Sequence record: MZ501103
DNA: 64,000 nt
Reading direction: 5' to 3' (one strand)
Origin: Escherichia phage SelmaRatti
Shown: positions 1 to 64,000 of the stretch, piece after piece
Layout of the letters: the number at the start of each line of letters is the position of its first letter
How positions within the stretch are numbered: the first letter of the stretch is position 1
The notes under the pieces: generated by a model
What the model was told of the DNA's origin: nothing
The model's database searches: none
The model's input: only the letters and a program-made list of their open reading frames with translations
Position numbers and translations under genes: made by a program

Positions 1-655
1 ATAGCCCAATCTTATAGCGAGCACATGATATTTCTAGGAAGTTAGTGAAAGTTGTAGCCACACAATGGTGAACTTCATCAACTATAACAGTACCGAATAC
101 TTTAGAAAGATTATTCGCATGTTTATTCACTGTTTGAATATTACTGACCACAATTGGTGGATCAATATTGTATTTTCCAGAACCTATGATACCTGGTTCA
201 AACCCAAACCATTTACGAACTTCTGCCGCCCACATTTCACGAATAGATGTGTTGGTACAAATTACCAAAGTTTTCTGGCCAAATTTATACGCAAGTGCAA
301 GGGCTAAGATAGTTTTACCAAATCCAGGCTTACCATTAATAATACAGGTATCATCACACTCTTCATATATTGGAAGCTGGTCTTCTTCACGCAGTTTGAA
401 CTTAGGTTTTGGTATATCTACCGGAGCTAATGTGCGTTTATCTACTAATTCGTATTTTACTCCTTTAGCATCTAATAAATCTAGACGCGTGATAGGAATC
501 CACTTAATCTCTTTGGCAACAACACCACTATTCTTATACATAATAGGGTATTTACTAGTCATTGTCTCAATGTGATAAGTGGTTTGCTTACTACAATAAT
601 CCCAAAGTTCATCATCGGGCTTGAAATAGGCTTTATTAGATATAACAACCTTCAT
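1..655 (-). CDS. DExH-box SF2 helicase, N-terminal part (gene continues beyond window start; T5 D10-like)
   Basis: Reverse-strand translation from ATG (rc of 653-655) gives MKVVISNKAYF...GKPGFGKT (Walker A)...VDEVHH (DExH); open to window edge; ATGA overlap with stop of upstream ORF. Confidence 0.6.
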   Translation of the reverse strand, partial: MKVVISNKAYFKPDDELWDYCSKQTTYHIETMTSKYPIMYKNSGVVAKEIKWIPITRLDLLDAKGVKYELVDKRTLAPVDIPKPKFKLREEDQLPIYEECDDTCIINGKPGFGKTILALALAYKFGQKTLVICTNTSIREMWAAEVRKWFGFEPGIIGSGKYNIDPPIVVSNIQTVNKHANNLSKVFGTVIVDEVHHCVATTFTNFLEISCARYKIGL

Positions 656-1149
656 AATTTTATTCTAAGTCTAGGAATTTCAGGCTCCTCTTGATGGACT
701 TGGTAAATAACCGGGCTATTATTTACTAGAATATAGCTTATATACGCTGGAACATAGGATAATACAAATGGATAAGGTACTTTAGCCACATAGCATTGGT
801 ATTTTCCGTTATAAATTCTAGCCGAATGCAAAACTTTAGAGGTGGCAACATCATAGAACGTAGTTTTCTTCCAGTTAATAAGATTTCCATCAGAATCTAT
901 AAATTGGCTACGCTTTGACCCAACTAATTGAGACAACATTGATATTCTACCTCTAATAGGATAGAGCTTGTACGGTAATTCCTTCCGTTTCTCAAATAGA
1001 ATAAGTCTACGTTGAGAAAAAGTGCCAGGCAACTTCCTGTTATCTAACACATATTTATTATATCTTGTTGTAATTACGGAATAATCACCTTCTTGCTCAA
1101 TTGATACAAACGCCCGTAAAGCATATACGGGCAATTTGAAATCAAGCAC
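652..1149 (-). CDS. hypothetical protein (165 aa)
   Basis: ORF in same orientation as flanking replication genes, start overlaps polymerase stop. Confidence 0.45.
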   Translation of the reverse strand: MLDFKLPVYALRAFVSIEQEGDYSVITTRYNKYVLDNRKLPGTFSQRRLILFEKRKELPYKLYPIRGRISMLSQLVGSKRSQFIDSDGNLINWKKTTFYDVATSKVLHSARIYNGKYQCYVAKVPYPFVLSYVPAYISYILVNNSPVIYQVHQEEPEIPRLRIKL

Positions 1150-4100
1150 CTAAAATCCTTTTCACATTATCCAGATCTTTACATACAGCAATAAACTTAT
1201 CATCCTTGTACTTGCTGTGGTCTGGATGCTCTTTATCCATTGCAGCTAACTTCTTATACTCGAAATCTGCATCGAGTAATACACCCTTAACATAACGAGT
1301 ATACTCATCATCATCAATACAAGCGATTGATGGATGCTGCTTCTTCATCTTACCACAAGAGTAGTCACGAGAACCTCCAGCTTCAGAATCAGAATCAATA
1401 CCAATCGGACAACCAGGAATACTGATACCACGGTCTTTCTGAATATTACGAATCAGGATTTCATTGTATTGGTCGATCAAATCCTCACGAACAATAGCAA
1501 CTACGGAGTCGTGAACTAGCATAACAATCTTCATCTCTTGTTCTAGGCCAAGAGAAATGATCTCATTATCTGCATCTACAGCACCTAAAAGGAGACTATC
1601 AGAAGAAGCAGACTGAATGATTGCGTTAAATCCAGAACGGATTTCTTCACCTTGAACACCACGGTCTTCGGAGTGGATATTATGCAGACGACGTTTACGA
1701 CCAAAGTGACTGTAGATAAATCCATGATTCTTGATCTGATCATGGCACTTATCAATCCAACGCTTAAGCTGCGAGAACTGACCGAAGTAAGTTTCAATGT
1801 ACTCTTTAGCATCTGCAACAGTACACTCTACAAACGGTTCGCCTGTCTTAGCAGCCTGCTCCAGAAGAGCTTCGTTAACAGAATGAGCTACTTTAGATGG
1901 GCCAGAACCATACAAAATACCAAAGGTAATTGCTTTAGCTGCTTGACGCAGAGCTGGGAATAGCTTTTTAACATCACGAGGTTCGCATTGGAGCTTAAAT
2001 ACCATGTGTGCGATGTTAGAGTGGAAGTCAGGGTATTTATCAGGTTCATTTCTCATGTTGATAAATACTTGTTGCATATTTCTATCACCAGATAGAACAG
2101 CAGCATAATAAACTTCCGCAGTTGTTAAGTCCCATGCAATTACACGGTATCCAGGTGGTGCAACTACACAACCCTTGATAATAGATTCATCACGAGGTAA
2201 CTGTTGAAGGTTCAGTTTACCAGAAGAACTCAGACGACCAGAGGTAGTCATGTGTTCATGGAAGCCAGTACGAATGCAACCATCAGCATCAATACTCAGT
2301 AGAATCTTCTCAACATAAGTAGAGATCAGCTTAGTCAGCTTACGAATCTCTAGCAGAGTTTTAGCAATTGGATGCTGCGTAGCCAGTTCATTTAGAGCTT
2401 CTGCATCTGTAGAGTCTGCTCCAGTATCCGTCAATTTACCTGTTGGAGTTAAGCCAACATAATCAAACAGAAGAACACGTAGCTGCTTAACAGAGTTAGG
2501 ATTAAACGCTTCATTCTGGTCTTTCTCTAGCTGAACGACTTCTGGATAAGTATACAGTTTCTCACGAGCCTTATTCAGGTTATGGGTTAACTGGTACTGT
2601 GCTTCTTTCAAGCGATCAATAGAAATTGGTACACCACGATCCTCAACACGCTGGAGAAATACACAACCAGGCATTAGAACATCATAATACAGACTACAAA
2701 GTTTTTCATTCTTCTCAATTTTTGGTAAGAAGAAATTGTGCAAACGTATGGTGGCATCTGTATCTTTACAGTTGTGAACTACACCAACTTTAGTTACAAA
2801 GTTATGATTATCTTTTACATCTATGCACCAACTGGTAGAGTAACCTCTTCTAGAAGCTGGAACTATCCAATCCTCAATCCCATACACTTCTGCGTAGTAG
2901 TACTTAGATGTTGAAAAATCCCAAGTTCCTATTCCTACTAAATGCTTGAATCTTTCTGGCACCTTGTAAGCCATAGAGCTATGCATATATGGAGCAATCA
3001 AAGGGAATAGTTCTTCATTATCTAATACAAAGAACTGATTATTTTCTCCATCGTTATGGTAGTGTGCTGTAACGCCTAGATTTTTACACCATTCTATGAA
3101 ATTTTGCTGCTCTTCTCTACAATCAGCAACTGTTCTAGACCAAATGCGTGCATTTCCTTGTGGCAGGGTACCAGCATCTTGATACCAAATAGCTAGTGCT
3201 TTTTCATCTAACCCTTCTAGATTTTTCTTAGTAATTTTTAACTTATACTTTGTAGTATTATCTCGCACCTCTAAGGTAGAGAATAAGTCAGAATACTCAG
3301 AGGTATATGGGAAACTATACGTATATGCTTTTTTATCTCCCTTTGTAGAAACACTAAGAGTTGGTGTTTCTACTTGAGAAGCTGCCTTAAAATCTAGATA
3401 CTCTTTATGCGCTTCTGACTGTGTCAGTTGTAGACCAGCGCCCCATTTATTTCTAGATACCAGAGCACCATCCCCAAATAGGGATGCCATTAATACTTGC
3501 TTACTATCAGATGGTAAAGCAATTTCTTCAGTTTGGATTTTATCCTGTCCTGGAATAATATCTTGTACTTCTATGTATCCATTCTGAGTTAATACCCTAT
3601 GGTCTGGTGTAAATACTGGACCATTAATAGTACCACTAGAGTTTCTTTTCTGAGATTTAACTACTAACTTCTTCCATTTTTTGGATTTATGTTCATTTTT
3701 ATACCATCCAGTAATAGGTTTGTTCTCAAATTGCCCAGTTGATTCGTTGAATGATACTACAGCTTCTGTAGATTTGGTACGAACAAGTTCCCCAATAGTC
3801 TTCCAATTCCCTGAAGCCATCTTAACTTGGGAATCGTGAGTAAGACATGCATAAGGCCACATAATATCAAACGGAATTAAATCATAGGTGAAATCTTCTT
3901 TCTTGATTTTATGTGCTTTGCAGTAATCATCTTTGAACTTATCTAGTTCGAAGTCATAGTCACCCATATCTGTATACTTCATTGCTAGAGATTTCAAGCC
4001 ATGAGTACCACGACGTTCATCTAGAACATAGTGCTGCAACATGGTATCATGGAGCCTGCGTTCTTTATGTGCTTTATCAAAGGTAAGTCCCAGATGGTAC

Positions 4101-4786
4101 TTATAAAAGTGCATATCAAACTTCAAGTTGTGAAAAACAATAGTGTGGTTTTCACTATCCAGAATTTTCTGGAGGTAATATACTGCAACCTCTGTGAGAC
4201 AATCAGAATCTATATATACACCCTGATACTCTTGGTGAGAAATAGAAACACCAAGCAAATAACCATCTCGACAGTATAGTGCTGAGGTTTCGGAGTCGAA
4301 TGCGATAGGTCCGATAACCATATTATACACCATCTTGATATATTCTTCCGCCTCGTCAGGGTCAGTAATAGGACGGTAATCACCAGCTTTTGCAATCTTC
4401 TCACGACCATTGATAATATCGTGGATATTCTCTACTGTTGCATCAAAAACTGGTTTCATTTCAGGCTTAAAGTGTAACTGGGCTGGGCTGATACTCGCAA
4501 TCCAGTTAGCATATCCATTATACTCTACACGTTTACCAGTATAGTCACCAATGCCTTTCTTACCTGCGAAGTACAGGAAAGGTTCAGCACCTACTAGTAT
4601 AACAAAATCATAATCATTCGGATCAAATGGGTTTTCCGGAGTCCCGATAGTAATATGCTTTTTGAGCAAACGACCGGATAACTTCTCGTTACACATATGG
4701 AATACATCAACTTCCTCGCCGTATAGCTGGAAATGTTTATCATAACGAGTGTTATTTAGAGCTTTATCAACTACTGCGATTTTCAA
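1142..4786 (-). CDS. family A DNA polymerase (T5-type) containing an in-frame intein
   Basis: Exo motif FDSETSAL, pol motif B RQAAKAITFGILYG, motif C VHDSV; 1214 aa, of which 359 aa are an intein, leaving 855 aa. Confidence 0.9.
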   Translation of the reverse strand: MKIAVVDKALNNTRYDKHFQLYGEEVDVFHMCNEKLSGRLLKKHITIGTPENPFDPNDYDFVILVGAEPFLYFAGKKGIGDYTGKRVEYNGYANWIASISPAQLHFKPEMKPVFDATVENIHDIINGREKIAKAGDYRPITDPDEAEEYIKMVYNMVIGPIAFDSETSALYCRDGYLLGVSISHQEYQGVYIDSDCLTEVAVYYLQKILDSENHTIVFHNLKFDMHFYKYHLGLTFDKAHKERRLHDTMLQHYVLDERRGTHGLKSLAMKYTDMGDYDFELDKFKDDYCKAHKIKKEDFTYDLIPFDIMWPYACLTHDSQVKMASGNWKTIGELVRTKSTEAVVSFNESTGQFENKPITGWYKNEHKSKKWKKLVVKSQKRNSSGTINGPVFTPDHRVLTQNGYIEVQDIIPGQDKIQTEEIALPSDSKQVLMASLFGDGALVSRNKWGAGLQLTQSEAHKEYLDFKAASQVETPTLSVSTKGDKKAYTYSFPYTSEYSDLFSTLEVRDNTTKYKLKITKKNLEGLDEKALAIWYQDAGTLPQGNARIWSRTVADCREEQQNFIEWCKNLGVTAHYHNDGENNQFFVLDNEELFPLIAPYMHSSMAYKVPERFKHLVGIGTWDFSTSKYYYAEVYGIEDWIVPASRRGYSTSWCIDVKDNHNFVTKVGVVHNCKDTDATIRLHNFFLPKIEKNEKLCSLYYDVLMPGCVFLQRVEDRGVPISIDRLKEAQYQLTHNLNKAREKLYTYPEVVQLEKDQNEAFNPNSVKQLRVLLFDYVGLTPTGKLTDTGADSTDAEALNELATQHPIAKTLLEIRKLTKLISTYVEKILLSIDADGCIRTGFHEHMTTSGRLSSSGKLNLQQLPRDESIIKGCVVAPPGYRVIAWDLTTAEVYYAAVLSGDRNMQQVFINMRNEPDKYPDFHSNIAHMVFKLQCEPRDVKKLFPALRQAAKAITFGILYGSGPSKVAHSVNEALLEQAAKTGEPFVECTVADAKEYIETYFGQFSQLKRWIDKCHDQIKNHGFIYSHFGRKRRLHNIHSEDRGVQGEEIRSGFNAIIQSASSDSLLLGAVDADNEIISLGLEQEMKIVMLVHDSVVAIVREDLIDQYNEILIRNIQKDRGISIPGCPIGIDSDSEAGGSRDYSCGKMKKQHPSIACIDDDEYTRYVKGVLLDADFEYKKLAAMDKEHPDHSKYKDDKFIAVCKDLDNVKRILGA
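2771..3847 (-). mobile_element. intein inside DNA polymerase (aa 314-672), with endonuclease-like insert
   Basis: Begins with Cys (…IMWPYA|CLTHDSQ), ends VVHN followed by Cys (HN|CKDTD); internal LFGDGAL motif; codons checked at both junctions. Confidence 0.75.
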
Positions 4787-4848
4787 ATTTAATCTCCTCT
4801 TGGTAAGTAAGTATAACTTCAGTGTTTCTTCTCTAACTTACCAATATA

Positions 4849-5739
4849 TTATACCAAATCTTTAAGCGATTCAGCAACTAAAATTTCAATACGTTTTGCT
4901 AACATATCAATCTCTTCTTTATTTAAGTCACCAGGGTCTTTACCTTCAGGCAGAAGAAAGTTAGCAATTACAGGTGTTAAACGCGTTTTTGTACGAATTA
5001 GCTTGGCCAATGCTTGTGCAGCTTTAGTACCAGAAGCATCATTATCTAGTAAGATAACAACAACTTTAACACCAGCAATAATATACGGACTGAACTTATC
5101 TGCAATGTTATCCGAAGTAAACTGATGTGTACCAAAGCAGCAAGAAGCATAGTCTATACCATTATCCTCTAGGTTCAGCATATCAAAGATACCTTCAACT
5201 AAAATAAGAACTGGAGTATTATATCGTACAGGAAAAATTGGCGGTGAAACTTGTTTTGGTTTTACTAAGTATTTAGGAGGGGCAGAACTGTTTATAGAAC
5301 GACCCAAAAATAGGATATTGCGTCCAACAGCATCTGTGATTGGGAATACAATTCTGCCTTCCCAGTTCTCTTGATGTTGGAAAGCAAAATACTTCTTCAA
5401 GGTCTTAGAACTGATACCTCGGAAATCACCTTCAAAAAGAAAGGCAGATTCTGGGATTGCAAGATTCGTAGATCCATTTCTAATCTCTGAAATCTTTTTA
5501 CGTACCTGCGATAGTCTTGGAGACTGTCGGTACTGAGTCTCATTAAAATAATGGTAAATGCTCGGTATACCTTTACCGAAGCCACAACTCAAGCAGTGCA
5601 TGACCCCTGACTCGGGGTCAATACGTAGACTTGGGTGTTTATCGTCATGATCTGGATTGAGGCAGCATATAAGAATATCCCCGCCTGTATCCTTATACTC
5701 AATTCCTTTTAGATCAAGTAACTCTGTTATTCTACTCAT
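4849..5739 (-). CDS. DNA primase (DnaG-like, zinc-binding + TOPRIM)
   Basis: CLNPDHDDKHPSLRIDPESGVMHCLSCGFGKG zinc motif; TOPRIM-like LVEGIFDMLNLED and VILLDNDASG. Confidence 0.8.
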   Translation of the reverse strand: MSRITELLDLKGIEYKDTGGDILICCLNPDHDDKHPSLRIDPESGVMHCLSCGFGKGIPSIYHYFNETQYRQSPRLSQVRKKISEIRNGSTNLAIPESAFLFEGDFRGISSKTLKKYFAFQHQENWEGRIVFPITDAVGRNILFLGRSINSSAPPKYLVKPKQVSPPIFPVRYNTPVLILVEGIFDMLNLEDNGIDYASCCFGTHQFTSDNIADKFSPYIIAGVKVVVILLDNDASGTKAAQALAKLIRTKTRLTPVIANFLLPEGKDPGDLNKEEIDMLAKRIEILVAESLKDLV

Positions 5740-7259
5740 ATATCACTGGCCTGTTCACCTGTTGAATTTTCAGCTTTGTCTTTCTTAGCACGTTTAGGTT
5801 GAGCCGACTTATCCTTCTCAATAGGGATAACGAACTCAGCTTCCATTTGAGATATATCTTCCATTGCTAGGTTGGTAGTGTTATCCATCCGCAAGGTTTC
5901 CCAGTTCATTTTAGGCATAAACTTCACGCTATCAGAAGAACGAGTCTTAACGAAGTCAAACATAATAGCACCTTGACCATTATCAGCTTTTGCAGCATTA
6001 AGATTAGCAGCCATGTCTGCGGAATCAAGAATCCCCTTTGACATACGTGTTCTACCGTCTTGATCGATCTGGTAAGGAGCTACACCAGCCACGTTATGTT
6101 TCTGGCAAATAGATTTGAAAGACGAGCTAACAACCATCTGTTCTTTCCAGTCATACATATCAATGGTTTTAGAATCTGGAAGTCGGGTTTGGTTAATATA
6201 GTCCAGTAAAGCTACTGTAACTTTATCCCCATATCTAGCAACTAATTTATTTAATTCTACGTCAACTGTTGTAATAGACAGCTCAGGATCATAAACAATA
6301 ATCATAGGAGTATGTAGCTCATACCCTTCTATTAGCTTACTTTCCATATCGTAGAAATCACTCATCTTAGCCATTGTGTACTGTTTAACGAAGTTATCGA
6401 AAAGCTCTTCACCACCGTTAAACATCCTGGCTCTAGTTCTGGCTAATCTCAACAGAGCTGCACCTTCTAGAGTATTATTACGCATTGCTAGTGCTGATAC
6501 ACCAGCTAACATGGCTAGATTACGTCTAAATACTTCATGTTCTTTCATCTCAATTGAGAAGTATGGAGCAATATCTCCATTCAAATATTGCTGAACCTGT
6601 ATGTTTGAACAGATAATGGATTTACCGGTACCACGCCAACCACCAAGCAGTAACGTTTCTGTGCGAGCTAAACCAATTTGAGCGTCGAACTCATTACAAA
6701 TACCAAGAGCGATTAAGTTCAGTTTGGTATCTTCTTCTCTCTGGAAAATACGCATGTTATCTGCGTTGAATACTTTTCCAGTATTCGTTACTTTCTCTTC
6801 TAATTTTAAGTGAAGGGAGGCAACTCGGTTAAGAATTTCTCCCTGATCCAGCATTGTTAAATCTTGAAGCACGTCTGTTTCTAGAAGCTTCAGGAATAAA
6901 TCCTGTGTATACTCGGCTTCTAGGACTTCAAGTGCCTGTTCCATGCTAACTTCTGGAATTTGAGTGTTAGCTAAGACGACTAGAGCTTGAGAAAGGCGGG
7001 CGTTCCTATTAGCCTCAAGCATCAGTGCGTCAATGGACGGCATTGTGTTATATTTTTTATAATAATTCTGGACGGCTTGGTAAATTGAGGAGAAAGCGTC
7101 ATTAAAATGATCTTTATGCAGTTTTGAGAATGTTTCCAATGCTATTTGCTTCTGTTCGGAAGCTAGAAGCATCTTCAACACTACAGCTTGCACGTTAAAC
7201 AAGGTCATTCTCCTTTGCACGCTTTCGTGCCTTCTAAATGCAAAAAGGGGAAGGAGCAT
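5736..7259 (-). CDS. replicative helicase (DnaB-like)
   Basis: Walker A GGWRGTGKS; length 507 aa; adjacent to primase; C-terminal tail ...NSTGEQASDI. Confidence 0.8.
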   Translation of the reverse strand: MLLPLFAFRRHESVQRRMTLFNVQAVVLKMLLASEQKQIALETFSKLHKDHFNDAFSSIYQAVQNYYKKYNTMPSIDALMLEANRNARLSQALVVLANTQIPEVSMEQALEVLEAEYTQDLFLKLLETDVLQDLTMLDQGEILNRVASLHLKLEEKVTNTGKVFNADNMRIFQREEDTKLNLIALGICNEFDAQIGLARTETLLLGGWRGTGKSIICSNIQVQQYLNGDIAPYFSIEMKEHEVFRRNLAMLAGVSALAMRNNTLEGAALLRLARTRARMFNGGEELFDNFVKQYTMAKMSDFYDMESKLIEGYELHTPMIIVYDPELSITTVDVELNKLVARYGDKVTVALLDYINQTRLPDSKTIDMYDWKEQMVVSSSFKSICQKHNVAGVAPYQIDQDGRTRMSKGILDSADMAANLNAAKADNGQGAIMFDFVKTRSSDSVKFMPKMNWETLRMDNTTNLAMEDISQMEAEFVIPIEKDKSAQPKRAKKDKAENSTGEQASDI

Positions 7260-7290
7260 AGCCCCCTCCCCTTAGGTTTAATTTACCAGA

Positions 7291-8058
7291 TTATTCAGCA
7301 GCCGCAGCTTTTGCATCCAGTTTAGCACGCTTAGCGGCACCATCATAGTCCTTAGCAACCAGACCACGACGAGACAGCATAGATTTAACACCGCGCTCAG
7401 ACTTACCAGTTTTCTCAGCGATCTCAGCAACAGTCATGTTAACCAGATCCAGACCTTCTAACAGATCTTCACGAGTTTTAGCACTTGAAGTTTCCTGTAC
7501 CGGCATAGCAGCGATACGACCTTCACGAAGCAAGCTCAGAGCTTTACCACGGATCTGCTTGATATTACGACCGAAGTGAGCAGCGATAGCTTCAATAGTA
7601 GCACCAGCAACAACCTGATTAACAAAATCAGTTTCTTCATCCGGAGTGAAGGAACGAACTGCAGCAGCTTTTTCGGTTGGCTTAACAGAAGCGGTCATTT
7701 CCAGACTCAGGATCTTACCCTGTACCTGCTTAGCACCGAACTGACCACCAGCTACAGCAGCAGCGATTTCAGCATAGGTATACTGACCATCATGAGCGTT
7801 CAGGAAATCAACCAGTTCAGCTTCCTGCTCAGGAGTCCACGGGGATTTCTGTACTTCGTTAGCTTTCTGTACTTCGAAACCTTCTTTACGCAGCTTAGAG
7901 CCAACAGAGCGAGCGGTAACGTCTTTGCCAGTTTCAGTAGCCAGTTCAGCAGCGATAGCGGCTACTTGTTCTTGAGAGATTACAGAAACACCCAGAGCAG
8001 TGGCTTTTGCTTTCAGAGACTCGGTTACACCTTCTACGTTCCAGTTCAGTTTAGACAT
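7291..8058 (-). CDS. putative abundant DNA-binding protein (D5-like), internal repeats
   Basis: Ala/Lys-rich with repeated helix-like segments, GC-rich codon choice unlike neighbours; function inferred only. Confidence 0.4.
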   Translation of the reverse strand: MSKLNWNVEGVTESLKAKATALGVSVISQEQVAAIAAELATETGKDVTARSVGSKLRKEGFEVQKANEVQKSPWTPEQEAELVDFLNAHDGQYTYAEIAAAVAGGQFGAKQVQGKILSLEMTASVKPTEKAAAVRSFTPDEETDFVNQVVAGATIEAIAAHFGRNIKQIRGKALSLLREGRIAAMPVQETSSAKTREDLLEGLDLVNMTVAEIAEKTGKSERGVKSMLSRRGLVAKDYDGAAKRAKLDAKAAAAE

Positions 8059-8833
8059 TATTATTTTTCTCCAATAGTTCTTTAATCGACAGGATTTCTA
8101 TCCCATTCGTTTCGGCTTTCTTATAAGATGAGGAAGAACGCTTAGATTCATCCTCACAGATTAGGTATTTAACGTCTTTGGTAACTGATTTTTTAACAGT
8201 ATACCCTAGACTTTCTAAATAGTTTGTTGCATCCGTTCTATTTGCAAAATCTTGCAAAGATCCGGTAATACATACCGCGATTCCATTTGGCTGGGCAACT
8301 AATTCATCTGTAGTGATAATATTAGCTTTAGTGCCCTTAATACCAGTTGAAAATTTCCACGGTAGTTCAATAACATCCTTGCCTTGTGGGGAATTTAGCC
8401 AGGCTCTATAGTTTTCTCCAGCCTTGCCGTCAGCCTTCACATCGTGGAAGCTAGTGCAATTTTGGGATAATTTCTTTGCTGCAACCTCTCCAATTAGAGG
8501 GATTCCTAAAGAACCGAGAACTGAACCAAAGTCAATGTCTCCGCGAACTTTAGTATTTAATTCGCTAATTAACTTAGCGGCAACCTTGCTACCCACGGCT
8601 CTAACCAAATCTTCTTCGGTTAGGTAAAATAGTTCTGAAATCTTCGTCAGCTCCAGCTTCTCAATAGTTTTTGGGCCAAAGCCCTTTAACTTCATTTTTG
8701 AACAGAAGTTCTCAATTAACTTACTTGATTGCGCTGGACAGTTGGACTTATTCCGACAGAATAATTGTCCGTTGACAAGATCTAGCTTAGAACCACAAGA
8801 GGGACATTGTGTTGGAATTTCGATTTTCATCAA
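8051..8833 (-). CDS. NAD-dependent DNA ligase, C-terminal portion (Zn finger-HhH-BRCT; subunit B)
   Basis: CPSCGSKL...CRNKSNCPAQ zinc finger, HhH GFGPKTIEKL, BRCT-like C-terminus. Confidence 0.8.
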   Translation of the reverse strand: MMKIEIPTQCPSCGSKLDLVNGQLFCRNKSNCPAQSSKLIENFCSKMKLKGFGPKTIEKLELTKISELFYLTEEDLVRAVGSKVAAKLISELNTKVRGDIDFGSVLGSLGIPLIGEVAAKKLSQNCTSFHDVKADGKAGENYRAWLNSPQGKDVIELPWKFSTGIKGTKANIITTDELVAQPNGIAVCITGSLQDFANRTDATNYLESLGYTVKKSVTKDVKYLICEDESKRSSSSYKKAETNGIEILSIKELLEKNNNV

Positions 8834-8860
8834 ATTTCTTCCTTATCAATTTATATAAAT

Positions 8861-8889
8861 ATTATAGCAAGTATTTAAGCATTTAGCAA
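8861..8889 (-). promoter_or_regulatory. sigma70-type early promoter for ligase subunit B operon
   Basis: rc reads TTGCTA-17-TATAAT then ataaattga box. Confidence 0.55.
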
Positions 8890-9032
8890 CTACAATTTTA
8901 ACTAACTTTGCTTACCCTCGCCATAACTTTCTATCCCTCAACTGAATGATAATAGTATATACCTAAGCGGCGAAAATGTCAATAACCACTTTATAATTCC
9001 GATATGGTAGATGGGTAGCAAAGGGTTATGTA

Positions 9033-10004
9033 TTAATCGTATACTCGCTCTACTATACACGGGATTACACCACCAGCACGAATCACTCGAATTTGGCAAC
9101 CGATCTCTAGATCAAGAGAGTTAATATAATCAACGTTATTAAGAGTCGCTTTAACAATTGTAGCATCATCAATAATTACCGGTTCGAAATAACCAACTGG
9201 AGTTACTTTACCAGAAGCCCCTACCTGCCATTCAACTTTAGTAAGAGTTGTAATCTCGCCTTCTTCATCCTCTTTAATAGCGAATGCTCCGCGAGGGAAT
9301 TTATTAGTCCAGCCTTCTCGGAAGAATTTGTTGTTGTCATTAATACGAACAACTTTACCATCTGTCGGAATCCATTTAAAGAAGGAACGCACATTAACAA
9401 CTGTTAAGAAGTTCTCATTCTCTAGCCAAAGCATATCTTTTAAATACGTTTCTGTAATACCTACAGATTCAGCAGAACACTGGATACCATATGCAACGAA
9501 GATTAAACCACCTTCTCCGATACGTTGTACGAAATCATCACTATCTTTTAGGTTAATAGCACCAGAGGCAAAGTTACGTTTATTTTCTACTTCTTTTGTA
9601 ATTAGAACTTCACCAGTGATTTGAGTAGGTACTTTTTGGGAAATCTTTTTAGGGATGTTCAGCAATCTTACGTTGCTTGTGACATCATTCCCTAGAATAC
9701 CATTACCACGAGTTAGTGCTTGAACAAATTCGCCATTAATATATAACAAAGAAATCGCACAACCATCTAACTTATCAGTTTCTACCTGACCTAATGGGTT
9801 AAACGGAGGTTTATCCCCACGATTATAATAAACTTTCTGTAAAGAATACATACGATACAGATGTGGGATATCACCCTTAGGCCCGATCTCTTCTTCTAAC
9901 GGGAATCTTTTAATAAGACGATCATATTCTTCGTCAGAGATTAAAGACATTCCCTGGTAATACGCTTCTTGACAACGTTTAATAAAGTCTTTTATATTAG
10001 TCAT
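9033..10004 (-). CDS. NAD-dependent DNA ligase, N-terminal adenylation/OB portion (subunit A)
   Basis: Adenylation motif TDKLDGCAISL (KxDG) and LigA-like flanking sequence; separate ORF from the C-terminal part. Confidence 0.8.
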   Translation of the reverse strand: MTNIKDFIKRCQEAYYQGMSLISDEEYDRLIKRFPLEEEIGPKGDIPHLYRMYSLQKVYYNRGDKPPFNPLGQVETDKLDGCAISLLYINGEFVQALTRGNGILGNDVTSNVRLLNIPKKISQKVPTQITGEVLITKEVENKRNFASGAINLKDSDDFVQRIGEGGLIFVAYGIQCSAESVGITETYLKDMLWLENENFLTVVNVRSFFKWIPTDGKVVRINDNNKFFREGWTNKFPRGAFAIKEDEEGEITTLTKVEWQVGASGKVTPVGYFEPVIIDDATIVKATLNNVDYINSLDLEIGCQIRVIRAGGVIPCIVERVYD

Positions 10005-10277
10005 TTATTCTGCCTCATAGTACGTGGGTTGTCTAGTGGATCCGTGCCATGTAAAATTTTTGCAGAGATGCAAATACGTGGTTTTTACTAGCCTACCTGA
10101 CAATGGAGAGTATATTTCAGCTATTAATACTTCTTTTTCGTAATGAAGTGAAATCAGCTTATACCCACTTCTAGTTTTAGTATACTTTTCTCCATTAATC
10201 TTCTCCTCCCACATAAGTATAAGAGGCTGTCCGATATATGGGAAAGGTTTAAGTGTACTTATATTTATCTTTTTCAC
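10005..10277 (-). CDS. hypothetical protein (90 aa)
   Basis: ORF abutting ligase subunit A start; own upstream promoter. Confidence 0.4.
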   Translation of the reverse strand: MKKINISTLKPFPYIGQPLILMWEEKINGEKYTKTRSGYKLISLHYEKEVLIAEIYSPLSGRLVKTTYLHLCKNFTWHGSTRQPTYYEAE

Positions 10278-10307
10278 TTTGCAACCCTCTCATTAATTTA
10301 TATAAAT

Positions 10308-10336
10308 ATTATATAACAAAACTGAGTTGAAAGCAA
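10308..10336 (-). promoter_or_regulatory. sigma70-type early promoter
   Basis: rc reads TTGCTT-17-TATAAT then ataaattaatgag. Confidence 0.55.
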
Positions 10337-10342
10337 ATACAT

Positions 10343-10654
10343 TTATTCTTTTTCCGCCAGGCGTTTAGCTTCTTTTTCTACTTCTAATAAAACCTCACTA
10401 TTAGATAATATTTTAGTAAATGCCTTAAATAAATGAGATGTTGTTTCTAGAGTGTATGGCATACTGAATCCACTTTTTGTTGGAAACCATTCACCTTCTA
10501 TATCTTGGAGCCAGTACCTAATTCCTAAGTATAGATTCCCCCTAAACTCAGATACAGTTAGCCTAACCTGTTGGCCATCTTCTCTCTCCCAGATAACTAT
10601 GGACTGATCATCTACATGTCCAACATAATCCTGATTTACATTATCTCCTGACAT
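10343..10654 (-). CDS. hypothetical protein (103 aa)
   Basis: ORF in operon context. Confidence 0.4.
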   Translation of the reverse strand: MSGDNVNQDYVGHVDDQSIVIWEREDGQQVRLTVSEFRGNLYLGIRYWLQDIEGEWFPTKSGFSMPYTLETTSHLFKAFTKILSNSEVLLEVEKEAKRLAEKE

Positions 10655-11301
10655 TTTATTGCTCCCTGACTTAGGAGATATTCCTCTGCCTCCTCTGGTT
10701 GAATACTGAAAAACTCAGTAGAACCGTCAAATATTGACTCTGTAAATATCTGCATACTAGAAAAGAATTGATGGGCTTTATTTTCTAGGGTATATGCAGA
10801 GCCTTCATAAGAGTATACCCCATGTATACTCAGATCCACCAAATTAGAATCTTTTTTGATCTCTTGAAGTCTTCTATCTGGGTTTTTAGATGTTCCTATT
10901 TTTGTTCCTAGCTGCGGGCTATAAAATAGATACAAATAGCTTGTAGCCGCACAGATAGGGCAAGATCTTCTAGCATTTTTAATCTTATCCACGCTGCTAG
11001 CCCATCTATGCCCTTCTACACACTCGAACTCTGCTTGACTACGGGAATTAATATAGGGAGATACAAGTTTTATACCCCTACTAGCTAGCTGTTGGTTTAT
11101 TTGCTCTACAGTAAGCTTAGCTTTATTACTACAATGTGGGCAACCACTACCCTTTCTTATATTATTTAGGTAAGCTTTCCATTGGTGGCCATTTAAGCAT
11201 TTAAACATGGCTGGTGTTCTTATGTTAACCCATTCACTTACTATACTAAAGCCTCGTGACTCTAACTCTTTATTTATTTGTTTTGCTGTTAACTTTTTCA
11301 C
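10636..11301 (-). CDS. zinc-ribbon repeat + T5orf172/GIY-YIG-like domain protein (homing-endonuclease-like)
   Basis: Two repeats C..GH.W...CP.C (FKCLNGHQW...CPHC; FECVEGHRW...CPIC) and C-terminal YLYLFYSPQLGTKIGTSKNPDRRL. Confidence 0.6.
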   Translation of the reverse strand: MKKLTAKQINKELESRGFSIVSEWVNIRTPAMFKCLNGHQWKAYLNNIRKGSGCPHCSNKAKLTVEQINQQLASRGIKLVSPYINSRSQAEFECVEGHRWASSVDKIKNARRSCPICAATSYLYLFYSPQLGTKIGTSKNPDRRLQEIKKDSNLVDLSIHGVYSYEGSAYTLENKAHQFFSSMQIFTESIFDGSTEFFSIQPEEAEEYLLSQGAIKCQEIM

Positions 11302-11348
11302 TATACTTTATATACAACAAAGGAGAGCCGAAGCTCTCCTTTTCTTTA

Positions 11349-11639
11349 TTATTTTTTACCTACTGGCGTAGCTCTATCAAGTTCACTAGACAATGAAGTG
11401 ATACGTTTTACCTTATTTACCGGGATGAATCGGAAGCTATCATTAGTACGGCTAAATACTAGAATCTCGTCGTCTTTTGGTTGGCGAATACGCTCCTGGG
11501 CGAATCGTTTACTGAGATACTTATCAGAAAAGTCCATAGTACCTTGAAGATACGTAGTACCTTTTTGACGTAATTTCTCATAATGAAGGTAGAACTCGTT
11601 ATGAGCTTCACATGCGGAGATGATTTCTTGTTTATTCAT
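11349..11639 (-). CDS. hypothetical protein (96 aa)
   Basis: ORF, operon context. Confidence 0.4.
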   Translation of the reverse strand: MNKQEIISACEAHNEFYLHYEKLRQKGTTYLQGTMDFSDKYLSKRFAQERIRQPKDDEILVFSRTNDSFRFIPVNKVKRITSLSSELDRATPVGKK

Positions 11640-11654
11640 GCAAAAATCCCCTTA

Positions 11655-12065
11655 TTACTTAGTGATAGCTCGGATTGCTTCTGCCAGATGAGCAGCCGCT
11701 TTACCAGTCAGTTTGTCGATAATTGCATCATCCAGAAAATCTGGTGCTAGGCCAGCATCAGAGAATGCTGAACGAAGATCGGCATGAGCTTGGGCTTTAG
11801 AAGTGCGAGAACCACCAGAAGCTTTTTCTCCAGTAGATGCGCTAGATTTAGAAGCAGAGCCAGCAGCTTTCTTGATGTACAAACCTGCTTTAGTCAGCTT
11901 CATACGAAAACCGTTCGGAGTTACACCATTTTCCTGGGCAATTTCGCTAACAATTTCCATGCTAACACCCGGACGTTCATCCTCTGGGAATTGCTCCATA
12001 CGAGCAACGTATTCGGAAGACATTTTTTCGAACAGTTCATCAGTCCACTGAGTTGGAGTAGTCAT
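11655..12065 (-). CDS. hypothetical protein (136 aa)
   Basis: ORF, Ser/Ala-rich linker; upstream promoter. Confidence 0.45.
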   Translation of the reverse strand: MTTPTQWTDELFEKMSSEYVARMEQFPEDERPGVSMEIVSEIAQENGVTPNGFRMKLTKAGLYIKKAAGSASKSSASTGEKASGGSRTSKAQAHADLRSAFSDAGLAPDFLDDAIIDKLTGKAAAHLAEAIRAITK

Positions 12066-12122
12066 ATTTTATATTTCCTTAATTAAGAATTAAACAGAAT
12101 AGTTCTTTCAAACTATGAGAAT

Positions 12123-12151
12123 ATTATATCAAGAATTATAGGATTAAGCAA
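12123..12151 (-). promoter_or_regulatory. sigma70-type early promoter
   Basis: rc reads TTGCTT-17-TATAAT. Confidence 0.55.
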
Positions 12152-12171
12152 CTGAAATTTTTCGGTAATTG

Positions 12172-12426
12172 CTACACATCTAGTTCAACAATCTCCCAAT
12201 CGTCGGCCAGAGCCTCGTCTAGGGTAAGGTTTACTTGACGGATAAGTGGGGATTCCATACCGTTCTCCCACACATGTTCAGTCACTGTACCCTGCTCTAC
12301 GTTAAATTCTAAAACCACTGTAAAGTGTTTATTATTTTCCCAGCTATCCCGCTGGAGATATTTTACATCCCCATCTTTCAGTAAATCTGTTAGCTTACTC
12401 ACGGCGTTTTCCTTTTTCTTTATCAA
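12172..12426 (-). CDS. hypothetical protein (84 aa)
   Basis: ORF, overlaps upstream gene stop. Confidence 0.4.
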   Translation of the reverse strand: MIKKKENAVSKLTDLLKDGDVKYLQRDSWENNKHFTVVLEFNVEQGTVTEHVWENGMESPLIRQVNLTLDEALADDWEIVELDV

Positions 12427-13099
12427 GTTTCAGGGCAGCCTTGACAGCTTCGTTAATCAACGTAATAATTTCTTCACGAGTCCATTTATATCCTAGAGAT
12501 TTTACGTCAACCCCTAGCTTTTCCAGATGTTTAACAGAGGCCAACTCGTAATTCATATAGTGGACGTTCTGTTGTTTGCCTTCCGATAGAAGCCATACAC
12601 GGTAACAACCAACAGGATTATCCATTGCTTTTTTGATTTCACCGATACACTGGTATCCAGGAACCCAAACAAGCTCACCAACTGCAAATTCTTCTGCTAC
12701 AGCATCATCAGGAATAATTGGAGGATTCAATGGATCTACAATATCGTTCAAACGAAGTAGAGCACCGTATCGTTCCAGAACAGATTTAACCATTGCTACA
12801 GAGCGATAATTACGATCGGCAATTTCTTCGAAAGAATCACCAGATAAATACTGCTCAATAACGTTAGCTAACTCGATGCCTTCAATGAGTGTGCCACGTT
12901 TCTTTTTCTTCATTTCGGCAACTTGAATCTGGCGATCTTGCCACTCCTCAATCATCCTTTCCATAGTTGGATTGGACGATACGCCGAGCATTTCACATGC
13001 TGCTTTCTTAGTACCACCGTTCTCCAGATGCTCTATAACCTTTTTAAAGACTTCATCTGGGATTTCATGGATATGTTTCTTTCTACGAGAACCAGCCAT
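12395..13099 (-). CDS. putative HTH DNA-binding protein (234 aa)
   Basis: N-terminal KKAACEMLGVSSNPTMERMI helix-turn-helix-like segment. Confidence 0.45.
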   Translation of the reverse strand: MAGSRRKKHIHEIPDEVFKKVIEHLENGGTKKAACEMLGVSSNPTMERMIEEWQDRQIQVAEMKKKKRGTLIEGIELANVIEQYLSGDSFEEIADRNYRSVAMVKSVLERYGALLRLNDIVDPLNPPIIPDDAVAEEFAVGELVWVPGYQCIGEIKKAMDNPVGCYRVWLLSEGKQQNVHYMNYELASVKHLEKLGVDVKSLGYKWTREEIITLINEAVKAALKLDKEKGKRRE

Positions 13100-13130
13100 A
13101 TTTAAACTCCTCTCTCAAATTTATGAATCT

Positions 13131-13159
13131 ATTATACAGAAATTTTTTGAACTATGCAA
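13131..13159 (-). promoter_or_regulatory. sigma70-type early promoter
   Basis: rc reads TTGCAT-17-TATAAT then cataaatttgag. Confidence 0.55.
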
Positions 13160-13167
13160 ATAAATTT

Positions 13168-13410
13168 TTATGATTCCTTGAGCAAAGAAGCAAGTTCAGC
13201 ATAGACTTTATCTAATTCAAAGCCGATGCGAAGAGACACGTTTGTTTTCCGTTGTTTAAGTAACCACTCGGATATGTTAGGGATGCCAGCTAGTCTAGCA
13301 GGAACCACCCTACATAGCTTTTCCGAAGTGTCGTAAACAGGAAATTTATGTTCTTTTACTGGAAACTTCCTTGTTTCCCATTTTTTATTCTTCACTGTCA
13401 TTTCTAGCAC
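13168..13410 (-). CDS. hypothetical protein (80 aa)
   Basis: ORF. Confidence 0.35.
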   Translation of the reverse strand: MLEMTVKNKKWETRKFPVKEHKFPVYDTSEKLCRVVPARLAGIPNISEWLLKQRKTNVSLRIGFELDKVYAELASLLKES

Positions 13411-16174
13411 CTAGCTCCGCCATTGCTTCATCATGCATATGTTTCTCCTCATCAGTCATAAACTTATACGGGATTGGCATACACTCGATTTTACAATAAG
13501 TCCTGTACCAGTCTACAATATTCTCCGTGTTCATATCCTTGCCAATACCCATCATACCAAGATACATTCTTGCATATTTTGGGTTAGCACTCTGACCTGT
13601 TTTAAGGAAGAAATCTTTCTTCTTACCTTTCAGAGCTTCTATGAATGGTTTGATAGTGACATTTGAACACTTCTTAATATCTTCCCAGAACATCTCGTGC
13701 ATCTTATGGAAGAATGCAGCTCGATCATTAGGTTTATCCTTGATATATTGTTCAACATGCTCAACTGTTACATCTTTAATAGACTCAAGATGATAGTAGC
13801 GAACAAGAAGTAGTTTAGCTTCATACGCATCTGCATGGCGTGGAGCACAATAATCAGGAGTTGAATACAAAATAGCTTTGATTCGCTCTTCCGTATATTC
13901 CTTCCCAGCACCTTCGATAGTTCCCCAGCTTTCACTGAAAATATCAATAGTTGCACCCTGATCAAGCAAGTAATAGCGTAGAGTACTAGTATAGTTTCTA
14001 GATTCCAGCTCCCTGCGACGTGCATATAGTTGCTGTGCTAACTCCAGCCAACCCTCATCAATGTTATATTGCTCAGAACCTGCGGAGAATCCACTCGTAG
14101 ATTTATCAATAAAATAATAGATATTCTGAGCACCACGGTCGCGCCTGATTGCTTGAAAACGCATGTTTGGCGCTTGGTTACTGGTTCTAGTGATAACGAA
14201 TACGTTATCAAAATAGTTGAAGTCAACACCACTAGTTACGGATGGACTACATAATAAGCAATCAATTTGTTGATCAATCAGCTCATTAGTTGTGTAATCC
14301 AGAATACGTCTAATATCCACATCAGACGTAGAATTTGAGTGGATTTCCTTAACTAACGCACCCGTATTACGACGTAATGCCATACCCTTCTCATTCAGCT
14401 CATCAGGGCCACAATCAGATACCAGAATAGATTTCTCACCCATCTCTAGAGAAGTCTGAAGTGCAACCCAAATACTGGATTCATCAGGAAACTCATAAGC
14501 ATGAGCTTTTGACAGCATTTTACGGTGATGATTATAAAATGCAACCGGTTTATCAAACTCGATCAAAGAACCATATGCTTCAATTGTTTCTGCACTAATA
14601 TCACCATCTGATAATATAATGATTTTTGCAGTTGCAAGAATATCCCGAAGAACCTGAATACATTCACGACGTTGTTTAACAACCGGGGCGAATAATAGGT
14701 CGTTCATTACTGCATCACATTCATCGATAAAGATTGCATCAATTTGACCAATAAAACTCTTGAACTTATGCAAAGAGTGAATAGTTGTGGACATACGGTC
14801 AATAGCACCACGCTTAAAATTAAGCATATCTACAGACTTATCATATTGTCCTGCACTAAATTTCTTAGCATTGGAAGATACTAGCGCTCTAGTATTTGTA
14901 ACTGCTAAAAAGTTGCCAGGAAGAACACCTGCGTCCAGCCATTTAGTTACTGCCGTAGTTTTACCAGTACCAAGACTTGCCTTAACAAAGGTTATGTGGC
15001 CTTTTGGAGGCACAATGTTAATCTTCAGGTATGGAACTTCTGGTGGAGAATCCACTTCTAATTTCTTGAGTGGAACACCCTTCAGATTTAATGGAATCTC
15101 ACGTTTAGAATTATTAACAAACGCTTTGAGAGCCTGCTTACGACCGTTATTAAAGTAATCTTGAATATTACGACTGTTATCTTTAGTTGCAATATATTCA
15201 GATAAAGCGGGTTTAATCTCACGTTCTAGCCATGCGAAATCAACACCATCCTCTAATGCTCTATGGTATAGTTTAGGGATAATACGCAAGTACACCCCAT
15301 CCTCAGCTTCTTCCAATTCGCTGATAGTTTCTTCTACTTTATCAGACGCGATCTTTTTGCCTTTAATTTGGTCAAGTAAGGAATAGAATTCCTCTTTGAA
15401 CTCCCCTCTAGTTGTTTCATAGTCAACCAGATTATTAGGCAAATTTACCTTCGAACCTTTAACATACACCAGACGTGGCTTACTATCCGCTTTAAACGGA
15501 TCAACAATACCATCACTAAATAAAGGATCGGCAAAATAATGGAGCTGGACAGATGAATAATAAGCTAAGTCGGCAATGTCAAAACCGAATTTTTGCTTAC
15601 TACTATCATTGATAGACGTAAATAAGAACTTTAACTGACCTTGAGTTACCTTGACGTTAGATTCTAGCATTAAGTGCATTCGGATACCTGGTTTTAGGCC
15701 AGCCGAAGACGATGCATGAGCAATAAACCCTGCATCAAGAGGAAACATGTCCTCACTAATACTATTCAACATCTTAATAATGTGACGGGCCATGCCTACA
15801 AGATTAAACTTGTCGTACCCACCGGTATCTAGGATACCATCCACGTCCATAGCAATAATATTGCTAGGGTTAGACACATTAAAGTTACCTTTCTTACGTC
15901 GCACATTATTTTTAGGTGCAAGACATCGACCTCGTACCGCAACGATATGAGGGTCAGACGTTAAACGTCTCATAAGTGGTAACATTTCGGCAAGGCTTTG
16001 CGGGTCGTGCTCTTCTATTACATCAAATTTGAAGGGCATAGAGGCTGGTTTACCTTCTGGATGCTCTTTCGAGAATCGCTTGGCAAAGGTATAATCTTCC
16101 GCTTTGATTTCTCGCCAAATACCTGTTGCTAAATCACGAGAAAATCCGGCGTGACCTTGAAGAATAGAAAACAC
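13385..16174 (-). CDS. large SF2 helicase-like ATPase (putative replication-origin binding protein)
   Basis: Walker A SLGTGKTT, Walker B FIDECD; 929 aa; RBS aggag before start. Confidence 0.65.
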   Translation of the reverse strand: MFSILQGHAGFSRDLATGIWREIKAEDYTFAKRFSKEHPEGKPASMPFKFDVIEEHDPQSLAEMLPLMRRLTSDPHIVAVRGRCLAPKNNVRRKKGNFNVSNPSNIIAMDVDGILDTGGYDKFNLVGMARHIIKMLNSISEDMFPLDAGFIAHASSSAGLKPGIRMHLMLESNVKVTQGQLKFLFTSINDSSKQKFGFDIADLAYYSSVQLHYFADPLFSDGIVDPFKADSKPRLVYVKGSKVNLPNNLVDYETTRGEFKEEFYSLLDQIKGKKIASDKVEETISELEEAEDGVYLRIIPKLYHRALEDGVDFAWLEREIKPALSEYIATKDNSRNIQDYFNNGRKQALKAFVNNSKREIPLNLKGVPLKKLEVDSPPEVPYLKINIVPPKGHITFVKASLGTGKTTAVTKWLDAGVLPGNFLAVTNTRALVSSNAKKFSAGQYDKSVDMLNFKRGAIDRMSTTIHSLHKFKSFIGQIDAIFIDECDAVMNDLLFAPVVKQRRECIQVLRDILATAKIIILSDGDISAETIEAYGSLIEFDKPVAFYNHHRKMLSKAHAYEFPDESSIWVALQTSLEMGEKSILVSDCGPDELNEKGMALRRNTGALVKEIHSNSTSDVDIRRILDYTTNELIDQQIDCLLCSPSVTSGVDFNYFDNVFVITRTSNQAPNMRFQAIRRDRGAQNIYYFIDKSTSGFSAGSEQYNIDEGWLELAQQLYARRRELESRNYTSTLRYYLLDQGATIDIFSESWGTIEGAGKEYTEERIKAILYSTPDYCAPRHADAYEAKLLLVRYYHLESIKDVTVEHVEQYIKDKPNDRAAFFHKMHEMFWEDIKKCSNVTIKPFIEALKGKKKDFFLKTGQSANPKYARMYLGMMGIGKDMNTENIVDWYRTYCKIECMPIPYKFMTDEEKHMHDEAMAELGARNDSEE

Positions 16175-16672
16175 AACAATACTCCTGTGTTGGTTAATCG
16201 AAAATCTTTTCTTTAGGACTATTCAGAAAGAATAGAACAACTATTACTACTATTTACGTAAACATCAATTATCATCAAGCAATATGAATAAGTTATCATA
16301 TCTCAGTGCTGTGCTCTCTTCGCTCATATACAGAATAGAACCTAGGTCATTGGCCGCTAAGCCGATTCTATTTGTCCTCACTATCCTATTGGTAGGTGAC
16401 TACTGTACGTGCCGCCATTCGCTGCTCTTTTCGTTCGCACCCCCATATAAAGCTCTGCCTATATAACGAGCTAAATATGCACGGTTTGGATTTACCTTTC
16501 CGAATTCAGGGTACACAGATCACTTAATTGAAGATTAACTAATGCAATATAAACACTAGTAACAGTTAAAACAACCCTTAATGGGGCAGCCTAACTGTTC
16601 CGTATCGCGGATTGTAAACAAGAAAAATTAGCAAAATCAATTTTTACTAATGTCTCTCAATTCAATATAAAT

Positions 16673-16701
16673 ATTATATCAAGATTTTGAGCACCGTGCA
16701 A
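16673..16701 (-). promoter_or_regulatory. sigma70-type promoter upstream of long leader of the 929-aa helicase gene
   Basis: rc reads TTGCAC-17-TATAAT. Confidence 0.45.
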
Positions 16702-16792
16702 GTAAATTTTTCCCAAAGGTGCTATCAGTGTCTTTGAGTACAGAGAAAACCGAGCCAAAATGACTCGGTAATCAGAGTTCAGCTAGTAAAAA

Positions 16793-17185
16793 TCATTCAT
16801 CATTTAGGCCTGGAACATAAATCCCAATACGGTTTAATTGTTCTTTAGCTTCTTTGAGAATATCTGGAGTGTACTCCCAAATATCATCTTTCACCTGTAA
16901 AAGATGGGGCGAACAACCGTCATCAGGCACACGACATATGGCAAAACCACGTGGATGGAACAAAGAGAAATTTAGGGAAACAATTAAACCCATAGAGGAC
17001 AATTCATTCCAGTCCATCTCCCATTCCCCGGCATATCCAGACAGGAAAACGCCAGTGCAGGGATCATCTATTTGCTGCTCTGGAAAAGTGAAGGAGGCTT
17101 GCTTTACCCCCAACCAACGTTGTAGCAGCTTCTCAGCACGCTTCACCAAACTAGGATCAATCTGGCGCCAATATACTTGTTCCAT
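16793..17185 (-). CDS. hypothetical protein, paralog of adjacent ORF
   Basis: Shares ...W.EL..MGL...LN..LF.P......Y.PGL with the 17195-17623 product. Confidence 0.45.
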   Translation of the reverse strand: MEQVYWRQIDPSLVKRAEKLLQRWLGVKQASFTFPEQQIDDPCTGVFLSGYAGEWEMDWNELSSMGLIVSLNFSLFHPRGFAICRVPDDGCSPHLLQVKDDIWEYTPDILKEAKEQLNRIGIYVPGLNDE

Positions 17186-17194
17186 TCTGCCTCC

Positions 17195-17623
17195 TTAAGC
17201 AGTTAAACCTGGGATCATATACCCGAAACGGCGAAGTTTCTGAATCCCCTCATTCACTTCTTCCGGTGAGTAAGACCAACCATAACGTTCATTAACCTGA
17301 AAACCAGGAGATTCACTAGTTTTATAGTTAACAACTAGGCGATGCTTAGCAGGCATAAACAGCTTATAGTTTAACGCAAAAACTAAGCCCATTTCGTCTA
17401 ACTCTTTCCAGCCCACAATCTCTTCAAGACCATCCTCTACCTGCACAATTAAACCAATACAGGGGGCCTCATCAATATCATCCTTAAAAGCAAAGGAGAT
17501 TTCGTTATTCTCACACCATATTTTCAAAGAGTTAATAGCCTCATTATACAGGCTAGCTGGGAGAGTACGCCAAAAGTTAACCAAAATTGGGTTAGCTTCT
17601 TTAGAGAATACATTATTGAACAT
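17195..17623 (-). CDS. hypothetical protein, paralog of adjacent ORF
   Basis: Tandem paralog, see previous. Confidence 0.45.
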   Translation of the reverse strand: MFNNVFSKEANPILVNFWRTLPASLYNEAINSLKIWCENNEISFAFKDDIDEAPCIGLIVQVEDGLEEIVGWKELDEMGLVFALNYKLFMPAKHRLVVNYKTSESPGFQVNERYGWSYSPEEVNEGIQKLRRFGYMIPGLTA

Positions 17624-17625
17624 AT

Positions 17626-18075
17626 TTACACCTTAAATTGTTGTAAGGATTTACACATTTCAATATCTGGGCTAAATTCTAGCATATAGCTAACAGCTTT
17701 TAAATCTTGAAGATTTATCCCAGTCCTACCGTTGACTATAACCGTTGGATACTGATACATCATAGCACCAGCACGCTCAATAAGGTCATCAACGTTAGTA
17801 GTCAAATTTACTACTTGACCAGGATATTTCTTATACCATTCCCCAATACGCAAGTGTGCAAGGTTAGGTTCAACAGTTTCTAGCTCTTCACGTCGCTTGT
17901 TGTAAAACATATGGGTTTTATGATAAAAGTTACCACGAAAGGCATGAATATTACATACCTCTTCTAAGTCATAATCATCCCACAATGCTTTACCACTAGC
18001 AGTATCAGTACGGAAGGCTCGTACACCACTTTCAACACTCAAACCTACACCACTGATAATAATTAATCTACGCAT
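17626..18075 (-). CDS. Sir2-like NAD-binding N-terminal domain protein (truncated, 149 aa)
   Basis: ISGVGLSVESGVRAFR...NVDDLIERAG resembles CobB/Sir2 GAGIS.ESGI..FR...QNID.LHERAG; no zinc ribbon, no catalytic His. Confidence 0.5.
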   Translation of the reverse strand: MRRLIIISGVGLSVESGVRAFRTDTASGKALWDDYDLEEVCNIHAFRGNFYHKTHMFYNKRREELETVEPNLAHLRIGEWYKKYPGQVVNLTTNVDDLIERAGAMMYQYPTVIVNGRTGINLQDLKAVSYMLEFSPDIEMCKSLQQFKV

Positions 18076-18289
18076 TTTTCACCTGTTCTCTAAAGTTTTG
18101 CCCAATACTGTCTAACAGCTCAGCTAATTCTTTATTGCCTTTCTCCATTAAGGTATTAGCAATAACTTCTAGCATAGTAGCGCAGGATTCAACACCATCC
18201 TTATAGCCAGTTTCCCAGTGCTGCATTAATGCGTTTTCCAAAGCGGTGTTTAAATCACTGCCTGGTAGCATCGGCTTCGAGAATGCCAT
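18068..18289 (-). CDS. hypothetical protein (73 aa)
   Basis: ORF. Confidence 0.35.
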   Translation of the reverse strand: MAFSKPMLPGSDLNTALENALMQHWETGYKDGVESCATMLEVIANTLMEKGNKELAELLDSIGQNFREQVKNA

Positions 18290-18461
18290 AAAGTTTCTCC
18301 TCTAGTTCCATAACACGATTTTCATAAGAGGCACGCAACTTTTCAATTGCCAGTGCACGCACTGTAACCTCATTAGAATTAATAGCTAATTGGGCCAGAT
18401 CTTCTGTTTCCATACGTCCGTTGTAAATTAAGCGATATTTAAGATGTTTTACGTTTTTCAT
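18255..18461 (-). CDS. hypothetical protein (68 aa)
   Basis: ORF. Confidence 0.35.
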   Translation of the reverse strand: MKNVKHLKYRLIYNGRMETEDLAQLAINSNEVTVRALAIEKLRASYENRVMELEEKLYGILEADATRQ

Positions 18462-18853
18462 ACTTTTAGCTCCGCCCCAATATCCTCATAGAAGTAATCG
18501 TAGTAAACTTGCTTAATATGATGCTTAATAACAGAGGAGAAATCCTCTGTGCCATTAGAGGTAACATTAAATACTTGTAAGTGGTTCCAATACACAAATT
18601 CTAGAGTCTCTTTTAAGTCTTCAGGTTCTTCGTATATAGGATTATAGACAGTAATATCTAATTCTTGCTCTACAAAGTCGCCTAGTAATGTAGGATACCC
18701 AATACCTTCTAGTAATGAGTAATCACCCGTAGCAGCAAAAATAGCTTCCTGAATAGTATCTACCCCTAAGTGATAATGTCCTAACTTAGATACAACAATA
18801 AATGGTTTTAGTTCCATATACCCTCCTCTCAAATTTATAAATCTATTATACAT
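18458..18853 (-). CDS. hypothetical protein (131 aa)
   Basis: ORF with upstream promoter. Confidence 0.4.
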   Translation of the reverse strand: MYNRFINLRGGYMELKPFIVVSKLGHYHLGVDTIQEAIFAATGDYSLLEGIGYPTLLGDFVEQELDITVYNPIYEEPEDLKETLEFVYWNHLQVFNVTSNGTEDFSSVIKHHIKQVYYDYFYEDIGAELKV

Positions 18854-18873
18854 ATATTTTTAGCTGAAAGCAA
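18845..18873 (-). promoter_or_regulatory. sigma70-type early promoter
   Basis: rc reads TTGCTT-17-TATAAT then tttataaatttgag. Confidence 0.55.
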
Positions 18874-18908
18874 ATAAAATAAAAGCCAGGTCGACTAGCA
18901 ACCTGGCT
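18871..18908 (-). terminator. rho-independent terminator after nrdD
   Basis: Stem gccaggt/acctggc followed on the minus strand by a U-run. Confidence 0.5.
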
Positions 18909-18915
18909 GATTAGC

Positions 18916-20742
18916 TTATTTAAGATTTAAGTGTTTTACTCTACCAAGCACTTCTTTTTGTTTCCCAGAATTGAAAGGCCTACTGCCCGGGGATCCCAGG
19001 TACCCGCAAACCCTACGTGTAACCTCTATTTCTTCAGATCCACAACCCGGACATACAAACCCACGTTCAGAAGCAACAGATTCACCCATATATCCGCAGT
19101 TGAAACACTCATCAATTGGTATATTAACACCAATATAATGGCTACATTCTAGCCCCTTATCCACCACATACTCAAGAGCTTTGTGGAACTTTTTCATTTG
19201 AGGTAGTTCCACAAATGATATATTACCACCATTAGCTATTTTGGTAAAATGAGCTTCGTACTCAAATTTAGTATCTGGGGCTACTTTCTCTCTTACGTCC
19301 AAATGGTGACTATTAGTAAGATAGCCTTTATCTGTTAACCAAGAATACTCTGGGAACCTACGTTCTAGTAATTTATTAAAACGATTACATAGAGACTCAC
19401 TAGGAGTAGCATACAAGCTAAACCCAAGATTAGTCTCATTAGCTTTAACTTCGCAACGATTTTTTAGGTGAGTGAGAACTTCCTCTGTAAATTCAATACA
19501 ATCCCTATGGGTTTGTGGTAGACCAAACATTATTTGGCACATCTCATAGACCCCAATGTATCCAAGAGATACAGAAGATCTACCCTCAAAAATAGGCCAT
19601 ACATACTCTTCCCCATCTAAACGCACACCAAAACCCCCGTGCATATAAAGAATAGGGGCTTGTTTAGCCTTCACTTTCTTAAGTCTATTTAAGAAAAAAT
19701 CATGAGCTTCAAAAGCCTCATCCACATATTTGTCCAGAATATCCCAGAAATCTTCAAAAACCCCATCTGCCTCAGCAGCAACCATAGGTAGATTAATAGA
19801 CACTACACCTAAATTATTGCGCCCTGCAATTTCTCCGGAGGGGATAGCAGATAAAAAGCTACGACAACCCATAGGTGCTTTAAAATCACCAGTAACAGCT
19901 ACAACTTTCTCGTAACTTAAATAGTCCGGGTACATACGGGTAGCAGAACACTCAAGTGCTAGCTGTTTTATATCGTAGTTAGGGTCGCCTGGATTTTTAT
20001 TTAACCCTTCTTTAACTGAGAATACTAGTTTAGGGAAGATAGGGGTTGACTCAGCAGCACCTAAACCTTTAATACGGTTTTGGAGGATGGCTTTCTGAAT
20101 CATCCTTTCCTCCCACCCCTGTCCTAGCCCAAAGCCAAGCGTAACAAAAGGAGTCTGTCCATTAGAGTTAAATAATGAATTAGTTTCATACTCTAGGGCT
20201 TGGAATGCGTCATAACACTCTTTTTCAGTAAGTTCAGTAGCATATACAGCAGCTTTCCTTTCATCCTTGAGCCAACGTAGACCACGACCCAGATGTTTAT
20301 TGTAAGACTTTCTGACATACGGGGCTAGAACCTCATCGATACGATCAATAGAGGTGCCACCATACTGAGCACCAGATACTTGGGCAATAATCTGAGCAGT
20401 GATTGCACATGCAGTAGTTATGGATTTAGGAGTTTCAATATTTGCATTACCAATTTTAGTACCATTCTTCAGCATGCTACCAAGGTCTACTAAGCAACAG
20501 TTAGTGTACCCCTGTGCTCTGTAATCCATATCATGAATGTGTATCTTACCTAGATTATGGGCGTCTAACAGGTGTTTAGGTAACTCTTGCGATACTAAAT
20601 ACTTGTTAACTTCCCCAGCTAATAAGTCTCTTTGAGTATGGAACATCTCACTAGGTTTATTAGCATTATTATGCTGTAAATCCTTATCCGCAGTTAGAGT
20701 GAGCAGACCTTTGCAATTCTCAATTAATTCATTCTCTGTCAT
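18916..20742 (-). CDS. nrdD: anaerobic ribonucleoside-triphosphate reductase
   Basis: C-terminal Cys cluster CFNCGY...CPGCG and glycyl-radical motif RRVCGYLG; 608 aa. Confidence 0.85.
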   Translation of the reverse strand: MTENELIENCKGLLTLTADKDLQHNNANKPSEMFHTQRDLLAGEVNKYLVSQELPKHLLDAHNLGKIHIHDMDYRAQGYTNCCLVDLGSMLKNGTKIGNANIETPKSITTACAITAQIIAQVSGAQYGGTSIDRIDEVLAPYVRKSYNKHLGRGLRWLKDERKAAVYATELTEKECYDAFQALEYETNSLFNSNGQTPFVTLGFGLGQGWEERMIQKAILQNRIKGLGAAESTPIFPKLVFSVKEGLNKNPGDPNYDIKQLALECSATRMYPDYLSYEKVVAVTGDFKAPMGCRSFLSAIPSGEIAGRNNLGVVSINLPMVAAEADGVFEDFWDILDKYVDEAFEAHDFFLNRLKKVKAKQAPILYMHGGFGVRLDGEEYVWPIFEGRSSVSLGYIGVYEMCQIMFGLPQTHRDCIEFTEEVLTHLKNRCEVKANETNLGFSLYATPSESLCNRFNKLLERRFPEYSWLTDKGYLTNSHHLDVREKVAPDTKFEYEAHFTKIANGGNISFVELPQMKKFHKALEYVVDKGLECSHYIGVNIPIDECFNCGYMGESVASERGFVCPGCGSEEIEVTRRVCGYLGSPGSRPFNSGKQKEVLGRVKHLNLK

Positions 20743-21634
20743 TGATTATTTCCTCGATAAACTTTATAGCTACTTTTGGTTCAATATTGAAGAATTCCGT
20801 AGCACCGTCAAAATCTTTGTACTGGCAATTCTGCTCTTTAAAGTAGTTATGGGCTAATTTTTCTATTAGAACTGCACCACTATATTCTCCAATTTCAAAT
20901 ACTTTAATTATTTCCAAATCAGTAAGGTGGCTACTAGACCTAATATGTAGAAGTCTACGCTCTGGATTGTTAGATCTACCTATTTTAACTCCGTGTGATG
21001 GGCTATGCATAACATATATCTTAGTACTTTCTAAATCTCTATAACTACAGTAAGGACAACCATTCCCTCTTAATACAGATCCTGGAGTAGCTTCCCACCT
21101 ATGCCCTGCACCACAAAGAAAGGCGGTCTTAGTATTCGCATTACTATACTCACCCACTATTCTGATATTTCTGGCAGCAAGACGATCATTTATAGTATTA
21201 ACACTAAGTTTCTGTTTATTAGCAGCACAAGATGGGCAGCCACTACCTCTATTAATTATACTATTAAGTGTAGTAGCCCACTCATGACCACAAACACACC
21301 TAAATTTAGTATTTATATCAGCACTATTTTTATAGCCGTTCAACAATGTAATACCTCTGTCCTGTAATATAGTATTAATTTTATCAATATCTAGTTTACG
21401 GCTACTAATAGAGCAAGTATGACACTTGGTCTTTCCATTCCTAATGGCGTCAAATTTAGCTGTCCATTGATGACCGTATTCGCACTGATACGTATGCCTA
21501 TACCTAGAATTTTGATATGGCTTATCCACCATAGTAAAACCACGCTCGGCTAGGCATTTATCTACTTCTTCTTGAGTTAATTTTTTCGGCATTCCACTTC
21601 TCCACAGAATTTTTACACCTATTATACTAAACAT
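20729..21634 (-). CDS. zinc-ribbon repeat + T5orf172/GIY-YIG-like domain protein (homing-endonuclease-like)
   Basis: Three C..GH.W...C..C repeats and C-terminal IYVMHSPSHGVKIGRSNNPERRL. Confidence 0.6.
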   Translation of the reverse strand: MFSIIGVKILWRSGMPKKLTQEEVDKCLAERGFTMVDKPYQNSRYRHTYQCEYGHQWTAKFDAIRNGKTKCHTCSISSRKLDIDKINTILQDRGITLLNGYKNSADINTKFRCVCGHEWATTLNSIINRGSGCPSCAANKQKLSVNTINDRLAARNIRIVGEYSNANTKTAFLCGAGHRWEATPGSVLRGNGCPYCSYRDLESTKIYVMHSPSHGVKIGRSNNPERRLLHIRSSSHLTDLEIIKVFEIGEYSGAVLIEKLAHNYFKEQNCQYKDFDGATEFFNIEPKVAIKFIEEIINDRE

Positions 21635-21649
21635 TATCCACTATGTCAA
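21621..21649 (-). promoter_or_regulatory. sigma70-type promoter of divergent pair (minus arm)
   Basis: rc reads TTGACA-17-TATAAT. Confidence 0.55.
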
Positions 21650-21786
21650 TTAAAATTTTCTTTCGCCATCTAATACTGTAATATTTCGCGTATAAATAAA
21701 TGATTATCTAGTATCATATTTCTACCTTTATAAGCAAGTAAATTTTTTATTTAAAAGCAATATCATAGGTTTATTTAAAATTATAC

Positions 21787-21815
21787 TTGCTTTTTGCTGT
21801 AAACCTTGTTATAAT
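21787..21815 (+). promoter_or_regulatory. sigma70-type promoter of divergent pair (plus arm, phoH)
   Basis: TTGCTT-17-TATAAT. Confidence 0.55.
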
Positions 21816-21891
21816 ATATTTGTAAGTTGATAAACAAGATCTCTTTGTTGATCCTCTGTTAGAAGCGAAGTACACTATAGGAGTGTTATTT

Positions 21892-22644
21892 ATGGGAAAA
21901 GCACGTCAAAAAAGAGAGAACCGCAATGGTTCAAGAAAGCGTGGCAACAAATATGAGAATAACGTAATTCAGGCTGATTTTTCTAATGATTACGCTAACC
22001 CAGTTGCTAAATCCCTAGTAGGTAAAAACCGAGAGCAAAAATCATATATCAATATGATCAAGAACAACACAGTGACTGTGGGTATTGGTGAGCCAGGTAC
22101 TGGTAAAACCTTTATCCCGTCTGTTCTTGCAGCTCAGGAACTCGTAGACATTCACTCAGATATTGAGCAAGTGATTCTAGTCCGTCCTAATGAACCTCTA
22201 GGTAAGTCTCTTGGTATGCTTCCTGGTGATCTAGCAGAAAAGCTAGAGCCTTGGTTAGAGCCAATAGCTGATGGTATGAAATGGGCCATCGGTGATCATG
22301 CCTATAATGGGTATGTCGAACGTCAGAAAATTAAATTTTTGGCTGTAGAACATGCTCGTGGCAGAACTTTCAACAACTCCTATGTAATTGTCGATGAAGC
22401 TCAGAATATTTCCGTTGAGGCAATGATTTGTCTCCTAACTCGTGTAGGACAAGACTGCCGTTTAATTATCTGTGGAGATATAGCTCAGAAAGACATTAAA
22501 GGTGACTCAGGTCTAGCACTCCTTATGGAAGTCTATGAAAAATACGAAAATGCCCCATTCTCAATGATCGAATTGATTGATAACGTTCGTTCTGTTGAGT
22601 CTAAAGCATTCTATGATATTTTTAAAGACATGGGGAAGGTGTAA
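21892..22644 (+). CDS. phoH: PhoH-like ATPase
   Basis: Walker A GEPGTGKTF, Walker B VIVDEAQN; ATG 21892 chosen for RBS spacing. Confidence 0.8.
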   Translation: MGKARQKRENRNGSRKRGNKYENNVIQADFSNDYANPVAKSLVGKNREQKSYINMIKNNTVTVGIGEPGTGKTFIPSVLAAQELVDIHSDIEQVILVRPNEPLGKSLGMLPGDLAEKLEPWLEPIADGMKWAIGDHAYNGYVERQKIKFLAVEHARGRTFNNSYVIVDEAQNISVEAMICLLTRVGQDCRLIICGDIAQKDIKGDSGLALLMEVYEKYENAPFSMIELIDNVRSVESKAFYDIFKDMGKV

Positions 22645-22645
22645 T

Positions 22646-22843
22646 ATGGGAGACGTTGTACATCTACACCGAAAAACTAAAATACATCGTACTTCACTGA
22701 GTGCTGCTAATATGATTACACGTAAGGAAGGGGAAGAAAGTCCTAAGACTACCCTAGCGTGGAAAATTGTAACCTCAAATCCAAATCGGCCCTTCAATTA
22801 TAATGAACTAAGTACCTCAATAGATATTCTGCTGAGAACTTAA
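22646..22843 (+). CDS. hypothetical small protein (65 aa)
   Basis: RBS gggaagg then ATG; the longer 22577 ORF overlaps phoH. Confidence 0.35.
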   Translation: MGDVVHLHRKTKIHRTSLSAANMITRKEGEESPKTTLAWKIVTSNPNRPFNYNELSTSIDILLRT

Positions 22844-22872
22844 GTGGCCAAAAACTAGACTGACAACACAGA

Positions 22873-22906
22873 AGGCCTGGGTATGAAAATGCTCGGGCCT
22901 TTTCTA
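22873..22906 (+). terminator. hairpin terminator upstream of nrdA
   Basis: GC-rich imperfect stem then ttttct; shares cgggccttttctat with the 44216 terminator. Confidence 0.4.
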
Positions 22907-22987
22907 TCAGAAAATTTTATTTGCCAAATGACTGAGAATAAAGTAAACTATTTCCTAAATCCTGATAACTATAAAAAGGAAAGCCAA

Positions 22988-25900
22988 ATGAGCCATCGCA
23001 TTGAAAAAGTAATTAAACGTGACGGTACTGTAGAAGACTTTGCTCCTGAAAAACTCAATGGTTGGGCAGAGTATGGTTGCAAAACAGTTGATGTAAGTTG
23101 GTCAGCCATTACTATGGCTGCTCAAAAAACCCTACCTAAAGGGGTTGTAGATTCCGACACTCTTATGGACGCATTAATTAAAGCTGCTGAAAGTCTTATC
23201 AAAGATAACCCAGCATACGATGTGCCAGCAAAGGAATTACGTCTTGCGCAAATGCGTAAGCGCCTTTATGACTCTTTCGAACCACCTTCTCTACGCTTCT
23301 TCCATGACCACATGGTTAGCGTAGGTACATGGGAAGACATGAGTGCATGGATTACCGATGAGCAATTTGAAGCTCTGAATCAGGTTATCGACCATGATCG
23401 TGACCGTCTTTTTACTAGTGGTGGGCTGAAGCAGTTCTTTGATAAGTATTCACGTCGTAACATAGCCACTGGTGAAATTTACGAAACCCCTCAATTCGCC
23501 TATATGGGTATGGCAATGGCGATGTTATCTCAACCTAACTGGACAATTCTAGATGCAATCGATCTCTACAATGCAATGTCGCTCCACAAGATCAACGTTC
23601 CTACGCCGCCATTGGTTGGCTTGCGCTCTAGTGACCGTGGATTTGCTAGTTGCTGCCTCGTGGATTCCACTGACACATTGGATTCAATCGACACAGCAGA
23701 GCACATCGTCTTCAAAATGGTCGCAGCCAGAGCGGGAATCGGGTATCATCTTGAAAGCAGATCAATTGCTGATCCGGTGCGAAATGGGGCATTCCCGCAT
23801 TCCGGAAAACTGCCATATTATCGACACATTGACCGCTCAGTAAAGGCCAATACTCAGCAAACTCGTGGTGGTTCTGCTACAGTGTCTTATCCATACTTCG
23901 ACCCTGAAATCATTCAATTGATGCAGGTTAAGCAACAACGTGCTACAGATGAGAATAAAATCGATAAGATGGATTATTCTCTGAGCTTTAACAATCTTTT
24001 GTTAAAACGTTATCTTAAAAACGAAGATATTACGCTAATGTCATACTTCTATGCTCCAGAAGTTCATGAAGCGTTTTATAGTGATGACGAGGCTAAATTT
24101 GAAGAAATCTACGTGGCAGCGGAGAAACGTGTGGCATCTCTTACAAAAATCGACCACGAAGGAAAAACAGTTCCAGCAGCTCCTAAAGTCTCTGCAAAAG
24201 AAATCCTAGATACTTGGCTACGTATCCGAATGGAAACAGGACGTATGTACGCTCACCACATCGGGGAATCTAATCGTCACGGTAACTTTCTTGATCCAAT
24301 CCGTATGACTAACCTTTGTGTAGCTCCAGAAACAAAAATTTTAACCAAAAATGGTAACATAGAGATTATTGATTTAGTTGGTAAAGAAGTAGAGATTTGG
24401 AACGGGCAAGAATGGTCAACAGTTATCCCTGCTAAAACTGGGGAAGCTCAGGAGTTGATGAAAATCACATTCTCTGATGGATCTACTATTGAATCTACTC
24501 TTTATCATAAGTTCTACCACCAGCCCAAATATGTAAGAGAGGATCGTAGTACCTCCTTCAAACAGGGTCTAGAAGAGGTACGAGCAGTAGACTTGCAAGT
24601 AGGTATGAAAATGCCTAAATTTAGTAATCCTATTGTAGATCATGGAAATATGGTACTAAAATCTCCTTATACTAACGGTTTCTTCACTGGAGATGGAACT
24701 TATGGAAGACATGGAGAACCTAAGCTGTACTTCTATGAAAAAGGAGGCAAACTACCATTAGTGGATAAAATTGACGCAAAGATTCAGGGAAGTGGATTAC
24801 TGGACAGCACAGGTAGACTGAGTTATATTGTTAAGTCTGATTTAATGCCGAAGTATTTTGTACCTGGCCCAGAATACACTATTGATAGCCGTATCAAATG
24901 GTTAGAGGGATATTTAGATGCAGATGGCTGCATACAGAAAAATGGCACAACCCCTAGTATTGTGGTTGCTTCGGCAGAGCCTGATTTTCTAAGTAAAGTG
25001 AAGGATTTGTTACTAGAATTGGGGATTACTAGCAAGATTATTTTAGGACGCCAAGAAGGTGACTACGAGTTACCAGATGGTACTGGTAGTAGTAGTAAAC
25101 TATACCACTGCAAGGAGACTAGTAGGCTTATTGTGGGGAGTAGTGGCTTCTGGAAACTTAAAGATTTAGGACTCTCTTTGGATAAAGAGAAACTCTTAAA
25201 CCTAACACGCCCCAATAGAGACGCAACCCGTTTTGTAACTGTAACTAACGTTGAGTTTACTGGTCGTATTAGTGATACCTATTGCTTTACAGAACCTAAA
25301 TTAAACTTGGGTGTATTTAATGGCATTTTAGCTGGTAACTGTGTAGAGATTACTCAGCCTACACGCCCGTTCCACCACATCACAGAGCTGTATAAGACAA
25401 AAGAGCAGCTTGATCAAATGAAGCCGGAGGATATTGGTGAAGTATCTCTGTGTAACTTAGGTGGTGTTGTACTTGGACGCATGGAATCTCTGGCTGAGTG
25501 GGAAAAAACTTGCTACATCCTTCTGAAATTCGTTGATACAATTATTGAAATTCAGGATTATCCGTTCCCAACTATGGAATATACGGCTAAGAAACGTCGT
25601 AATGTTGGTATTGGCCTGATGAACGCAGCAGGTGCAATGGCAGCAGAAGGTCTGGCTTATGAAGGTATTGAAGCCCGTAACTGGATTCACCGTGAGGCTG
25701 AAAAACTGTCTTACTTCCTGCATAAAGCCTCTGTACGCCTAGCTAAAGAACAGGGCGCATGTGAGTGGTTTGATCGTACTAAACCATCTAAAGGAATTCT
25801 GGTAATCGACACTTACAAGAAAACTGTTGATGAACTGGTATCCGTAGGTCTAGAAATGGATTGGGAATCTCTGCGTGCAGATATTCTGAAATACGGTATG

Positions 25901-26344
25901 CGTAACTCTGTTCTGACTGCGCAGATGCCTGGAGAAAGCTCTTCTGTACTATTGGGTGTTACCAACTCAATTGAGCCACCTCGTAAGATTGTATCTATCA
26001 AGGGTAGTGCAGTGAATAAAGTAATTGCAATTGCTCCAGGTGCAACCGATTGGGATACTCTCATGAGCTATAAACTGGCCTATGATATTGATCGCACTGA
26101 GTGGATCAAGTGGAACGCCGTTTACCAAAAATTCTTGAGTCAGTCATCAAGTTTCCAGATGTATTATGATTACTCTAAATTCGAGAATGAAATCATCCCT
26201 GGCCCAGTAGTAGTTCGTGACTTTATGACTGCGGTTAAGTATGGTATAAAAACCTGGTATTATGCTAACTTTAACACTGCGAATGGTGGAGGAGCTGGTG
26301 AAGAGGCGGCAACAGGTTGTGCATCAGGCGGTTGTCAGTTATAA
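22988..26344 (+). CDS. nrdA: ribonucleotide reductase large subunit (class Ia) with in-frame intein
   Basis: MSHRIEKVIKRDG matches NrdA N-terminus; C-terminal CxxC tail; RBS aaaaggaaag; upstream part of the 22883 ORF is a terminator/leader. Confidence 0.9.
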   Translation: MSHRIEKVIKRDGTVEDFAPEKLNGWAEYGCKTVDVSWSAITMAAQKTLPKGVVDSDTLMDALIKAAESLIKDNPAYDVPAKELRLAQMRKRLYDSFEPPSLRFFHDHMVSVGTWEDMSAWITDEQFEALNQVIDHDRDRLFTSGGLKQFFDKYSRRNIATGEIYETPQFAYMGMAMAMLSQPNWTILDAIDLYNAMSLHKINVPTPPLVGLRSSDRGFASCCLVDSTDTLDSIDTAEHIVFKMVAARAGIGYHLESRSIADPVRNGAFPHSGKLPYYRHIDRSVKANTQQTRGGSATVSYPYFDPEIIQLMQVKQQRATDENKIDKMDYSLSFNNLLLKRYLKNEDITLMSYFYAPEVHEAFYSDDEAKFEEIYVAAEKRVASLTKIDHEGKTVPAAPKVSAKEILDTWLRIRMETGRMYAHHIGESNRHGNFLDPIRMTNLCVAPETKILTKNGNIEIIDLVGKEVEIWNGQEWSTVIPAKTGEAQELMKITFSDGSTIESTLYHKFYHQPKYVREDRSTSFKQGLEEVRAVDLQVGMKMPKFSNPIVDHGNMVLKSPYTNGFFTGDGTYGRHGEPKLYFYEKGGKLPLVDKIDAKIQGSGLLDSTGRLSYIVKSDLMPKYFVPGPEYTIDSRIKWLEGYLDADGCIQKNGTTPSIVVASAEPDFLSKVKDLLLELGITSKIILGRQEGDYELPDGTGSSSKLYHCKETSRLIVGSSGFWKLKDLGLSLDKEKLLNLTRPNRDATRFVTVTNVEFTGRISDTYCFTEPKLNLGVFNGILAGNCVEITQPTRPFHHITELYKTKEQLDQMKPEDIGEVSLCNLGGVVLGRMESLAEWEKTCYILLKFVDTIIEIQDYPFPTMEYTAKKRRNVGIGLMNAAGAMAAEGLAYEGIEARNWIHREAEKLSYFLHKASVRLAKEQGACEWFDRTKPSKGILVIDTYKKTVDELVSVGLEMDWESLRADILKYGMRNSVLTAQMPGESSSVLLGVTNSIEPPRKIVSIKGSAVNKVIAIAPGATDWDTLMSYKLAYDIDRTEWIKWNAVYQKFLSQSSSFQMYYDYSKFENEIIPGPVVVRDFMTAVKYGIKTWYYANFNTANGGGAGEEAATGCASGGCQL
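24317..25339 (+). mobile_element. LAGLIDADG intein in NrdA (341 aa) at the catalytic Cys
   Basis: Exteins join to MTNL|CVEITQP (conserved NLCxEI); intein starts CVAPETKIL, ends ...GILAGN|C; LEGYLDADGCIQ motif. Confidence 0.8.
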
Positions 26345-26352
26345 TAAAAACA

Positions 26353-26380
26353 AGGAGATCTTCGGGTCTCCTTTTTCTTT
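26353..26380 (+). terminator. rho-independent terminator after nrdA
   Basis: aggagatc-ttcg-ggtctcct then tttttcttt. Confidence 0.6.
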
Positions 26381-26390
26381 GAAATTTTAC

Positions 26391-26419
26391 TTGCTAATCG
26401 CTACCAGATTTGCTATAAT
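26391..26419 (+). promoter_or_regulatory. sigma70-type early promoter (nrdB)
   Basis: TTGCTA-17-TATAAT. Confidence 0.55.
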
Positions 26420-26450
26420 ATTCCTGAAATAGTGAGAAAGAGGAAAATCA

Positions 26451-27596
26451 ATGACTACTTTACTAAACCTGAATTGGGATCATACTAATGCTGACCTTTT
26501 CCTGGGAGATTCTCTCGGTATCGCAGATTATGTACGTGTAGCACATCCAGAACTAGAACGTCTGGCGTTATTAGCTCGCTCTCAATTTTGGACTGAAACT
26601 GAAATCAGTCTGGAAGCAGATAAGAAACAATGGCCTAATCTCCCACGAGAAATTCAGGAAATTACCCTCCTGAACTTAGCATGGCAGACTCAAACAGATT
26701 CTTTCATTAGTCGCGCGCCTGAAGCAGCTATTATGCCGCTTGTAAGTCGTCCAGAATTGGAAGGCATGCTCAAACAGTGGAGCTATTTTGAAGACCTGCA
26801 TAGTCGTGCTTATAGCAATATTATTCGTAATGTTCTGACTGATCCAGCAGAATTTATTGATTCTGTAACCAAAAACCAAGAAGCATTCGCACGCATCGCT
26901 GATTCTGTTGAACTATTCGATGAACTGTACCAGTTAGGTCAGTATTTCATCGCAGTACGCGATCATCGTGGTGACAATACATATCCAGAAACTGAGTTCC
27001 CTGAAGTTAAACGTGAAACTCAGGCTAAGCTATTAGACGCTTACTTTGCGATCTATGGTCTGGAAGCAATGCAGTTTTACGCATCCTTTGCATGTACCTT
27101 TGCATTAGCAGAGAACGATATTCTGCAAGGTATTGCTAAAAATCTGCAATTAATCGCTAAAGATGAAGCTCTGCACACTCAGATGTCCAAAGCAATCATC
27201 CAGATTATGTTCCAGCAGTTTGACAAAGATCTGGTGGATGAAGCAGTGGCTAAAGCACCAGCACAGCTCCTGAAAACTCTGAAAACTGAAATTGAATGGG
27301 GTCACTTCATTTTCAAAGGTCGTAGTCTTATTGGCTTGAATGCAGAACTTCTAGAAGAATATCTGTACTTTGTGGGGCGTAATGCATTTATGCACATCGG
27401 TGTAGAATGGCCTAGTCATTTACCAGCAATCACTAAGAACCCCATTCCGTGGATCATGAACTGGCTGGATACCACTTCTTTACAGCCTGCTCCACAAGAA
27501 ATCCAGATCGGTGCAGCATATCGTGTAGGTCAAGTCACCGAAACCTCTACTGATACTCTGAAAGATCTGGGTAATGAATTTGGAGATTTCTTATGA
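26451..27596 (+). CDS. nrdB: ribonucleotide reductase small subunit
   Basis: 381 aa directly after nrdA with own promoter; di-iron ligand-like E/H pattern. Confidence 0.85.
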   Translation: MTTLLNLNWDHTNADLFLGDSLGIADYVRVAHPELERLALLARSQFWTETEISLEADKKQWPNLPREIQEITLLNLAWQTQTDSFISRAPEAAIMPLVSRPELEGMLKQWSYFEDLHSRAYSNIIRNVLTDPAEFIDSVTKNQEAFARIADSVELFDELYQLGQYFIAVRDHRGDNTYPETEFPEVKRETQAKLLDAYFAIYGLEAMQFYASFACTFALAENDILQGIAKNLQLIAKDEALHTQMSKAIIQIMFQQFDKDLVDEAVAKAPAQLLKTLKTEIEWGHFIFKGRSLIGLNAELLEEYLYFVGRNAFMHIGVEWPSHLPAITKNPIPWIMNWLDTTSLQPAPQEIQIGAAYRVGQVTETSTDTLKDLGNEFGDFL

Positions 27597-28126
27597 TTAC
27601 AGCAATGTATGCAGTTGGGCCGAATGGAGAGTTCGGCCTCCGAGGTAAACTTCCCTGGGGTTCCTTCAAAGAAGAACTAGATGCTTTCTATTCTCAACTG
27701 GACGTGTTGAATCCAGATAACATCATCATTGGTGCGGGTACTTATTTAGCACTTCCAGAAGTTGTTCGGCAACGTATGATTGGAGAATCTGACCTCTTTA
27801 TTCGTGCGGATCGTCCTCTGCCTGATGATATTAAACATGGTATTTACACTCCAATTTCTAAGATTGGGGATACATTACCTACATTCTTAAAAGATCAACA
27901 GACAGTGGTTTTAGGTGGCGCAACATTACTGTACGAAATGTATATTCATGGACATATTGAAAGTGCTTTTGTATCAACAATCTTTAGTAATCAAAAACTA
28001 GAGGCAGATGTACATCTGGATAATATGATTCTAGATTACAACTATGAATCTACTCGTTTAGTTTACGCAACCGGCGCAAACAGTGATAACAGCCTGCGAT
28101 TTGTACAGGAATTGGTTACTTATTAA
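27593..28126 (+). CDS. dihydrofolate reductase
   Basis: 177 aa, overlapping start with nrdB stop, directly upstream of thyA. Confidence 0.65.
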   Translation: MITAMYAVGPNGEFGLRGKLPWGSFKEELDAFYSQLDVLNPDNIIIGAGTYLALPEVVRQRMIGESDLFIRADRPLPDDIKHGIYTPISKIGDTLPTFLKDQQTVVLGGATLLYEMYIHGHIESAFVSTIFSNQKLEADVHLDNMILDYNYESTRLVYATGANSDNSLRFVQELVTY

Positions 28127-28959
28127 TGAAACAGTATATTGATTTAATTAATAAAGTTTTATCTGAGGGAACTCACGTGTCTGACCGGACAGGTGTAGGT
28201 ACTATCTCTTCCCTAAATAATATTGTCTCTTTTGACCTTACTAAAGGGTTTCCAGCAGTAACAACAAAAGCACTAGCGTGGAAATCCGTGGTAGGGGAGT
28301 TGTTGTGGTTCCTCTCAGGATCCACTAACTTGTATGATCTAGAAGAGTATACTCATGGGACTAGAGGAGAGAAGCGTACTATCTGGCATCCTAATTATGA
28401 AAAACAAGGGGTCGAAAAAGGCTACACTGAAGGTTATCTGGGATATATTTATGGGAAAACCTGGAGAGACTTCTTCGGCACAGACCAGATTATGAAACTA
28501 ATCGAGGATATCAAATCCGATACTTTTCATAATAGAAAAATGGTAGTCTCAGCATGGAATCCTGCAAAACTTGACGACGTTGTGCTTTCCCCCTGCCACG
28601 TAATGTTCTCCGTAAACCAAAGAGATGGACACCTACACTTAACATGGTACCAGGTTAGTTGTGATGTATTTCTGGGATTACCATTTAATATAGCTAGCTA
28701 TGCCTTACTCTGTCATATTTTAGCTGCACTCACAGGAAAGAAACCTGGGTCAGTAACGGGACATCTTGTGGACACTCATATTTACTTAAATCACCTAGAC
28801 CAAGTAAAGGAGCAAGTAACTAGAGAACCCCTGGAGCTACCTAGACTAGTGCTACCAAACTTCTCTTCCTTAGAAGATCTTCTGGCCCTAACACCCAAAG
28901 ACTTTATCCTGGAAGAATATAAACATCACCCTAAATTAACTGGTAAAATGGCAGCATGA
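28126..28959 (+). CDS. thyA: thymidylate synthase
   Basis: Active-site VLSPCHVMF (PCH motif); 277 aa. Confidence 0.85.
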   Translation: MKQYIDLINKVLSEGTHVSDRTGVGTISSLNNIVSFDLTKGFPAVTTKALAWKSVVGELLWFLSGSTNLYDLEEYTHGTRGEKRTIWHPNYEKQGVEKGYTEGYLGYIYGKTWRDFFGTDQIMKLIEDIKSDTFHNRKMVVSAWNPAKLDDVVLSPCHVMFSVNQRDGHLHLTWYQVSCDVFLGLPFNIASYALLCHILAALTGKKPGSVTGHLVDTHIYLNHLDQVKEQVTREPLELPRLVLPNFSSLEDLLALTPKDFILEEYKHHPKLTGKMAA

Positions 28960-29729
28960 TTTACATCTATAGTATAACTCAGTTATCTACTGGAAGACAG
29001 TACGTTGGATCGACTAAGGATATTGAGGCTAGAAAGCGTAAACATTTTTACTCACTAAGTAAGGGGAACCACCATAACGCTTTTCTACAGAGAGCTTATG
29101 ATAAAACCGGAAAGCAAGACTTTGTATTTGACATCTTAGATACTACTGAAGAAGTAGATCAGCAGTTCCTACTAGAAGAAGAGTGGGCTAAGGAGCTGGG
29201 AGCAGAGTTCAACATAGGTAGTTACGGTGGTGGGGATAATCTCACAAATAATCCTCGAAGAGAGGAGATTATTAAGAGAATTGGTGAGAGTGTTAGAAAG
29301 CATATAGCGTCCTTATCTGAAGAAGAAAGAAAAGCCCGGTGGAGTAGACCAGGTGAGCTAAACTATAACTGGAAGGGAGGAGTATCTACTCGCTCAAAAA
29401 CATGTATTGATTGTGGTTCCCTACTAGCCCTTAATAACACTAATGGGGAGTACTGTAATAGTTGCAGGGATCGAACAGGTGAGAATAACCCCTTTTATGG
29501 GAAGAAGCATACTGAAGAGGCTCTGAGCAAGATGTCTCAGGCTTCTAAGCAGTACCAAGAAAGTATTAGAGAGGGAAAGACACCCCTTCCTACCCACTTT
29601 AAGGCAGTACGTGTGGATGGTGTGGAATACGTTAGTATGAGTGCAGCAGCTATAGCATTGGGGTGTTCCACAGCGACTATAGGTAATAGAGTTCGTTCAC
29701 CTAAGTTCCCGACGTATGAGTTTGTATAA
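28956..29729 (+). CDS. GIY-YIG homing endonuclease
   Basis: N-terminal IYIYSITQLSTGRQYVGSTKDIEARKRKH; C-terminal zinc-finger-like CIDCGS...CNSCRD. Confidence 0.75.
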   Translation: MIYIYSITQLSTGRQYVGSTKDIEARKRKHFYSLSKGNHHNAFLQRAYDKTGKQDFVFDILDTTEEVDQQFLLEEEWAKELGAEFNIGSYGGGDNLTNNPRREEIIKRIGESVRKHIASLSEEERKARWSRPGELNYNWKGGVSTRSKTCIDCGSLLALNNTNGEYCNSCRDRTGENNPFYGKKHTEEALSKMSQASKQYQESIREGKTPLPTHFKAVRVDGVEYVSMSAAAIALGCSTATIGNRVRSPKFPTYEFV

Positions 29730-29734
29730 TTTAA

Positions 29735-29760
29735 ATAGCCCTTCGGGGCTATTATATTTA
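29735..29760 (+). terminator. hairpin terminator after GIY-YIG gene
   Basis: atagccc-ttcg-gggctat then AT-rich tail. Confidence 0.45.
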
Positions 29761-29831
29761 AATTTCATTTGCTTATTTAGTGAAATTTAAATATAATATA
29801 CTCAATTAATAAACAAAGGATAAATACGAAT

Positions 29832-30341
29832 ATGATTAATCCAAAAGTAGCTAATGCCTATATTAAGTACAAAGAAGGGACAGCTTCAAAAGAGCAGCTA
29901 AAGTTGCTGCTAGATGTAATAGCCCAAACGTTCCATTATATGGAACTACATGCACTAAATAGTGATGAGGACTGCCAGCTAGTCATTCGTTATGATGGAG
30001 TAGGTCAGGAAGAGGAATGGCCGGACTATCTAGCAGAGGAGATAGATAGTATAGAGTGTGATGAATCTTTAACTGCTGAGGAAACAGCACAGAAGGTTCA
30101 AAGAGTACTAGATGAATATTATAAAACCAAACCTAAGAGGGGTGCAACCTGTTCCATAGAAACTCTCACACCTTGTGAAGATGATATTCAAGAGGTAACT
30201 GAGTGGTTCTCAGAGTTTAAAGAATATACCCACTACTTTAGTGAGCCAGCTTTTCTCTCACTATTAGCACTACCTAGAATGTATAAACCAGCAGATAGTG
30301 AACCATCACATTGGCCTGAAGATACCTACGAAGGGGAATAA
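29832..30341 (+). CDS. hypothetical acidic protein (169 aa)
   Basis: ORF with RBS. Confidence 0.45.
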   Translation: MINPKVANAYIKYKEGTASKEQLKLLLDVIAQTFHYMELHALNSDEDCQLVIRYDGVGQEEEWPDYLAEEIDSIECDESLTAEETAQKVQRVLDEYYKTKPKRGATCSIETLTPCEDDIQEVTEWFSEFKEYTHYFSEPAFLSLLALPRMYKPADSEPSHWPEDTYEGE

Positions 30342-30343
30342 TA

Positions 30344-30820
30344 ATGTCGGTTTTCCACGTTTACACAGATGGGGCTTGTAAGGGTAATCCGGGTTTAGGT
30401 GCTTGGGGTTTCGTAGTTTATGATCCTAATGACGAACGTTTAGGTTCTAAGTCGGGTTTCAGCCCAAAAACTACAAATAATGAAATGGAACTCACAGCTA
30501 TTGTTGAAGTTCTGCGCTGGGCCACTAAGAATGATAAACGCCCAGTTATAATTTACACTGACTCTGCATACTGTAAAAATGGTATGGAGAGTTGGGTATT
30601 TGCCTGGCAAAAGAAAGGATGGAAAAAAGCAGATGGTGAGGCCCCTCTTAATCTAGAACTATGGAAAGAGGCATTTTCTTTACTACAGAAATATATAAAC
30701 TTCCATGACACTACGCCTACTTTTATAAAAGTCAAAGGTCACTCAGGGGACCCTAGAAATGATGAAGTAGATGCTCTATGTAACACAGTTATTACTGAGC
30801 AAGAACTTGCTGAGATGTAA
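30344..30820 (+). CDS. ribonuclease H
   Basis: VYTDGACKGNPG start typical of RNase HI; 158 aa. Confidence 0.8.
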   Translation: MSVFHVYTDGACKGNPGLGAWGFVVYDPNDERLGSKSGFSPKTTNNEMELTAIVEVLRWATKNDKRPVIIYTDSAYCKNGMESWVFAWQKKGWKKADGEAPLNLELWKEAFSLLQKYINFHDTTPTFIKVKGHSGDPRNDEVDALCNTVITEQELAEM

Positions 30821-30896
30821 TAAATAAATTAAAAATCTTCTTGCTTAAAGCCCTCTAATTTAGTATAATATTCGTATTGAAAGTGAGGAGGGCTTT

Positions 30897-31175
30897 ATGC
30901 GAATTTATAACTCAAATTCATTAGGATTTAAACCGTTGAGAAAACGTGCACAATCACCTCGTCAAATAAGAAAGGCTAATATTGGTGAGCCAGAAACACG
31001 TCTCCCACCTCCTCCAGAACAACGTTTAGTTTATCTGGATGAAGAATTAGCTGAACGCGAAAGAAAAGCTCAAGAAGAGATTGAGCGTAAGAAAATGTGT
31101 ACTGCTCCAGCGTATAATAAAGGAGCGTATCAATATGTTTCCGATGCAGAACAAGCCAAGATGGTTGGTAGATAA
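30897..31175 (+). CDS. hypothetical protein (92 aa)
   Basis: ORF. Confidence 0.4.
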   Translation: MRIYNSNSLGFKPLRKRAQSPRQIRKANIGEPETRLPPPPEQRLVYLDEELAERERKAQEEIERKKMCTAPAYNKGAYQYVSDAEQAKMVGR

Positions 31176-31191
31176 TTTTTAAAAAATTCAG

Positions 31192-31220
31192 TTGCTAAAC
31201 GCTTCAAATTCTCGTATAGT
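31192..31220 (+). promoter_or_regulatory. sigma70-type early promoter
   Basis: TTGCTA-17-TATAGT then cataaattga. Confidence 0.5.
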
Positions 31221-31258
31221 ATACTTCATAAATTGATAAACAAAAAGGAAAACAAATA

Positions 31259-31774
31259 ATGGCTAAGCAGAAAAACGCAAAAACTCAAGCAGCTACTACA
31301 GTTAAAACTTTCCCGCAGACTGAGGCTAACCGCAAAGCTCGTCTGGAACGCCACCTGCGCAAGCACCCTACTGATGCTCAAGCTGCACAGGCACTGAATC
31401 GTCCGGCTCCTATTCGTCAAAAGCCGAAGGCTAAGAATGCTACTCGTTCTGTAGCCCGCCTTGTGACCTATGTACAGGGTTATGGTCACAAATCTGTTCC
31501 AGTAACACTGAGTTTCAATGCTGGAGCTGAATTGTTCTCTCGTAATGGCATGGCCATGAAAGATTATGAGAAAGCAGTTAACCAGAAGCGTAAACCAACG
31601 GCAGATGTACTGCGTGATGCTCGTGGACAGTTTGGTTCTGTTAAGCCAAATATCTTCGGTGTAGAGTATAGCAAAGATAACGTTCGTGCTCTGTGCTACG
31701 GTGTAGGGATTAAATTCACGGGCGATTCTGCTCGTAAATCTGCTAAACCAGCTCGTAAACGTAAAGCGAAGTAA
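31259..31774 (+). CDS. hypothetical basic protein (171 aa)
   Basis: Strong promoter and RBS, Lys/Arg-rich, followed by hairpin terminator. Confidence 0.5.
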   Translation: MAKQKNAKTQAATTVKTFPQTEANRKARLERHLRKHPTDAQAAQALNRPAPIRQKPKAKNATRSVARLVTYVQGYGHKSVPVTLSFNAGAELFSRNGMAMKDYEKAVNQKRKPTADVLRDARGQFGSVKPNIFGVEYSKDNVRALCYGVGIKFTGDSARKSAKPARKRKAK

Positions 31775-31779
31775 TAGAT

Positions 31780-31806
31780 AAGAGGGGCTTTCGCCCCTCT
31801 TAGTTT
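31780..31806 (+). terminator. rho-independent terminator
   Basis: agaggggc-tttc-gcccctct then tagttt. Confidence 0.55.
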
Positions 31807-31815
31807 GGAGAAACT

Positions 31816-32037
31816 ATGCGTAATTTTGTAGTAAAGAATGATTTTAACCGTGCTAGCACTCATAAGTCTGCTAGAGATTACACACGACTTTCTAGTCATG
31901 AGATAATGGATTTAGCAGTGGATGAGTTAGACTTAGATGACCTCTCTATGGAAGAGAACTGGGATGTCAGTGAAGATATGCTTCCTGGTTTTAAAGACCC
32001 CAAGAAGTGGGAGTCTATTAAAGAGACAACTCTTTAA
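31816..32037 (+). CDS. hypothetical protein (73 aa)
   Basis: ORF. Confidence 0.4.
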   Translation: MRNFVVKNDFNRASTHKSARDYTRLSSHEIMDLAVDELDLDDLSMEENWDVSEDMLPGFKDPKKWESIKETTL

Positions 32038-32065
32038 TAGTTTTCTACACAATAAAGGATAAGTT

Positions 32066-32767
32066 ATGAAAGTAAAACCATTTGGTATGCTAGATATTGA
32101 ATCTCTAGGAACTCCAGGAGATTGTGGTACTACTCATATTGTAATGCCTTCTTTCGCTTTTGTGGCTATGCACGGAATTGATAAAGATCCTGGTCTAGTG
32201 TTTGTTACTTTAGATGTACAAGATCAGCTTAATTCTGGAGCTAAAGTTACGGCATCTACTCTAGCATTCTGGATGGATCAAGCTAAACATAGCCCGTCTG
32301 CTGTCCACATTATGGAAGCTATGAAGGAACGTAATCCAAAACTGATTGCCTTCCAAAATGGTAAACATTATTGCACTAATAAATTAGGCTCAAACTATGC
32401 TGCCTTCTCTATGGCTAAAAACATTATGGAATCGGCTCTAGGAGAGAATGCTCTATACTACGGCAATGGCCCGGAGTTTGATATGACTATCTACTCTGCA
32501 AATACGTTCCACGCGGGAACTCACGAAGAGGTAGTTCCGTGGAAATTCTGGAACTTAGGTAATGTTCGATCTATACGCAATCTTTGGATGCAGGCTGGCT
32601 ATAGTTATAAAGATCTAGAAGCCGAAGGTATTAGCTGGGCAATAGCTAAAATGGAGAAGATGGACACCATTCGTTATGGGATCTATCCGGTTAAGCATGA
32701 TCCAGCATTCGATGCCTTAGTTGAGAGCTATTGTATTGCAGCTATGATCGAAAAAATGAAAATTTGA
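32066..32767 (+). CDS. DEDDh-type 3'-5' exonuclease-like protein
   Basis: N-terminal MLDIESLG (Exo I D-x-E) and C-terminal HDPAFDAL (Exo III H-x4-D). Confidence 0.45.
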   Translation: MKVKPFGMLDIESLGTPGDCGTTHIVMPSFAFVAMHGIDKDPGLVFVTLDVQDQLNSGAKVTASTLAFWMDQAKHSPSAVHIMEAMKERNPKLIAFQNGKHYCTNKLGSNYAAFSMAKNIMESALGENALYYGNGPEFDMTIYSANTFHAGTHEEVVPWKFWNLGNVRSIRNLWMQAGYSYKDLEAEGISWAIAKMEKMDTIRYGIYPVKHDPAFDALVESYCIAAMIEKMKI

Positions 32768-32768
32768 T

Positions 32769-32797
32769 TTGCTTCCGGCTCCAAAATTCTGTATAAT
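32769..32797 (+). promoter_or_regulatory. sigma70-type early promoter
   Basis: TTGCTT-17-TATAAT then cataaatttgag. Confidence 0.55.
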
Positions 32798-32854
32798 ATA
32801 TTCATAAATTTGAGAAAACAATAAAAAAAAGAAAACAATAAAAGGAAAACAAAT

Positions 32855-33037
32855 ATGCCAGTATCTAAAAATGTTCGTAAAAATGGTAAGAAAGCTACTC
32901 GTAACCTGGGTATCCGTCGTATGGCTGAACGTCAATCAGGTGTCCAGAAAATCTTTGATCTGCTAAATCGTGCTAATCCTAAAATTGATAACAGTAACGA
33001 TACTGTTCTGCGCACTCTGCTGGCAATTGGTCTGTAA
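32855..33037 (+). CDS. hypothetical protein (60 aa)
   Basis: ORF behind promoter 32769-32797. Confidence 0.4.
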   Translation: MPVSKNVRKNGKKATRNLGIRRMAERQSGVQKIFDLLNRANPKIDNSNDTVLRTLLAIGL

Positions 33038-33090
33038 TAAACCAAGTTTAAACAAATTCAAATCTCAAATTTCATATAAGGAAGCAAATA

Positions 33091-33729
33091 ATGACTACTA
33101 GTATTTCTAAAACTCGCGCTCTGGCAACTATCAAATCTCTGGAAGCTAAAATCCGTAAAGCTACTGAACAACAGCTTCTGATCGCTGTTGGTGAAGGTAA
33201 GGATAAAAATAAGGTTGTAGTTGGCGCTGCAATCGAAGTAGACGATCTGTCTGCTCGTATTAAGACTGATTTCCAGTCTCTGCTGGATATGATGTCCCAG
33301 CGTGATCGTATCAAAGCTGCTCTGATTAAAAGCAATGCTGAAACAATCGTTGAGATTGGCTCTCGTAAGATGACTGTTGCGGAAGCAATTGAAGCTAAGC
33401 GTTCTATGGAACTTAAAGCCCAACTGCTGGATAACATGCGTAAGCAGTTCCATGCCGCTACGGTTAAGTTTAATACGCAGAAAGCACAGTTTGATGCTAA
33501 ATATGAGCGTTTGCAGGATAGCATGGCTACCCGCGATAAGAAAACTTCCGAAGATGAAGTTAAAATGCAGCTCAACCTGCTGGAACTCAAGAATACTCCA
33601 TTCTTGATTGACCCGCTGGAACTGGAAAAGCTGATTAAGCAGCACGACGAGGAATACCAGGACTTTGCAACAAATGTTGACTTTGTTCTGTCCGAGTCTA
33701 ACGCCTCTACCTTTATTGAAGTAGAGTAA
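33091..33729 (+). CDS. hypothetical coiled-coil protein (212 aa)
   Basis: RBS aaggaag; overlapping minus-strand ORFs have implausible composition. Confidence 0.5.
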   Translation: MTTSISKTRALATIKSLEAKIRKATEQQLLIAVGEGKDKNKVVVGAAIEVDDLSARIKTDFQSLLDMMSQRDRIKAALIKSNAETIVEIGSRKMTVAEAIEAKRSMELKAQLLDNMRKQFHAATVKFNTQKAQFDAKYERLQDSMATRDKKTSEDEVKMQLNLLELKNTPFLIDPLELEKLIKQHDEEYQDFATNVDFVLSESNASTFIEVE

Positions 33730-34112
33730 TAATTTAAAAGCTAGTAAATCGGTAGACGAAAGCCCAAGCATCTTACCTCGCAGCAGCGGTTGAAATACGA
33801 GGTTAAATAAGACCGCTGACCATACTATAAAGTATAATCTATTGGAGATTATGTTTATTACATCAGACACTTAATCTGACACGTAAAAACAAAGCGTCGT
33901 TGATATTACCGACACAACTTCAAAGATCAACATTTAAGTATGAAAGCTGAAAAGTTTAAAGAACTCAAACTTCTAAACTTCTAAAGCTAAAAGATGCAAA
34001 GTATTCGTTGATGATTCAAACCCTAGATCAAAGGTACATGGCTCGTAAGATATGGCCTGTGGCGCCTCTAGGCTGTTTATCGGTTTACTAGTTTCACAAT
34101 TTAAAAATGTAT

Positions 34113-34141
34113 TTGCTAATCTACTAAATTATATGTATAAT
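34113..34141 (+). promoter_or_regulatory. sigma70-type early promoter (HNH gene)
   Basis: TTGCTA-17-TATAAT. Confidence 0.55.
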
Positions 34142-34171
34142 ATATTTTTAAATTGATGAAACGAGGCTATT

Positions 34172-34993
34172 ATGGGTAAATTACAAAAACAAATACTACC
34201 ATATATAGATTATATTCGAGAAATTATAAAATATAATCCTTATACCGGTAAATTATTTTATAAGCCTAATAAATACAAGAATAAAACTTGGCACACCCTA
34301 TATGCTGGGAGAGAAATATGTAGTAAGAACTCTAATGGGTACATCAGAGTTAGCTTGCTCTTAGGTAATAAACCCACAATTATTTATGGGCACCGAATAG
34401 CGTGGTTGCTCCATTATGGTGAAGAGCCACCTGATATGATCGACCATATAAATACCATACCGTGGGATAACAGAATTCTTAATCTAAGAGAGACAAATTT
34501 TAAGTTAAATAGGATTAATACTGATAAAACCGTAGGTGTAGAACTCCTCTCCGAGGGTTTTGTGTATAGCATTACATTAGGTGGAAAGTTTTTCGTATCT
34601 CCTGGCTTCACCACTTTCGAACAAGCTAAAGGGGAAAGAGAAAAACTAGTAAATGGTTTATGTAATGCAGAAATTGGGAAGCAGACCAATATTCTAATAG
34701 ACGATGTTAGAGATCTACCTGAAATGTCCATTATTTGTCGTACAGTTATAGGTGCGCTGGAACTATCAGATATGTTTAGTTTCACAGGATCCTATTTATT
34801 TATGGACTCAGATTTAGGGGATCCAGAGGTACAAGGAAAAGATTTATTAGATCATATACTATTTTTAGGTCAAAGACCACTAAAAGTGGTTCTAGTAACA
34901 TCTAATCCTGTTGACGCAGAGTACATGAGAGGAACCCTTACGTCTTATGGATACCGAGAAAATCCCAATAGATTAGAATATGATCTATTTTAA
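34172..34993 (+). CDS. HNH homing endonuclease (AP2/HNH_3-like)
   Basis: GYIRVSL...HRIAWLLHYGEEPPDMIDHINTIPWDNRILNLRETN. Confidence 0.7.
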   Translation: MGKLQKQILPYIDYIREIIKYNPYTGKLFYKPNKYKNKTWHTLYAGREICSKNSNGYIRVSLLLGNKPTIIYGHRIAWLLHYGEEPPDMIDHINTIPWDNRILNLRETNFKLNRINTDKTVGVELLSEGFVYSITLGGKFFVSPGFTTFEQAKGEREKLVNGLCNAEIGKQTNILIDDVRDLPEMSIICRTVIGALELSDMFSFTGSYLFMDSDLGDPEVQGKDLLDHILFLGQRPLKVVLVTSNPVDAEYMRGTLTSYGYRENPNRLEYDLF

Positions 34994-35005
34994 GGAGTAA
35001 AAAGA

Positions 35006-35455
35006 ATGAAGGCAGCTTTGCTTTTAGTAGCTGCCCTTACCTTCAGCTTTAGTAGTCAGGCATCGCACGATGCAAAAGAAATAGATTGCATTGCTAAAAA
35101 TATCTATTTCGAAAGTCGTGGTGAGGGCATAAAGGGAATGACGGCGATTGCACATGTTACTAAAAACCGTGTAAACTCCGGTAAATTCCCAGATTCCTAC
35201 TGTAAAGTATTATATCAGTCTAACCAGTTCTCTTGGGTATCTAAGAGACCAAAAGTTGATAAAACTGATGAGGCTTGGCAAACCGCCAAGAATTTAGCTA
35301 GAGTGATATACTACGTTGATTTACCACAAGATCCTACACATGGAGCACTATACTTCCATAGTGGTAAAGATAAACCTTACTGGACAAAGAAGTTTAAGAA
35401 AACAACTAAGATTAAGGGACATACGTTTTATAAACCTGTTGTCACTAAAACTTAA
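35006..35455 (+). CDS. SleB-like cell wall hydrolase with signal peptide
   Basis: Signal peptide then CIAKNIYFESRGEG...AIAHVTKNR...GALYFH. Confidence 0.55.
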   Translation: MKAALLLVAALTFSFSSQASHDAKEIDCIAKNIYFESRGEGIKGMTAIAHVTKNRVNSGKFPDSYCKVLYQSNQFSWVSKRPKVDKTDEAWQTAKNLARVIYYVDLPQDPTHGALYFHSGKDKPYWTKKFKKTTKIKGHTFYKPVVTKT

Positions 35456-35466
35456 AAATTTATTAA

Positions 35467-36156
35467 ATGAAAAAATTAACACAGGAAGAAGTAGAGAGTT
35501 ACCTAGTTAGTAGAGGCTTATTCACTAATGATAAGTATACTAATACTAGGACTAAAATGCAGTTCTGTTGCACCTATGGACATGTTTTTAATGCTACCCT
35601 AAATAATATTAGGAACGGAAGAGGTTGTCCCTACTGCTATGGAAATGTTAGGTACACTCAAGAACAAGTATCTGAATATTTGCGTAGTTTAGGATATTAC
35701 ACCATTACCAAATATATAAATAATAACTCTAAGCTACAACTTACTTGTAGTAAGGGGCATGTATGGATTACCACTTTTAGTGCCATAAAAAATATGGGTA
35801 ATAGATGCCCTGAGTGCTCCAATATATGGAGCGATGGTGGGATACTTTATATAATAACTAGTTCATTAGGTACAAAAATAGGAATTACTAATTCTCCTGC
35901 TCGTAGGTTAAGGGATTTGATTACTGCATCCGGGGATCCCACAGCTAAGTATTATGGTCATTATACATATGGTAGCTCTTCTAAATCAGAAACCCTTGCT
36001 TTAGAGAAGAAGGCACATATGTATTTTAAAAGTCATAATTGTGGTTATAGTGGATTTGCTGGATCTACTGAATACTTTAATATTTCCACCGAAGAGGCAG
36101 AAGAATTCCTCTTGAAAGAGGGGGCCACAATAGTACAGAAAGAGGGTGGTTTATGA
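35467..36156 (+). CDS. zinc-ribbon repeat + T5orf172/GIY-YIG-like domain protein (homing-endonuclease-like)
   Basis: FCCTYGHVF...CPYC, LTCSKGHVW...CPEC, then LYIITSSLGTKIGITNSPARRL. Confidence 0.6.
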   Translation: MKKLTQEEVESYLVSRGLFTNDKYTNTRTKMQFCCTYGHVFNATLNNIRNGRGCPYCYGNVRYTQEQVSEYLRSLGYYTITKYINNNSKLQLTCSKGHVWITTFSAIKNMGNRCPECSNIWSDGGILYIITSSLGTKIGITNSPARRLRDLITASGDPTAKYYGHYTYGSSSKSETLALEKKAHMYFKSHNCGYSGFAGSTEYFNISTEEAEEFLLKEGATIVQKEGGL

Positions 36157-36323
36157 AGAACTTGATCGTCATTGGTGTTAATACTCGCGGTATTCGTACT
36201 ACGAAAACTGTTAAAACTTCCAACGTTGCTGAGATCACTACGAACCCTAAGAAGTTTGATTTCGCTAAAGTCTCGGCAGTTATGACAGAACAATCTTTTA
36301 ACCAAGCACTGGGAATTAAATAA
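36153..36323 (+). CDS. small hypothetical protein (56 aa)
   Basis: ATG overlaps previous stop; stop overlaps next start (TAATG). Confidence 0.3.
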   Translation: MKNLIVIGVNTRGIRTTKTVKTSNVAEITTNPKKFDFAKVSAVMTEQSFNQALGIK

Positions 36324-36766
36324 TGGAAGAGAATATTCTAGATGTTTTGCGTAGGGCTTTGCAGGGATCTAAGGTTGATGGTTCTGATAAAGAAGTAGCT
36401 AAAAGCTACCAGACCATAATCGGAGATCTTCAGCGTGTTGATAAAGACTTCATTACTTCTGAACAGTTTGTATCTTATCTAAAAGCTCAACTGAAAAGCA
36501 TTAATCAGACGAAAGCTAAACTTCACGGTCAAGACCTTGATAATTATAGCTTGCAGTCTGCTCAGTATGAATATATACTGAACAAATGGTTACAGCAGTA
36601 TTTGCCACCTCAGTTATCTGATTCTGAGATTCGCAAATACTTTGCAGAATTAGTTAAGTTGAACCCTGGGATTACAAAAGGTATGCTGATGAAAGCGATT
36701 AAGGAAGAATTTCCTGGGCGTTATGATGGTGGTACTGCTGCTCAGATTGCTGGCGAATTTAATTAA
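36323..36766 (+). CDS. GatB/YqeY-domain protein
   Basis: QQYLPPQLSDSEI and C-terminal G..DGG.A.QIA match the YqeY pattern. Confidence 0.55.
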   Translation: MEENILDVLRRALQGSKVDGSDKEVAKSYQTIIGDLQRVDKDFITSEQFVSYLKAQLKSINQTKAKLHGQDLDNYSLQSAQYEYILNKWLQQYLPPQLSDSEIRKYFAELVKLNPGITKGMLMKAIKEEFPGRYDGGTAAQIAGEFN

Positions 36767-36789
36767 AAATTTACTTGCTAAATGCTTAT

Positions 36790-36818
36790 AAATTCTGTAT
36801 AATATATTCATAAATTAG
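36790..36818 (+). promoter_or_regulatory. sigma70-type early promoter driving the tRNA/ncRNA region
   Basis: TTGCTA-17-TATAAT then cataaattagag. Confidence 0.55.
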
Positions 36819-37455
36819 AGAGTAATTCTTCTCTAATTTATTAAATAGTGGGGTGTGGAAATCACTTATGTAGTAACACTGCCGTCCTAGTATAATTGGT
36901 ATTATCAAGCCGTAACTGGTGGAAGATGTAGGTTCGAATCCTACGGTCGGTAAGAACTGGATAACTGATGCTTTTAACGTAAAAGCTTCCGAGGTTAGTT
37001 GCGCACTGCCTAAACCACGCGGTAGTTGGTTCCAGACTAACCAACCAGTCTGCTGAATAGTTTTATTACGATTTAACTATGTCCAGGCTAAAGAAGAACT
37101 TTAGAAGGTATTTCTAGGGTAGTGAAGTTCTTTCTCCATATCGGAGTAGTTTTTCAGGCTATCCACAAAGTGGGAAATGCTGACATGAGAGATGTCACTA
37201 ATGGTGCACAATAGCACAGGTAATTCGCGATAACTCCTGTTGAGTAGCAGCAAAAGGCGGGAAGTCATGACCCCAAGCCTAACCGAGTCCTCAATATACC
37301 GCAGGACATAACCACTAAGTCACCCTGACTTAAACTGGAAAATAATAGACGTTACCGTATTTTGTCTTGAAATACTTAATGAGTGAGACTTATGACTCTC
37401 CCGGTATCGTCTGTATTTTTAAGAGTTTTTACGAGAGTTCTTAAAAATACTTAAA

Positions 37456-37530
37456 CGGGGTGTAGTCTAAGGGAGAGGCAGGAGTCTTCTAAATTCCTTT
37501 ATGCAGGTTCGAATCCTGTCACCTCGGCCA
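37456..37530 (+). tRNA. tRNA-Arg (anticodon TCT)
   Basis: Hand-folded cloverleaf: acceptor cggggtg/cacctcg, anticodon loop cttctaa, T-arm gcagg-ttcgaat-cctgt, encoded CCA. Confidence 0.7.
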
Positions 37531-37564
37531 ATTTTATTAACTGTAACTAAAACAAAGGAAATAT

Positions 37565-38512
37565 ATGTTTAATACTAAAAATATGAAAGAACTAACTTCT
37601 GAGCAGAAAGTAATTCGTACTATTAAACGTTGGGGGATTGGTGCTGTAGTTGGTTTAGCAGGTTTAATCCTAGCTTTTAATTCATATACTATTGTTTCTG
37701 ATGGTACGGTTAAAACTCAAACATTCCTGGGTAAAGTAGACCCTAATCCAGTATTACCTGGTTTCCATATTGTAAACCCGTTTGCATCTTTCGATACTTT
37801 CAGTACAAAAGATATTGCTGTAAAATTAGATAAACTTCAGGTTCCTAGTCAGGATAAGTTTAAATCCACTGTTGACCTGACTGTTATGTTACAATTTGAT
37901 GGTTCTAAGGCACCGATCAACCGTATTAATGCAGGTACTCAGGATCAGGCTCTAGATAAGTACGTAACTGAAAAATTACTGTCCACTATTCGTGAGTTCG
38001 GTAAGTCTGTACCTAAAGCACAAGATTTATTTGATGCTAAAATTCAGGCTCAATTGCAAACTGCAATTCAACAGGAAGTTGAAGAGTATGCACGCCCATA
38101 TGGTTACACAGTTAAGCAGGTATTCCTTCAGGATATTACTTTGCCACCGGTAATCATGGAACAGGTACAGAATACCAAAGTTCGTGAAGAACAGGTTAAT
38201 GCTGCTAAAGCTGAATTAGCTCGTGTTGAACAGGAAGCACAGCAAAAAGTTAAACAAGCAGAAGCAGATCGTGAAGCTCGCAACAACCAAGCTATCGCTA
38301 ATGAACGTGACGCAGATGCTAAACTGTACGCAGCTAAGAAAGAAGCTGAAGCTAACGCCGCACTGCAACGTACCATTACTCCTGAGATGATTCGTTGGAA
38401 ACAACTGGAAGTTGAGATGATTCGTGCTCAGAAATATCAAGGTGGTGTGCCGCAGACTGTGGTTGGCACTGGTTACGATGGCCAGATGATTATGGATATG
38501 CGTAATAAGTAA
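37565..38512 (+). CDS. SPFH/band-7 membrane protein
   Basis: N-terminal TM helix, band-7-like core, C-terminal coiled coil. Confidence 0.55.
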   Translation: MFNTKNMKELTSEQKVIRTIKRWGIGAVVGLAGLILAFNSYTIVSDGTVKTQTFLGKVDPNPVLPGFHIVNPFASFDTFSTKDIAVKLDKLQVPSQDKFKSTVDLTVMLQFDGSKAPINRINAGTQDQALDKYVTEKLLSTIREFGKSVPKAQDLFDAKIQAQLQTAIQQEVEEYARPYGYTVKQVFLQDITLPPVIMEQVQNTKVREEQVNAAKAELARVEQEAQQKVKQAEADREARNNQAIANERDADAKLYAAKKEAEANAALQRTITPEMIRWKQLEVEMIRAQKYQGGVPQTVVGTGYDGQMIMDMRNK

Positions 38513-38588
38513 TATCCACGCGTAATATTCGAAGTAAGCCCTGTGTTTCCTGGAGAGCGCAGGCAATTAAATGAATTTATATAAAATT

Positions 38589-38621
38589 TTGCTTGTTTTT
38601 GCGCGTAAAATTTTATATAAT
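38589..38621 (+). promoter_or_regulatory. sigma70-type early promoter
   Basis: TTGCTT then TATATAAT; exact -10 register ambiguous. Confidence 0.45.
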
Positions 38622-38651
38622 ATTTACTCAAATTTGGAAGAATACGTTAAC

Positions 38652-39023
38652 ATGAATACTAATAAGAAAGGAAATATAGGGCTAGGAAGTGCGATTGCTC
38701 ACTTTACTAGTAAAGGTTTGATTGTTTCACTACCTTTAAATGACAGTCAAGATTACGATCTAATCGTAGATATGGGGGGTACTCTAAATAAAGTTCAGGT
38801 GAAATATACCTCCCAAAAGGCACCCTCTGGTAGTTATATTCTAGCTATGAGAAGTACAAGTGGCACTTCTAGAGTAGCGTATAAGACTCTTAATGAAACT
38901 AATATTGATTTAGTGTTTGTGTATACTGATCAGTATCAGTTGTTAATTCCAATTAAGAAATTAACTAATAAAAATCAAACTACCCTTACTAAAGAATTAG
39001 TACAAGAATTCCGAGTTATATAA
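38652..39023 (+). CDS. hypothetical protein, possible PD-(D/E)xK nuclease fold
   Basis: ATG 38652 chosen because the longer ORF starts inside the promoter; DYDLIVD...KVQVK motif. Confidence 0.4.
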   Translation: MNTNKKGNIGLGSAIAHFTSKGLIVSLPLNDSQDYDLIVDMGGTLNKVQVKYTSQKAPSGSYILAMRSTSGTSRVAYKTLNETNIDLVFVYTDQYQLLIPIKKLTNKNQTTLTKELVQEFRVI

Positions 39024-39025
39024 AA

Positions 39026-39115
39026 GGAAGAATACGTTAAAAGGTAAACGAGCTGATTGCTAATCAGTAGCTCTGAAATATAGCCTTGTGGGTTCGATTC
39101 CCACTTCTTCCGCCA
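39026..39115 (+). tRNA. tRNA-Ser (anticodon GCT), type II
   Basis: Acceptor ggaagaa/ttcttcc, anticodon loop ttgctaa, long variable arm, T-arm gtggg-ttcgatt-cccac, encoded CCA. Confidence 0.7.
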
Positions 39116-39121
39116 AACATA

Positions 39122-39196
39122 GGGTCGGTAGCTTAAAGTTAAAGCGGTGGCCTCATAAGCTAACGAGTAGGAGTTAGATTCTCCTCCGACCCACCA
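39122..39196 (+). tRNA. tRNA with anticodon CAT (Met or Ile2)
   Basis: Acceptor gggtcgg/ccgaccc perfect, anticodon loop ctcataa, T-arm aggag-ttagatt-ctcct, encoded CCA. Confidence 0.6.
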
Positions 39197-39211
39197 AATT
39201 AAGGAAATAAG

Positions 39212-39379
39212 ATGTATAGACATCCACCTCCGCCAACACGTCGTTCTAGAGAAGTTATCCTCATGGAATTGACTAAAAACTTCAAGGCAACTCTTGAAGA
39301 TAGAGATTTAGGCACAGATGAAGATGTTGATTTCATCTGTAAACTATTAAAAATGAAACTGGAGAAACAACATGGCTAA
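39212..39379 (+). CDS. small hypothetical protein (55 aa)
   Basis: RBS aagga; stop overlaps next ORF start. Confidence 0.3.
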   Translation: MYRHPPPPTRRSREVILMELTKNFKATLEDRDLGTDEDVDFICKLLKMKLEKQHG

Positions 39380-39578
39380 TCCTGAAATTACCGCACAACG
39401 TTTCATGCTTAAAGGCATGATTGCTGAGGCAGGTATGACTCAAGAAGTTGTAGATTTTCAAAAGCAATTCCTCAATATTCTCACTCAAGCCAAAGAGCTA
39501 GGAGAGAAAGAACATGGAGCAGCAATTATGGCTATATCTCTTATTAGTCTAGACTTGGCTGAAGAATCAGGAGTTTAA
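39372..39578 (+). CDS. hypothetical protein (68 aa)
   Basis: ORF. Confidence 0.4.
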   Translation: MANPEITAQRFMLKGMIAEAGMTQEVVDFQKQFLNILTQAKELGEKEHGAAIMAISLISLDLAEESGV

Positions 39579-39608
39579 CTCCTCCAAGCAGAAATTTTAA
39601 AAATGTAC

Positions 39609-39638
39609 TTGCCTTTTGCTTTAAATTTCTGATATAAT
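39609..39638 (+). promoter_or_regulatory. sigma70-type early promoter
   Basis: TTGCCT-18-TATAAT. Confidence 0.5.
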
Positions 39639-39649
39639 AGTTATATAAA

Positions 39650-39943
39650 TTGATGAGAGGAATCAGAATGTCAAAACGTGTTACAGCAACTGGTATTGAA
39701 AGTGTAATCTGCAAATCCTGGGAAGACAGGGAAGGTGAGATTGAATGGCTTTATTTCTATGATGTAGAACTTCTACCGGAAGTTAAAGCTAAATGTATTG
39801 AAGCTGGTATGGCTCCTGATGCTACTGCTGATGTTGAGATTATCATGAATAAGCTAGAGGGTCTGGTAATCACTGTTAGTGATGAGGGCGAAGAAGTCTT
39901 CGAACTTCCGTTCTCCTTAACTGTCACTCCTAAGTTCGACTAA
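39650..39943 (+). CDS. hypothetical protein (97 aa)
   Basis: Promoter 39609-39638, RBS gagagg. Confidence 0.45.
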   Translation: MMRGIRMSKRVTATGIESVICKSWEDREGEIEWLYFYDVELLPEVKAKCIEAGMAPDATADVEIIMNKLEGLVITVSDEGEEVFELPFSLTVTPKFD

Positions 39944-39979
39944 CTAATACAGCACTGAGCAAGTTCTTCAAAATTTTAC

Positions 39980-40008
39980 TTGCTCAGTGCCATAAAACTT
40001 GATATAAT
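39980..40008 (+). promoter_or_regulatory. sigma70-type early promoter upstream of tRNA-Tyr
   Basis: TTGCTC-17-TATAAT; -35 lies inside an 11-bp inverted repeat. Confidence 0.5.
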
Positions 40009-40071
40009 AGTTATCTAATTTGGAAACATATTTAAAAGTGTTTAAACTAGTATTTGAATACTTTTAAATGT

Positions 40072-40155
40072 GCATCGTTGGCAGAATGGCTATTGCAGCG
40101 GTCTGTAAATCCGTGCCCTTCGGGGTTGGTGGTTCAAATCCATCACGATGCACCA
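40072..40155 (+). tRNA. tRNA-Tyr (anticodon GTA), long variable arm
   Basis: Acceptor gcatcgt/acgatgc perfect, anticodon loop ctgtaaa, variable hairpin gccc-ttcg-gggt, encoded CCA. Confidence 0.7.
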
Positions 40156-40172
40156 AATTAAAGGAGCTGCTG

Positions 40173-40445
40173 ATGCATCCTGAAAACTTCTTTATTTACT
40201 GCGAGGATAAGTAGCTGAAACGTAGAATTAACAAAGTCTATCATTATCGTGCTAGTCAACAGCCTTATATATACGCTTTTGACGGTGATCACATTCCACT
40301 AGAACAATTATCCTGTGATTACATGATATTGAAGAACTTTGACGAGACAAAGATCTCAAGCGTTCATAATCGACAGAATCCATTAACGTGGAAATATAAG
40401 AAGAAAAAGAAAGGCATCAAATTCTTAAAAAATGTAGTTGCTTAG
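40173..40445 (+). pseudogene. ORF with strong RBS interrupted by in-frame TAG at codon 14 (40212-40214); pseudogene or amber read-through
   Basis: aaggag then ATG 40173; 13 codons, TAG, then 76 further sense codons in frame. Confidence 0.3.
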
Positions 40446-40466
40446 TTTCCAAAAGTTCTGTATAAT
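40438..40466 (+). promoter_or_regulatory. sigma70-type early promoter upstream of tRNA-Cys
   Basis: TTGCTT-17-TATAAT then cataaattgaa. Confidence 0.55.
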
Positions 40467-40514
40467 AATTACATAAATTGAACTGGAGAAGCAACATGAC
40501 AGAACAAGGTAAAT

Positions 40515-40587
40515 CGACCGTTGGCTGAATTGCTTAGGTGAAGGATTGCAAATCCTTTTTATGTGAGTTCAAATCTCATGCGGTCGT
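40515..40587 (+). tRNA. tRNA-Cys (anticodon GCA)
   Basis: Acceptor cgaccgt/gcggtcg (one G-U), anticodon arm aagga-ttgcaaa-tcctt perfect, T-arm gtgag-ttcaaat-ctcat. Confidence 0.65.
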
Positions 40588-40596
40588 CTAAATTTT

Positions 40597-40680
40597 AGGG
40601 TCGTTAGCCAAGTGGTTTGGCGGCGGATTGTTAATCCGTGTCGAAAGACAACGTAGGTTCGATTCCTGCACCCGCTGCCA
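40597..40680 (+). tRNA. tRNA-like gene, candidate Asn (GTT); acceptor stem imperfect
   Basis: D-arm, anticodon arm gcgga-ttgttaa-tccgt, T-arm and CCA fold well, but acceptor pairs only 4/7 and an extra gtc-gaaa-gac hairpin sits in the variable region. Confidence 0.35.
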
Positions 40681-40700
40681 TCTTAATAGAGGATTTCGAA

Positions 40701-40865
40701 ATGAAAGTATTTCGATTAGTAGTAAGTGATCGACGTTCTAGCAAAGATCGTTCGAAGTATACCTTAGCCCACTATGGTAAAGATGAAAAAGAAGTAATGG
40801 TGGAGTTTGGGATTAATCATCGCTACTTAGAAGTTTACTCTATTAAGGAAGTTTATCCGTATTAA
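40701..40865 (+). CDS. small hypothetical protein (54 aa)
   Basis: RBS agagga then ATG 40701; the longer ORF would start inside the preceding tRNA. Confidence 0.35.
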   Translation: MKVFRLVVSDRRSSKDRSKYTLAHYGKDEKEVMVEFGINHRYLEVYSIKEVYPY

Positions 40866-40943
40866 GGGTCGTTAGCTCAATTGGTTAGTAGCACTTGCCT
40901 TTTAAGCAATAGGTTGAAGGTTCGAGTCCTTCACTACCCACCA
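40866..40943 (+). tRNA. tRNA-Lys (anticodon TTT)
   Basis: Acceptor gggtcgt/actaccc (one mismatch), anticodon loop cttttaa, T-arm gaagg-ttcgagt-ccttc, encoded CCA. Confidence 0.6.
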
Positions 40944-40950
40944 AATTTTT

Positions 40951-41024
40951 GCTCGGTTAGTTTAATGGGAGAACCCCGTCTTTACACGGCGGTTGCGATA
41001 GTTCGATTCTATCACCGAGTACCA
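40951..41024 (+). tRNA. tRNA-Val (anticodon TAC)
   Basis: Acceptor gctcggt/accgagt, D-arm gttt/gaac, anticodon arm ccgtc-tttacac-ggcgg, T-arm gatag-ttcgatt-ctatc, encoded CCA. Confidence 0.75.
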
Positions 41025-41043
41025 ATTAACTCAAAATAAGGAA

Positions 41044-41409
41044 TTGCAAATGCAATTATCAAGCAAGATTCAAGGTTATTTCGGTCATGTGACAATGGAG
41101 TTCGCTATCTCTAAAGGTTGGGATTTCGAGCAAGATCTAGCTGAGTTCTACAAAGATATTGATCTGAACGTACCGTATATGGGACTTTCTACTGGTCAGG
41201 AGATCACAGAAGCCGATGTATTCAAGGCAAGTCAAGGTGAGATAACACCTAGTTTTGCCACTTTTTGGAGTGGCTTCACAATTAAAGAAGAAGCTCCAGA
41301 TGATGATGTATTTATGCAAAGCATGCACTCTGGGAGTTCTGATATGTTATTTGTTAAAGATGTACGACATATCCAAGAAGTGGTAAAAACGTATTTGCAA
41401 AATGCTTAA
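41044..41409 (+). CDS. hypothetical protein (121 aa)
   Basis: ORF with RBS aaggaa. Confidence 0.45.
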   Translation: MQMQLSSKIQGYFGHVTMEFAISKGWDFEQDLAEFYKDIDLNVPYMGLSTGQEITEADVFKASQGEITPSFATFWSGFTIKEEAPDDDVFMQSMHSGSSDMLFVKDVRHIQEVVKTYLQNA

Positions 41410-41423
41410 TTTCTTGTTATAAT
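41395..41423 (+). promoter_or_regulatory. sigma70-type early promoter driving unannotated RNA region
   Basis: TTGCAA-17-TATAAT then tataaattgatg. Confidence 0.5.
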
Positions 41424-41756
41424 ATTTATATAAATTGATGCGAAAATAGCTGCCTAGATACCAGGTGTATGACGTCTACACTAGCAGAGCTACCGAAAAA
41501 GAGATCCTCAGGATAAACGTCGTAGCAAAATTAGTCTGGTATCCATCAATTTAGTTCACTAAGGTATTAGCTCGACCTAGGACTGGCTGCCAAAAAGCAC
41601 GACCCCTACGACTCGGGAGAAGTTCTAGATTAGTCCACTAGATTCAGCGGCAACTGAATAGTGTATCGGGTTTGTGAAGAGCGGCTATCCTCTACTGGCT
41701 AATGTATGAGGTTAGTACGCACACCGAGCTAATAGCCTTAGTAAACTAAAGAATTT

Positions 41757-41831
41757 GGGCGAATAGTGTCAGCGGGAGCACACCAGACTTGCAATCTGGG
41801 AGGGAGGGTTCGAGCCACTCTTTGTCCACCA
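41757..41831 (+). tRNA. tRNA-Ala (anticodon TGC)
   Basis: Acceptor gggcgaa/tttgtcc (G-U pairs incl. G3-U70), anticodon arm ccaga-cttgcaa-tctgg perfect, T-loop ttcgagc, encoded CCA. Confidence 0.6.
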
Positions 41832-41955
41832 AATTAAAAAGAATGCGCGCGATTGACGGAATAGGTATACGTGTAAGCCTTAGAAGTTGAATTTTGAGGG
41901 TTCGAATCCCATCGAGGCGTAACTGCCTGGTGTGATAGAGGCATCATCTTATTAT

Positions 41956-42046
41956 TGGAAGAGCAAATCGAATTGGCGACGAAAACCGCTGGGAAAGTGG
42001 CTGACTGGTAAAACGGCTTGAGAGTTCAAATCTCTCCTCTTCCGCC
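41956..42046 (+). tRNA. type II tRNA-like gene (Leu/Ser class?), anticodon arm not resolved
   Basis: Perfect acceptor ggaagag/ctcttcc, T-arm gagag-ttcaaat-ctctc, CCA, D-loop gaattggcgac; no canonical anticodon stem found by hand. Confidence 0.35.
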
Positions 42047-42059
42047 AAACAATTTATAA

Positions 42060-42154
42060 GGTAGGTCAATCCAACGGCTGGCGATGGACTCCGACTTGAA
42101 ATCGGTTGATCGTAGTGATACGGTGTAAGGGTTCGATCCCCTTACCTACCTCCA
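42060..42154 (+). tRNA. tRNA-Ser (anticodon TGA), type II
   Basis: Acceptor ggtaggt/acctacc perfect, anticodon loop cttgaaa, variable hairpin cgta-gtga-tacg, T-arm aaggg-ttcgatc-ccctt, CCA. Confidence 0.65.
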
Positions 42155-42628
42155 AATCTTGAAGTATGCCGGAATCGGTAGACGGGGCTTCCTAAAGGGC
42201 GTAAGGGGAACATCCACTCCTCATAAGATACCCGAAAACGAGGCTGAGATAAATGGTCTATCTCGTGAAGGTTCAAGTCCTTCTGCTTCTTGATACCTCT
42301 ATGGCTCAAAGTGTAACGGTGCTATTTGATGCTCTTAGTAAGACTTTCCCGACATGCGTTCGGGGGTAAGCTGCTAAGACTAGAGTAGAAGAGTTTCGGA
42401 GAGCCGCCACAATTGAAAATTCGTACTCGTCTTGAGCTGCGTGCAATAGGAGATAACTTGATTAGTATTCTAGAACATGCTAATTGAGGAAGGTTTCTCT
42501 AACCCTGCGAGTTTTCAATTGTGGCTATATCATAATTGGTTAATGATCCTGATTGTGAATCAGGCCTTCCAAGCCTCGCTGAGTAGGGTTCGATTCCCTC
42601 TAGCAGCTCCAACTTTAAGGAAACATTT

Positions 42629-42850
42629 ATGCACGTTTTTGAGTTTAGTGATAAAAGTAACAATAAACGAGTTATTGTTATTGGAGAAACATACCGAGCT
42701 TATGAACAAACTGACGGCTCTGTTATCTTGAATGATGAGAAAGCTGGTTTCAGTTTCTATCCTGACGAACCTTATGAAGAGTTTCGTACTAAGTTTCTTT
42801 TACCAGACTGGCTAGCAGTAGCCGAGCAACGAGAATCCAAAGATGGCTGA
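42629..42850 (+). CDS. hypothetical protein (73 aa)
   Basis: RBS aaggaaa; first ORF after tRNA cluster. Confidence 0.45.
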   Translation: MHVFEFSDKSNNKRVIVIGETYRAYEQTDGSVILNDEKAGFSFYPDEPYEEFRTKFLLPDWLAVAEQRESKDG

Positions 42851-43365
42851 TAATCTAAAATTAAGGTTGACAAACAAAAGAAATACGTTGAGGTTGAATT
42901 AGGCGAATAACGCTTAAAGCTAACTTTCGAGTTTCTTCAGCAGTTGGCTATGACAGTTATGACTGATAAGTCTCCTGTTATTGAAAAAGAAATCCCGTTG
43001 AAATAATGGGATCATCGCTCTTAAAGCATTGCCGGAGATGCAACGGTCTTGTAAACCGTGGAACGGGCGTGACAGCAGGAAGTAGACTGCAACTCCATGC
43101 TATCCAGGAGTATAAATGTAGAAGCTAAGACTTTAGATAGCCATTGTCTTAGCGTGAGCAATCACGTAGTTGCAACAGACCAGGGGGATCGCAACGTTAA
43201 AATCAAAGCTCCTGTACTTATTAAACTTAATGGGACTATCAATCCACAAGCCGGACTACGAGCGATTATCGGGTATTCACTTAATAAGCAAGCCTGCCTT
43301 CCAGTTTTTATCTTGCTTCTGGGTTAACAAAAAGCTGAGCCAAATTCTAACATCAGGGAGATCTA

Positions 43366-43734
43366 ATGAAAGCGTATCAAAACCTTAAATCTGGCGTAAT
43401 TAACATTGTTCATAACAATCAGATCATTCAACTATGTTCTAAAGATGGTGAACTTAAACAGAAAGTTCTAGTCGAAGATCTAGAAGGTATCACACCTCAC
43501 TTTGACCCTGAGGCCTTTCGCATTGTAGATGTGGAAGTGATTCCTCAAATCGAGGGAGGTCAGCACCTAAATGTCAATGTGTTAAGTCGTGATCAGCTTT
43601 TGGATGCACAGAAACATCCTGAAAAATACCCTCAATTAACTATCCGTGTTTCAGGGTATGCTGTACGTTTTAACTCACTGACGCGTGAACAGCAGAACGA
43701 CGTTATTAGTCGTACATTTACTCAGGCGATGTAA
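43366..43734 (+). CDS. autonomous glycyl-radical cofactor (GrcA/YfiD-like)
   Basis: [11 protein letters not shown]...[24 protein letters not shown]...RTF matches the GrcA/PFL glycyl-radical signature. Confidence 0.8.
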
Positions 43735-43815
43735 TGGGGCTTGGATACGGTTTCTACGAACTACGTAAGGTAGTCGAGCAAACTCCATTTATCTCCCAAG
43801 TTTTAGGAGAAATGT

Positions 43816-44061
43816 GTGGATCGAGCATTAAGACGTCATCACCGGCAACGTGTAAAGAACAACCGCAAGAAGTATTGGACAGTCTTCCCACATGAAGAAA
43901 GCCCTAAGCGGTTAGGTATTATCACTACTACTCCTTGCATCTGTTCTTGTTGGATGTGCGGGAATCCTCGCAAACACTTTAAGAATAGTAAAGCAGGGAT
44001 GAAAACCTCGGAGATTAGGAAAATGGTGGATGGTAAGCTTTGGCGTGATCATGTGAAATAG
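43816..44061 (+). CDS. hypothetical Cys-rich small protein (GTG start)
   Basis: RBS aggag 6 nt before GTG; CICSCWMCGNPRKHF. Confidence 0.35.
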   Translation: MDRALRRHHRQRVKNNRKKYWTVFPHEESPKRLGIITTTPCICSCWMCGNPRKHFKNSKAGMKTSEIRKMVDGKLWRDHVK

Positions 44062-44215
44062 TTTGCTCTTTTTCCTGATGATGATGTATCATGTATGGCA
44101 GTGAAGCCTTGAGCCTTGAGCTTTCGCTTTAATGCATTGTGAAATTTTTATAGATTCACAATGACATTAAGGCCACGCTCCACCGAAAGGTGATAATGGC
44201 AAGAGATTTGGATGA

Positions 44216-44246
44216 GGCTCGACAGGAAACTGTCGGGCCTTTTCTA
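44216..44246 (+). terminator. rho-independent terminator
   Basis: cgacag-gaaa-ctgtcg extended stem then ttttct. Confidence 0.5.
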
Positions 44247-44320
44247 TATACAGGTAAATAATTTATGTATAACAAAATTCATCCACATTAGGTTAATTTA
44301 AAAGACTTAATGGAGGTAAT

Positions 44321-44668
44321 ATGAGCCGTACTTATCGTAGACAATCTGGTGATCAGTGGTGGAAGTCTAAAGCTAATTACACCCAGGGATATACTTTCCT
44401 CAAAGCAAGTGGCTACTACATTCGTGTTATTTATGCTAAATCCTGGGATGAGGTAGAACAGGAAATGGAAGAAGCAACCATTAGTAATGAGAAAAAGGAT
44501 GGTTATAACTGGAATTCTGTTAGTAAGAATGTTAAGTGGCATTCTAATAAAATGGTTCGTCAAGGAAATCGTCAAGAACTCCACCGCGTGATGAAAGATC
44601 CAGAAAATTATGACTATAATCGCGATCATGACATGCGTAAGCGTGGATTATGGTGGTGCTATGATTGA
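44321..44668 (+). CDS. hypothetical protein (115 aa)
   Basis: RBS ggaggtaat; follows terminator. Confidence 0.4.
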   Translation: MSRTYRRQSGDQWWKSKANYTQGYTFLKASGYYIRVIYAKSWDEVEQEMEEATISNEKKDGYNWNSVSKNVKWHSNKMVRQGNRQELHRVMKDPENYDYNRDHDMRKRGLWWCYD

Positions 44669-45182
44669 GAACAAAATGGAAGAATGGAAAATCATCGAGA
44701 ATTTTCCATCTTATGAGGTTTCTAGCTTAGGTAGGGTTAGAAACTTAAAAACAGGAAAAATCCGAAAACCCGTAGTACATCACAGTGGATACTTACAACT
44801 AAACCTAGTAAAGAAAGATGGGTCTAAAAAGACTGTGTATATCCATAGGGTAGTGGCCTTTGCTTTCTGCAATCCTCCTAAAAACTGGAAAGAATTAACT
44901 GTCAATCATAAAGATGGAAATAAGGAAAATGTAGAGGCTACTAACCTAGAGTGGATTAGTATGTCAGATAATTTAAAACACACAAGACTTACTGGTTTAA
45001 ATCATATAGATGGTGAAATGAACGGTAGGGCTTTATTAACAGCAGAACAGGTTCTTTGGATACGGAATGTTTATATACCCAGGGACAAGGAATTTGGGCA
45101 GAAAGCCCTTGCAGAAAAATTCAATGTTAGCAAAGCCACTATAAGCCATATAATAACACGTAGGACTTGGACAGAAATTTAA
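44661..45182 (+). CDS. HNH homing endonuclease with NUMOD4-like N-terminus
   Basis: WKIIENFPSYEVSSLGRVRN then HRVVAFAF...VNHKDGNKENV.NLEW; start placed at ATGA overlap. Confidence 0.65.
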   Translation: MIENKMEEWKIIENFPSYEVSSLGRVRNLKTGKIRKPVVHHSGYLQLNLVKKDGSKKTVYIHRVVAFAFCNPPKNWKELTVNHKDGNKENVEATNLEWISMSDNLKHTRLTGLNHIDGEMNGRALLTAEQVLWIRNVYIPRDKEFGQKALAEKFNVSKATISHIITRRTWTEI

Positions 45183-45191
45183 ATAATTCAT

Positions 45192-45220
45192 TTGCTAAAC
45201 CTCTCTTTTCTTGCTATAAT
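45192..45220 (+). promoter_or_regulatory. sigma70-type early promoter
   Basis: TTGCTA-17-TATAAT. Confidence 0.55.
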
Positions 45221-45250
45221 ATGTTTATAAATTGATGAGAGAGGTTTGAA

Positions 45251-45532
45251 ATGAAAACTCGTCTAGATTGTGCTGTTCATGTTCTTGAACATGATGTTGT
45301 GGGAACCTGTATGTCTTACCACGAAGCAGGTCGCTTAATTAAAGAACGTGTGGCAGATGTGTGCGGATTGAAGATTACTGTTAAGGAAGCTGATGATCTT
45401 TTAGGTCAAGCACTAGAGAAAACCGAAATGTTTCTCTGCGATTCTTGTTCTTGGTGGTGTGAAGCTCACGAACGTTCTTTCAACGATTATGATGTATGTC
45501 GTGATTGTAGTGGGGAGGATGAAGATGAATAA
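45251..45532 (+). CDS. hypothetical Cys-rich protein ending ...CSGEDEDE
   Basis: Promoter 45192-45220, RBS gagagg. Confidence 0.45.
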   Translation: MKTRLDCAVHVLEHDVVGTCMSYHEAGRLIKERVADVCGLKITVKEADDLLGQALEKTEMFLCDSCSWWCEAHERSFNDYDVCRDCSGEDEDE

Positions 45533-45824
45533 GTTTATTATTGCACTGATGATCTCCGCAGTTAGTTTCGGTTCTCTGGCATCTACCAAAGTTTCTATGA
45601 AAAACGGGAATGTTAGGATACAACAGAACGGCATTATTACCGAGTATGGTAAAGTTCGTGATGTTAAAGAACGTAATGGTAAAGTAGAAATCTATACTAA
45701 TAAAAACTTCTCTACTCCAGCCGTTACTATTAGCAAACACGGTGAAATAACCACTCAACGTACTAATAGCTCCGGTTCTTTTACTTGTCGTTATGATTGC
45801 GACTTTGAAGGTGAAGATGAATAA
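45525..45824 (+). CDS. small secreted protein (signal peptide) ending ...CDFEGEDE
   Basis: RBS ggggagg; start overlaps previous stop in the motif gaagATGaaTAA. Confidence 0.45.
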   Translation: MNKFIIALMISAVSFGSLASTKVSMKNGNVRIQQNGIITEYGKVRDVKERNGKVEIYTNKNFSTPAVTISKHGEITTQRTNSSGSFTCRYDCDFEGEDE

Positions 45825-46212
45825 TTTAGACCCTAGAATTAAATTTGCTATTACAGAAATCCAAGATCAAATTGATGAGGACTTCACTGTTTGGTCAAGG
45901 TCTGGTAATGGAGAATATTGCCAGCTTTATAGCATGAAAATGGGTATCTCAATTGAGCTTAATATCAACTCTGAAGGTAGAGTAGAAGCCCAACCTATGT
46001 TTAGTATTCCAGGCTTCTCTGGATTTGTTGCAGGTATGAAATTGTGTCTACCAAATAACCATCTTCATCGAGTTATTTGTCAACTAGAGACTATTAAACA
46101 CTTCTTACCAGAAGATAACATTAATGACCACTACCATGAAGTAGTAGCAGCTCATATGATGAAAGAATGCAAACGTCGGAGAGAAGAACGTGAAAAAGCT
46201 AAACATCAATAG
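45817..46212 (+). CDS. hypothetical protein (131 aa)
   Basis: Same gaagATGaaTAA start/stop junction as previous gene. Confidence 0.45.
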   Translation: MNNLDPRIKFAITEIQDQIDEDFTVWSRSGNGEYCQLYSMKMGISIELNINSEGRVEAQPMFSIPGFSGFVAGMKLCLPNNHLHRVICQLETIKHFLPEDNINDHYHEVVAAHMMKECKRRREEREKAKHQ

Positions 46213-46486
46213 CACAGTGCAGATTCCAGCAACTAAGGATATTTTAACATTCCTACGTAGTGAAAACACTCAGTTTTGGCACGACTATATTCAGGAAAAT
46301 AAAAATAATCCAGATATAGTGGCTTTTGCCAAAAAACGTATTGGTGAATATAAAGATCCAGAGATTAAAGATGGGATGATTACCATGCAATTATGGATAG
46401 CTATGAAAACCTTTGGACCCACTATGAGTCTAGGATTTACTCCACTGTTTACTAATATTCTAATTAATGAAAAGGATCTGAAATGA
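46190..46486 (+). CDS. hypothetical protein (98 aa)
   Basis: ORF. Confidence 0.4.
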   Translation: MKKLNINSTVQIPATKDILTFLRSENTQFWHDYIQENKNNPDIVAFAKKRIGEYKDPEIKDGMITMQLWIAMKTFGPTMSLGFTPLFTNILINEKDLK

Positions 46487-46767
46487 TTATCTCTCCGTTT
46501 GCTCTTTGGTTCGTCATTGGCTCTGTGGTTGCTATTTACAGCTGTGTTGACGATGTGTTCTTCTCGAAAAACAAGGCTGTATTATTAGAGCATCTGTGGC
46601 GAACTTCCCCAGATACTTTAATCTTCTTTGGTGCGGAAAAGGGATACAAGATCGCCCTAGTGATATTTATTATAATTGACACATTATTAGGGCCAGTAGC
46701 TCTCTACGGATTCTATCGTAAAACCCGCAAGATGAAACAACTCAAAGCTAAATACTTTGGGAAGTAA
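46483..46767 (+). CDS. small membrane protein
   Basis: Two hydrophobic helices. Confidence 0.4.
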   Translation: MIISPFALWFVIGSVVAIYSCVDDVFFSKNKAVLLEHLWRTSPDTLIFFGAEKGYKIALVIFIIIDTLLGPVALYGFYRKTRKMKQLKAKYFGK

Positions 46768-46877
46768 AGAATTCGCGTAGGACCGAGTTGCGTCACCTGC
46801 AACTGTTACGGATAAGGGAGTCGTGCCCCTTAGTGCGGTAAGTGGTGAGTTGGTCGCTGACCTTAACTGGAGATGAT

Positions 46878-47222
46878 ATGACTATAGTATTAATTCTTGT
46901 TACCACTTGGTTTTTAATTGGTGCTGGGTATGCAGTAGATGTACTTAGACATTTGGACGAATATTCTGCTGAATGGTTCATCAAATACCTTCGTATCGAC
47001 AACAAGGAACATGAATTTAAAGATGAAAAGCAGAAAAAGGCAGTAGAGAAAATGACAGCCAAAGAATGTTTATTCTACATGCGTATTATAGGATTCTTTG
47101 GGTTATTAATTGCTGGCCCAATTGGTTCTACTATTGCTCCGTACAAAGAAACAGTTGCTGACATCAAATTATGGAGAAATGCAGGGGTACTACGCAAAGC
47201 TAGAGAAACTAATATTACATAA
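46878..47222 (+). CDS. small membrane protein
   Basis: RBS ggag then ATG 46878; hydrophobic N- and C-terminal helices. Confidence 0.4.
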   Translation: MTIVLILVTTWFLIGAGYAVDVLRHLDEYSAEWFIKYLRIDNKEHEFKDEKQKKAVEKMTAKECLFYMRIIGFFGLLIAGPIGSTIAPYKETVADIKLWRNAGVLRKARETNIT

Positions 47223-47316
47223 GATTGACACTAAGTCAACTTACTAGCAAAAGCAAATAATGACAAAGCCCAGCCTGCACTTTTGCGACTGGGCTATTTT
47301 TGTAATAAAATTTTAG

Positions 47317-47345
47317 TTGCATAGATGCCCAAACTTTTGTATAAT
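47317..47345 (+). promoter_or_regulatory. sigma70-type early promoter
   Basis: TTGCAT-17-TATAAT. Confidence 0.55.
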
Positions 47346-47376
47346 ATACTCATAGATTGAGGCAATAGGATTAAAT

Positions 47377-48075
47377 ATGAGAATCATTTCTAAATTCGCA
47401 GATGTGTATGATTTGCAGAACAGTTTGTTTGATCCCGATCGTGTTTGGGAGCGTAAAACTGAAGAGTTACTAGTTAAGGTAACTGATGATGCAGAAAAGA
47501 ACATTGTGCATACTCGCCAAGTATTTCGTGAGGGTTCACTATCTTTCCGTGGTGACTTCGAATACTTCGTAAACCCACTGTTTATTGCAGGTGAAGTTTA
47601 CTGGCTACACGAGCTGTACTGCTGGCACCCAGCATTTAGTTTCAAAACGTTCAACCTCGACACTATGTTCGATAAAATGGAAGAGATGGGATTGCATGCT
47701 CGCTCCTACTTAATGGATAAGAGTCGTGGAGATGTTCGTGAAACAATGCGTGATTTGCTCGTTGAAGCAAAACCTAAAGCAGAACGTATCTTGTCCGAAC
47801 TGCGTGTACCGATTGCATATGTGAAAGGTATTAAGAAGAACGATAACGATGATGTTCGTAACTTCGTGATTCAGACTAACATTCGTTTCCATCAGTCAGG
47901 TATTCCGTGGCAGGAAATTGAAAGTAACTTATACCGTTTACACCAGATGATCGAGCAATATATCTGGGGCGTGTTAGGAACCGGTGAACCAAATACTATT
48001 ACGATTTCCGATAAGGATCGCTTAGCTGCACATGGATTTGATACGATTACATCATTCAGGAATATGAAAAGATGA
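47377..48075 (+). CDS. hypothetical protein (232 aa)
   Basis: Promoter 47317-47345; RBS. Confidence 0.5.
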   Translation: MRIISKFADVYDLQNSLFDPDRVWERKTEELLVKVTDDAEKNIVHTRQVFREGSLSFRGDFEYFVNPLFIAGEVYWLHELYCWHPAFSFKTFNLDTMFDKMEEMGLHARSYLMDKSRGDVRETMRDLLVEAKPKAERILSELRVPIAYVKGIKKNDNDDVRNFVIQTNIRFHQSGIPWQEIESNLYRLHQMIEQYIWGVLGTGEPNTITISDKDRLAAHGFDTITSFRNMKR

Positions 48076-48515
48076 TAAAAAACTTTATTAGTTCCCTATG
48101 GCAAGGTAAGTGGTATATCCTGGGAGCAGGTCTAGCGATAGGCATCGGGTTCGGTGCTTATCACTTAGTAGATAAAGTGGAGACTCTAGCAGGAGATCTT
48201 GCGGTAGCTACTAAAAAGATTACGTCCCTAGAGACTTCCCTTAATAATATGAAAGCTGAGAGTAAACTTCGTGAAACTCGTATGAATCAGTATTTCACAA
48301 TGAATAATGTTTCCCAAGCAGATCTAGACAAGAAGATTAATCAGCTTGATAAGGCACTTAGTCGTCAAGATATTATAGCTGCAAAGCCTGGATTGGTTAC
48401 ATTAATTGCTAAAAAGCAGAGTAAAGAATTTGAGGAGAGATTAGCATGTCTTTCTGGAAGTGTGGAATACTGCTCGCAGCCGCAATCACAATCACAGGCT
48501 GTGCACAAGAAATAA
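48072..48515 (+). CDS. possible i-spanin-like protein (N-terminal TM + coiled coil)
   Basis: N-terminal TM helix then helical region; 3' end overlaps the lipoprotein ORF out of frame. Confidence 0.35.
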   Translation: MIKNFISSLWQGKWYILGAGLAIGIGFGAYHLVDKVETLAGDLAVATKKITSLETSLNNMKAESKLRETRMNQYFTMNNVSQADLDKKINQLDKALSRQDIIAAKPGLVTLIAKKQSKEFEERLACLSGSVEYCSQPQSQSQAVHKK

Positions 48516-48799
48516 AGCCAGAACCTACACATGAGCTACCAACAGCTCACGTAGATTGGCCTAAAGGACTTCAACCTTGTAGCTTTGACTTTAAGTTTGA
48601 AAAGAAATTAGCTACAAATGGGGAAGATGGCGTAGTAGTAGTCGTACCATATAAAGATTGGAATATGTTGGCAAAATGCCGTGAGGCAGAATATTCATAT
48701 ATTTCACGGCTGACAAGTATGGTTTGCTTCTATCGCCAAGATTTACAAGAAAAACGTTGCTTAGTTTACTATCCACCAATTAACAATAGGAAAGATTAA
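48446..48799 (+). CDS. possible o-spanin-like lipoprotein
   Basis: Lipobox LAAAITITG|C after signal peptide; overlaps upstream gene by 70 nt in another frame. Confidence 0.35.
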   Translation: MSFWKCGILLAAAITITGCAQEIKPEPTHELPTAHVDWPKGLQPCSFDFKFEKKLATNGEDGVVVVVPYKDWNMLAKCREAEYSYISRLTSMVCFYRQDLQEKRCLVYYPPINNRKD

Positions 48800-49551
48800 T
48801 GTCAGTATTAGTCGGTTTACATGGCGAGGCAGGTGCGGGAAAAGATACCGTTGCAAAATTAATTATCGATTGGTGTAATAACACGTATCCAACGTGTTTA
48901 TCCAGTCGTTACAGTTTTGCTAAGCCCGTTTATGAACTTGCATCCGTAATTCTCGGTGTAACTCCAGAGTTTCTAGGAGAGCGCAGGGGAAAAGAGGTTG
49001 ACCAATGGTTTACGGTCACACAATCTCAATTGGAGCGAGCCAGAGATGTGTGGTTTAAGTACGGTATCGATAAGTTTGAAGACTTCTCGTACGTTTGGCC
49101 TATTTTTGAGGAAAAATATCTTAATCCTCAACAACTTATCTCAGAGAATAAAGAAGACGGACTTTATAGTTTATTTATTTCTCCGAGAAAAATGTTACAG
49201 CTCGTAGGAACAGAGCTAGGAAGGCAGCTGGTGCATGAACGCATTTGGCTCATAATTCTGGAGCAATCCATCGCTAAAGACGACCCAGATGTCGCCGTAA
49301 TAACAGATGTGAGATTCCCCAATGAAGGAGAGTTACTAAGAGAAACAAACCATTTAGATATGGATTCTTTGATATTAAATGTAGTACCCGCTGAGCAGAA
49401 GTTCACTATTAAATCAGATCATCCATCTGAAAGTGGTATTCCTGCAAAATATATTACTCACGAATTAGTTAATAAATTCGATGGTATCAATAACCTTAAA
49501 CTAGAAGTTTATAACTTCTGTGACTTAGAGCTAAAACCACTAGTTGGATAA
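48799..49551 (+). CDS. deoxynucleoside monophosphate kinase
   Basis: P-loop GLHGEAGAGKDT at N-terminus; 250 aa. Confidence 0.65.
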   Translation: MSVLVGLHGEAGAGKDTVAKLIIDWCNNTYPTCLSSRYSFAKPVYELASVILGVTPEFLGERRGKEVDQWFTVTQSQLERARDVWFKYGIDKFEDFSYVWPIFEEKYLNPQQLISENKEDGLYSLFISPRKMLQLVGTELGRQLVHERIWLIILEQSIAKDDPDVAVITDVRFPNEGELLRETNHLDMDSLILNVVPAEQKFTIKSDHPSESGIPAKYITHELVNKFDGINNLKLEVYNFCDLELKPLVG

Positions 49552-49563
49552 TCAAGGATCGCT

Positions 49564-50160
49564 ATGACTAATAAAAAAGAAGAAAAGACTAACCTGTTTC
49601 ACTCCATTCGCCAATCTAATGAGTATACCTTTTTCTTTGATGAAGAATTAGGTCCGCCGGATGAATACCGTGATTTATCAATGGTACTTATGCAAGCAAA
49701 TGAGAACGACGAAATTAATCTGATGATTAATGGTCCAGGTGGTTATGTTGATACTGCTGCACAGTTATCTAACTTAATTGCTAATTGCCGTGGAACAGTT
49801 ATAGGGCATCTGGTTGGTCCTAGTGCTTCTGCTTACTGCACAATCTTCCTATCTTGCCACGGTTGGGTAGTACATCCGCATGCTACGCTAATGGGACACA
49901 CGTTCTCTGGGGGGTTCTGCGAGAAAGGTCAAGAAATCAAGAAAGCCTATGAATCTTACAACAAGTTCGTAGAAGATATGATGCTAGATGTCTACTATCC
50001 ATTCTTCTCAATAGATGAAATCGACGAGATGGTAAAAGACAACAAAAATATCTATCTAGATAGCAAGGAAATCCATAAGCGTATTGAAATCTTGGCAAAA
50101 TATCGATCTGAGCAATATAATAAAGCCCAGTTACCTCAATTCGAGGAGCATAAAGAATAG
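49564..50160 (+). CDS. ClpP-like serine protease family protein
   Basis: INGPGGYVDTAAQ...GHLVGPSASAYCTIF resembles the ClpP core. Confidence 0.45.
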   Translation: MTNKKEEKTNLFHSIRQSNEYTFFFDEELGPPDEYRDLSMVLMQANENDEINLMINGPGGYVDTAAQLSNLIANCRGTVIGHLVGPSASAYCTIFLSCHGWVVHPHATLMGHTFSGGFCEKGQEIKKAYESYNKFVEDMMLDVYYPFFSIDEIDEMVKDNKNIYLDSKEIHKRIEILAKYRSEQYNKAQLPQFEEHKE

Positions 50161-50225
50161 TAAGTAGTTTTAAGCCAGGGTTTAACGACCCTGGCTTTTC
50201 TTTTAAGAAAAATAAGGAAAAATAA

Positions 50226-50762
50226 ATGTTAACACAGAAGGAATTAAAAAGAAAGATAGAGTACAACCCAGAAACAGGAGAGTTCTTTAGGAAGCTGAAA
50301 AGTGGTAAAAAGTTAATAAATAATAGACCTAACAAAGATGGGTATATTTTAATAGGAGTTGCAGGGGGTGGAGTGCCACAACAACTAGCCCATCGATTAG
50401 CTTTCCTTTACATGACTGGAAAAATACCAAAAATCGTTGACCATATTAATAGAAATACAGGAGATAATCGTTGGTGTAATCTTAGAGACGCTACTCCACA
50501 ACAAAACAGCAGAAATAGAAAGTCTAATAATAAGTCAGGATACTTAGGTGTATTTTGGAGTAAGGTTGCACAAAAATGGCAAGTACAAGTAACTGGATCA
50601 AACGAAGAGCTAGTATACGGAGGGTTATTCGAATACTTGGAACTGGATAAAGCAGTCGAAAAAGCAAATGAGCTAAGATTACAGTACCATGGTTCTAGGG
50701 CAATGGTAGAGGTTTTCGATAATACACGACCGTTACCGCCTATTAAGGGATTAAATATGTGA
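50226..50762 (+). CDS. HNH homing endonuclease (AP2/HNH_3-like)
   Basis: GYILIGV...HRLAFLYMTGKIPKIVDHINRNTGDNRWCNLRDATPQQN. Confidence 0.7.
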   Translation: MLTQKELKRKIEYNPETGEFFRKLKSGKKLINNRPNKDGYILIGVAGGGVPQQLAHRLAFLYMTGKIPKIVDHINRNTGDNRWCNLRDATPQQNSRNRKSNNKSGYLGVFWSKVAQKWQVQVTGSNEELVYGGLFEYLELDKAVEKANELRLQYHGSRAMVEVFDNTRPLPPIKGLNM

Positions 50763-50838
50763 TCCAACCCCCGGATATAAAGTATACTTGACATTACGCA
50801 AAAAATTTTGTGCTCCAGAAGTGATCTTTAAAAACACA

Positions 50839-50867
50839 TTGTAATTTTCCTCCAAAATTAGTATAAT
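50839..50867 (+). promoter_or_regulatory. sigma70-type promoter of holin/endolysin operon
   Basis: TTGTAA-17-TATAAT. Confidence 0.5.
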
Positions 50868-50891
50868 GGTATTGGTTAGAGGAGGTTACAA

Positions 50892-51548
50892 TTGGAAAAG
50901 TTCTTACAATTATTAACGGTACTGCTCCAAGAAGCGAAAGATCCAGCATCGCTTCTTAAACGTCTGCTAACTATCTTAGTTGCTGTCATTATTTTCTTGT
51001 TTGTAAGTAACACTAGCGAGGTGATGTCATTTTTAAAGACTTTCTCCACGTCTTCGGTTTTACAGGATGTTCAAACCCAAAGGATAGATAACTTTCCTAA
51101 TGTAGCACGAGAAAAGAGCATGGTACTCTTTTCTCAAACGGGTGCGGATGCTGTTTTTGTCGTCAAGTATAAACCCGATGCCATTAATGATTATTCTAAC
51201 ATTATTGCATGGGAAAGCAATGCGCAATTAGATAGGGCTGACTTGGCCGATAAAGCGGTAAATAAAACGTCTGAGCTATATAGACGTCACTTGGAAGGCT
51301 TTAACTACGCATCGGATTTAAGTGTAAAAGTAAATAAATACATGGGGTTAAATATACCTGCGTTTAAGAACGTTACTTTTAATTACATATACACTTGTCC
51401 GTATTTCAATCTAAACAATATCTATGCTGGATATATTGGTATTGCTTGGAAAGATAATCCTGTAGATGCAGCCGATTCTGAACAGTTCAAGGAATATTTA
51501 GCAAAGCTCTGTTCCCCACAACAGAGATCTTTAGGTAGGTCAATATGA
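50892..51548 (+). CDS. putative holin (TTG start)
   Basis: N-terminal TM helix; stop overlaps endolysin start; RBS ggagg 6 nt before TTG. Confidence 0.45.
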   Translation: MEKFLQLLTVLLQEAKDPASLLKRLLTILVAVIIFLFVSNTSEVMSFLKTFSTSSVLQDVQTQRIDNFPNVAREKSMVLFSQTGADAVFVVKYKPDAINDYSNIIAWESNAQLDRADLADKAVNKTSELYRRHLEGFNYASDLSVKVNKYMGLNIPAFKNVTFNYIYTCPYFNLNNIYAGYIGIAWKDNPVDAADSEQFKEYLAKLCSPQQRSLGRSI

Positions 51549-51958
51549 GTTTTAAATTTGGTAAAAATAGCGAAAAACAATTAGCTACTGTTAAGCCAGA
51601 GCTACAAAAAGTAGCTCGTAGGGCTTTAGAATTATCTCCATATGATTTCACGATCGTACAGGGTATTCGTACAGTAGCACAAAGTGCCCAGAATATTGCT
51701 AATGGTACTTCATTTTTAAAAGATCCTAGTAAAAGCAAGCATATTACTGGGGATGCTCTTGATTTTGCTCCATATATTAATGGCAAAATTGATTGGAATG
51801 ACTTAGAAGCATTTTGGGCAGTTAAAAAGGCTTTTGAACAAGCTGGTAAAGAGCTAGGCATTAAACTTCGTTTTGGTGCTGATTGGAATGCTTCGGGAGA
51901 CTATCACGATGAAATAAAACGTGGTACCTATGATGGCGGTCATGTAGAACTAGTTTAA
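51545..51958 (+). CDS. endolysin, L-alanyl-D-glutamate peptidase (M15/VanY-like)
   Basis: SKHITGDALD...DGGHVEL zinc-peptidase pattern; 137 aa. Confidence 0.7.
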   Translation: MSFKFGKNSEKQLATVKPELQKVARRALELSPYDFTIVQGIRTVAQSAQNIANGTSFLKDPSKSKHITGDALDFAPYINGKIDWNDLEAFWAVKKAFEQAGKELGIKLRFGADWNASGDYHDEIKRGTYDGGHVELV

Positions 51959-52035
51959 TTAATAACTTAGGCGGGAATATTCCCGCCTTTTTAGGCAAAG
52001 GGGGCTTTAATAATTTTTGAAGATAGGAGAAAGCC

Positions 52036-52452
52036 ATGTTTGCAGAACTATTCACTATGATGCTGCTAGGTATCTGGAAAATAAGTCTAGTAGTATTCGT
52101 TTTAATGATAGTCTTTACTATCCTTGCATTAACTACCCGAAATAGCTTATTAATAAAGGTTATTCACGGACTAGAGTATATAATTATGGGTTCATTCGGC
52201 GTTTGTAAATGCAATTGCCATAGAGATACGAAATATTGTTGGTTATGGATGGAACTAGAGAATCCTATATCCATAGCTTTGGCTGTTTCATTCGGTATGA
52301 TTCTTATGGCCCTTACTCTAGCATTAATACCTTTGATGTTAGCTGGAGGAGTTACAGCGTATTTCACCCTTTTCTCCCCAATAACTATGTACTCAATTTA
52401 CCCAATAACTATGTATCTAGTTAGGAAAAGATTTATACATGTAGTAGATTAA
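52036..52452 (+). CDS. multi-pass membrane protein
   Basis: Three or more hydrophobic helices. Confidence 0.4.
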   Translation: MFAELFTMMLLGIWKISLVVFVLMIVFTILALTTRNSLLIKVIHGLEYIIMGSFGVCKCNCHRDTKYCWLWMELENPISIALAVSFGMILMALTLALIPLMLAGGVTAYFTLFSPITMYSIYPITMYLVRKRFIHVVD

Positions 52453-52465
52453 GATAAAAAAGTAG

Positions 52466-52494
52466 TTGACTTTTAGCCCTAGTTATTATATAAT
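52466..52494 (+). promoter_or_regulatory. sigma70-type early promoter
   Basis: TTGACT-17-TATAAT. Confidence 0.55.
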
Positions 52495-52527
52495 ATATAC
52501 ATAAATTAGTTAAGAGAGGTATATATT

Positions 52528-52956
52528 ATGTCTGATCGTTTCTACACTCAAATGGCTGAACATTTTCGTATACCACATTACGAGCTAAACATTGCACTCC
52601 GTGATCATGACTCTCCTGAGTACAAAAAGCTCGAAAAGAAAGCGGAAAAATCTATTGATACAAAGGTAGGTGCATCTATGTCTAAGGGCAAAAAGTTAAC
52701 TCGTCTTGATCTTAATAAAATTTTAACTGAACTTTTGGGTACTGATATTGAAGGTGCTAAATTACCGCTTCTTGTACTAGAGACTATGATTAAAAAGGTC
52801 AAAAATAAAGAGTATAAAAAGGTAGAAGTCCCAGAAGGAAGATTGAAGGCTCCTTATCAGGAAGCATTAACCGAGTGTTTGGGTGTAAATCTTGATCTGA
52901 GCACCGCAACCGTAAAAACTATGAAAAACTTCTTAGAGGCCATTAATAAATTGTGA
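52528..52956 (+). CDS. hypothetical protein (142 aa)
   Basis: Promoter 52466-52494, RBS agagagg. Confidence 0.45.
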   Translation: MSDRFYTQMAEHFRIPHYELNIALRDHDSPEYKKLEKKAEKSIDTKVGASMSKGKKLTRLDLNKILTELLGTDIEGAKLPLLVLETMIKKVKNKEYKKVEVPEGRLKAPYQEALTECLGVNLDLSTATVKTMKNFLEAINKL

Positions 52957-53459
52957 TTACTATGGAAAGATTATTAGAGGTACTAGAATATCATGAAGAT
53001 GGTACTCTAACCTGGAAACCTAGACCGGAAGGTACAAGAGGTTGGAATACTAGCCTTAACAATATGCCTGCTGGGTCTATTAATGCTGATGGCTATCTAA
53101 TGCTCTCTATTGATGGAGAACGAATACTTGCGCATAGAGCAATCTTCTTTATGCACAAAGGCTATTTACCTGATATAGTAGATCATGATGATACCAATAC
53201 GCTAAACAATCGTATTGGTAACTTAATAGAAGCTACAAAAGCTCAAAATGCTTTTAATAGGAAATCGGCTAATAAAAATAACCTATTGGGATTAAAAAAC
53301 ATATCTCAAAGAGGGAAGTCTTTTAGAGTAAAAATCTCTAGGGCAGGAATCAATTATATGAAAACGTGCAGTTCTTTGGAAGAAGCAATTGCATGGAGAG
53401 ATAAAAAACTAGAAGAACTCCACGGTGAGTTTGCCAGCAAAGGAAATAAAAATGTCTAA
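52953..53459 (+). CDS. HNH homing endonuclease (AP2/HNH_3-like)
   Basis: GYLMLSI...HRAIFFMHKGYLPDIVDHDDTNTLNNRIGNL. Confidence 0.7.
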   Translation: MITMERLLEVLEYHEDGTLTWKPRPEGTRGWNTSLNNMPAGSINADGYLMLSIDGERILAHRAIFFMHKGYLPDIVDHDDTNTLNNRIGNLIEATKAQNAFNRKSANKNNLLGLKNISQRGKSFRVKISRAGINYMKTCSSLEEAIAWRDKKLEELHGEFASKGNKNV

Positions 53460-53742
53460 ATTAGTCTATCTATTAAAAGGTTCCACTTGTAACCCATGTA
53501 AACTTTTCGAACCAGTATTTGATAAAGTAGTCAGCGACTATAATTTGGAAATCCATAAAGAGACTGATAATACAGAATTAATGCAGAAATTTGGTGTGCG
53601 CCAAGTTCCTGTAGTAGTTCTGGCAGATCGCTTACCTAATGGTCGAGTAGAAGCTAACCATATTTTGATTGGACGTCAGCTTCGTAAAGAAACTATGCAC
53701 GAAGCTATTAAAAATTTCCTGGATGATAACCCAGAGGATTAA
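53452..53742 (+). CDS. thioredoxin/glutaredoxin-like protein
   Basis: CNPC redox motif near N-terminus; ATG 53452 with RBS aaggaaa. Confidence 0.5.
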   Translation: MSKLVYLLKGSTCNPCKLFEPVFDKVVSDYNLEIHKETDNTELMQKFGVRQVPVVVLADRLPNGRVEANHILIGRQLRKETMHEAIKNFLDDNPED

Positions 53743-53747
53743 TAAAC

Positions 53748-53780
53748 AAAGCCTGATCAGCTAAGATCAGGCTTTTATTT
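53748..53780 (+). terminator. rho-independent terminator
   Basis: agcctgatc...gatcaggct then tttatttt. Confidence 0.6.
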
Positions 53781-53783
53781 TAC

Positions 53784-53812
53784 TTGCTTTTTACTAAAAA
53801 TTTTGGTATAAT
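53784..53812 (+). promoter_or_regulatory. sigma70-type early promoter
   Basis: TTGCTT-17-TATAAT. Confidence 0.55.
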
Positions 53813-53839
53813 ACTTATATAAATTGATAGGAGGATTAA

Positions 53840-54085
53840 ATGTTAGCAGAGCAAGCAAAACGTTTAGCTAGGATAAATAGAGTTGCACTCTTTAAGAGCC
53901 GAAAGAAAACGTATAGATGGGTTGAGCGGAGGATAGTATCTTCTGTAGAGGCTGGGGGTTCTTTTATACAATTTAATCGTGATGAAATTAGTTATGAAGC
54001 TATAAAAGCCCTCTATAAAGATGGTTATACTCTCCAATTATCTAATGAGTATGGCACAACTATTTTAACTGTTATTTGGGAATAA
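53840..54085 (+). CDS. hypothetical protein (81 aa)
   Basis: Promoter 53784-53812, RBS taggagg. Confidence 0.4.
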   Translation: MLAEQAKRLARINRVALFKSRKKTYRWVERRIVSSVEAGGSFIQFNRDEISYEAIKALYKDGYTLQLSNEYGTTILTVIWE

Positions 54086-54951
54086 TTATGAAAAAAGAAT
54101 TTAATGTGCATAAAACACTAGTAGTACCTGATGATGTTAATTTATTCTTTGTTGGTGATATTCATGGATGCAACGATTTACTAGAAGATGCACTACAATT
54201 AGCTGGCTATAACGGCAAGAAAGACTGCGTTGTATGCGTGGGGGATTTAATTGATCGAGGCACGCAGAACCTACAAGTTTTAGCCAAATTCCTGTATAAT
54301 CCACGCTTTATCAGTGTCCGTGGAAACCACGACCAGTTTATGATTGTGGGAGATTGGGCTAACTGGATGTATAATGGTGGTATGTGGGCTATGAATGAAC
54401 TAGATGCAGATACCATTAAAAATATTGCCGAAGATATGGCTGAAAAACTTCCAGTATTTCTGACTGTGCTGCATCGTGGCAAGAAATTTGGTGTTGTTCA
54501 TGGTGGTGTACCTTTTACATACAAAGAATGTGGTAACGAAGTAGAAACCCAAGTATGGGATAATCTTATTGCGCAAGTAGAAGCAGCTAAGGAAGACCCA
54601 CATGACCATCCGGGATACCATGTTGAACCATATTTATGGGATCGAGATGTAATCCAAGAAATAGGCTTCTACTTGTCCAAAAATGGTGAGGAACACCCAT
54701 ATTTCCAGCGTTATGCAGGATTTAAAGAAAAATACATGGTAGAAGTGCCAGAAGTTAAGGGGGTAGATTTTGTGTTCCACGGACACACTGGGGTTCCTTA
54801 CCCACTTCTTTATAAAAACCGTGTTTATCTTGATACTGGCGGTGTTTTCAACGGGCAGTTGACGGTTGCGCAAGTTAATGATGAAACTGGCAAAATCACA
54901 ACATTTACCACGCTTCGCGAAGATAGCTGTGGCATACAGAGGATTCTTTAA
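54076..54951 (+). CDS. Ser/Thr protein phosphatase (calcineurin-like metallophosphoesterase)
   Basis: GDIHG, GDLIDRG, GNHD motifs. Confidence 0.75.
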   Translation: MGIIMKKEFNVHKTLVVPDDVNLFFVGDIHGCNDLLEDALQLAGYNGKKDCVVCVGDLIDRGTQNLQVLAKFLYNPRFISVRGNHDQFMIVGDWANWMYNGGMWAMNELDADTIKNIAEDMAEKLPVFLTVLHRGKKFGVVHGGVPFTYKECGNEVETQVWDNLIAQVEAAKEDPHDHPGYHVEPYLWDRDVIQEIGFYLSKNGEEHPYFQRYAGFKEKYMVEVPEVKGVDFVFHGHTGVPYPLLYKNRVYLDTGGVFNGQLTVAQVNDETGKITTFTTLREDSCGIQRIL

Positions 54952-55472
54952 TGAAAGTCTGCTTTTGGAGCGATCTACACTTAGGACATGAAAATATTAC
55001 TAAATTCAGACCAATCTTCTCTACTATGGAAGAGCATGATGAATTTATTATGGATACTATTACATCCATGAAAGATAAGCGTACAGTATTTTATATTTTA
55101 GGGGATGCATTTGTATCTAGAAATGGTTTGGAGAAATTCGAAAAACTCTTTAGTAATGTTAGAACTACATTAGTTTTGGGGAACCACGACTTAGAACGAG
55201 AAGGGTTATCTTTCAAAGACTTAGTGGGAGTTGTAGATAACGTACAATCCCTAGTTAAGTATAAAAACTTTTGGCTTTCCCATGCTCCAGTACATCCAGA
55301 AGAGTTAAGGGGCAAGAAGAACTTACATGGGCATACTCACTTTGAGTTAATGGGGGACCACCGTTATATTAACGTTTGTGTAGAGTATGCAAAATCACCA
55401 GTACGCCTGGAAGACATCATGAATGGTAAGTACACTTCTCATGATAAAACTAGCTGGATGTTAAATGTCTAA
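54951..55472 (+). CDS. metallophosphoesterase family protein
   Basis: SDLHLGH...GDAFVSRNG...GNHD...GHTH motifs. Confidence 0.6.
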   Translation: MKVCFWSDLHLGHENITKFRPIFSTMEEHDEFIMDTITSMKDKRTVFYILGDAFVSRNGLEKFEKLFSNVRTTLVLGNHDLEREGLSFKDLVGVVDNVQSLVKYKNFWLSHAPVHPEELRGKKNLHGHTHFELMGDHRYINVCVEYAKSPVRLEDIMNGKYTSHDKTSWMLNV

Positions 55473-55580
55473 GTATATAGCTGAGGTTATTATTAAACGA
55501 ATTATACAGGCGATAGCAATACTTATAATCATTTGTATTGCTATTGGCACAGGATTAGGCATTTTAATTGAAAGTTTTAT

Positions 55581-55609
55581 TTGCTAAAATGCCTAAGTTT
55601 CTGTATAAT
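55581..55609 (+). promoter_or_regulatory. sigma70-type early promoter
   Basis: TTGCTA-17-TATAAT. Confidence 0.55.
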
Positions 55610-55639
55610 TACTTTATAAATTGATGAGAAGGAATCAAA

Positions 55640-56071
55640 ATGAACAAAGTTGATAAAGCTCTAGTTTTCGCAGCAGCAGATAAGTTTGAACAAGTTAAGG
55701 CAACTTTCCGAACCTTGTTCCAGTCTTACGTTCAGGATAAGTCTAATCCTATCTCTGAACGTTTGATGGTCTGGGAATGTCATGCATGCAATGCCTTATT
55801 AATTGCTGATTATCGTAGCGATATAGATAAAGATCTGTGCGAAATTCTTATCGCTGAGGAGGCAGAACGTTATCAGTTAATCTCTTTCCAAGATTTGGCA
55901 GAGCATATCATTCCCGATGATCTTTGGGATAAATACTATGGTGATCCTGAAGATGAAGGAATGACTCCAGAAGCATGCATTGAGCTGATCTGCAAAGATC
56001 ATCCTGAAATTGCAGAGAAATTTGAAAAAGTTTTTGCTTCTGAGTTCTCCGGCGTTGTTAACGATTGGTAA
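55640..56071 (+). CDS. hypothetical acidic protein (143 aa)
   Basis: Promoter 55581-55609. Confidence 0.45.
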   Translation: MNKVDKALVFAAADKFEQVKATFRTLFQSYVQDKSNPISERLMVWECHACNALLIADYRSDIDKDLCEILIAEEAERYQLISFQDLAEHIIPDDLWDKYYGDPEDEGMTPEACIELICKDHPEIAEKFEKVFASEFSGVVNDW

Positions 56072-56089
56072 GTAATTAAAAAATTCAGT

Positions 56090-56118
56090 TGCTTTAAGCC
56101 TTAAAATTCTGTATAATA
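56090..56118 (+). promoter_or_regulatory. sigma70-type early promoter
   Basis: TTGCTT-17-TATAAT. Confidence 0.55.
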
Positions 56119-56131
56119 AGTTCATAAATTA

Positions 56132-56425
56132 ATGAGAGAGGAAATTCTAATGGAAAACATGACTAAAGACTTCGACGCCTCTAACCTTACCAAGACTGAA
56201 ATGGCCAATGTATTAGCAATTCTTCTCGACATGCAAGGATTTGAGGGGCAACTGATGAAAATGTCCATCCCAGCAATGAAAAAGATGTATGATTCTCTTA
56301 ATAAGAACGCTATGGCCTTTAACTTAGCGAAACAAGAGGCACGATTTGCTAAAGAGCATCAAGCAGTGGCAGAACGCCGAGCAGCTAGCTTTGAGCGTGA
56401 AGTCAAGCAATTAAAGAAAAAATGA
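56132..56425 (+). CDS. hypothetical protein (97 aa)
   Basis: Promoter 56090-56118. Confidence 0.45.
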   Translation: MREEILMENMTKDFDASNLTKTEMANVLAILLDMQGFEGQLMKMSIPAMKKMYDSLNKNAMAFNLAKQEARFAKEHQAVAERRAASFEREVKQLKKK

Positions 56426-56958
56426 TAACACAAGAAAGATTAAAAGAGCTATTTGAATACCGCCAGGAAACGGGCGAGTTTATAAGGAAAGTCAGTAGAG
56501 GGCGAGGTAAAGCAGGTAGTATTGCTGGTAGTCCTGATAAGGATGGTTATATATTTATTGGAATAAATAGAAAAAGATATGCAGCCCATAGATTAGCCTT
56601 TTTGTATATGGAGGGGTATATTCCAAATCTAGTACACCACTTAAATAATATAAGAAAAGATAATAGATGGTGTAATTTAAAAGATTGTACGTCCCAAGAG
56701 AATAATCGTAGCAAAATCGCTCAATCTAATTCGGGGTACTTAGGAATTACTTGGAAAAAAGATAGACAACAATGGAGAGTCCAGGTCAGAAGCGCCGAAA
56801 GTATTACAGTACACGGAGGCTACTTTAGGTATCTAGATTTAGAGTTGGCAGTTCAAAGAGCTAATGAACTACGTTTAGAACTACATGGGGCTAACGCTGT
56901 TATAGAAACTTTTGATCATACAAAACCCTTACCTACTTTAGAGGAATTAAATAAATGA
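56422..56958 (+). CDS. HNH homing endonuclease (AP2/HNH_3-like), paralog of 50226-50762
   Basis: GYIFIGI...HRLAFLYMEGYIPNLVHHLNNIRKDNRWCNL; both ends align with the 50226 product. Confidence 0.7.
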   Translation: MITQERLKELFEYRQETGEFIRKVSRGRGKAGSIAGSPDKDGYIFIGINRKRYAAHRLAFLYMEGYIPNLVHHLNNIRKDNRWCNLKDCTSQENNRSKIAQSNSGYLGITWKKDRQQWRVQVRSAESITVHGGYFRYLDLELAVQRANELRLELHGANAVIETFDHTKPLPTLEELNK

Positions 56959-57236
56959 TTACAGAAATTTTAATTGGGTTACTAATTCTTACTACGCTAG
57001 TAGCGATTGGTGGAGTTATTGGGGTTGTAAACGCACGAAAAAACATGGAAAGTATGCTCATTACTAATGATGGATTACACCACCGTTTGCTAGAGCAAGA
57101 GCAAGATATTGAATTAGCACAAAGACGCTCAGATATTCTTAAAGAAAAATTAAATAATATAGAAGCAATAATTGGGAATAATAAATTACCCGCTAAAGTA
57201 ATGCGTACACAGATAATCACGGAGATTAAAAAATGA
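56955..57236 (+). CDS. small membrane protein
   Basis: N-terminal hydrophobic helix. Confidence 0.4.
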   Translation: MITEILIGLLILTTLVAIGGVIGVVNARKNMESMLITNDGLHHRLLEQEQDIELAQRRSDILKEKLNNIEAIIGNNKLPAKVMRTQIITEIKK

Positions 57237-57475
57237 TGTTTATTCTAGCATTTTATATAATCGTGGTAGGGGTTCTAGTTACTAAGTACCATACATGGGC
57301 ACCAAAGAATGTAGCTAAGGTAGCATTATTTGTTATTCCAGTTCCCCTTGTTATATTTTCTATGCTACTAGTGATGTTAATCGGTAAAGTGACGAAGACC
57401 GATGTTAAGCGCATTGCTGACGAATTGCAACAGTCCTGTGATATGATTGAGGATATTATTAAAGATGAAACTTAA
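57233..57475 (+). CDS. small membrane protein
   Basis: Two hydrophobic helices. Confidence 0.4.
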   Translation: MMFILAFYIIVVGVLVTKYHTWAPKNVAKVALFVIPVPLVIFSMLLVMLIGKVTKTDVKRIADELQQSCDMIEDIIKDET

Positions 57476-57791
57476 TTTCAATGAGTTAAATACTTTGCAT
57501 GAGCTGTTACAGTTTGTAAATAATAATATTAGTATTCCAGATGATACACTAGAAGTTCTCATGTTAATAGAGAAAAAGGTAGGGGTTGAAATTGAGGATT
57601 CTTGGAAACCACTTTCTACATTAACACCTCTCAAAATGAAGGTGGTTGTTAAAAATATTGAAACTGGAGAAGAACGTGAGATGGTTCGTACAGAACTAGC
57701 GAATAGTTACTCTCCAACGTCTGTAGTGATGCAACATGATGGTGTTTCCGAAGTTCTACAGACAGCTAATTACGTATGGCGTCTCCCATGA
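57465..57791 (+). CDS. hypothetical protein
   Basis: ATG 57465 overlaps previous stop. Confidence 0.4.
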   Translation: MKLNFNELNTLHELLQFVNNNISIPDDTLEVLMLIEKKVGVEIEDSWKPLSTLTPLKMKVVVKNIETGEEREMVRTELANSYSPTSVVMQHDGVSEVLQTANYVWRLP

Positions 57792-57890
57792 TTGATTTAG
57801 TACCAATTACTGCTGGGCTAATAGCATTATTAGTGCTAGCAGTTTTCATTATTGTGGAGCAGGCCAAAGTAATAAGGAGACTTAAAAACA

Positions 57891-58091
57891 ATGATAAAAC
57901 GTATTGTTTATCAGACACCAAAGATTGTAACTGAGTATTTTGTATTACTGCCTCAGATTGTATTTCTAACAGCATTATTTAATATACTTTTTCGACATCT
58001 AGGAATAACGGAAAATATATTCTATACTTCTGGGTTACTTCCTTTTATGTACGAAGGCATCATTATGGCAATTAACGGGGTTCGTAAATGA
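57891..58091 (+). CDS. small membrane protein
   Basis: ORF with hydrophobic core. Confidence 0.35.
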   Translation: MIKRIVYQTPKIVTEYFVLLPQIVFLTALFNILFRHLGITENIFYTSGLLPFMYEGIIMAINGVRK

Positions 58092-58549
58092 CAGCACTAC
58101 AACAACTACAGAATTACTGGTTTGATAACCAATTTAACGATCTCTTCATCCAGTTGTTTGTCGAAACGAACGGACGCTTCAACTACCGATTCTTTAATAA
58201 GTTTCACGAAACAAAATTCTCACATACAGAAATTAATGCAGCAATCCAAGACCTAACTGGTTCTAAAGTAATTCAGTATCGTGAAGTAGACTTCACACCA
58301 GATTGTTTTGGGTTTGAATTGTTTAAGAAAGCGTATAAATTTGGTAAGTTTGAGGATGCTCGTCAATGGGTTCATGATTTCTGGTACAACACCGATATTG
58401 TCCCTAGTCGCGTGCTGATTCTTAACTGGATTGCTAAGCAACATCCACCTAAAACGCAATCATCCTTCTTACCGACTGACACAGGAAACCTCTACCATGA
58501 CAGAAAAGAAAAATCCATTATTGGAGCAGATGAAGGAGTGGGAGAGTAA
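58088..58549 (+). CDS. hypothetical protein (153 aa)
   Basis: ORF, overlapping start. Confidence 0.45.
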   Translation: MTALQQLQNYWFDNQFNDLFIQLFVETNGRFNYRFFNKFHETKFSHTEINAAIQDLTGSKVIQYREVDFTPDCFGFELFKKAYKFGKFEDARQWVHDFWYNTDIVPSRVLILNWIAKQHPPKTQSSFLPTDTGNLYHDRKEKSIIGADEGVGE

Positions 58550-58868
58550 TATTGAAACTGGTCTAATAGACGGTGAAGATATTGTCAACTCCATGCTAGA
58601 AGTAACAGTAGATAATATTAATCCTATTTTGGCTGGAGAAACCTCAGATCTTATAGGACTCTCTAGCACATTTGATTCTTTGGCTAAATTAGCTTTAGAC
58701 GATGAAGAGATAACTAAAGAAGATCTCGCTACAGCTATGAATATGGCTATTAATGCTTACATCGGTAAACGTACTGATGAACTTGGTAAACAGATCAATA
58801 AGCGTGATGCTACGCTAGGTCTTATGGAAACGGCCACTATGTTAAGAAGTGGTAAACAACTTCATTAA
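58497..58868 (+). CDS. hypothetical protein
   Basis: Internal ATG 58497 preferred over the longer overlapping start. Confidence 0.4.
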   Translation: MTEKKNPLLEQMKEWESNIETGLIDGEDIVNSMLEVTVDNINPILAGETSDLIGLSSTFDSLAKLALDDEEITKEDLATAMNMAINAYIGKRTDELGKQINKRDATLGLMETATMLRSGKQLH

Positions 58869-58924
58869 TTTTAGGAGGCCAGAACAACTAAGTCCTGGCC
58901 TTTTATGTTTTCAAGGAACTTCAA

Positions 58925-59128
58925 ATGCAAGTATATGTCCTTACTAGAGATATAAATGAGTATAATCAGGATGGTGAGTATTTTGTAAAAGTATTCGCTG
59001 AAAAGCCAAGTAAACAACAATTATTAGATGCGGGGGTACCCGAAGACCAGGCTAAGTGTATACTACAAGATAAAGAGTTTACCGGGGATGCTTACGAATG
59101 TTTCTACCTTAACTGTGAGACTATTTAA
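58925..59128 (+). CDS. hypothetical protein (67 aa)
   Basis: ORF after a hairpin. Confidence 0.4.
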   Translation: MQVYVLTRDINEYNQDGEYFVKVFAEKPSKQQLLDAGVPEDQAKCILQDKEFTGDAYECFYLNCETI

Positions 59129-59129
59129 T

Positions 59130-59570
59130 ATGAGAGAGAAAGTAAATGAATTATTAATCGAGGAAGCTAACAACTTTCCAATAAATAGATTCATTAAATC
59201 GGATGGATCTATTAATAGAACTAAGATTAAGCAGCTACATCCCGACTTTCAACAAGAAGCACTAAACCTTATATTTATCAAGAAAGCTGTTGCAGTTCAT
59301 GGAGCTTTCTTTGGGTATGAACGTGTAAATTATAAGACAATGCAACAGCAAGTCGAGATCTACTGCCCGGACCATGATGGTTATTACTGGCAAACTGCTA
59401 GATCTCATTTAGAAGGGCACGGTTGTCGACTGTGTGCACACAAGGTTGTGCAGCGTGTCACGGATTATGGAACTTATACCGTGCCATCATGTTACCATAA
59501 ATTTGTAATTGACGATAATCATATAGTTTGGTATAATAAGTTTTCAAAGTTAAGAATGGAGATAAAATAA
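59130..59570 (+). CDS. hypothetical protein with Cys/His cluster
   Basis: ATG directly after previous stop; CPDHDGYYWQ...GHGCRLCAHK. Confidence 0.4.
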   Translation: MREKVNELLIEEANNFPINRFIKSDGSINRTKIKQLHPDFQQEALNLIFIKKAVAVHGAFFGYERVNYKTMQQQVEIYCPDHDGYYWQTARSHLEGHGCRLCAHKVVQRVTDYGTYTVPSCYHKFVIDDNHIVWYNKFSKLRMEIK

Positions 59571-59586
59571 TGGAAACACTTTTTTA

Positions 59587-59751
59587 ATGCTCGTAGGTTC
59601 GTTAGTAGTTATATTAGCACTTCTACTAATCTGCAATATTCTTAATAATAAGAATTTAGAGTTAAAGTGTGAGAACCAAATCCTTAATCGTGAACTTACA
59701 CAATATAATGTAGCAGCTCGCAAGCTGTTAGACAAACTGGAGAATAAATAA
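59587..59751 (+). CDS. small membrane-anchored protein (54 aa)
   Basis: Below the ORF-track cutoff; TAATG overlaps at both ends. Confidence 0.3.
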   Translation: MLVGSLVVILALLLICNILNNKNLELKCENQILNRELTQYNVAARKLLDKLENK

Positions 59752-60362
59752 TGTTTACACAACAAACCATTAAAGTAGTAGCAGATCATGAACTCGACAC
59801 ATGGGATTACAGCTTTAAAGATCTGACTGCTACAGTACAGTTTAAATCTATGCAACTGTCGTTTTTGCACACTGATCTTCAAGGTTGTAAAGAGTTTCAG
59901 GCTAAGCTCATCGATGCTCGTAAGATTTTTGGTACGGCTCGCATCCCGGCTGATAACCTGATTAATGCACTAATCGATGCAGGGTACAAACTCGTGAAGA
60001 CCGAGGTGAACCGCCCTAGTACTCCAGTGACTATTAGAGATCCGTGGCAGTCAGGGACAATCTCAATGCTGAATAACTCCGATAAAAGATTAATGTCGGA
60101 TATGCACAATGTTCATTGTGGTGGTGTGGTAAGCAATACGCAATCATATAAGTTTGGTGAAGATTGCGGCCCTTCTGTACAGCTGCAACATACCCAAGAG
60201 GCTTTTGAATCTGATATGCGAAGCGTAGCACCTGAGGATGCTGGAGTTTCTAGGAGTTCTGTTTGTACTATTCATTTTAATAATCTTAGGCCTGGGAATA
60301 TAAATGATACTATCCTTGAAGCGTTGGGGGCTGCTCTTAATGAAGATAAGAGAGGTAGTTAA
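59751..60362 (+). CDS. hypothetical protein (203 aa)
   Basis: ORF, coupled start. Confidence 0.45.
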   Translation: MFTQQTIKVVADHELDTWDYSFKDLTATVQFKSMQLSFLHTDLQGCKEFQAKLIDARKIFGTARIPADNLINALIDAGYKLVKTEVNRPSTPVTIRDPWQSGTISMLNNSDKRLMSDMHNVHCGGVVSNTQSYKFGEDCGPSVQLQHTQEAFESDMRSVAPEDAGVSRSSVCTIHFNNLRPGNINDTILEALGAALNEDKRGS

Positions 60363-60709
60363 TGATATTTGGTAAAACAAAAATAACTTCTGCTGGTGAC
60401 GATTTAATTACTCTTAGTCTCTACTATAAAGATGAAAATGTAGAATTAGAAACATTAGAGTATATTCTAATAACTACTAATAAGCCAAAAATAGGAGAGT
60501 TATTTGATATAATATCTATAGTCTCTGCTAGGGAAGATATTCCAAGTATAACACCAAAGAATATAGCTCACTTAGCACAACAATTAGGAATCCTATGGTA
60601 TAAAGTAGATCTTCCAGCTAAAGAAAGAACCAAAGGAACCTTTGCAGAAGTTGCAAGAAAACCTAAGCCAGAAAAGAAAGAAACAGGGGAGCAAGCGTCT
60701 GATATATGA
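60362..60709 (+). CDS. hypothetical protein with C-terminal tail ...TGEQASDI
   Basis: Last 8 residues identical to the helicase (5736-7259) C-terminus, encoded with different codons. Confidence 0.45.
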   Translation: MIFGKTKITSAGDDLITLSLYYKDENVELETLEYILITTNKPKIGELFDIISIVSAREDIPSITPKNIAHLAQQLGILWYKVDLPAKERTKGTFAEVARKPKPEKKETGEQASDI

Positions 60710-61419
60710 TTAAAGAAGCTGAAAAATTAAAACGTCTCATCCAGTTAGCGCGTGGTGCTACACAAAAGAGTCTTTCACAGCTAACTGATGAAGAAAAATA
60801 TGCAGTAATGTTTTTAGGAGATCATTATCCTGCTAAGTGGGATAAGGGTAAGATCAAATATGATCGTGATGCAAAACAAGTAGTTTGGTCAGGCTCATAT
60901 GTAGAGGTGAATAAAGCATTAAAGGCTTTAGATCCTGCAGCAAAAGGTTTCTCTTCTAATGCTATTCATATTCTAATTGATGAAGATCTCCCAAGATTTA
61001 AGGAAGCATCATTTAAAGAAGCATTAGCTAGCGAAGATCTTATTCCTTTCAAACATGGCAAATATGCACATCTTCCTCCACTAGAAAAAGAGAAACCAAC
61101 TCTAGTTAAAGATGAAGTTTATCGTGGGATTGGCACAATGCTAGCGAGTTTGACTGTAGCTCTCCATAAAGATCTAGAGTTAACGCCCTTAGAAAATGCT
61201 GTGCATTTCATGTGCCATAAATATGAGGATACATTTAAAGAACTATGTAAGTCGCTAGGAATGCCAAGTTACACGATATTAAACTACGCTCCTGAGTATA
61301 CTAGAGCAGCTCGCGGAACTATGGATTACGATGATACAGGATCAACTGCTTCCTATTTAGCAACTTATATCTACTTCGCATCCTTAGGTATCAAACTCAA
61401 ATCCAAGAAGGAGGAATAA
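60706..61419 (+). CDS. hypothetical protein (237 aa)
   Basis: Last plus-strand gene before the non-coding repeat locus. Confidence 0.45.
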   Translation: MIKEAEKLKRLIQLARGATQKSLSQLTDEEKYAVMFLGDHYPAKWDKGKIKYDRDAKQVVWSGSYVEVNKALKALDPAAKGFSSNAIHILIDEDLPRFKEASFKEALASEDLIPFKHGKYAHLPPLEKEKPTLVKDEVYRGIGTMLASLTVALHKDLELTPLENAVHFMCHKYEDTFKELCKSLGMPSYTILNYAPEYTRAARGTMDYDDTGSTASYLATYIYFASLGIKLKSKKEE

Positions 61420-61437
61420 AAGTTAACAAAATTTTCT

Positions 61438-61466
61438 TGACAACTCATTGCGGCACATGTTATAAT
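61438..61466 (+). promoter_or_regulatory. near-consensus sigma70 promoter with no ORF downstream
   Basis: TTGACA-17/18-TATAAT; terminator about 165 nt downstream. Confidence 0.5.
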
Positions 61467-61603
61467 AATCTCATAGATTAACAACTACTCTAGTTGATTA
61501 ACTCTAGGGGCGATGATTATTACACGAATGTCTCGTATAGCTTGCGGCTGAGCAACAGCGGTATGACGGCATGAGTACTCACGTAATTAATCACGCGCCC
61601 CCA

Positions 61604-61640
61604 GGAGAGACTCTCATGAAATTGGGGGTCTCTTTTTCTT
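61604..61640 (+). terminator. rho-independent terminator closing the ORF-less transcription unit
   Basis: agagac...gtctct stem then tttttcttt. Confidence 0.5.
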
Positions 61641-61893
61641 TATATTATTTAAATATTTAAATATTTTTAATGGCAATATCTGTGTTCAAGATGATACACC
61701 GGTTGCCGCTCATCTGCTAGGATGGCACAACACTTTCTAGTAGACTCCTAAGTTTCTAGGAAAACTCTCACTTTCTAGGGCAGTTTCTCTCCAACGTTAC
61801 ATATCCTAGGCCGGTTTTCCTATACAGGGCGGTTATGGGGAGGGCGGTTATTTCTAGAAGACATTTTTTGAAAACATTTTTCCAGAAATTACT

Positions 61894-62495
61894 GTCGGAT
61901 TTGCACCTTGTGTTTCTAGAAATTTATGGTCGGATTTGCACAATCGCCTAAGTTTTTAGGAACATATAATCTCCTGAAAATGGCAGCATTATTTCGGGCC
62001 GAAGGCCCATGATTGCCTGAGTTTTTAGGGCCACAGAAATTTTCACTTGTCAAGCTATTTTGCCCCATTTTGCTAATAAAATTTTACTTTTTCTGCACCT
62101 ATCTCAAATTAACCCAAATTATCTCAACTCTTCCCCAAAATCCCCGCAAATCGGGTGCCCCGCACCAAACATGCGCCCCTCTCACAGTTCCCTCAAATTT
62201 CTCTCGCTATCTCACCTTCACTACAAACCTATACAATCACACACCATCTCATCGAAGTCACAAAAATTTCATCGGATTCGCACAGCTCAACACATGTCGG
62301 ATTTGCACATACTCTAGCTAATTCCACAGGATTCGAACGCAGTTCGTGATTGCTGGAGTTTTTAGGGAGACAGATTCGTCACTCTCACGAATTTATAAAT
62401 TTTTTTCGGGTCGGATTTGCACACTACCAAAAATTGTCGGATTTGCACATACATGCCCGCACGTAACACCCGTGGAGCATTGTCGGATTTGCACA
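61894..62495. repeat. seven direct copies of a 13-bp iteron-like repeat GTCGGATTTGCACA
   Basis: Copies at 61894, 61929, 62272 (variant), 62296, 62410, 62436, 62483, all same orientation; interspersed with repeated TTTCTAG(G/A) and GTTTTTAGGG motifs. Confidence 0.7.
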
Positions 62496-62520
62496 AAAGC
62501 GCAGGGCAATTGCCCTGCTC

Positions 62521-62700
62521 GCCTGAATGCGAATGATAATGAGAATCAATCTCGTTTAAAAAGCTGAATGCGAATGATAATGATTCGCATTTAAGAAAGG
62601 GAATGAGAACTATTCAAGAAGTGAAATGATTCTCATTTAAAAAGTGGAGTGATTATCGGTTAGCTAGTGAAATGCGAATGATAATGATTCGCATTTAAAA
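62521..62700. repeat. three copies of GAATGCGAATGATAATGA, two extended to perfect palindromes
   Basis: Copies at 62525, 62566, 62671; AATGCGAATGATAATGATTCGCATT is an inverted repeat; related palindrome aatgagaa...ttctcatt at 62611-62637. Confidence 0.7.
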
Positions 62701-62728
62701 ATGGAAGTGAGAAACACTATTATTTAAG

Positions 62729-62810
62729 TTATCCACAGACTTATCAACAGCACGATTTGACTTGACAGAATCCTAGCCATTTTGAGGCGTTATTAACAGA
62801 CTTATCCACA
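62729..62810 (+). promoter_or_regulatory. two consensus DnaA boxes (TTATCCACA) plus degenerate copies
   Basis: TTATCCACA at 62729-62737 and 62802-62810; variants ttatcaaca and ttatcctac adjacent. Confidence 0.5.
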
Positions 62811-63078
62811 GCTTATCCTACTGTATAAATATACAGTATTCCTATGTAGTGAATAATTCTAATATAGGCCTAAAACGTCCTGAATCGCATTCTAACGCGT
62901 TTAATTTTGGTGGAGGTATTTTAATATGGGGAAATTTGAGGAAGGCCATAAAAGGTGGGGCCAGTAGTTGCGCCCCGTGATTATTAGTGGTAGATATATT
63001 TTTGCCAATAGCGGCGGATACTGTCGCCACCAGCGGAATCATTCACAGCCTCAACATTACCCGCGAAAATATATAATC

Positions 63079-63423
63079 TCATTGTGCCACCTTTCGAAAC
63101 GCTATTTCAATACTATCCGCAGTGGATTGAATATATGCGCCTTTCATTATCAGGCGCTCGGTGCATATCTTGCGAAAAATGTTGATAAAATCATCTTCAT
63201 TTTCTGCAATTAATGCCTCACCCATAACCTGAACGTCACAAGACCCAAAAGTTAAAAATTGAAACGCTAGTTCACGGGCGACAACGGCAGAAATTTTATA
63301 ATGCGCCTTACCCTCATAAATATTAACCACGCCTTTATAAACTGGTGAAAGCTGATTTAAATAGTTTGCTAATAATGCCGGACGGCAATTAGCAACAAAA
63401 CGATTGCCCTCATAAATAACCAT
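63079..63423 (-). CDS. hypothetical protein (114 aa), higher-GC block
   Basis: ORF with GC content and codon choice distinct from the rest of the window. Confidence 0.35.
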   Translation of the reverse strand: MVIYEGNRFVANCRPALLANYLNQLSPVYKGVVNIYEGKAHYKISAVVARELAFQFLTFGSCDVQVMGEALIAENEDDFINIFRKICTERLIMKGAYIQSTADSIEIAFRKVAQ

Positions 63424-63546
63424 TTTATAACCTCCCGATCAGATAGCCTGATAAAAGCATAAAGATACCCAACGAAAGAGGGTCATTCTTAAATAAGGTG
63501 GCGATAAAACCGCCAGCCATTGCAAGGAGAACAACAATAACGCTTT

Positions 63547-63759
63547 TCATAGTACCCCACGAAACGCAGCGTAAAAGGTGGCAAAATGTTTAACCGTTTC
63601 AGCGATCACGTTGCCGCGCTTATCAAATTTTTTCTCGGTAACACGAAAGGCATTTTTGTTACGTGCTACATATTCGATTTTACAATCTGGACGCTCGAAC
63701 GTGTTAACATCCACCAGCTTAAAGCCTTTCGAACGTGCAAGAGAAACGTTGCGTATCAT
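63547..63759 (-). CDS. hypothetical protein (70 aa)
   Basis: ORF, same higher-GC block. Confidence 0.3.
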   Translation of the reverse strand: MIRNVSLARSKGFKLVDVNTFERPDCKIEYVARNKNAFRVTEKKFDKRGNVIAETVKHFATFYAAFRGVL

Positions 63760-63761
63760 TT

Positions 63762-63944
63762 TTATTCTCCTTTACTAATCATGCAGCCCAGCAGATAAGA
63801 AAATACAGCAATGCCAGCGCCAATAGTAACCATTGGTTTTGTATTTACTAAACCGCAATAAGAATCTTGAATACCATAAGCGGTGGCGAAAAGAGTCAGA
63901 ATAGCGCCCAAGATACCCGCCAGAATAGCTCGAAAAATAACCAT
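63762..63944 (-). CDS. small hydrophobic protein (60 aa)
   Basis: Two predicted TM helices. Confidence 0.3.
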   Translation of the reverse strand: MVIFRAILAGILGAILTLFATAYGIQDSYCGLVNTKPMVTIGAGIAVFSYLLGCMISKGE

Positions 63945-64000
63945 TTTTATTTCCCCTAGTTAGTGGGTGATACTGTATATCCCCCGTTATTACTTACATT

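What the first reader, a model, noticed from the sequence alone, without database searches (positions are those of the whole stretch)
36860..37455. About 600 nt promoter-driven, ORF-free, GC-richer stretch at the head of the tRNA cluster
The strong promoter at 36790-36818 is followed by roughly 600 nt with no ORF of 60 aa or more. The stretch has local hairpins (for example cagact-aaccaacc-agtctg at about 37036) and a T-arm plus acceptor-like 3' element at 36928-36952 that lacks a foldable anticodon arm. It may encode one or more structured ncRNAs, degenerate tRNAs or a ribozyme-like element rather than spacer.
Basis: seen in the sequence. Interest (0 to 1): 0.6.

Follow-up and report, generated by a model that had tools for sequence, protein, structure and literature searches.

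The report
T5 "RNAX": large structured phage RNA
The ORF-free stretch is the counterpart of phage T5's annotated but never explained "RNAX", a roughly 640-nt highly folded non-coding RNA with a built-in tRNA look-alike; it heads the phage's tRNA gene cluster and is conserved across T5-like phages of enteric bacteria.

Summary
A conserved sigma-70 promoter (36775-36803) drives about 640 nt with no conserved ORF, ending exactly where tRNA-Arg(UCU) starts (37456).

The interval is the ortholog of misc_RNA rnaX (T5s08) in the phage T5 RefSeq record, annotated "stable RNA with unknown functions". Its existence is therefore already on record. No Rfam family, structure or paper on it was found.

Comparison with about 20 divergent relatives (Tequintavirus, Epseptimavirus, Sugarlandvirus, Hongcheonvirus, Pantoea and Yersinia T5-like phages) shows a genuinely structured RNA. 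On a 12-sequence alignment, 92% of cells pair, against 37-48% in slid controls. 48 pairs carry compensatory changes, against 26.5±2.8 in shuffles.

Its parts:
- A degenerate tRNA (36881-36952; Rfam tRNA 35.5 bits, no proper anticodon arm) mounted on a covarying 12-bp helix.
- A multi-hairpin core with invariant loops, including a palindromic AGUCAUGA loop.
- A three-way junction that occurs as sequence-unrelated alleles.
- A near-invariant 3' hairpin.

Relatives add 5' domains, up to about 1.3 kb in total.

It resembles GOLLD and ROOL in context (large phage RNAs at tRNA islands) but matches neither model. Function is unknown. I favour a trans-acting RNA scaffold released by RNase P.

The parts
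36775..36803 (+). Sigma-70 promoter: -35 TTGCTA, 17-nt spacer, -10 TATAAT. It is equivalent to T5 'promoter P 16-17'.
   Evidence: Consensus scan; T5 annotation; conserved in all lineages.
36811..36840 (+). 5' hairpin of 12 bp at or near +1, with loop TAATTC. In most relatives this loop is replaced by a 110-240 nt extra domain (D0).
   Evidence: Fold; alignment with Baret; leaders of 22 relatives; D0 alignment.
36817..37455 (+). RNAX, the ortholog of T5 misc_RNA rnaX/T5s08. The true 5' end may be about 36810. The 3' end abuts tRNA-Arg.
   Evidence: blastn of T5 rnaX against the window: 91.6% identity over positions 1-517 and 97.8% over 582-719; T5 and DT57C annotation.
36850..36856 (+). Invariant 5' motif GGGGUGU; its pairing partner is unresolved.
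   Evidence: At least 90% conserved in 21 representatives. Two competing partners were predicted.
36861..36874 (+). 5' strand of the 12-bp helix that encloses the tRNA-like element.
   Evidence: 8 of 12 pairs have compensatory changes and 98.5% of cells are paired.
36881..36952 (+). tRNA-like element. The acceptor stem has a U-U mismatch. D arm and T arm (GUAGG-UUCGAAU-CCUAC) are present. The anticodon arm is reduced to 3 bp with a 6-nt loop.
   Evidence: Rfam tRNA 35.5 bits; not called by ARAGORN; T-stem and short-stem covariation; annotated tRNA-OTHER in relatives.
36956..36969 (+). 3' strand of the enclosing helix, containing the invariant GAUAACU.
36970..36986 (+). Hairpin GCUUUU-AACGU-AAAAGC.
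   Evidence: Compensatory U-A to A-U and C-G changes.
37025..37045 (+). Hairpin GUUGGUU-CCAGACU-AACCAAC, in a variable region.
   Evidence: helix 10. It is absent or replaced in several lineages.
37141..37286 (+). Central domain closed by the predicted UCGG/CCGA helix (37141-44 with 37283-86). The closing helix is conserved but not supported by covariation.
   Evidence: helices 15-16; invariant AUCGGAG.
37181..37197 (+). Hairpin UGACAU-GAGAG-AUGUCA.
   Evidence: 4 of 6 pairs are compensatory (helix 19).
37202..37252 (+). Helix UGGUGC/GCAGCA with an inner helix 37216-20/37236-40.
   Evidence: helices 20-21: 3 of 5 pairs compensatory in each.
37255..37280 (+). Hairpin whose stems covary and whose 8-nt loop AGUCAUGA (37263-37270) is invariant. 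The loop holds the palindrome UCAUGA.
   Evidence: helices 22-23; the loop is identical in all 86 copies held and in Pantoea AAS21; stems differ by lineage.
37287..37307 (+). Hairpin GUCCUC...GAGGAC-like (window GUCCUCA/GCAGGAC).
   Evidence: 6 of 6 pairs are compensatory (helix 24).
37308..37340 (+). Invariant block AUAACCAC-N-AAGUCACCYUGACUUAAACUGGAA, with hairpin 37317-22/37326-31.
   Evidence: helices 25-26 (these never vary, so they say nothing about structure).
37347..37412 (+). Three-way junction: an outer stem, hairpin 1, the invariant CUUAA linker (37375-79), and hairpin 2. Relatives carry sequence-unrelated alleles with the same topology.
   Evidence: Separate folds of the window, S147 and Sugarlandvirus alleles give the same topology, z -3.5 to -4.3; the phiR2-01 and DU_PP_V alleles fold more simply. 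Alignment.
37413..37450 (+). 3' terminal hairpin of 17 bp with loop UACG, nearly invariant in sequence across subfamilies.
   Evidence: (helix 32). Expanded with compensatory changes in Pantoea AAS21.
37456..37530 (+). tRNA-Arg(UCU), directly abutting RNAX. RNase P cleavage at its 5' end would create the RNAX 3' end (inferred).
   Evidence: ARAGORN; Rfam 49.3 bits; no terminator-like site on the plus strand between the two.

Best explanation
Window 36817-37455 (possibly starting at about 36810) encodes the ortholog of phage T5 RNAX, a large, highly structured, non-coding early RNA.

Shown:
- It lies behind a conserved strong sigma-70 promoter, with no terminator before tRNA-Arg(UCU), which abuts it.
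- It has no conserved ORF.
- It folds into a conserved multi-domain structure: (i) a tRNA-like 'top half' carried on a covarying 12-bp helix, (ii) a core of covarying hairpins with invariant loops, (iii) a three-way junction, and (iv) a terminal 17-bp hairpin.
- The family is present in T5-like phages of Enterobacterales and in nothing else searched.

Inferred:
- The RNA is made as the 5' part of an early polycistronic transcript. RNase P cleavage at the 5' end of tRNA-Arg releases it, and the terminal hairpin and compact fold protect it. That would explain why T5's annotators call it a stable RNA.
- It then acts in trans as an RNA scaffold. Its invariant single-stranded motifs (AGUCAUGA, AUAACCAC, AACUGGAA, AUCGGAG) would bind a partner.
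- The swappable tRNA-like module offers an acceptor/elbow mimic to a tRNA-binding factor. That factor could be a host tRNA enzyme or nuclease, or the YqeY-like protein encoded just upstream.
- The palindromic loop could mediate loop-loop self-association, as in other large phage RNAs that form homo-oligomers.

Likelihoods:
- Functional structured ncRNA orthologous to RNAX: about 0.9.
- Trans-acting scaffold rather than a mere leader or a set of small RNAs: about 0.5.
- Self-association through the palindromic loop: about 0.2.
For: Orthology and synteny with T5 and DT57C rnaX, 'stable RNA with unknown functions'.

Promoter. No plus-strand terminator.

No Pfam hit for the internal ORFs and no conserved ORF.

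Covariation:
- RNAalifold predicts 105 pairs, 33 of them compensatory.
- On the 12-sequence alignment, 156 pairs are 92.1% paired, against 37-48% when slid. 48 pairs change on both sides, against 26.5+-2.8 in shuffles (0 of 500) and 5-13 when slid.
- In the 5' domain, 36 pairs are 94.1% paired and 17 are compensatory, against 6.1+-1.6 (0 of 500). The enclosing helix has 8 of 12 compensatory pairs.
- Many G-U pairs fix the plus strand.

Sequence-unrelated alleles of the 3' junction fold alike.

A covariance model of the 5' domain recovers sequences it was not trained on: Pantoea AAS21 at 131 bits, Yersinia phiR2-01 at 99 bits, KFSSM at 119 bits. Its other matches (at most 40 bits) sit mostly on tRNA genes and their flanks, and it finds nothing in the chance-motif loci L106-L111.

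The family is seen in about 500 phage records.

RNAX stays conserved when ORFs separate it from tRNA-Arg, which argues for a role beyond a leader.

The AGUCAUGA loop is invariant.
Against: - No transcript data were available to me. 'Stable RNA' rests on the words of the T5 annotators.
- The 5' end is uncertain (36810 or 36817).
- Overall nucleotide identity to Epseptimavirus-like relatives (0.70-0.83) is only about that of four-fold degenerate sites in the neighbouring SPFH gene (0.66-0.81). Constraint shows in kept pairing and invariant motifs, not in bulk conservation.
- The tRNA-like module is replaced by a plain hairpin in GSW6, L029 and L042, so tRNA mimicry cannot be essential to the core function.
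- The YqeY gene is not adjacent to RNAX in Sugarlandvirus.
- The palindromic loop never varies, so the dimer idea has no covariation test.
- Several predicted long-range helices have competing alternatives.
Confidence: 0.6

Rival explanations
1. It is a precursor that is cut into several independent small stable RNAs: the tRNA-like piece plus others, like T5 RNAI, RNAIII and RNA1 further down the cluster. It would not be one large functional RNA.
For: The T5 record lists seven other small 'stable RNAs', some called tRNA-like, in the same cluster, and orthologs of four of them are in this window. The tRNA-like element has an acceptor and T arm of the kind that RNase P and 3' processing enzymes recognise (established knowledge, not tested here).
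Against: A covarying 12-bp helix joins the sequence 5' of the tRNA-like element to the sequence 3' of it. This makes little sense if the pieces separate and act alone. T5's annotators list it as a single 719-nt RNA. Lineages with a plain hairpin in the tRNA slot have no such processing site but keep the rest.
Confidence: 0.15
2. It is a cis-acting leader or processing cassette whose only role is to help the maturation or expression of the downstream tRNA-Arg and SPFH gene.
For: It directly abuts tRNA-Arg in the window and in T5, with no terminator between them.
Against: In S147, CitS1, GSW6, KFSSM and IrmaTschudi a 510-nt ORF sits between RNAX and tRNA-Arg. Sugarlandvirus has two ORFs there and Pantoea AAS21 has several. 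RNAX is kept in all of them. A structured region of 600-1300 nt is far beyond what any known tRNA leader needs.
Confidence: 0.1
3. It is non-functional debris: decayed tRNA genes, leftovers of homing-endonuclease traffic, or spacer.
For: One degenerate tRNA is present. Homing-endonuclease ORFs are inserted at both RNAX borders in relatives. Indels and module swaps are frequent. Bulk divergence is near the synonymous rate.
Against: Base pairing is kept through many compensatory changes. Blocks of 7-17 nt are invariant across subfamilies. The promoter is conserved.
Confidence: 0.03
4. It encodes one or more small proteins.
For: ORFs of 45-60 aa exist, and some relatives' annotations list 'hypothetical proteins' here.
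Against: There are no Pfam matches. ORF positions, strands and lengths are not conserved between lineages. Substitutions follow base pairing, not codons.
Confidence: 0.02

Closest known systems
Phage T5 RNAX (gene rnaX, locus T5s08, NC_005859 40848-41566; also annotated in DT57C)
   Same: It has the same position: after the YqeY-like gene and promoter P 16-17, and ending at tRNA-Arg(UCU). It is on the same strand. Identity is 92-98% over the shared parts.
   Different: T5 carries an extra 83 nt flanked by a direct repeat of GUCACCUUGACWUAAACUGGAA. T5 has a perfect acceptor stem where the window has a U-U mismatch. The T5 record gives no structure or function.
GOLLD RNA (giant ornate phage/prophage RNA)
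   Same: It is a large, elaborately folded RNA of phages, found next to tRNA islands. [quoted passage not shown] RNAX shows all of these: invariant blocks concentrate in the 3' half, the 5' domains are optional, and a tRNA-like insert sits in a variable slot.
   Different: There is no match to any Rfam model other than tRNA, even at E<=10. The host range differs (T5-like phages of Enterobacterales). Oligomeric cage formation is unknown for RNAX.
ROOL RNA
   Same: It is a phage/prophage RNA of about 600 nt near tRNA islands, abundant, with no known protein partner or function (PMC12286853).
   Different: There is no Rfam match. The sequence and secondary structure are unrelated.
Phage T4 species 1 and 2 RNAs (rnaC, rnaD) in the T4 tRNA cluster (from my own knowledge, not checked here)
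   Same: They are stable phage RNAs of unknown function, co-transcribed and co-processed with a phage tRNA cluster.
   Different: They are much smaller (about 120-140 nt). No homology was tested.
3'-end formation of MALAT1 / MEN-beta by RNase P at a downstream tRNA-like element (from my own knowledge)
   Same: A long non-coding RNA would get its mature 3' end from RNase P cutting at the 5' side of an abutting tRNA-shaped element, and a terminal structure then protects that end. For RNAX this is an inference.
   Different: That system is eukaryotic and nuclear. There the protecting structure is a triple helix, and the downstream element is a mimic rather than a real tRNA.

Membership tests
T5 RNAX (rnaX) | Sequence orthology to the annotated T5 misc_RNA | tested here: met
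   blastn gives 91.6% identity over rnaX positions 1-517 (window 36817-37340) and 97.8% over positions 582-719 (window 37318-37455).
T5 RNAX (rnaX) | Synteny: YqeY-like gene, then promoter P 16-17, then RNAX, then tRNA-Arg(UCU), then an SPFH/'lipoprotein' gene | tested here: met
T5 RNAX (rnaX) | Accumulates as a stable transcript in infected cells | not testable with these tools
   Only the wording of the T5 and DT57C records is available. No paper was found.
tRNA (for 36881-36952) | Reaches the Rfam tRNA gathering score | tested here: met
   35.5 bits against a gathering score of 29.
tRNA (for 36881-36952) | Acceptor stem and a T arm with a UUCGAAU loop | tested here: met
   The T stem is 100% paired, with 2 compensatory pairs. 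The acceptor stem is 83% paired, with a U-U at the fifth pair in 8 of 11 sequences.
tRNA (for 36881-36952) | A 5-bp anticodon stem with a 7-nt loop presenting an anticodon | tested here: not met
   The 18 nt are left unaligned by the Rfam model. Only a covarying 3-bp stem with a 6-nt loop is present. ARAGORN makes no call in the window. The content of this slot differs between lineages.
GOLLD RNA | Match to the Rfam covariance model | tested here: not met
   There is no hit at E<=10 in window 36700-37600, nor in the long versions L081, L083 and L094, nor at E<=1 in seven relatives.
GOLLD RNA | A large phage RNA beside a tRNA island, with a conserved 3' part and a variable 5' part that may hold tRNAs | tested here: met
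   The family description comes from PMC12286853. This is a resemblance in layout, not evidence of homology.
ROOL RNA | Match to the Rfam covariance model | tested here: not met
GOLLD/ROOL-type RNA-only assemblies | Forms homo-oligomeric particles | not testable with these tools
   There is only a lead: the invariant palindromic loop AGUCAUGA.
tmRNA | A tRNA-like domain formed by the 5' and 3' ends, plus a tag reading frame | tested here: not met
   ARAGORN finds no tmRNA and there is no Rfam hit. Here the tRNA-like element is contiguous.

The most novel reading that the evidence does not exclude
RNAX is the founding member of a third, independent class of giant ornate phage RNAs tied to tRNA arrays, alongside GOLLD and ROOL.

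- It has a conserved 3' core and plug-in 5' modules: a tRNA mimic and the domains D0 and D0b.
- It reaches about 1.3 kb in Klebsiella Sugarlandvirus.
- It would self-assemble through its invariant palindromic loop.
- It would act on the tRNA or translation apparatus, or against tRNA-targeting host defences.

Because it sits in the genetically tractable model phage T5, this would be the first such RNA whose function could be dissected by simple phage genetics.
Probability: 0.25. Interest if true: 0.8.

Novelty: already known. Interest (0 to 1): 0.55.

Why it matters
Large, elaborately folded bacterial and phage RNAs of unknown function are rare, and each has been a source of new RNA biology. 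RNAX appears to be one of them, sitting in a textbook coliphage.

It has been listed in the T5 record only as a 'stable RNA with unknown functions'. I found no Rfam family, no published structure and no study of it.
- a covariation-supported architecture;
- the tRNA-mimic module mounted on a conserved helix;
- the invariant motifs;
- the range of the family across T5-like phages of Enterobacterales.

Phage tRNA clusters are now known to counter tRNA-cleaving defence systems such as PARIS (PMC11464382). A conserved RNA at the head of that cluster is therefore an obvious candidate for a role in that conflict or in translational take-over. T5 offers the genetics to test this.

Tried and rejected
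- **Rfam.** I ran permissive scans of the window region (E<=10), of seven relatives (E<=1) and of the long versions (E<=10), plus a gathering-threshold scan of the whole window. Within RNAX only tRNA matched, and nothing else reached a gathering score or a convincing E-value.
- **Motif scan of IMG/VR for AAGTCACCYTGACWTAAACTGGA.** It found only T5-like contigs.
- **3' hairpin pattern in IMG/VR and in metagenomes.** Hits were T5-like contigs plus chance hits. In L089, L090 and L093 the pattern sits after a coding region, apparently a structural gene (translation not checked); L087 is AT-rich DNA with none of the RNAX motifs.
- **5' motif in 185,579 bacterial and archaeal genomes.** It gave 6 hits, about what chance predicts for 18 fixed bases (my estimate is roughly 17). 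L106, the one I read, has none of the downstream RNAX motifs and reads like coding sequence. Model R1 finds nothing in any of the six.
- **Distant blastn against 5,426 complete E. coli genomes.** There was no match, so the element is neither host-derived nor in prophages.
- **Literature.** Seven full-text searches (an eighth query was rejected for a term under three characters) found nothing on RNAX. The single 'RNAX' full-text hit did not hold the term in its main text.
- **Folding energy as evidence.** Both strands give z of about -2.8, so it is uninformative.
- **Complementarity between window UUAGAAG (about 37105) and the tRNA-Arg anticodon loop.** It is not conserved outside Tequintavirus (by eye), so I rejected it as chance.
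- **CCAG/CUGG long-range pairing (37033-36 with 37335-38).** It is not conserved in several lineages, so I dropped it.
- **Natural variants of the palindromic loop, to test the dimer idea.** None exist among the 86 copies held.
- **Structure-aware MAFFT modes.** They are not installed, so I used L-INS-i.

Full report
**What the window is, and what lies at the coordinates.**

The window is a T5-like phage. The interval 36760-37560 is 99% identical to Salmonella phage MET_P1_100_107, Escherichia phage Baret and many other Tequintavirus genomes.

- A sigma-70-type promoter, TTGCTA-17-TATAAT, lies at 36775-36803.
- ARAGORN finds the first tRNA of the cluster, tRNA-Arg(UCU), at 37456-37530.
- Between them the longest ORFs are 60 aa (minus strand, TTG start), 55 aa (minus) and 45 aa (plus).
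- None of these matches Pfam, and none is conserved in 22 relatives.
- GC content is slightly raised, 0.41-0.42 against 0.33-0.39.

**It is already annotated in T5.**

- It runs from 'promoter P 16-17' to the first base before tRNA-Arg.
- DT57C has the same feature.
- blastn of T5 rnaX places it at window 36817-37455, with 91.6% and 97.8% identity in two pieces. The gap between the pieces is an 83-nt T5-specific insertion flanked by a direct repeat.
- The T5 record lists seven further 'stable RNAs' in the tRNA region. Orthologs of four of them are in this window.

Seven full-text searches found no paper on RNAX.

The published T5 deletions in the tRNA region that I could read about span 29191-38625 and do not reach rnaX (PMC11464382). 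Its dispensability is therefore unknown.

**The degenerate tRNA.**

Rfam's tRNA model matches 36881-36952 at 35.5 bits (gathering score 29). The acceptor, D and T arms align, but the 18 nt of the anticodon region do not. ARAGORN does not call it. Relatives annotate it as tRNA-OTHER, tRNA-Sec, tRNA-Ser or tRNA-Pro, which shows how unstable the call is.

Across lineages:
- the T stem covaries (GUAGG/CCUAC, GUGGG/CCCAC, GCAGG/CCUGC);
- a 3-bp stem with a 6-nt loop replaces the anticodon arm and also covaries.

The slot holds at least six different inserts in different lineages. One has an extra hairpin in the anticodon arm. In GSW6, L029 and L042 the insert is a plain hairpin with no tRNA shape.

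**It is one large structured RNA.**

I collected relatives from these groups:
- Tequintavirus;
- Epseptimavirus;
- Klebsiella Sugarlandvirus;
- Pectobacterium Hongcheonvirus DU_PP_V;
- Yersinia phiR2-01;
- Pantoea AAS21

.

Covariation results:

| Test | Result |
|---|---|
| RNAalifold, 12 sequences | 105 pairs, 33 compensatory |
| Pair count, 156-pair structure | 92.1% of cells paired, against 37-48% when partners are slid |
| Same structure, pairs changed on both sides | 48, against 26.5±2.8 in shuffles (0 of 500) and 5-13 when slid |
| Hand-drawn 5' domain, 11 sequences including DU_PP_V | 94.1% paired; 17 compensatory pairs against 6.1±1.6 (0 of 500) |

The most telling helix is 36861-74 with 36956-69. 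It joins the sequence on either side of the tRNA-like element. 8 of its 12 pairs are compensatory, and it is kept whatever occupies the slot.

Other well-supported hairpins:
- 36970-86;
- 37181-97;
- 37202-52;
- 37255-80;
- 37287-307, where 6 of 6 pairs are compensatory.

The 3' junction (37347-37412) occurs as alleles with no sequence similarity. The window, S147 and Sugarlandvirus alleles fold into the same layout: outer stem, hairpin, CUUAA linker, hairpin.

Frequent G-U pairs, the promoter and the tRNA orientation fix the plus strand. Folding energy does not discriminate between the strands.

Blocks conserved at 90% or more in 21 representatives:
- GGGGUGU;
- ACUUAUGU;
- AACACUGCC;
- GAUAACU;
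- AUCGGAG;
- AGUCAUGACC;
- AUAACCAC;
- AAGUCACC;
- UGACU;
- AACUGGAA;
- CUUAA;
- most of the terminal hairpin.

**Family range and modularity.**

About 500 phage records match.

- A covariance model of the 5' domain finds every T5-like locus, including those it was not trained on: AAS21 at 131 bits, phiR2-01 at 99 bits and KFSSM at 119 bits.
- Its other matches (at most 40 bits) sit mostly on tRNA genes and their flanks, and it finds nothing in unrelated loci.
- Motif scans of IMG/VR, metagenomes and 185,579 genomes gave only T5-like contigs or chance hits.
- E. coli genomes have no match.

Most relatives carry additional 5' domains.
- D0 is 110-240 nt and is inserted in the loop of the +1 hairpin. 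It has conserved motifs and some covariation.
- D0b is about 170 nt.
- In Sugarlandvirus the distance from the promoter to the 3' hairpin is about 1.26-1.3 kb, and the PWKp9S record annotates no CDS there.
- The window, T5 and SP01 have the minimal form.

Homing-endonuclease ORFs sit at both borders of RNAX in several lineages.

**How it probably works.**

Shown: the promoter, the absence of a terminator, direct abutment with tRNA-Arg, the conserved fold, and the invariant loops.

Inferred:
- RNase P cleavage at the tRNA-Arg 5' end makes the RNAX 3' end.
- The 17-bp terminal hairpin then shields that end.
- The RNA acts in trans.

RNAX is retained where ORFs separate it from tRNA-Arg, which argues against a pure leader role. 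The bridging helix argues against independent small RNAs.

The tRNA-like module keeps the part of a tRNA that processing enzymes and many tRNA-binding proteins recognise. It is dispensable in some lineages, so it looks like an accessory.

A weak YqeY-like protein (25.7 bits, cut-off 27) is encoded just upstream in most lineages, but not adjacent to RNAX in Sugarlandvirus.

The loop AGUCAUGA is invariant in all 86 copies held and contains the palindrome UCAUGA. This invites a kissing-loop self-association hypothesis, which I could not test.

One caution: bulk divergence of RNAX is close to that of synonymous sites in the neighbouring gene. The evidence for constraint is the kept pairing and the invariant motifs.

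**Comparison with known systems.**

By position and sequence this is T5 RNAX. In layout it most resembles GOLLD and ROOL:
- they are large phage RNAs at tRNA islands;
- GOLLD has a conserved 3' part, a variable 5' part and occasional embedded tRNAs (PMC12286853).

It matches neither model, nor any Rfam family other than tRNA. It should therefore not be filed under either.

**Verdict.**

- The RNA's existence is already on record, so I rate novelty as 'already known'.
- Its architecture, its family range and its likely status as a GOLLD/ROOL-like orphan in a model phage were not described in anything I could find, and its function is open.
- Interest: 0.55.

Noticed in passing
L001 (Baret) 1563-1725; L081 (PWKp9S) about 1090-1500; window 36823-36828 is the corresponding empty loop: Most relatives carry one or two extra structured 5' domains between the promoter and the GGGGUGU motif. 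D0 is 110-240 nt, with the conserved motifs GAACAGCGAGCCGAUUACGCUGA and CUCGUAAACUCUUCU. D0b is about 170 nt. The window, T5 and SP01 lack both. With them the Sugarlandvirus transcript would be about 1.3 kb. No Rfam match.
   Followed up: partly
L047 111-593, L048 96-593, L084 711-1193, L085 311-793; L048 1181-1690, L094 about 1234-1760: Homing-endonuclease-type ORFs are inserted at both borders of RNAX in several lineages. An HNH-type ORF sits right after the promoter, replacing D0. A 510-nt ORF sits right after the 3' hairpin. The RNAX borders look like homing hot spots.
   Followed up: partly
L004 (T5) 1986-2068: T5 has an 83-nt insertion inside RNAX, flanked by a direct repeat of GUCACCUUGACWUAAACUGGAA. 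This duplicates one of the invariant motifs.
   Followed up: no
window 41565-41677, 42158-42295, 42303-42409, 42414-42519: These are orthologs of four more T5 'stable RNAs with unknown functions': rna2H, rna1, rnaI and rnaIII, at 81-98% identity. They lie further down the tRNA cluster. None reaches any Rfam family's gathering score.
   Followed up: partly
window 40598-40674 and 42060-42154: The tRNA callers disagree. Rfam's tRNA model hits 40598-40674 (41.1 bits), which ARAGORN does not list. ARAGORN's tRNA-Ser(tga) at 42060-42154 is not in Rfam's gathering-threshold list.
   Followed up: no
window 36850-36856 and 37457-37463: RNAX's invariant 5' motif GGGGUGU is identical to bases 2-8 of the abutting tRNA-Arg (CGGGGUGUAG). 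This may be chance or a trace of common origin.
   Followed up: no
window 36323-36766: The gene just upstream of the RNAX promoter encodes a 147-aa protein with a weak YqeY-like match (25.7 bits, cut-off 27). Public records name it variously 'tRNA amidotransferase' or 'recombination related exonuclease'. It is adjacent to RNAX in most lineages, but not in Sugarlandvirus.
   Followed up: partly

What the first reader, a model, noticed from the sequence alone, without database searches (positions are those of the whole stretch)
38637..39040. 15-nt repeat of the tRNA-Ser 5' end flanking the PD-(D/E)xK-like gene
ggaagaatacgttaa occurs at 38637-38651, forming the RBS region of the 38652 gene, and again at 39026-39040 as the 5' acceptor and D-stem of tRNA-Ser. 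This looks like a target-site duplication or recombination scar, suggesting the putative nuclease gene inserted next to the tRNA.
Basis: seen in the sequence. Interest (0 to 1): 0.4.

Follow-up and report, generated by a model that had tools for sequence, protein, structure and literature searches.

The report
Homing-nuclease insertion scar at phage tRNA-Ser
The 15-base repeat is real: it is the leftover 5' end of a tRNA-Ser gene, left behind when a selfish homing-endonuclease gene, carrying its own variant copy of that tRNA's front half, was recombined into a T5-like phage. This is an ordinary kind of event with an unusually clear footprint.

Summary
The window comes from the T5-like Escherichia phage SelmaRatti (Bas34). 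Chance is excluded.

The gene between the copies (38652-39023, 123 aa) belongs to the I-Ssp6803I family of PD-(D/E)xK homing endonucleases (Pfam PF11645). The top fold match is 2OST. It is freestanding, with no intron.

The 72 nt upstream of copy 1 are 97% identical to the stretch that runs straight into tRNA-Ser +1 in the nuclease-less Enterobacter phage KKP_3711. Copy 1 therefore sits where a tRNA once began.

The closest homologue (79% aa, contig L007) shows the same layout. Its 21-nt fragment is identical to the tRNA-Ser 5' end of the nuclease-less Pectobacterium phage My1.

In both cases the full tRNA after the nuclease gene differs from the nuclease-less allele only in its 5' half. Several of these changes are stem-compensating.

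All relatives at 49% identity or more sit within -24 to +3 nt of a tRNA-Ser(GCT) start.

Best reading: a recombination scar of homing into tRNA-Ser, not a transposon-type target-site duplication. Cleavage site and activity are inferred only. It is a new member of a known kind, of moderate interest.

The parts
38636..38650 (+). Upstream copy of the 15-mer: an orphan 5' fragment (positions 1-15) of a tRNA-Ser(GCT) gene. One base (c, 38651) separates it from the nuclease start codon.
   Evidence: Exact match to 39026-39040. It lies exactly where tRNA-Ser +1 lies relative to the conserved upstream tract in KKP_3711.
38652..39023 (+). Freestanding PD-(D/E)xK homing endonuclease gene of the I-Ssp6803I / PF11645 family, 123 aa (bas34_0081 of phage SelmaRatti).
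   Evidence: Pfam PF11645 E 3.6e-20, 72.8 bits against a cut-off of 26.1. phmmer to PDB 2OST E 1.3e-7. AF2 model pLDDT 88.5; top fold hit 2OST with TM 0.78. All family-invariant residues are present. GC is 32.5% against 38.7% for the window.
39026..39115 (+). Complete tRNA-Ser(GCT). Positions 1-15 (39026-39040) are the downstream copy of the repeat.
   Evidence: ARAGORN. Rfam RF00005 59.2 bits, about the same as the T5-type allele at 60.5 bits.
39035..39073 (+). Variant 5' half of the tRNA that is linked to the nuclease gene. It holds all 14 differences from the T5-type allele, including fully compensated D-stem (GCA/TGC to CGT/ACG) and anticodon-stem (A-T to T-A) changes. The right-hand recombination junction lies just after it.
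   Evidence: Alignment and difference counts. No phage record has this 5' half; the best match is 82.5%.
38564..38635 (+). AT-rich promoter-like tract and tRNA leader of KKP_3711 type. In KKP_3711 it directly precedes tRNA-Ser.
   Evidence: 70/72 identical to KKP_3711 (97.4% over 38558-38635 as computed) and about 30% to T5-type phages. The consensus promoter scan did not flag it, because the TTGCTT to TATAAT spacing is 21 nt.
38538..38563 (+). Hairpin after the SPFH gene that contains the left recombination junction (about 38550-38563). T5-type sequence lies to its left and KKP_3711-type sequence to its right.
   Evidence: Segment identities: 38440-38512 is 93% to PK7 and 38% to KKP_3711; beyond 38564 the relationship reverses.
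37565..38512 (+). SPFH/Band-7 gene. This is the conserved T5-type left flank (context).
   Evidence: Pfam PF01145 E 1.8e-17. It is syntenic in all T5-like relatives.
39122..39196 (+). tRNA-Met(CAT). This is the conserved T5-type right flank (context).
   Evidence: ARAGORN and Rfam. The order tRNA-Ser then tRNA-Met is shared with relatives.

Best explanation
The repeat is the junction scar of a homing-endonuclease gene (HEG) insertion at the 5' end of a phage tRNA-Ser(GCT) gene. Shown: the gene between the repeats is an intact, freestanding I-Ssp6803I-family PD-(D/E)xK endonuclease gene. Shown: its relatives always sit immediately 5' of tRNA-Ser(GCT). Shown: the upstream 15-mer lies exactly where a tRNA-Ser begins in a nuclease-less phage. 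Shown: the tRNA downstream of the gene is complete but has a variant 5' half found in no nuclease-less phage. Shown: the roughly 510-bp block 38564-39073 is foreign to the T5-type backbone. Inferred mechanism: the endonuclease cuts nuclease-less tRNA-Ser(GCT) genes in or near the D arm. The break is repaired by copying from a nuclease-bearing genome. The right end finds homology in the tRNA itself, so the HEG and the front half of the donor's tRNA (probably cleavage-resistant) are copied in. Where the left flank of the donor is not homologous, the left end is joined at or near the break, and this leaves the first 15-21 nt of the recipient's tRNA stranded in front of the HEG. The whole block (upstream tract, fragment, HEG, variant tRNA half) later moved by flanking recombination into the Tequintavirus backbone of SelmaRatti, where it replaced the Toprim-domain gene that T5-like phages carry in this slot. 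The HEG is probably co-transcribed with the tRNAs, and RNase P processing at 39026 would separate the two.
For: Family and fold. No intron RNA. Presence/absence polymorphism: no phage record has a homologue above 46% identity, while about 440 T5-like records match the flanks. Empty site for the left side: KKP_3711. Second instance with a near-identical empty site: the 21-nt fragment in L007 is 21/21 identical to My1 tRNA-Ser positions 1-21, within a 919-nt flank at 97.8%. The full tRNA in L007 differs from My1 at 10 columns, all in columns 9-46, with none in 47-92. The same pattern holds here: 14 differences from the T5-type allele, all in columns 10-50, none after, and stems stay paired. Third pair: L013 against Klebsiella phage phi1_175008. 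The flanks are 96-99.5% identical, but the whole tRNA-Ser(GCT) next to the HEG is a foreign allele. Position specificity: 6 distinct contexts (8 loci) at 49% identity or more all have the HEG stop within -24 to +3 nt of tRNA-Ser(GCT) +1, and 63 of 65 IMG/VR homologue loci lie in tRNA arrays. The founding family member I-Ssp6803I is itself encoded in a tRNA gene (PMC1995217). T4 SegB is a freestanding HEG in a tRNA cluster that cuts tRNA genes and drives co-conversion (PMC2330249).
Against: No cleavage data exist; the target, the cut position and the resistance of the linked tRNA allele are all inferred. In the window the fragment is identical to the downstream tRNA (15/15) but only 12/15 identical to the KKP_3711 tRNA, although the adjacent 72 nt are 97% KKP_3711-like. 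The recipient of the original event is therefore not in any database searched, or the fragment was later homogenised. No empty site with exactly this 15-mer was found in INPHARED, IMG/VR or JGI metagenomes. Only two genomes show the fragment, and they may descend from one ancestral event rather than two. Part of the variant region (anticodon stem and base of the variable arm) also occurs in the nuclease-less phages phA11 and phC11, so not all of it need be HEG-linked. The gene occurs in 1 of about 440 T5-like genomes, which argues against efficient ongoing homing.
Confidence: 0.7

Rival explanations
1. The fragment began as a scar but is now a maintained functional part of the cassette. It could serve as the short left homology arm that lets a broken tRNA-Ser end prime copying of the HEG, which would make the cassette self-sufficient for homing. 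Alternatively it could act as a 5'-UTR or translation signal.
For: In each genome the fragment's acceptor-strand bases match that genome's own tRNA (GGAAGAA here, GGAAGGG in L007), although the two tRNAs differ at 4 of these 15 positions. In the window identity drops sharply from 97% to 80% against KKP_3711 exactly at tRNA +1, as expected if the joint falls inside the fragment. The UTR is unstructured.
Against: 15 nt is short for homologous pairing. Relatives at 49-57% identity do without any fragment. The fragment in L007 is simply recipient-type, which a passive scar also predicts. The Shine-Dalgarno-like bases are poorly spaced.
Confidence: 0.15
2. A tandem duplication of the promoter plus tRNA-Ser unit came first. 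The HEG then landed between the copies, and the upstream tRNA copy was deleted down to 15 nt.
For: Phage tRNA clusters do undergo nuclease-driven segmental amplification (PMC13096335). The end product would look the same.
Against: This needs at least three steps. No further remains of an upstream tRNA copy exist beyond nt 15. In L007 the upstream fragment and the downstream tRNA have different origins (recipient-type against foreign), which a local tandem duplication does not predict.
Confidence: 0.07
3. A transposon- or integrase-type insertion in which a staggered cut or att-site recombination duplicated 15 bp of target.
For: A direct repeat flanks a 375-bp insert that carries a nuclease gene. 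Integrative elements commonly duplicate part of a tRNA gene.
Against: There are no terminal inverted repeats at the insert ends. There is no transposase or integrase; the only product is a 123-aa I-Ssp6803I-like endonuclease. The duplication length differs between instances (15 and 21 nt), and in L007 the copies are not identical. Integrases duplicate the tRNA 3' end, not the 5' end (established knowledge).
Confidence: 0.03
4. A chance repeat in AT-rich sequence.
For: The region is AT-rich. Another exact 15-mer pair (promoter motifs at 39630 and 40000) exists nearby.
Against: The expectation is 0.057 per window for any such pair and about 1e-5 for one starting at a tRNA +1. Copy 1 also falls at the exact tRNA +1 position defined by homology with KKP_3711, and the architecture recurs in L007.
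Confidence: 0.01

Closest known systems
I-Ssp6803I (Synechocystis PCC 6803; PDB 2OST), founding PD-(D/E)xK homing endonuclease, Pfam PF11645
   Same: Same Pfam family and fold, with the YDL...VQVK motif aligned. Both are small single-domain proteins, and both are tied to a tRNA gene: I-Ssp6803I is encoded in the tRNA-fMet gene (PMC1995217).
   Different: [quoted passage not shown] Here no intron is detected. The gene is freestanding and lies in front of a complete tRNA-Ser, and tRNA integrity is preserved by a rebuilt 5' end rather than by splicing. Sequence identity is only about 26%.
T4 SegB (GIY-YIG) and intronless homing of freestanding HEGs in phage tRNA clusters
   Same: A freestanding HEG inside a phage tRNA gene cluster. 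It is absent from close relatives. The target lies in tRNA genes. Flanking tRNA markers are co-converted. The HEG is co-transcribed with the tRNAs (PMC2330249, PMC13096335). The mosaic flanks here fit this pattern.
   Different: The nuclease fold is different. SegB recognises the generic T-arm motif and shows no isotype preference (PMC13096335), whereas this clade is always at the 5' end of tRNA-Ser(GCT). No orphan tRNA fragment is described for SegB in the papers read.
[quoted passage not shown]
   Same: Same phage group and same genomic niche. They are mentioned in PMC2330249; further details rest on my own recollection.
   Different: They belong to a different nuclease family. None occupies this slot in the relatives examined, which carry a 172-aa Toprim-domain gene instead.
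Integrase-mediated insertion into tRNA genes (attL/attR partial tRNA duplication)
   Same: An inserted element is flanked by a short direct repeat that is part of a tRNA gene, and the tRNA stays intact.
   Different: There is no integrase and the phage is virulent. The 5' end of the tRNA is repeated rather than the 3' end. The repeat length is variable and the copies can differ.

Membership tests
PF11645 / I-Ssp6803I-like PD-(D/E)xK homing endonucleases | Sequence match to the family profile above the curated threshold | tested here: met
   72.8 bits against a cut-off of 26.1, E 3.6e-20, covering residues 1-105. 102 homologues all carry PF11645.
PF11645 / I-Ssp6803I-like PD-(D/E)xK homing endonucleases | Restriction-endonuclease-like fold matching the solved I-Ssp6803I structure | tested here: met
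   AF2 model pLDDT 88.5 and pTM 0.83. Foldseek top four hits are the 2OST chains, TM 0.70-0.79, E about 1e-7. The next hits are Hjc resolvases and SPARDA nuclease domains.
PF11645 / I-Ssp6803I-like PD-(D/E)xK homing endonucleases | Conserved acidic and lysine active-site motif | tested here: met
   D36 is invariant across 28 homologues, Q49 and V50 are nearly invariant, and the following K is conserved in most rows (R in three). This motif aligns to YDL...VQVK of 2OST. Assigning catalytic roles to these residues rests on my recollection of the family literature.
PF11645 / I-Ssp6803I-like PD-(D/E)xK homing endonucleases | Site-specific double-strand cleavage of the HEG-less allele | not testable with these tools
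   Needs an enzyme assay.
Intron-encoded homing endonuclease (as I-Ssp6803I) | [quoted passage not shown] | tested here: not met
   An Rfam E-value scan of 38300-39400 finds only the two tRNAs. The downstream tRNA is complete and uninterrupted.
Freestanding HEG with intronless homing (SegB-type behaviour) | Presence/absence polymorphism at a fixed locus among close relatives | tested here: met
   Absent from about 440 T5-like records that share the flanks. L007 against My1 and L013 against phi1_175008 are further presence/absence pairs.
Freestanding HEG with intronless homing (SegB-type behaviour) | Co-conversion: flanking sequence next to the HEG is replaced together with it, and the junctions fall in homologous DNA | tested here: met
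   The left junction is in the hairpin at about 38550-38563 and the right junction is in the tRNA after column 50. The same one-sided distribution of differences is seen in L007 against My1.
Freestanding HEG with intronless homing (SegB-type behaviour) | Biased inheritance in mixed infection that depends on an intact HEG | not testable with these tools
   Needs phage crosses.
Transposable element with target-site duplication | Terminal inverted repeats, a transposase, and a fixed-length identical duplication | tested here: not met
   No inverted repeats at the insert ends. The only ORF is the 123-aa endonuclease. The duplications are 15 and 21 nt, and the L007 copies differ at 3 positions.

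The most novel reading that the evidence does not exclude
The fragment may not be an accident but the signature of a distinct strategy. In this reading, a PD-(D/E)xK homing endonuclease cuts tRNA-Ser(GCT) genes in the D loop and sits at its own cut site like an intron-encoded enzyme. Instead of relying on splicing, it carries a duplicated and mutated (immune) 5' 'exon' that rebuilds the tRNA downstream. The stranded fragment then marks the cleavage point and serves as the left homology arm. Such a cassette would overwrite resident tRNA-Ser alleles across phage genera and subfamilies (Tequintavirus, a KKP_3711-like lineage, Myunavirus). Sister clades of the family would do the same at tRNA-Tyr and other isotypes.
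Probability: 0.2. Interest if true: 0.6.

Novelty: new member of a known kind. Interest (0 to 1): 0.35.

Why it matters
The finding explains one mosaic joint in a BASEL-collection phage at base-pair resolution. It also gives two natural before/after pairs, SelmaRatti against KKP_3711 and T5-type phages, and L007 against My1. These predict where an uncharacterised endonuclease cuts (the tRNA-Ser D-arm region) and which substitutions confer immunity. The I-Ssp6803I family has a single characterised member. Phage homologues that sit, clade by clade, at the 5' end of particular tRNA isotypes would be a ready source of new specificities. They would also be a mechanism that shuffles phage tRNA alleles, which are themselves targets of anti-phage tRNA nucleases. 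The individual event is ordinary homing biology.

Tried and rejected
- Group I intron around the gene: the Rfam scan found only tRNAs.
- Transposon features: no terminal inverted repeats.
- A longer ORF from ATG 38571 (150 aa): rejected. Homologues all start at MN(T/S)K, and the extra 27 codons cover sequence that is non-coding in KKP_3711.
- RBS occlusion or a structured 5' UTR: none, z = 0.29.
- The same 5'-tRNA fragment in 70 other homologue loci: only the window and L007 have it. The other 'repeats' are generic T-arm matches between neighbouring tRNAs.
- An exact empty site, or more nuclease-bearing alleles: the exact-protein lookup returned nothing. Pattern scans of IMG/VR and JGI metagenomes found nothing. 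The 5.8-billion-protein search found only the SelmaRatti protein itself and one 79% homologue.
- L014 relatives in the phage collection: none close enough to define an empty site.
- The consensus promoter scan did not confirm a sigma-70 promoter in 38564-38635, so I call the tract promoter-like only.

Full report
**Observation.** The 15-mer GGAAGAATACGTTAA is present exactly twice in the window, at 38636-38650 and 39026-39040, both on the + strand. No third copy appears even with two mismatches. ARAGORN and Rfam place tRNA-Ser(GCT) at 39026-39115, so the second copy is tRNA positions 1-15. The ATG of the intervening gene is at 38652, one base after the first copy. Exact 15-mer pairs within 500 nt are expected 0.057 times per window in Markov simulations. 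A pair that begins exactly at a tRNA +1 is expected about 1e-5 times.

**What the window is.** The protein encoded at 38652-39023 is 100% identical to bas34_0081 of Escherichia phage SelmaRatti, a Tequintavirus of the BASEL collection. The region is the T5-type tRNA cluster, with ten tRNA genes between 37456 and 42611. About 440 T5-like phage records match the flanks at 87-94% identity, but none covers the middle of the query.

**The gene.**
- It matches Pfam PF11645 (PDDEXK_5) at 72.8 bits, E 3.6e-20.
- Its only sequence hit among solved structures is I-Ssp6803I (2OST), E 1.3e-7, with the YDL...VQVK motif aligned.
- An AlphaFold2 model (pLDDT 88.5) has the four 2OST chains as its top fold matches, TM 0.70-0.79.
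- All residues invariant across 28 homologues are present, so the gene looks intact.
- I-Ssp6803I is encoded by a group I intron in a tRNA-fMet gene (PMC1995217). Here an Rfam scan finds only the two tRNAs and no intron, so the gene is freestanding.
- No record among 50,697 phage records has a homologue above 46% identity.
- Its GC content (32.5%) lies in the lowest 3% of equal-sized windows.

**What relatives have in this slot.** T5-type phages (Gostya9, PK7, I14, JLBYU43, Kenya-K18, phA11) carry a 172-aa Toprim-domain gene between the SPFH gene and tRNA-Ser. A canonical TTGCTA-17-TATAAT promoter for the tRNA lies inside the 3' end of that gene. Enterobacter phage KKP_3711 carries neither gene. 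There, a hairpin, an AT-rich promoter-like tract and a leader run straight into tRNA-Ser +1.

**Mosaic structure on the left.**
- Window 38440-38512 is 93% identical to PK7 and 38% to KKP_3711.
- From 38564 to 38635 the relationship reverses: 70 of 72 bases match KKP_3711 and about 30% match T5-type phages.
- The first 15-mer copy begins at exactly the position where the KKP_3711 tRNA-Ser begins. It is therefore the stump of a tRNA-Ser gene, not a chance match.

**Mosaic structure on the right.**
- The complete tRNA-Ser differs from the T5-type allele at 14 alignment columns. All 14 lie in columns 10-50; columns 51-92 have none.
- The changes keep the stems paired: the D stem goes from GCA/TGC to CGT/ACG, and the third anticodon-stem pair goes from A-T to T-A.
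- The tRNA scores as well in Rfam as the T5-type allele (59.2 against 60.5 bits).
- No phage record carries this 5' half; the best match is 82.5%.
- phA11 and phC11 share only the anticodon-stem and variable-arm part, so the D arm is the portion unique to the nuclease-bearing allele.
- The foreign block is thus about 38564-39073.

**A second instance with a clean empty site.** The closest homologue (P0002, 79% identical over 98% of the query) lies on Logan contig L007. That contig has the same order: upstream tract, 5' tRNA fragment, nuclease gene, tRNA-Ser(GCT).
- Pectobacterium phage My1 is 97.8% identical to L007 over the 919 nt that end at the fragment.
- The fragment GGAAGGGTTCACTAATTTGGT is 21/21 identical to My1 tRNA-Ser positions 1-21.
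- In My1 the tRNA simply continues. In L007 the sequence switches to GGCAC-ATG and the nuclease gene.
- The full tRNA after the gene in L007 differs from the My1 tRNA at 10 columns, all in columns 9-46, and is identical from column 47 onward.
- So the upstream fragment is recipient-type, and the rebuilt 5' half is foreign and travels with the gene. A staggered-cut target-site duplication would give two identical recipient-type copies of fixed length. Here the lengths are 15 and 21 nt and the L007 copies differ at three positions.

**A third pair.** This pair is L013 against Klebsiella phage phi1_175008. The flanks are 96-99.5% identical, yet the entire tRNA-Ser(GCT) next to the gene, together with an upstream tRNA-Asp, is a foreign allele. 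Homology resumes 10 nt before the tRNA's 3' end.

**Family context.**
- 63 of 65 IMG/VR loci with homologues of this protein contain tRNA genes within the 2.5-kb flanks fetched, almost always on the same strand.
- Every relative at 49% identity or more (six distinct genomic contexts, eight loci) has its stop codon within -24 to +3 nt of a tRNA-Ser(GCT) start, although the upstream neighbours differ.
- Another clade sits -1 to +4 nt before tRNA-Tyr(GTA).
- Only the window and L007 carry the 5' fragment. In L013 and L014 the gene fills a tRNA-tRNA spacer, and L015 and L008-L010 also lack the fragment.

**Mechanism.** The shown parts are the family and fold, the polymorphism, the junctions and the fixed position at tRNA-Ser. 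The rest is inferred by analogy with intronless homing. T4 SegB is a freestanding GIY-YIG endonuclease in the tRNA cluster. It cuts tRNA genes of phages that lack it and is inherited with co-conversion of neighbouring markers (PMC2330249). It can also drive local duplications (PMC13096335).
- I propose that this enzyme cuts nuclease-less tRNA-Ser(GCT) genes in or near the D arm.
- The right break end invades the donor's tRNA, so the donor's variant 5' half and the gene are copied.
- Where the donor's left flank is not homologous, the left end is joined at the break, stranding the recipient's first 15-21 nt.
- The compensated substitutions in the linked tRNA half would protect the carrier from self-cleavage.
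- The block then entered the SelmaRatti backbone by recombination in the hairpin (left) and in the tRNA (right), displacing the Toprim gene.

**Weak points.**
- The window's fragment matches its own tRNA 15/15 but the KKP_3711 tRNA only 12/15, although the adjacent tract is 97% KKP_3711-like. Either the original recipient is unsampled, or the fragment has been converted or selected to match. This keeps open the idea that it now works as a homology arm.
- No exact empty site or further carriers were found in INPHARED, IMG/VR, JGI metagenomes or the large protein collection.
- The promoter is not confirmed. The TTGCTT to TATAAT spacing is 21 nt and the scan did not flag it.
- The repeat is a poor ribosome-binding site, and the UTR is unstructured.

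**Comparison and novelty.** The element works like a SegB-type freestanding HEG and belongs, by sequence and fold, to the I-Ssp6803I family. It fails the 'intron-encoded' feature of the founding member. I found no paper describing PF11645 genes at the 5' ends of phage tRNA-Ser or tRNA-Tyr genes, or the orphan tRNA fragment. Stand-alone PDDEXK_5 genes in phages are already counted as homing endonucleases (PMC12880540). I rate it a new member of a known kind. The repeat itself is an ordinary but unusually legible recombination scar.

Noticed in passing
L001 2031-2549; L002 1910-2428 and 4239-4760; L006 2014-2532 and 4222-4740: T5-type relatives carry a 172-aa Toprim-domain gene (Pfam Toprim_2 E 3.5e-5; PHROG 849, auto-annotated 'DNA primase') in the slot the nuclease gene occupies here. 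The tRNA-Ser promoter is embedded in its 3' end. A second gene of the same length (519-522 bp) lies next to other tRNAs. It may be another mobile small nuclease of tRNA clusters.
   Followed up: partly
L014-L078 (IMG/VR loci): PF11645 homologues fall into clades with different partner tRNAs. One clade lies -1 to +4 nt upstream of tRNA-Tyr(GTA). Others lie directly before tRNA-Asp, Ile, Trp, Gln or Lys, or directly after tRNA-Tyr. 63 of 65 loci are in tRNA arrays.
   Followed up: partly
L008 4376-4399 (also L009, L010): In the 49%-identity clade the nuclease ORF reads 24 nt into tRNA-Ser(GCT). Its last residues and its stop codon are encoded by the tRNA's acceptor strand and D arm.
   Followed up: no
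L080 901-989 (Salmonella phage phA11; also phC11): A nuclease-less T5-type phage has a hybrid tRNA-Ser: a T5-type D arm, but the window-type anticodon stem (GCTGA/TCAGT) and variable-arm base. It may be a footprint of an earlier conversion tract, or standing variation.
   Followed up: partly
L079 2097-2188 against L007 1938-2029: ARAGORN finds the My1 tRNA-Ser(GCT), but it does not reach the Rfam tRNA gathering score; its anticodon stem has a C-A mismatch. The nuclease-linked allele in L007 scores 50.6 bits, so the incoming cassette brought the better-formed tRNA.
   Followed up: no
window 38577-38590 / 38607-38620: A perfect 14-nt, A/T-only inverted repeat (TTATATAAAATTTT / AAAATTTTATATAA) brackets 16 nt (38591-38606) of the promoter-like tract. 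It is conserved in KKP_3711.
   Followed up: no
window 39630-39644 and 40000-40014: A second exact 15-mer pair (TGATATAATAGTTAT), 370 nt apart, flanks ORF 39650-39943 upstream of tRNA-Tyr. Both copies are extended -10 promoter motifs, each preceded by TACTTGC, so these look like duplicated promoters rather than an insertion scar.
   Followed up: partly
window 61928-62684: Dense families of direct repeats: GTCGGATTTGCACA four times, and three copies of a repeat sharing at least about 28 nt (AATGCGAATGATAATGATTCGCATTTAA). They are iteron-like. Function not examined.
   Followed up: no
L003 (PP892525.1): Escherichia phage vB_EcoS_I14 is filed under Ounavirinae/Felixounavirus in its record, but this locus is plainly T5-like. 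The record's taxonomy is probably wrong.
   Followed up: no
collection 'phages': The SelmaRatti genome itself does not appear in the phage collection searched; the best locus matches are 92-94%. The statement 'no record has the gene' therefore excludes the source phage.
   Followed up: no

What the first reader, a model, noticed from the sequence alone, without database searches (positions are those of the whole stretch)
40173..40445. Well-initiated ORF interrupted by an in-frame amber codon inside the tRNA cluster
A strong RBS (aaggag, 6-nt spacing) starts an ORF that hits TAG at codon 14 and then stays open for 76 more codons in the same frame, ending just before the next promoter. This is either a recent pseudogene or a candidate for amber read-through. 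No suppressor tRNA with a CTA anticodon was found by hand.
Basis: seen in the sequence. Interest (0 to 1): 0.5.

Follow-up and report, generated by a model that had tools for sequence, protein, structure and literature searches.

The report
Private amber mutation in small phage gene
A small conserved gene of unknown function in this T5-like phage carries a one-base change that turns codon 14 into a stop codon; it looks like an ordinary, recent gene knock-out in a dispensable part of the genome, not a special decoding signal.

Summary
AAGGAG, a 6-nt spacer and ATG at 40173 are followed by 13 codons, TAG at 40212-40214, 76 open codons, and TAG at 40443-40445.

The window is a T5-like phage (Demerecviridae), about 93% identical to its nearest GenBank relatives. 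The ORF is the ortholog of T5.071 (phrog_5876, 90 aa, unknown function). It sits between tRNA-Tyr and tRNA-Cys.

- **The gene is real.** It is found in 399 phage records, and dN/dS between clades is about 0.1.
- **The TAG is private to this window.** All 24 relatives I read have a sense codon at position 14 (TCG Ser, TTG Leu, ATG Met). No phage record matches a consensus-plus-TAG probe exactly. A TAG-specific pattern found nothing in metagenome or genome contigs.
- **No suppressor tRNA.** No tRNA with a CTA, TTA or TCA anticodon exists in the cluster.
- **TAG is still a terminator**, including for this gene.
- **No other private in-frame TAG** occurs in 14,262 aligned orthologous codons.
- **The gene is dispensable.** T5.071 lies inside the viable T5Mos deletion.
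- **A second small ORF nearby is also broken**, by a frameshift and a private TAA.

Verdict: a recent TCG-to-TAG nonsense allele of a dispensable accessory gene. Programmed read-through is not supported. Low-level unprogrammed leakage and a sequencing error remain minor possibilities.

The parts
39980..40008 (+). Sigma-70 type early promoter. It has -35 TTGCTC at 39980-39985, a 17-nt spacer, and TG-n-TATAAT with TATAAT at 40003-40008. It is the positional equivalent of T5 promoter P14a and drives tRNA-Tyr and the ORF.
   Evidence: Read from the sequence. The T5 record annotates promoter P14a at the equivalent place upstream of tRNA-Tyr. The consensus scanner did not list it, because its -35 matches fewer than 4 of 6 positions.
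40072..40155 (+). tRNA-Tyr with anticodon GTA. It lies immediately upstream of the ORF, is presumably co-transcribed with it, and is not a suppressor.
   Evidence: ARAGORN. Rfam tRNA, 52.8 bits.
40161..40166 (+). Shine-Dalgarno sequence AAGGAG, 6 nt upstream of the ATG.
   Evidence: It is conserved as [AG]A[AG]G[GT]AG in relatives.
40173..40211 (+). The first 13 codons of the T5.071 ortholog (MHPENFFIYCEDK). This is the only part translated if the TAG terminates.
40204..40204 (+). Private C-to-A substitution (GCG Ala11 to GAG Glu). It creates GAGGA at 40203-40207, 8 nt upstream of CTG 40215.
   Evidence: all 19 unique intact relatives have C at this position.
40212..40214 (+). Premature amber codon TAG at codon 14. 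It is a single-base change from TCG (Ser) or TTG (Leu) in relatives.
   Evidence: No other carrier was found.
40215..40442 (+). The remaining 76 codons of the T5.071 ortholog, still open and essentially identical to the intact orthologs.
   Evidence: The closest relative differs at 4 of 273 nt.
40443..40445 (+). The natural stop codon of the gene. It is also TAG and is conserved in relatives.
40438..40466 (+). The next early promoter (TTGCTT, 17-nt spacer, TATAAT). It is the positional equivalent of T5 P14b, overlaps the gene's stop codon, and re-drives transcription towards tRNA-Cys.
   Evidence: Sequence. In the T5 record, P14b overlaps the 3' end of T5.071.

Best explanation
The ORF is this phage's copy of T5.071 (phrog_5876). 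This is a 90-aa early-region accessory protein of unknown function, found only in T5-like phages. It is co-transcribed with tRNA-Tyr from a P14a-type promoter.

In this phage a single C-to-A change turned codon 14 (TCG Ser) into TAG. Ribosomes start normally at the strong SD/ATG and terminate after 13 residues, so at most trace amounts of the 90-aa protein are made. The phage tolerates this because the gene lies in the dispensable tRNA region. Little polarity on downstream genes is expected, because the next promoter starts at the gene's end.

The lesion is recent, because the remaining 76 codons carry no further damage.

- Shown: the anatomy, the orthology, that the stop is private, purifying selection in relatives, and the absence of a suppressor tRNA or of recoding.
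- Inferred: termination at the TAG, loss of function, and the lack of polarity.
For: - **Orthology and synteny.** The 273-nt frame is colinear with annotated 90-aa CDSs in Kenya-K20, Shivani, RN29, T5_ev212, HdH2 and T5 (T5.071), between tRNA-Tyr(/Glu/Trp/Phe) and tRNA-Cys. The intact consensus protein matches phrog_5876 end to end (E = 4.6e-64).
- **A real gene.** tblastn finds it in 399 phage records, and 397 cover at least 80% of it. dN/dS is 0.08-0.16 between clades. Variable columns are 45/29/18 at codon positions 3/1/2.
- **A private stop.** Codon 14 is TCG, TTG or ATG in all 24 relatives read. A 64-nt probe of the window sequence reaches at best 96.9% in 231 records. A consensus-plus-TAG probe reaches at best 98.4% in 250 records, with none exact. 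The TAG-specific pattern has 0 hits in metagenome and genome contigs.
- **No decoding device.** No cta, tta or tca anticodon was found with ARAGORN at default or relaxed settings, or with Rfam. No RNA structure follows the stop.
- **TAG still terminates.** It ends this gene and other orthologs.
- **Lesions are confined to small ORFs.** In 87 orthologous CDSs (14,262 aligned codons) the only private premature stops are this one and a TAA in the T5.059-like ORF, which also has a 1-nt deletion. The large essential genes are intact end to end. This argues for real mutations filtered by selection rather than random errors.
- **Dispensability.** The viable variant T5Mos lacks 30661-38625 (PMC11464382, read), and T5.071 lies at 34806-35078. 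The 16 tRNAs annotated in that interval match the 16 reported lost.
Against: - No reads are available, so a consensus miscall cannot be excluded.
- The downstream 76 codons are pristine. That fits recency, but it equally fits a still-functional gene.
- UAG followed by C is among the leakier contexts reported in Salmonella and E. coli (PMC9122581), so 'null' may be too strong.
- The host is unknown and could carry a suppressor.
- Position 14 is variable (S/L/M/C), so an inserted amino acid would probably be tolerated.
Confidence: 0.72

Rival explanations
1. Leaky but unprogrammed expression (a 'pseudo-pseudogene'). The mutation is real, but useful amounts of near-full-length protein are still made by one of three routes:
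- near-cognate read-through of UAG-C, for example by tRNA-Gln;
- propagation on a host with an amber suppressor, such as supE44 laboratory strains;
- a restart at CTG 40215, helped by the private GAGGA created 8 nt upstream.
For: - In Salmonella and E. coli, read-through of pseudogene stops mostly involved UAG, cytosine was enriched at +4, and pseudogene products averaged about 10% of intact homologs (PMC9122581). Here the context is UAG-C.
- Position 14 is variable among homologs.
- The second private change at 40204 creates GAGG 8 nt before the CTG that directly follows the TAG.
- DH5a and other K-12 strains appear among the hosts of related phage records.
- The downstream frame is undamaged.
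Against: - The -1 base is G and the +5 base is T. The enriched bases in that study were C at -1 and A at +5.
- CTG is a very poor start codon in E. coli (own knowledge).
- A restart product would lack the conserved N-terminal N-[FY]-F-I-Y-C motif.
- Two private changes within 9 nt is not significant. By my own estimate, about 0.18 is expected by chance given 3 other differences in 273 nt.
- Nothing indicates the host genotype.
- A second nearby ORF is broken by an ochre codon plus a frameshift, so gene decay is occurring anyway.
Confidence: 0.15
2. Sequencing or assembly error. The true genome has TCG at codon 14 and the gene is intact.
For: - The allele is unique to this window.
- Two unique C-to-A differences lie 9 nt apart.
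- The other broken ORF has a 1-nt deletion in a short A run, a typical long-read error type.
- The source record could not be traced, so read support could not be judged.
Against: - 75 of 87 orthologous CDSs align end to end in one HSP, without a stop or a frameshift. These include the polymerase, helicase, primase and ribonucleotide reductase genes.
- All 3 disruptive lesions fall in about 430 nt of two small ORFs, out of about 43 kb of aligned coding sequence. Random errors would rarely do this.
- The site is not in a homopolymer or a Dam/Dcm motif.
- The spectrum of private substitutions around the site is mixed (7 C>A of 50), with no damage signature.
Confidence: 0.1
3. Programmed amber read-through or TAG reassignment. 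In this reading the phage deliberately decodes TAG, to make both a 13-aa and a 90-aa product or to recode TAG genome-wide.
For: Only the presence of a well-initiated ORF with an in-frame TAG inside a tRNA cluster. The T5 record also notes that several T5 tRNAs, including tRNA-Tyr, become amber suppressors if their anticodon is changed.
Against: - The TAG is absent from every relative examined.
- The window's tRNA-Tyr has anticodon GTA, and no CTA anticodon exists in the whole cluster.
- TAG terminates this gene and others.
- There is one private in-frame TAG in 14,262 orthologous codons.
- There is no stimulatory structure.
Confidence: 0.02

Closest known systems
T5.071 (YP_006899.1) of Escherichia phage T5, also HdH2 gp167 and SLUR09_00141; PHROG family phrog_5876, unknown function
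   Same: - The same 273-nt frame and the same SD/ATG.
- The same natural TAG stop, overlapped by the P14b-type promoter.
- The same neighbourhood between tRNA-Tyr(/Glu/Trp/Phe) and tRNA-Cys.
- 96.7% aa identity to HdH2 gp167.
   Different: - Codon 14 is TAG instead of TCG or TTG.
- Ala11 is Glu.
- The Glu, Trp and Phe tRNA genes that separate tRNA-Tyr from the ORF in T5 and HdH2 are absent here, as they also are in Kenya-K20, Shivani and RN29.
Recent unitary pseudogenes or nonsense alleles of accessory genes ('pseudo-pseudogenes' in Salmonella, PMC9122581)
   Same: A single in-frame UAG in an otherwise intact, transcribed gene, with C at +4. Some low-level read-through is possible.
   Different: That study concerns bacterial chromosomal genes. 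The expression of this phage allele has not been measured.
Classical amber (conditional-lethal) phage mutants grown on suppressor hosts
   Same: A single sense-to-TAG change, which would be rescued by supD, supE or supF hosts.
   Different: Those mutants are in essential genes and were selected in the laboratory. This gene lies in a region that can be deleted from T5, so no suppressor is needed for viability. The host genotype is unknown.
Stop-codon-recoded phages (TAG reassigned, with a phage-encoded suppressor tRNA)
   Same: An in-frame TAG in a phage gene that sits next to phage tRNA genes.
   Different: - There is no suppressor tRNA.
- TAG is used as a terminator.
- There is only one private in-frame TAG in 87 conserved genes.

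Membership tests
T5.071 / phrog_5876 gene family | Full-length sequence similarity to the family | tested here: met
   tblastn of HdH2 gp167 against the window gives residues 1-90 at 96.7% identity. The intact consensus matches phrog_5876 over 1-90/90, E = 4.6e-64.
T5.071 / phrog_5876 gene family | Conserved position in the tRNA cluster, downstream of tRNA-Tyr (or Phe) and upstream of P14b and tRNA-Cys | tested here: met
T5.071 / phrog_5876 gene family | Uninterrupted reading frame of about 90 codons | tested here: not met
   TAG at codon 14. The locus is therefore a disrupted allele of the family, not a functional member.
Recent pseudogene (nonsense allele) | Disruption relative to intact orthologs that are under purifying selection | tested here: met
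   All 24 relatives read have a sense codon at position 14. dN/dS is about 0.1.
Recent pseudogene (nonsense allele) | Gene dispensable for phage growth | tested here: met
   T5.071 (34806-35078) lies within the viable T5Mos deletion 30661-38625 (PMC11464382). This is literature evidence, not an experiment on this phage.
Recent pseudogene (nonsense allele) | Loss of the protein product | not testable with these tools
   This needs a reporter fusion or proteomics.
Programmed stop-codon read-through | Stop codon conserved at the site among relatives | tested here: not met
Programmed stop-codon read-through | Stimulatory context or downstream RNA structure | tested here: not met
   The fold of 40195-40300 has z = +0.57 against shuffles. 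Only the +4 C matches the leaky context reported in PMC9122581.
TAG reassignment with a phage suppressor tRNA | tRNA with a CTA anticodon | tested here: not met
   ARAGORN default and relaxed runs and Rfam give about 14 tRNA or tRNA-like genes, none with cta, tta or tca. The window spans the whole tRNA cluster as it is laid out in HdH2.
TAG reassignment with a phage suppressor tRNA | Many in-frame TAGs in conserved genes, and TAG not used as a terminator | tested here: not met
   There is one private in-frame TAG in 14,262 codons. TAG ends this gene, the ortholog at 18071-18289, and the 45817-46212 ORF.
Suppressor-dependent amber mutant | Propagation host carries an amber suppressor | not testable with these tools
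   The host and the source of the window are unknown (one search found no record).

The most novel reading that the evidence does not exclude
The amber is not a dead end. The two private C-to-A changes 9 nt apart would act together. One makes the stop. The other creates a GAGG Shine-Dalgarno 8 nt upstream of the CTG that directly follows the TAG. Termination-reinitiation, or UAG-C read-through by host tRNA-Gln or a host suppressor, would then still deliver a working, near-full-length T5.071-like protein at a reduced dose. That would be a natural down-tuning of an accessory gene rather than its loss.
Probability: 0.08. Interest if true: 0.3.

Novelty: already known. Interest (0 to 1): 0.1.

Why it matters
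It matters little beyond annotation. The locus should be annotated as a disrupted (pseudo) copy of the T5.071/phrog_5876 gene, and not as a read-through gene or as two small ORFs.

It adds one natural data point that this conserved ORFan of T5-like phages can be lost without killing the phage. That agrees with laboratory deletions of the T5 tRNA region. Together with the second decayed ORF and the reduced tRNA set, it shows gene turnover in this region.

If the allele were shown to be leaky, it would be a phage example of the 'pseudo-pseudogene' read-through described for Salmonella.

Tried and rejected
- **Function of the protein.** Pfam gave no hit. PHROGs gave only an unknown-function family. 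An exhaustive HMMER search of 1.84 billion representatives gave 8 hits, all small phage ORFs except P0007, which is a low-complexity repeat artefact. AlphaFold2 gave pLDDT 55 with 3 sequences and 65 with 9. Foldseek against BFVD returned only family members, and against PDB nothing with E below 1. The function stays unknown.
- **Source of the window.** An exact-protein look-up of the neighbouring 91-aa gene found no record, so read support and host could not be traced.
- **Oxidative-damage or mutator artefact.** The nonsense changes and A11E are all G:C-to-T:A, but the spectrum of 50 private substitutions in 3.4 kb around the site is mixed (7 C>A), so I rejected this idea.
- **Amber-specific pattern.** At first the window seemed to hold three premature stops in conserved ORFs. 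One (46210 TAG) is an allele shared by 25 records and is a normal terminator. One (42908) is TAA. So there is no amber-specific signal.
- **A natural N-terminally short form.** P0006 seemed to start at the residue equivalent to codon 14. Its contig shows an upstream ATG with the conserved N-terminus, so this is a gene-caller mis-start.
- **A read-through-stimulating structure.** None was found.
- **Literature.** There was no hit for 'T5.071'.

Full report
**1. What is in the sequence**

The coordinates and description are exact. AAGGAG lies at 40161-40166, followed by a 6-nt spacer and ATG at 40173. Thirteen codons (MHPENFFIYCEDK) follow, then TAG at 40212-40214, then 76 open codons, then TAG at 40443-40445.

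The ORF starts 18 nt after tRNA-Tyr(GTA), which lies at 40072-40155. It ends inside a -35/-10 pair: TTGCTT at 40438-40443, a 17-nt spacer, and TATAAT at 40461-40466. An upstream promoter (TTGCTC 39980-39985; TG-n-TATAAT with TATAAT at 40003-40008) precedes the tRNA. These two promoters sit where the T5 record annotates P14a and P14b.

**2. Chance**

At this composition P(stop per codon) is 0.067-0.076. A 76-codon open run therefore has P of 0.0025-0.005 per site, and Markov shuffles of the 64-kb window give about 45 such runs. Openness alone is weak evidence.

The composite pattern (SD, ATG, at most 20 codons, stop, at least 76 open codons) occurs about 0.07 times per shuffle. The window gives 4 regex matches at 3 sites. 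Two matches are this site, hit through overlapping SD motifs. The other two sites, at 62926 (+) and 50839 (-), look fortuitous. The decisive evidence is homology.

**3. Identity of the window and of the ORF**

The window is a T5-like phage (Demerecviridae, Markadamsvirinae). Over 24 kb the best GenBank phages (HdH2, S131, SP15 and others) are about 93% identical. Around the ORF the best matches are about 97%.

At the homologous place, relatives annotate an intact 273-nt CDS: Kenya-K20 K20_061, Shivani gp64, RN29 gp085, T5_ev212, HdH2 gp167 and T5.071. The DNA alignment is colinear and 98% identical. The intact consensus protein matches phrog_5876 (unknown function) over its whole length, with E = 4.6e-64, and has no Pfam domain.

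tblastn finds the gene in 399 phage records, 397 of them covering at least 80% of the protein, down to 47% identity in Erwinia phage KEY. In 5.8 billion proteins there are only 3 clusters at 90% identity. In 1.84 billion 50%-identity representatives there are 8 hits, one of them spurious. It is therefore a lineage-restricted ORFan.

**4. It is a real protein-coding gene**

Nei-Gojobori dN/dS between the two main clades is 0.08-0.16, with dS up to 1.3-1.8 and dN about 0.14. Variable columns number 45, 29 and 18 at codon positions 3, 1 and 2. The N-terminal motif N-[FY]-F-I-Y-C and the core LKRR[IV]xKVYH...IPL..L..DYM.LK.F are conserved in distant homologs. Residues 11-14 are the most variable part of the N-terminus, with position 14 being S, L, M or C.

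**5. The TAG is private**

Codon 14 is TCG in most relatives, TTG in T5_ev212, oldekolle, KKP_3822 and S113, and ATG in the Erwinia-phage branch. All 24 relatives read have a sense codon there.

- A 64-nt probe of the window sequence reaches at best 96.9% (2 mismatches) in 231 records.
- A probe with the consensus sequence plus TAG reaches at best 98.4% in 250 records, and none is exact.
- A pattern with N at the site found 15 viral contigs, all with TCG.
- The TAG-specific pattern found nothing in metagenome contigs or in 185,579 species genomes.

Against the consensus the window's ORF differs at four positions. Two are private: C-to-A at 40204 (A11E) and C-to-A at 40213 (S14 to stop). G-to-A at 40269 (V33I) is shared with T5. 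The fourth is a polymorphic synonymous site. The nearest ORF (OSYSP) differs at 4 of 273 nt.

**6. Tests of the read-through and recoding idea**

(a) tRNAs. ARAGORN at default settings finds 10 tRNAs. Rfam adds Asn(GTT) at 40598-40674 and a poor tRNA-like element at 36881-36952. ARAGORN at 80% threshold adds Leu(TAG) at 41847-41918 and Ser(GGA) at 41957-42047. None has a CTA, TTA or TCA anticodon. In HdH2 all 24 tRNAs lie in this one cluster, and the window spans the whole of it.

(b) TAG still terminates. It ends this gene in all relatives. It ends the ortholog at 18071-18289. It also ends the ORF at 45817-46212 in an allele shared at 100% identity by 25 records. For the 77 orthologs whose alignment reaches the last residue, the codon that follows is TAA in 50, TGA in 22, TAG in 2 and a sense codon in 3.

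(c) Across 87 orthologous CDSs (14,262 aligned codons) this is the only private in-frame TAG.

(d) The RNA downstream of the stop folds no better than shuffles (z = +0.57).

Programmed read-through and code reassignment are therefore not supported.

**7. Why a knock-out is tolerable**

The viable laboratory variant T5Mos lacks 30661-38625 and has lost 16 tRNAs (PMC11464382). In NC_005859 exactly 16 tRNAs (t09-t24) and T5.071 (34806-35078) lie in that interval. A second viable variant, T5_123, has lost 11 tRNAs (PMC12409363).

The window phage has itself lost much of the cluster. It has about 14 tRNA or tRNA-like genes against 24 in HdH2, and the Glu, Trp and Phe genes between tRNA-Tyr and the ORF are missing.

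It also carries a second decayed small ORF. The T5.059-like gene at about 42844-43006 has a 1-nt deletion and a private GAA-to-TAA change at 42908-42910.

All three disruptive lesions sit in about 430 nt of two small ORFs. Meanwhile 75 of the 87 orthologs align end to end, including all the large replication genes. That is the pattern expected of real mutations filtered by selection, not of random sequencing errors. The local private-substitution spectrum is unremarkable.

**8. Most likely mechanism**

Transcription starts at the P14a-type promoter and produces tRNA-Tyr plus the ORF message. Ribosomes initiate at the strong SD/ATG and terminate at UAG after 13 residues, releasing a 13-aa peptide. 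The 90-aa protein is lost or reduced to trace level. The P14b-type promoter at the gene's end restarts transcription, so little polarity on tRNA-Cys and tRNA-Asn is expected; this step is inference. The absence of further lesions in 76 codons, in a lineage whose synonymous divergence from its nearest relatives is about 0.1, dates the event as recent.

**9. Residual alternatives**

Unprogrammed leakage is plausible at a low level. In Salmonella and E. coli, read-through of pseudogene stops mostly involved UAG, C was enriched at +4, and products averaged about 10% of intact homologs (PMC9122581). Here the context is AAG-UAG-C-U, so only the +4 position matches.

A suppressor host would also rescue the gene, and position 14 tolerates several residues. 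The private change at 40204 creates GAGGA 8 nt before the CTG that follows the TAG, which allows a speculative restart. However, CTG is a poor start codon (own knowledge), the conserved N-terminus would be lost, and the proximity of the two changes is not statistically significant.

A base-calling error cannot be excluded without reads (one search found no source record).

**10. Verdict**

This is an ordinary, recent nonsense allele of a conserved but dispensable ORFan (the T5.071/phrog_5876 ortholog). Interest is low.

Noticed in passing
window 42844-43006 (+): The T5.059-like small ORF (HdH2 gp176 ortholog) is a pseudogene here. It has a 1-nt deletion in an A run near 42863 and a private GAA-to-TAA change at 42908-42910. 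No phage record matches the 64-mer exactly; the best is 98.4%.
   Followed up: yes
window 46210-46212 (+), ORF 45817-46236: A TAG shortens this ORF by 8 codons relative to HdH2 gp052. Exactly the same sequence occurs in 25 phage records, so it is a normal short allele and not a private nonsense mutation.
   Followed up: yes
window 22883-26344 (+) and 1142-4786 (-): The NrdA large subunit is 1153 aa here against 811 aa in HdH2, and the DNA polymerase is 1214 aa against 855 aa. Each carries an in-frame insertion of roughly 340-360 aa, at about 24323-25339 and 2771-3817. The boundaries look intein-like (Cys at the start, His-Asn-Cys at the end). These are probably inteins.
   Followed up: partly
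window 36880-42611 (+): The tRNA complement is reduced, with about 14 tRNA or tRNA-like genes against 24 in HdH2. The Glu, Trp and Phe genes between tRNA-Tyr and the ORF are absent, and no Gln, Gly, Thr, Pro, Asp or Ile tRNA was detected. ARAGORN at default settings misses tRNA-Asn(GTT) at 40598-40674, Leu(TAG) at 41847-41918 and Ser(GGA) at 41957-42047.
   Followed up: partly
window 36881-36952 (+); also 36953-37455, 41440-41756, 42155-42520, 43010-43360: A weak tRNA-like element (Rfam tRNA, 35.5 bits, with no clear anticodon) and several stretches of 300-500 nt without ORFs lie inside the tRNA cluster. They may correspond to the 'stable RNAs' (RNA2, RNA3, RNAIV, RNA2H) annotated in T5. They have no Rfam family.
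   Followed up: no
window 39952-39990 and 40027-40072 (+): A perfect 13-bp hairpin follows the upstream ORF and overlaps the -35 region of the P14a-type promoter. A hairpin with 20-nt arms (85% complementary) abuts the 5' end of tRNA-Tyr and may be a precursor-processing or leader structure.
   Followed up: no
window 62926 (+): My pattern scan found a second place with the same look: GGAGG, ATG, 13 codons, TAG, then 81 open codons. It lies antisense to conserved early genes and its translation does not look protein-like, so it is probably chance.
   Followed up: no
NC_005859 (locus L022), tRNA annotations: The T5 reference record states, for each tRNA, whether changing its anticodon turns it into an amber suppressor. 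Tyr, Lys, Ala and Ser3 are called 'effective'. The tRNA-Tyr gene just upstream of this ORF is therefore one anticodon base change (GTA to CTA) away from suppressing it.
   Followed up: no
GenBank records OR847827, OR848495 ('Listeria phage'), L027 and L007/L017: Short 'Listeria phage' records are about 97% identical to this T5-like region, which suggests mislabelled or contaminating sequence. Some relatives (oldekolle, NBSal003 and others) have a 1-nt shorter A run near the 3' end of the gene, which replaces the last 4 residues (NVVA) with a single Met.
   Followed up: no
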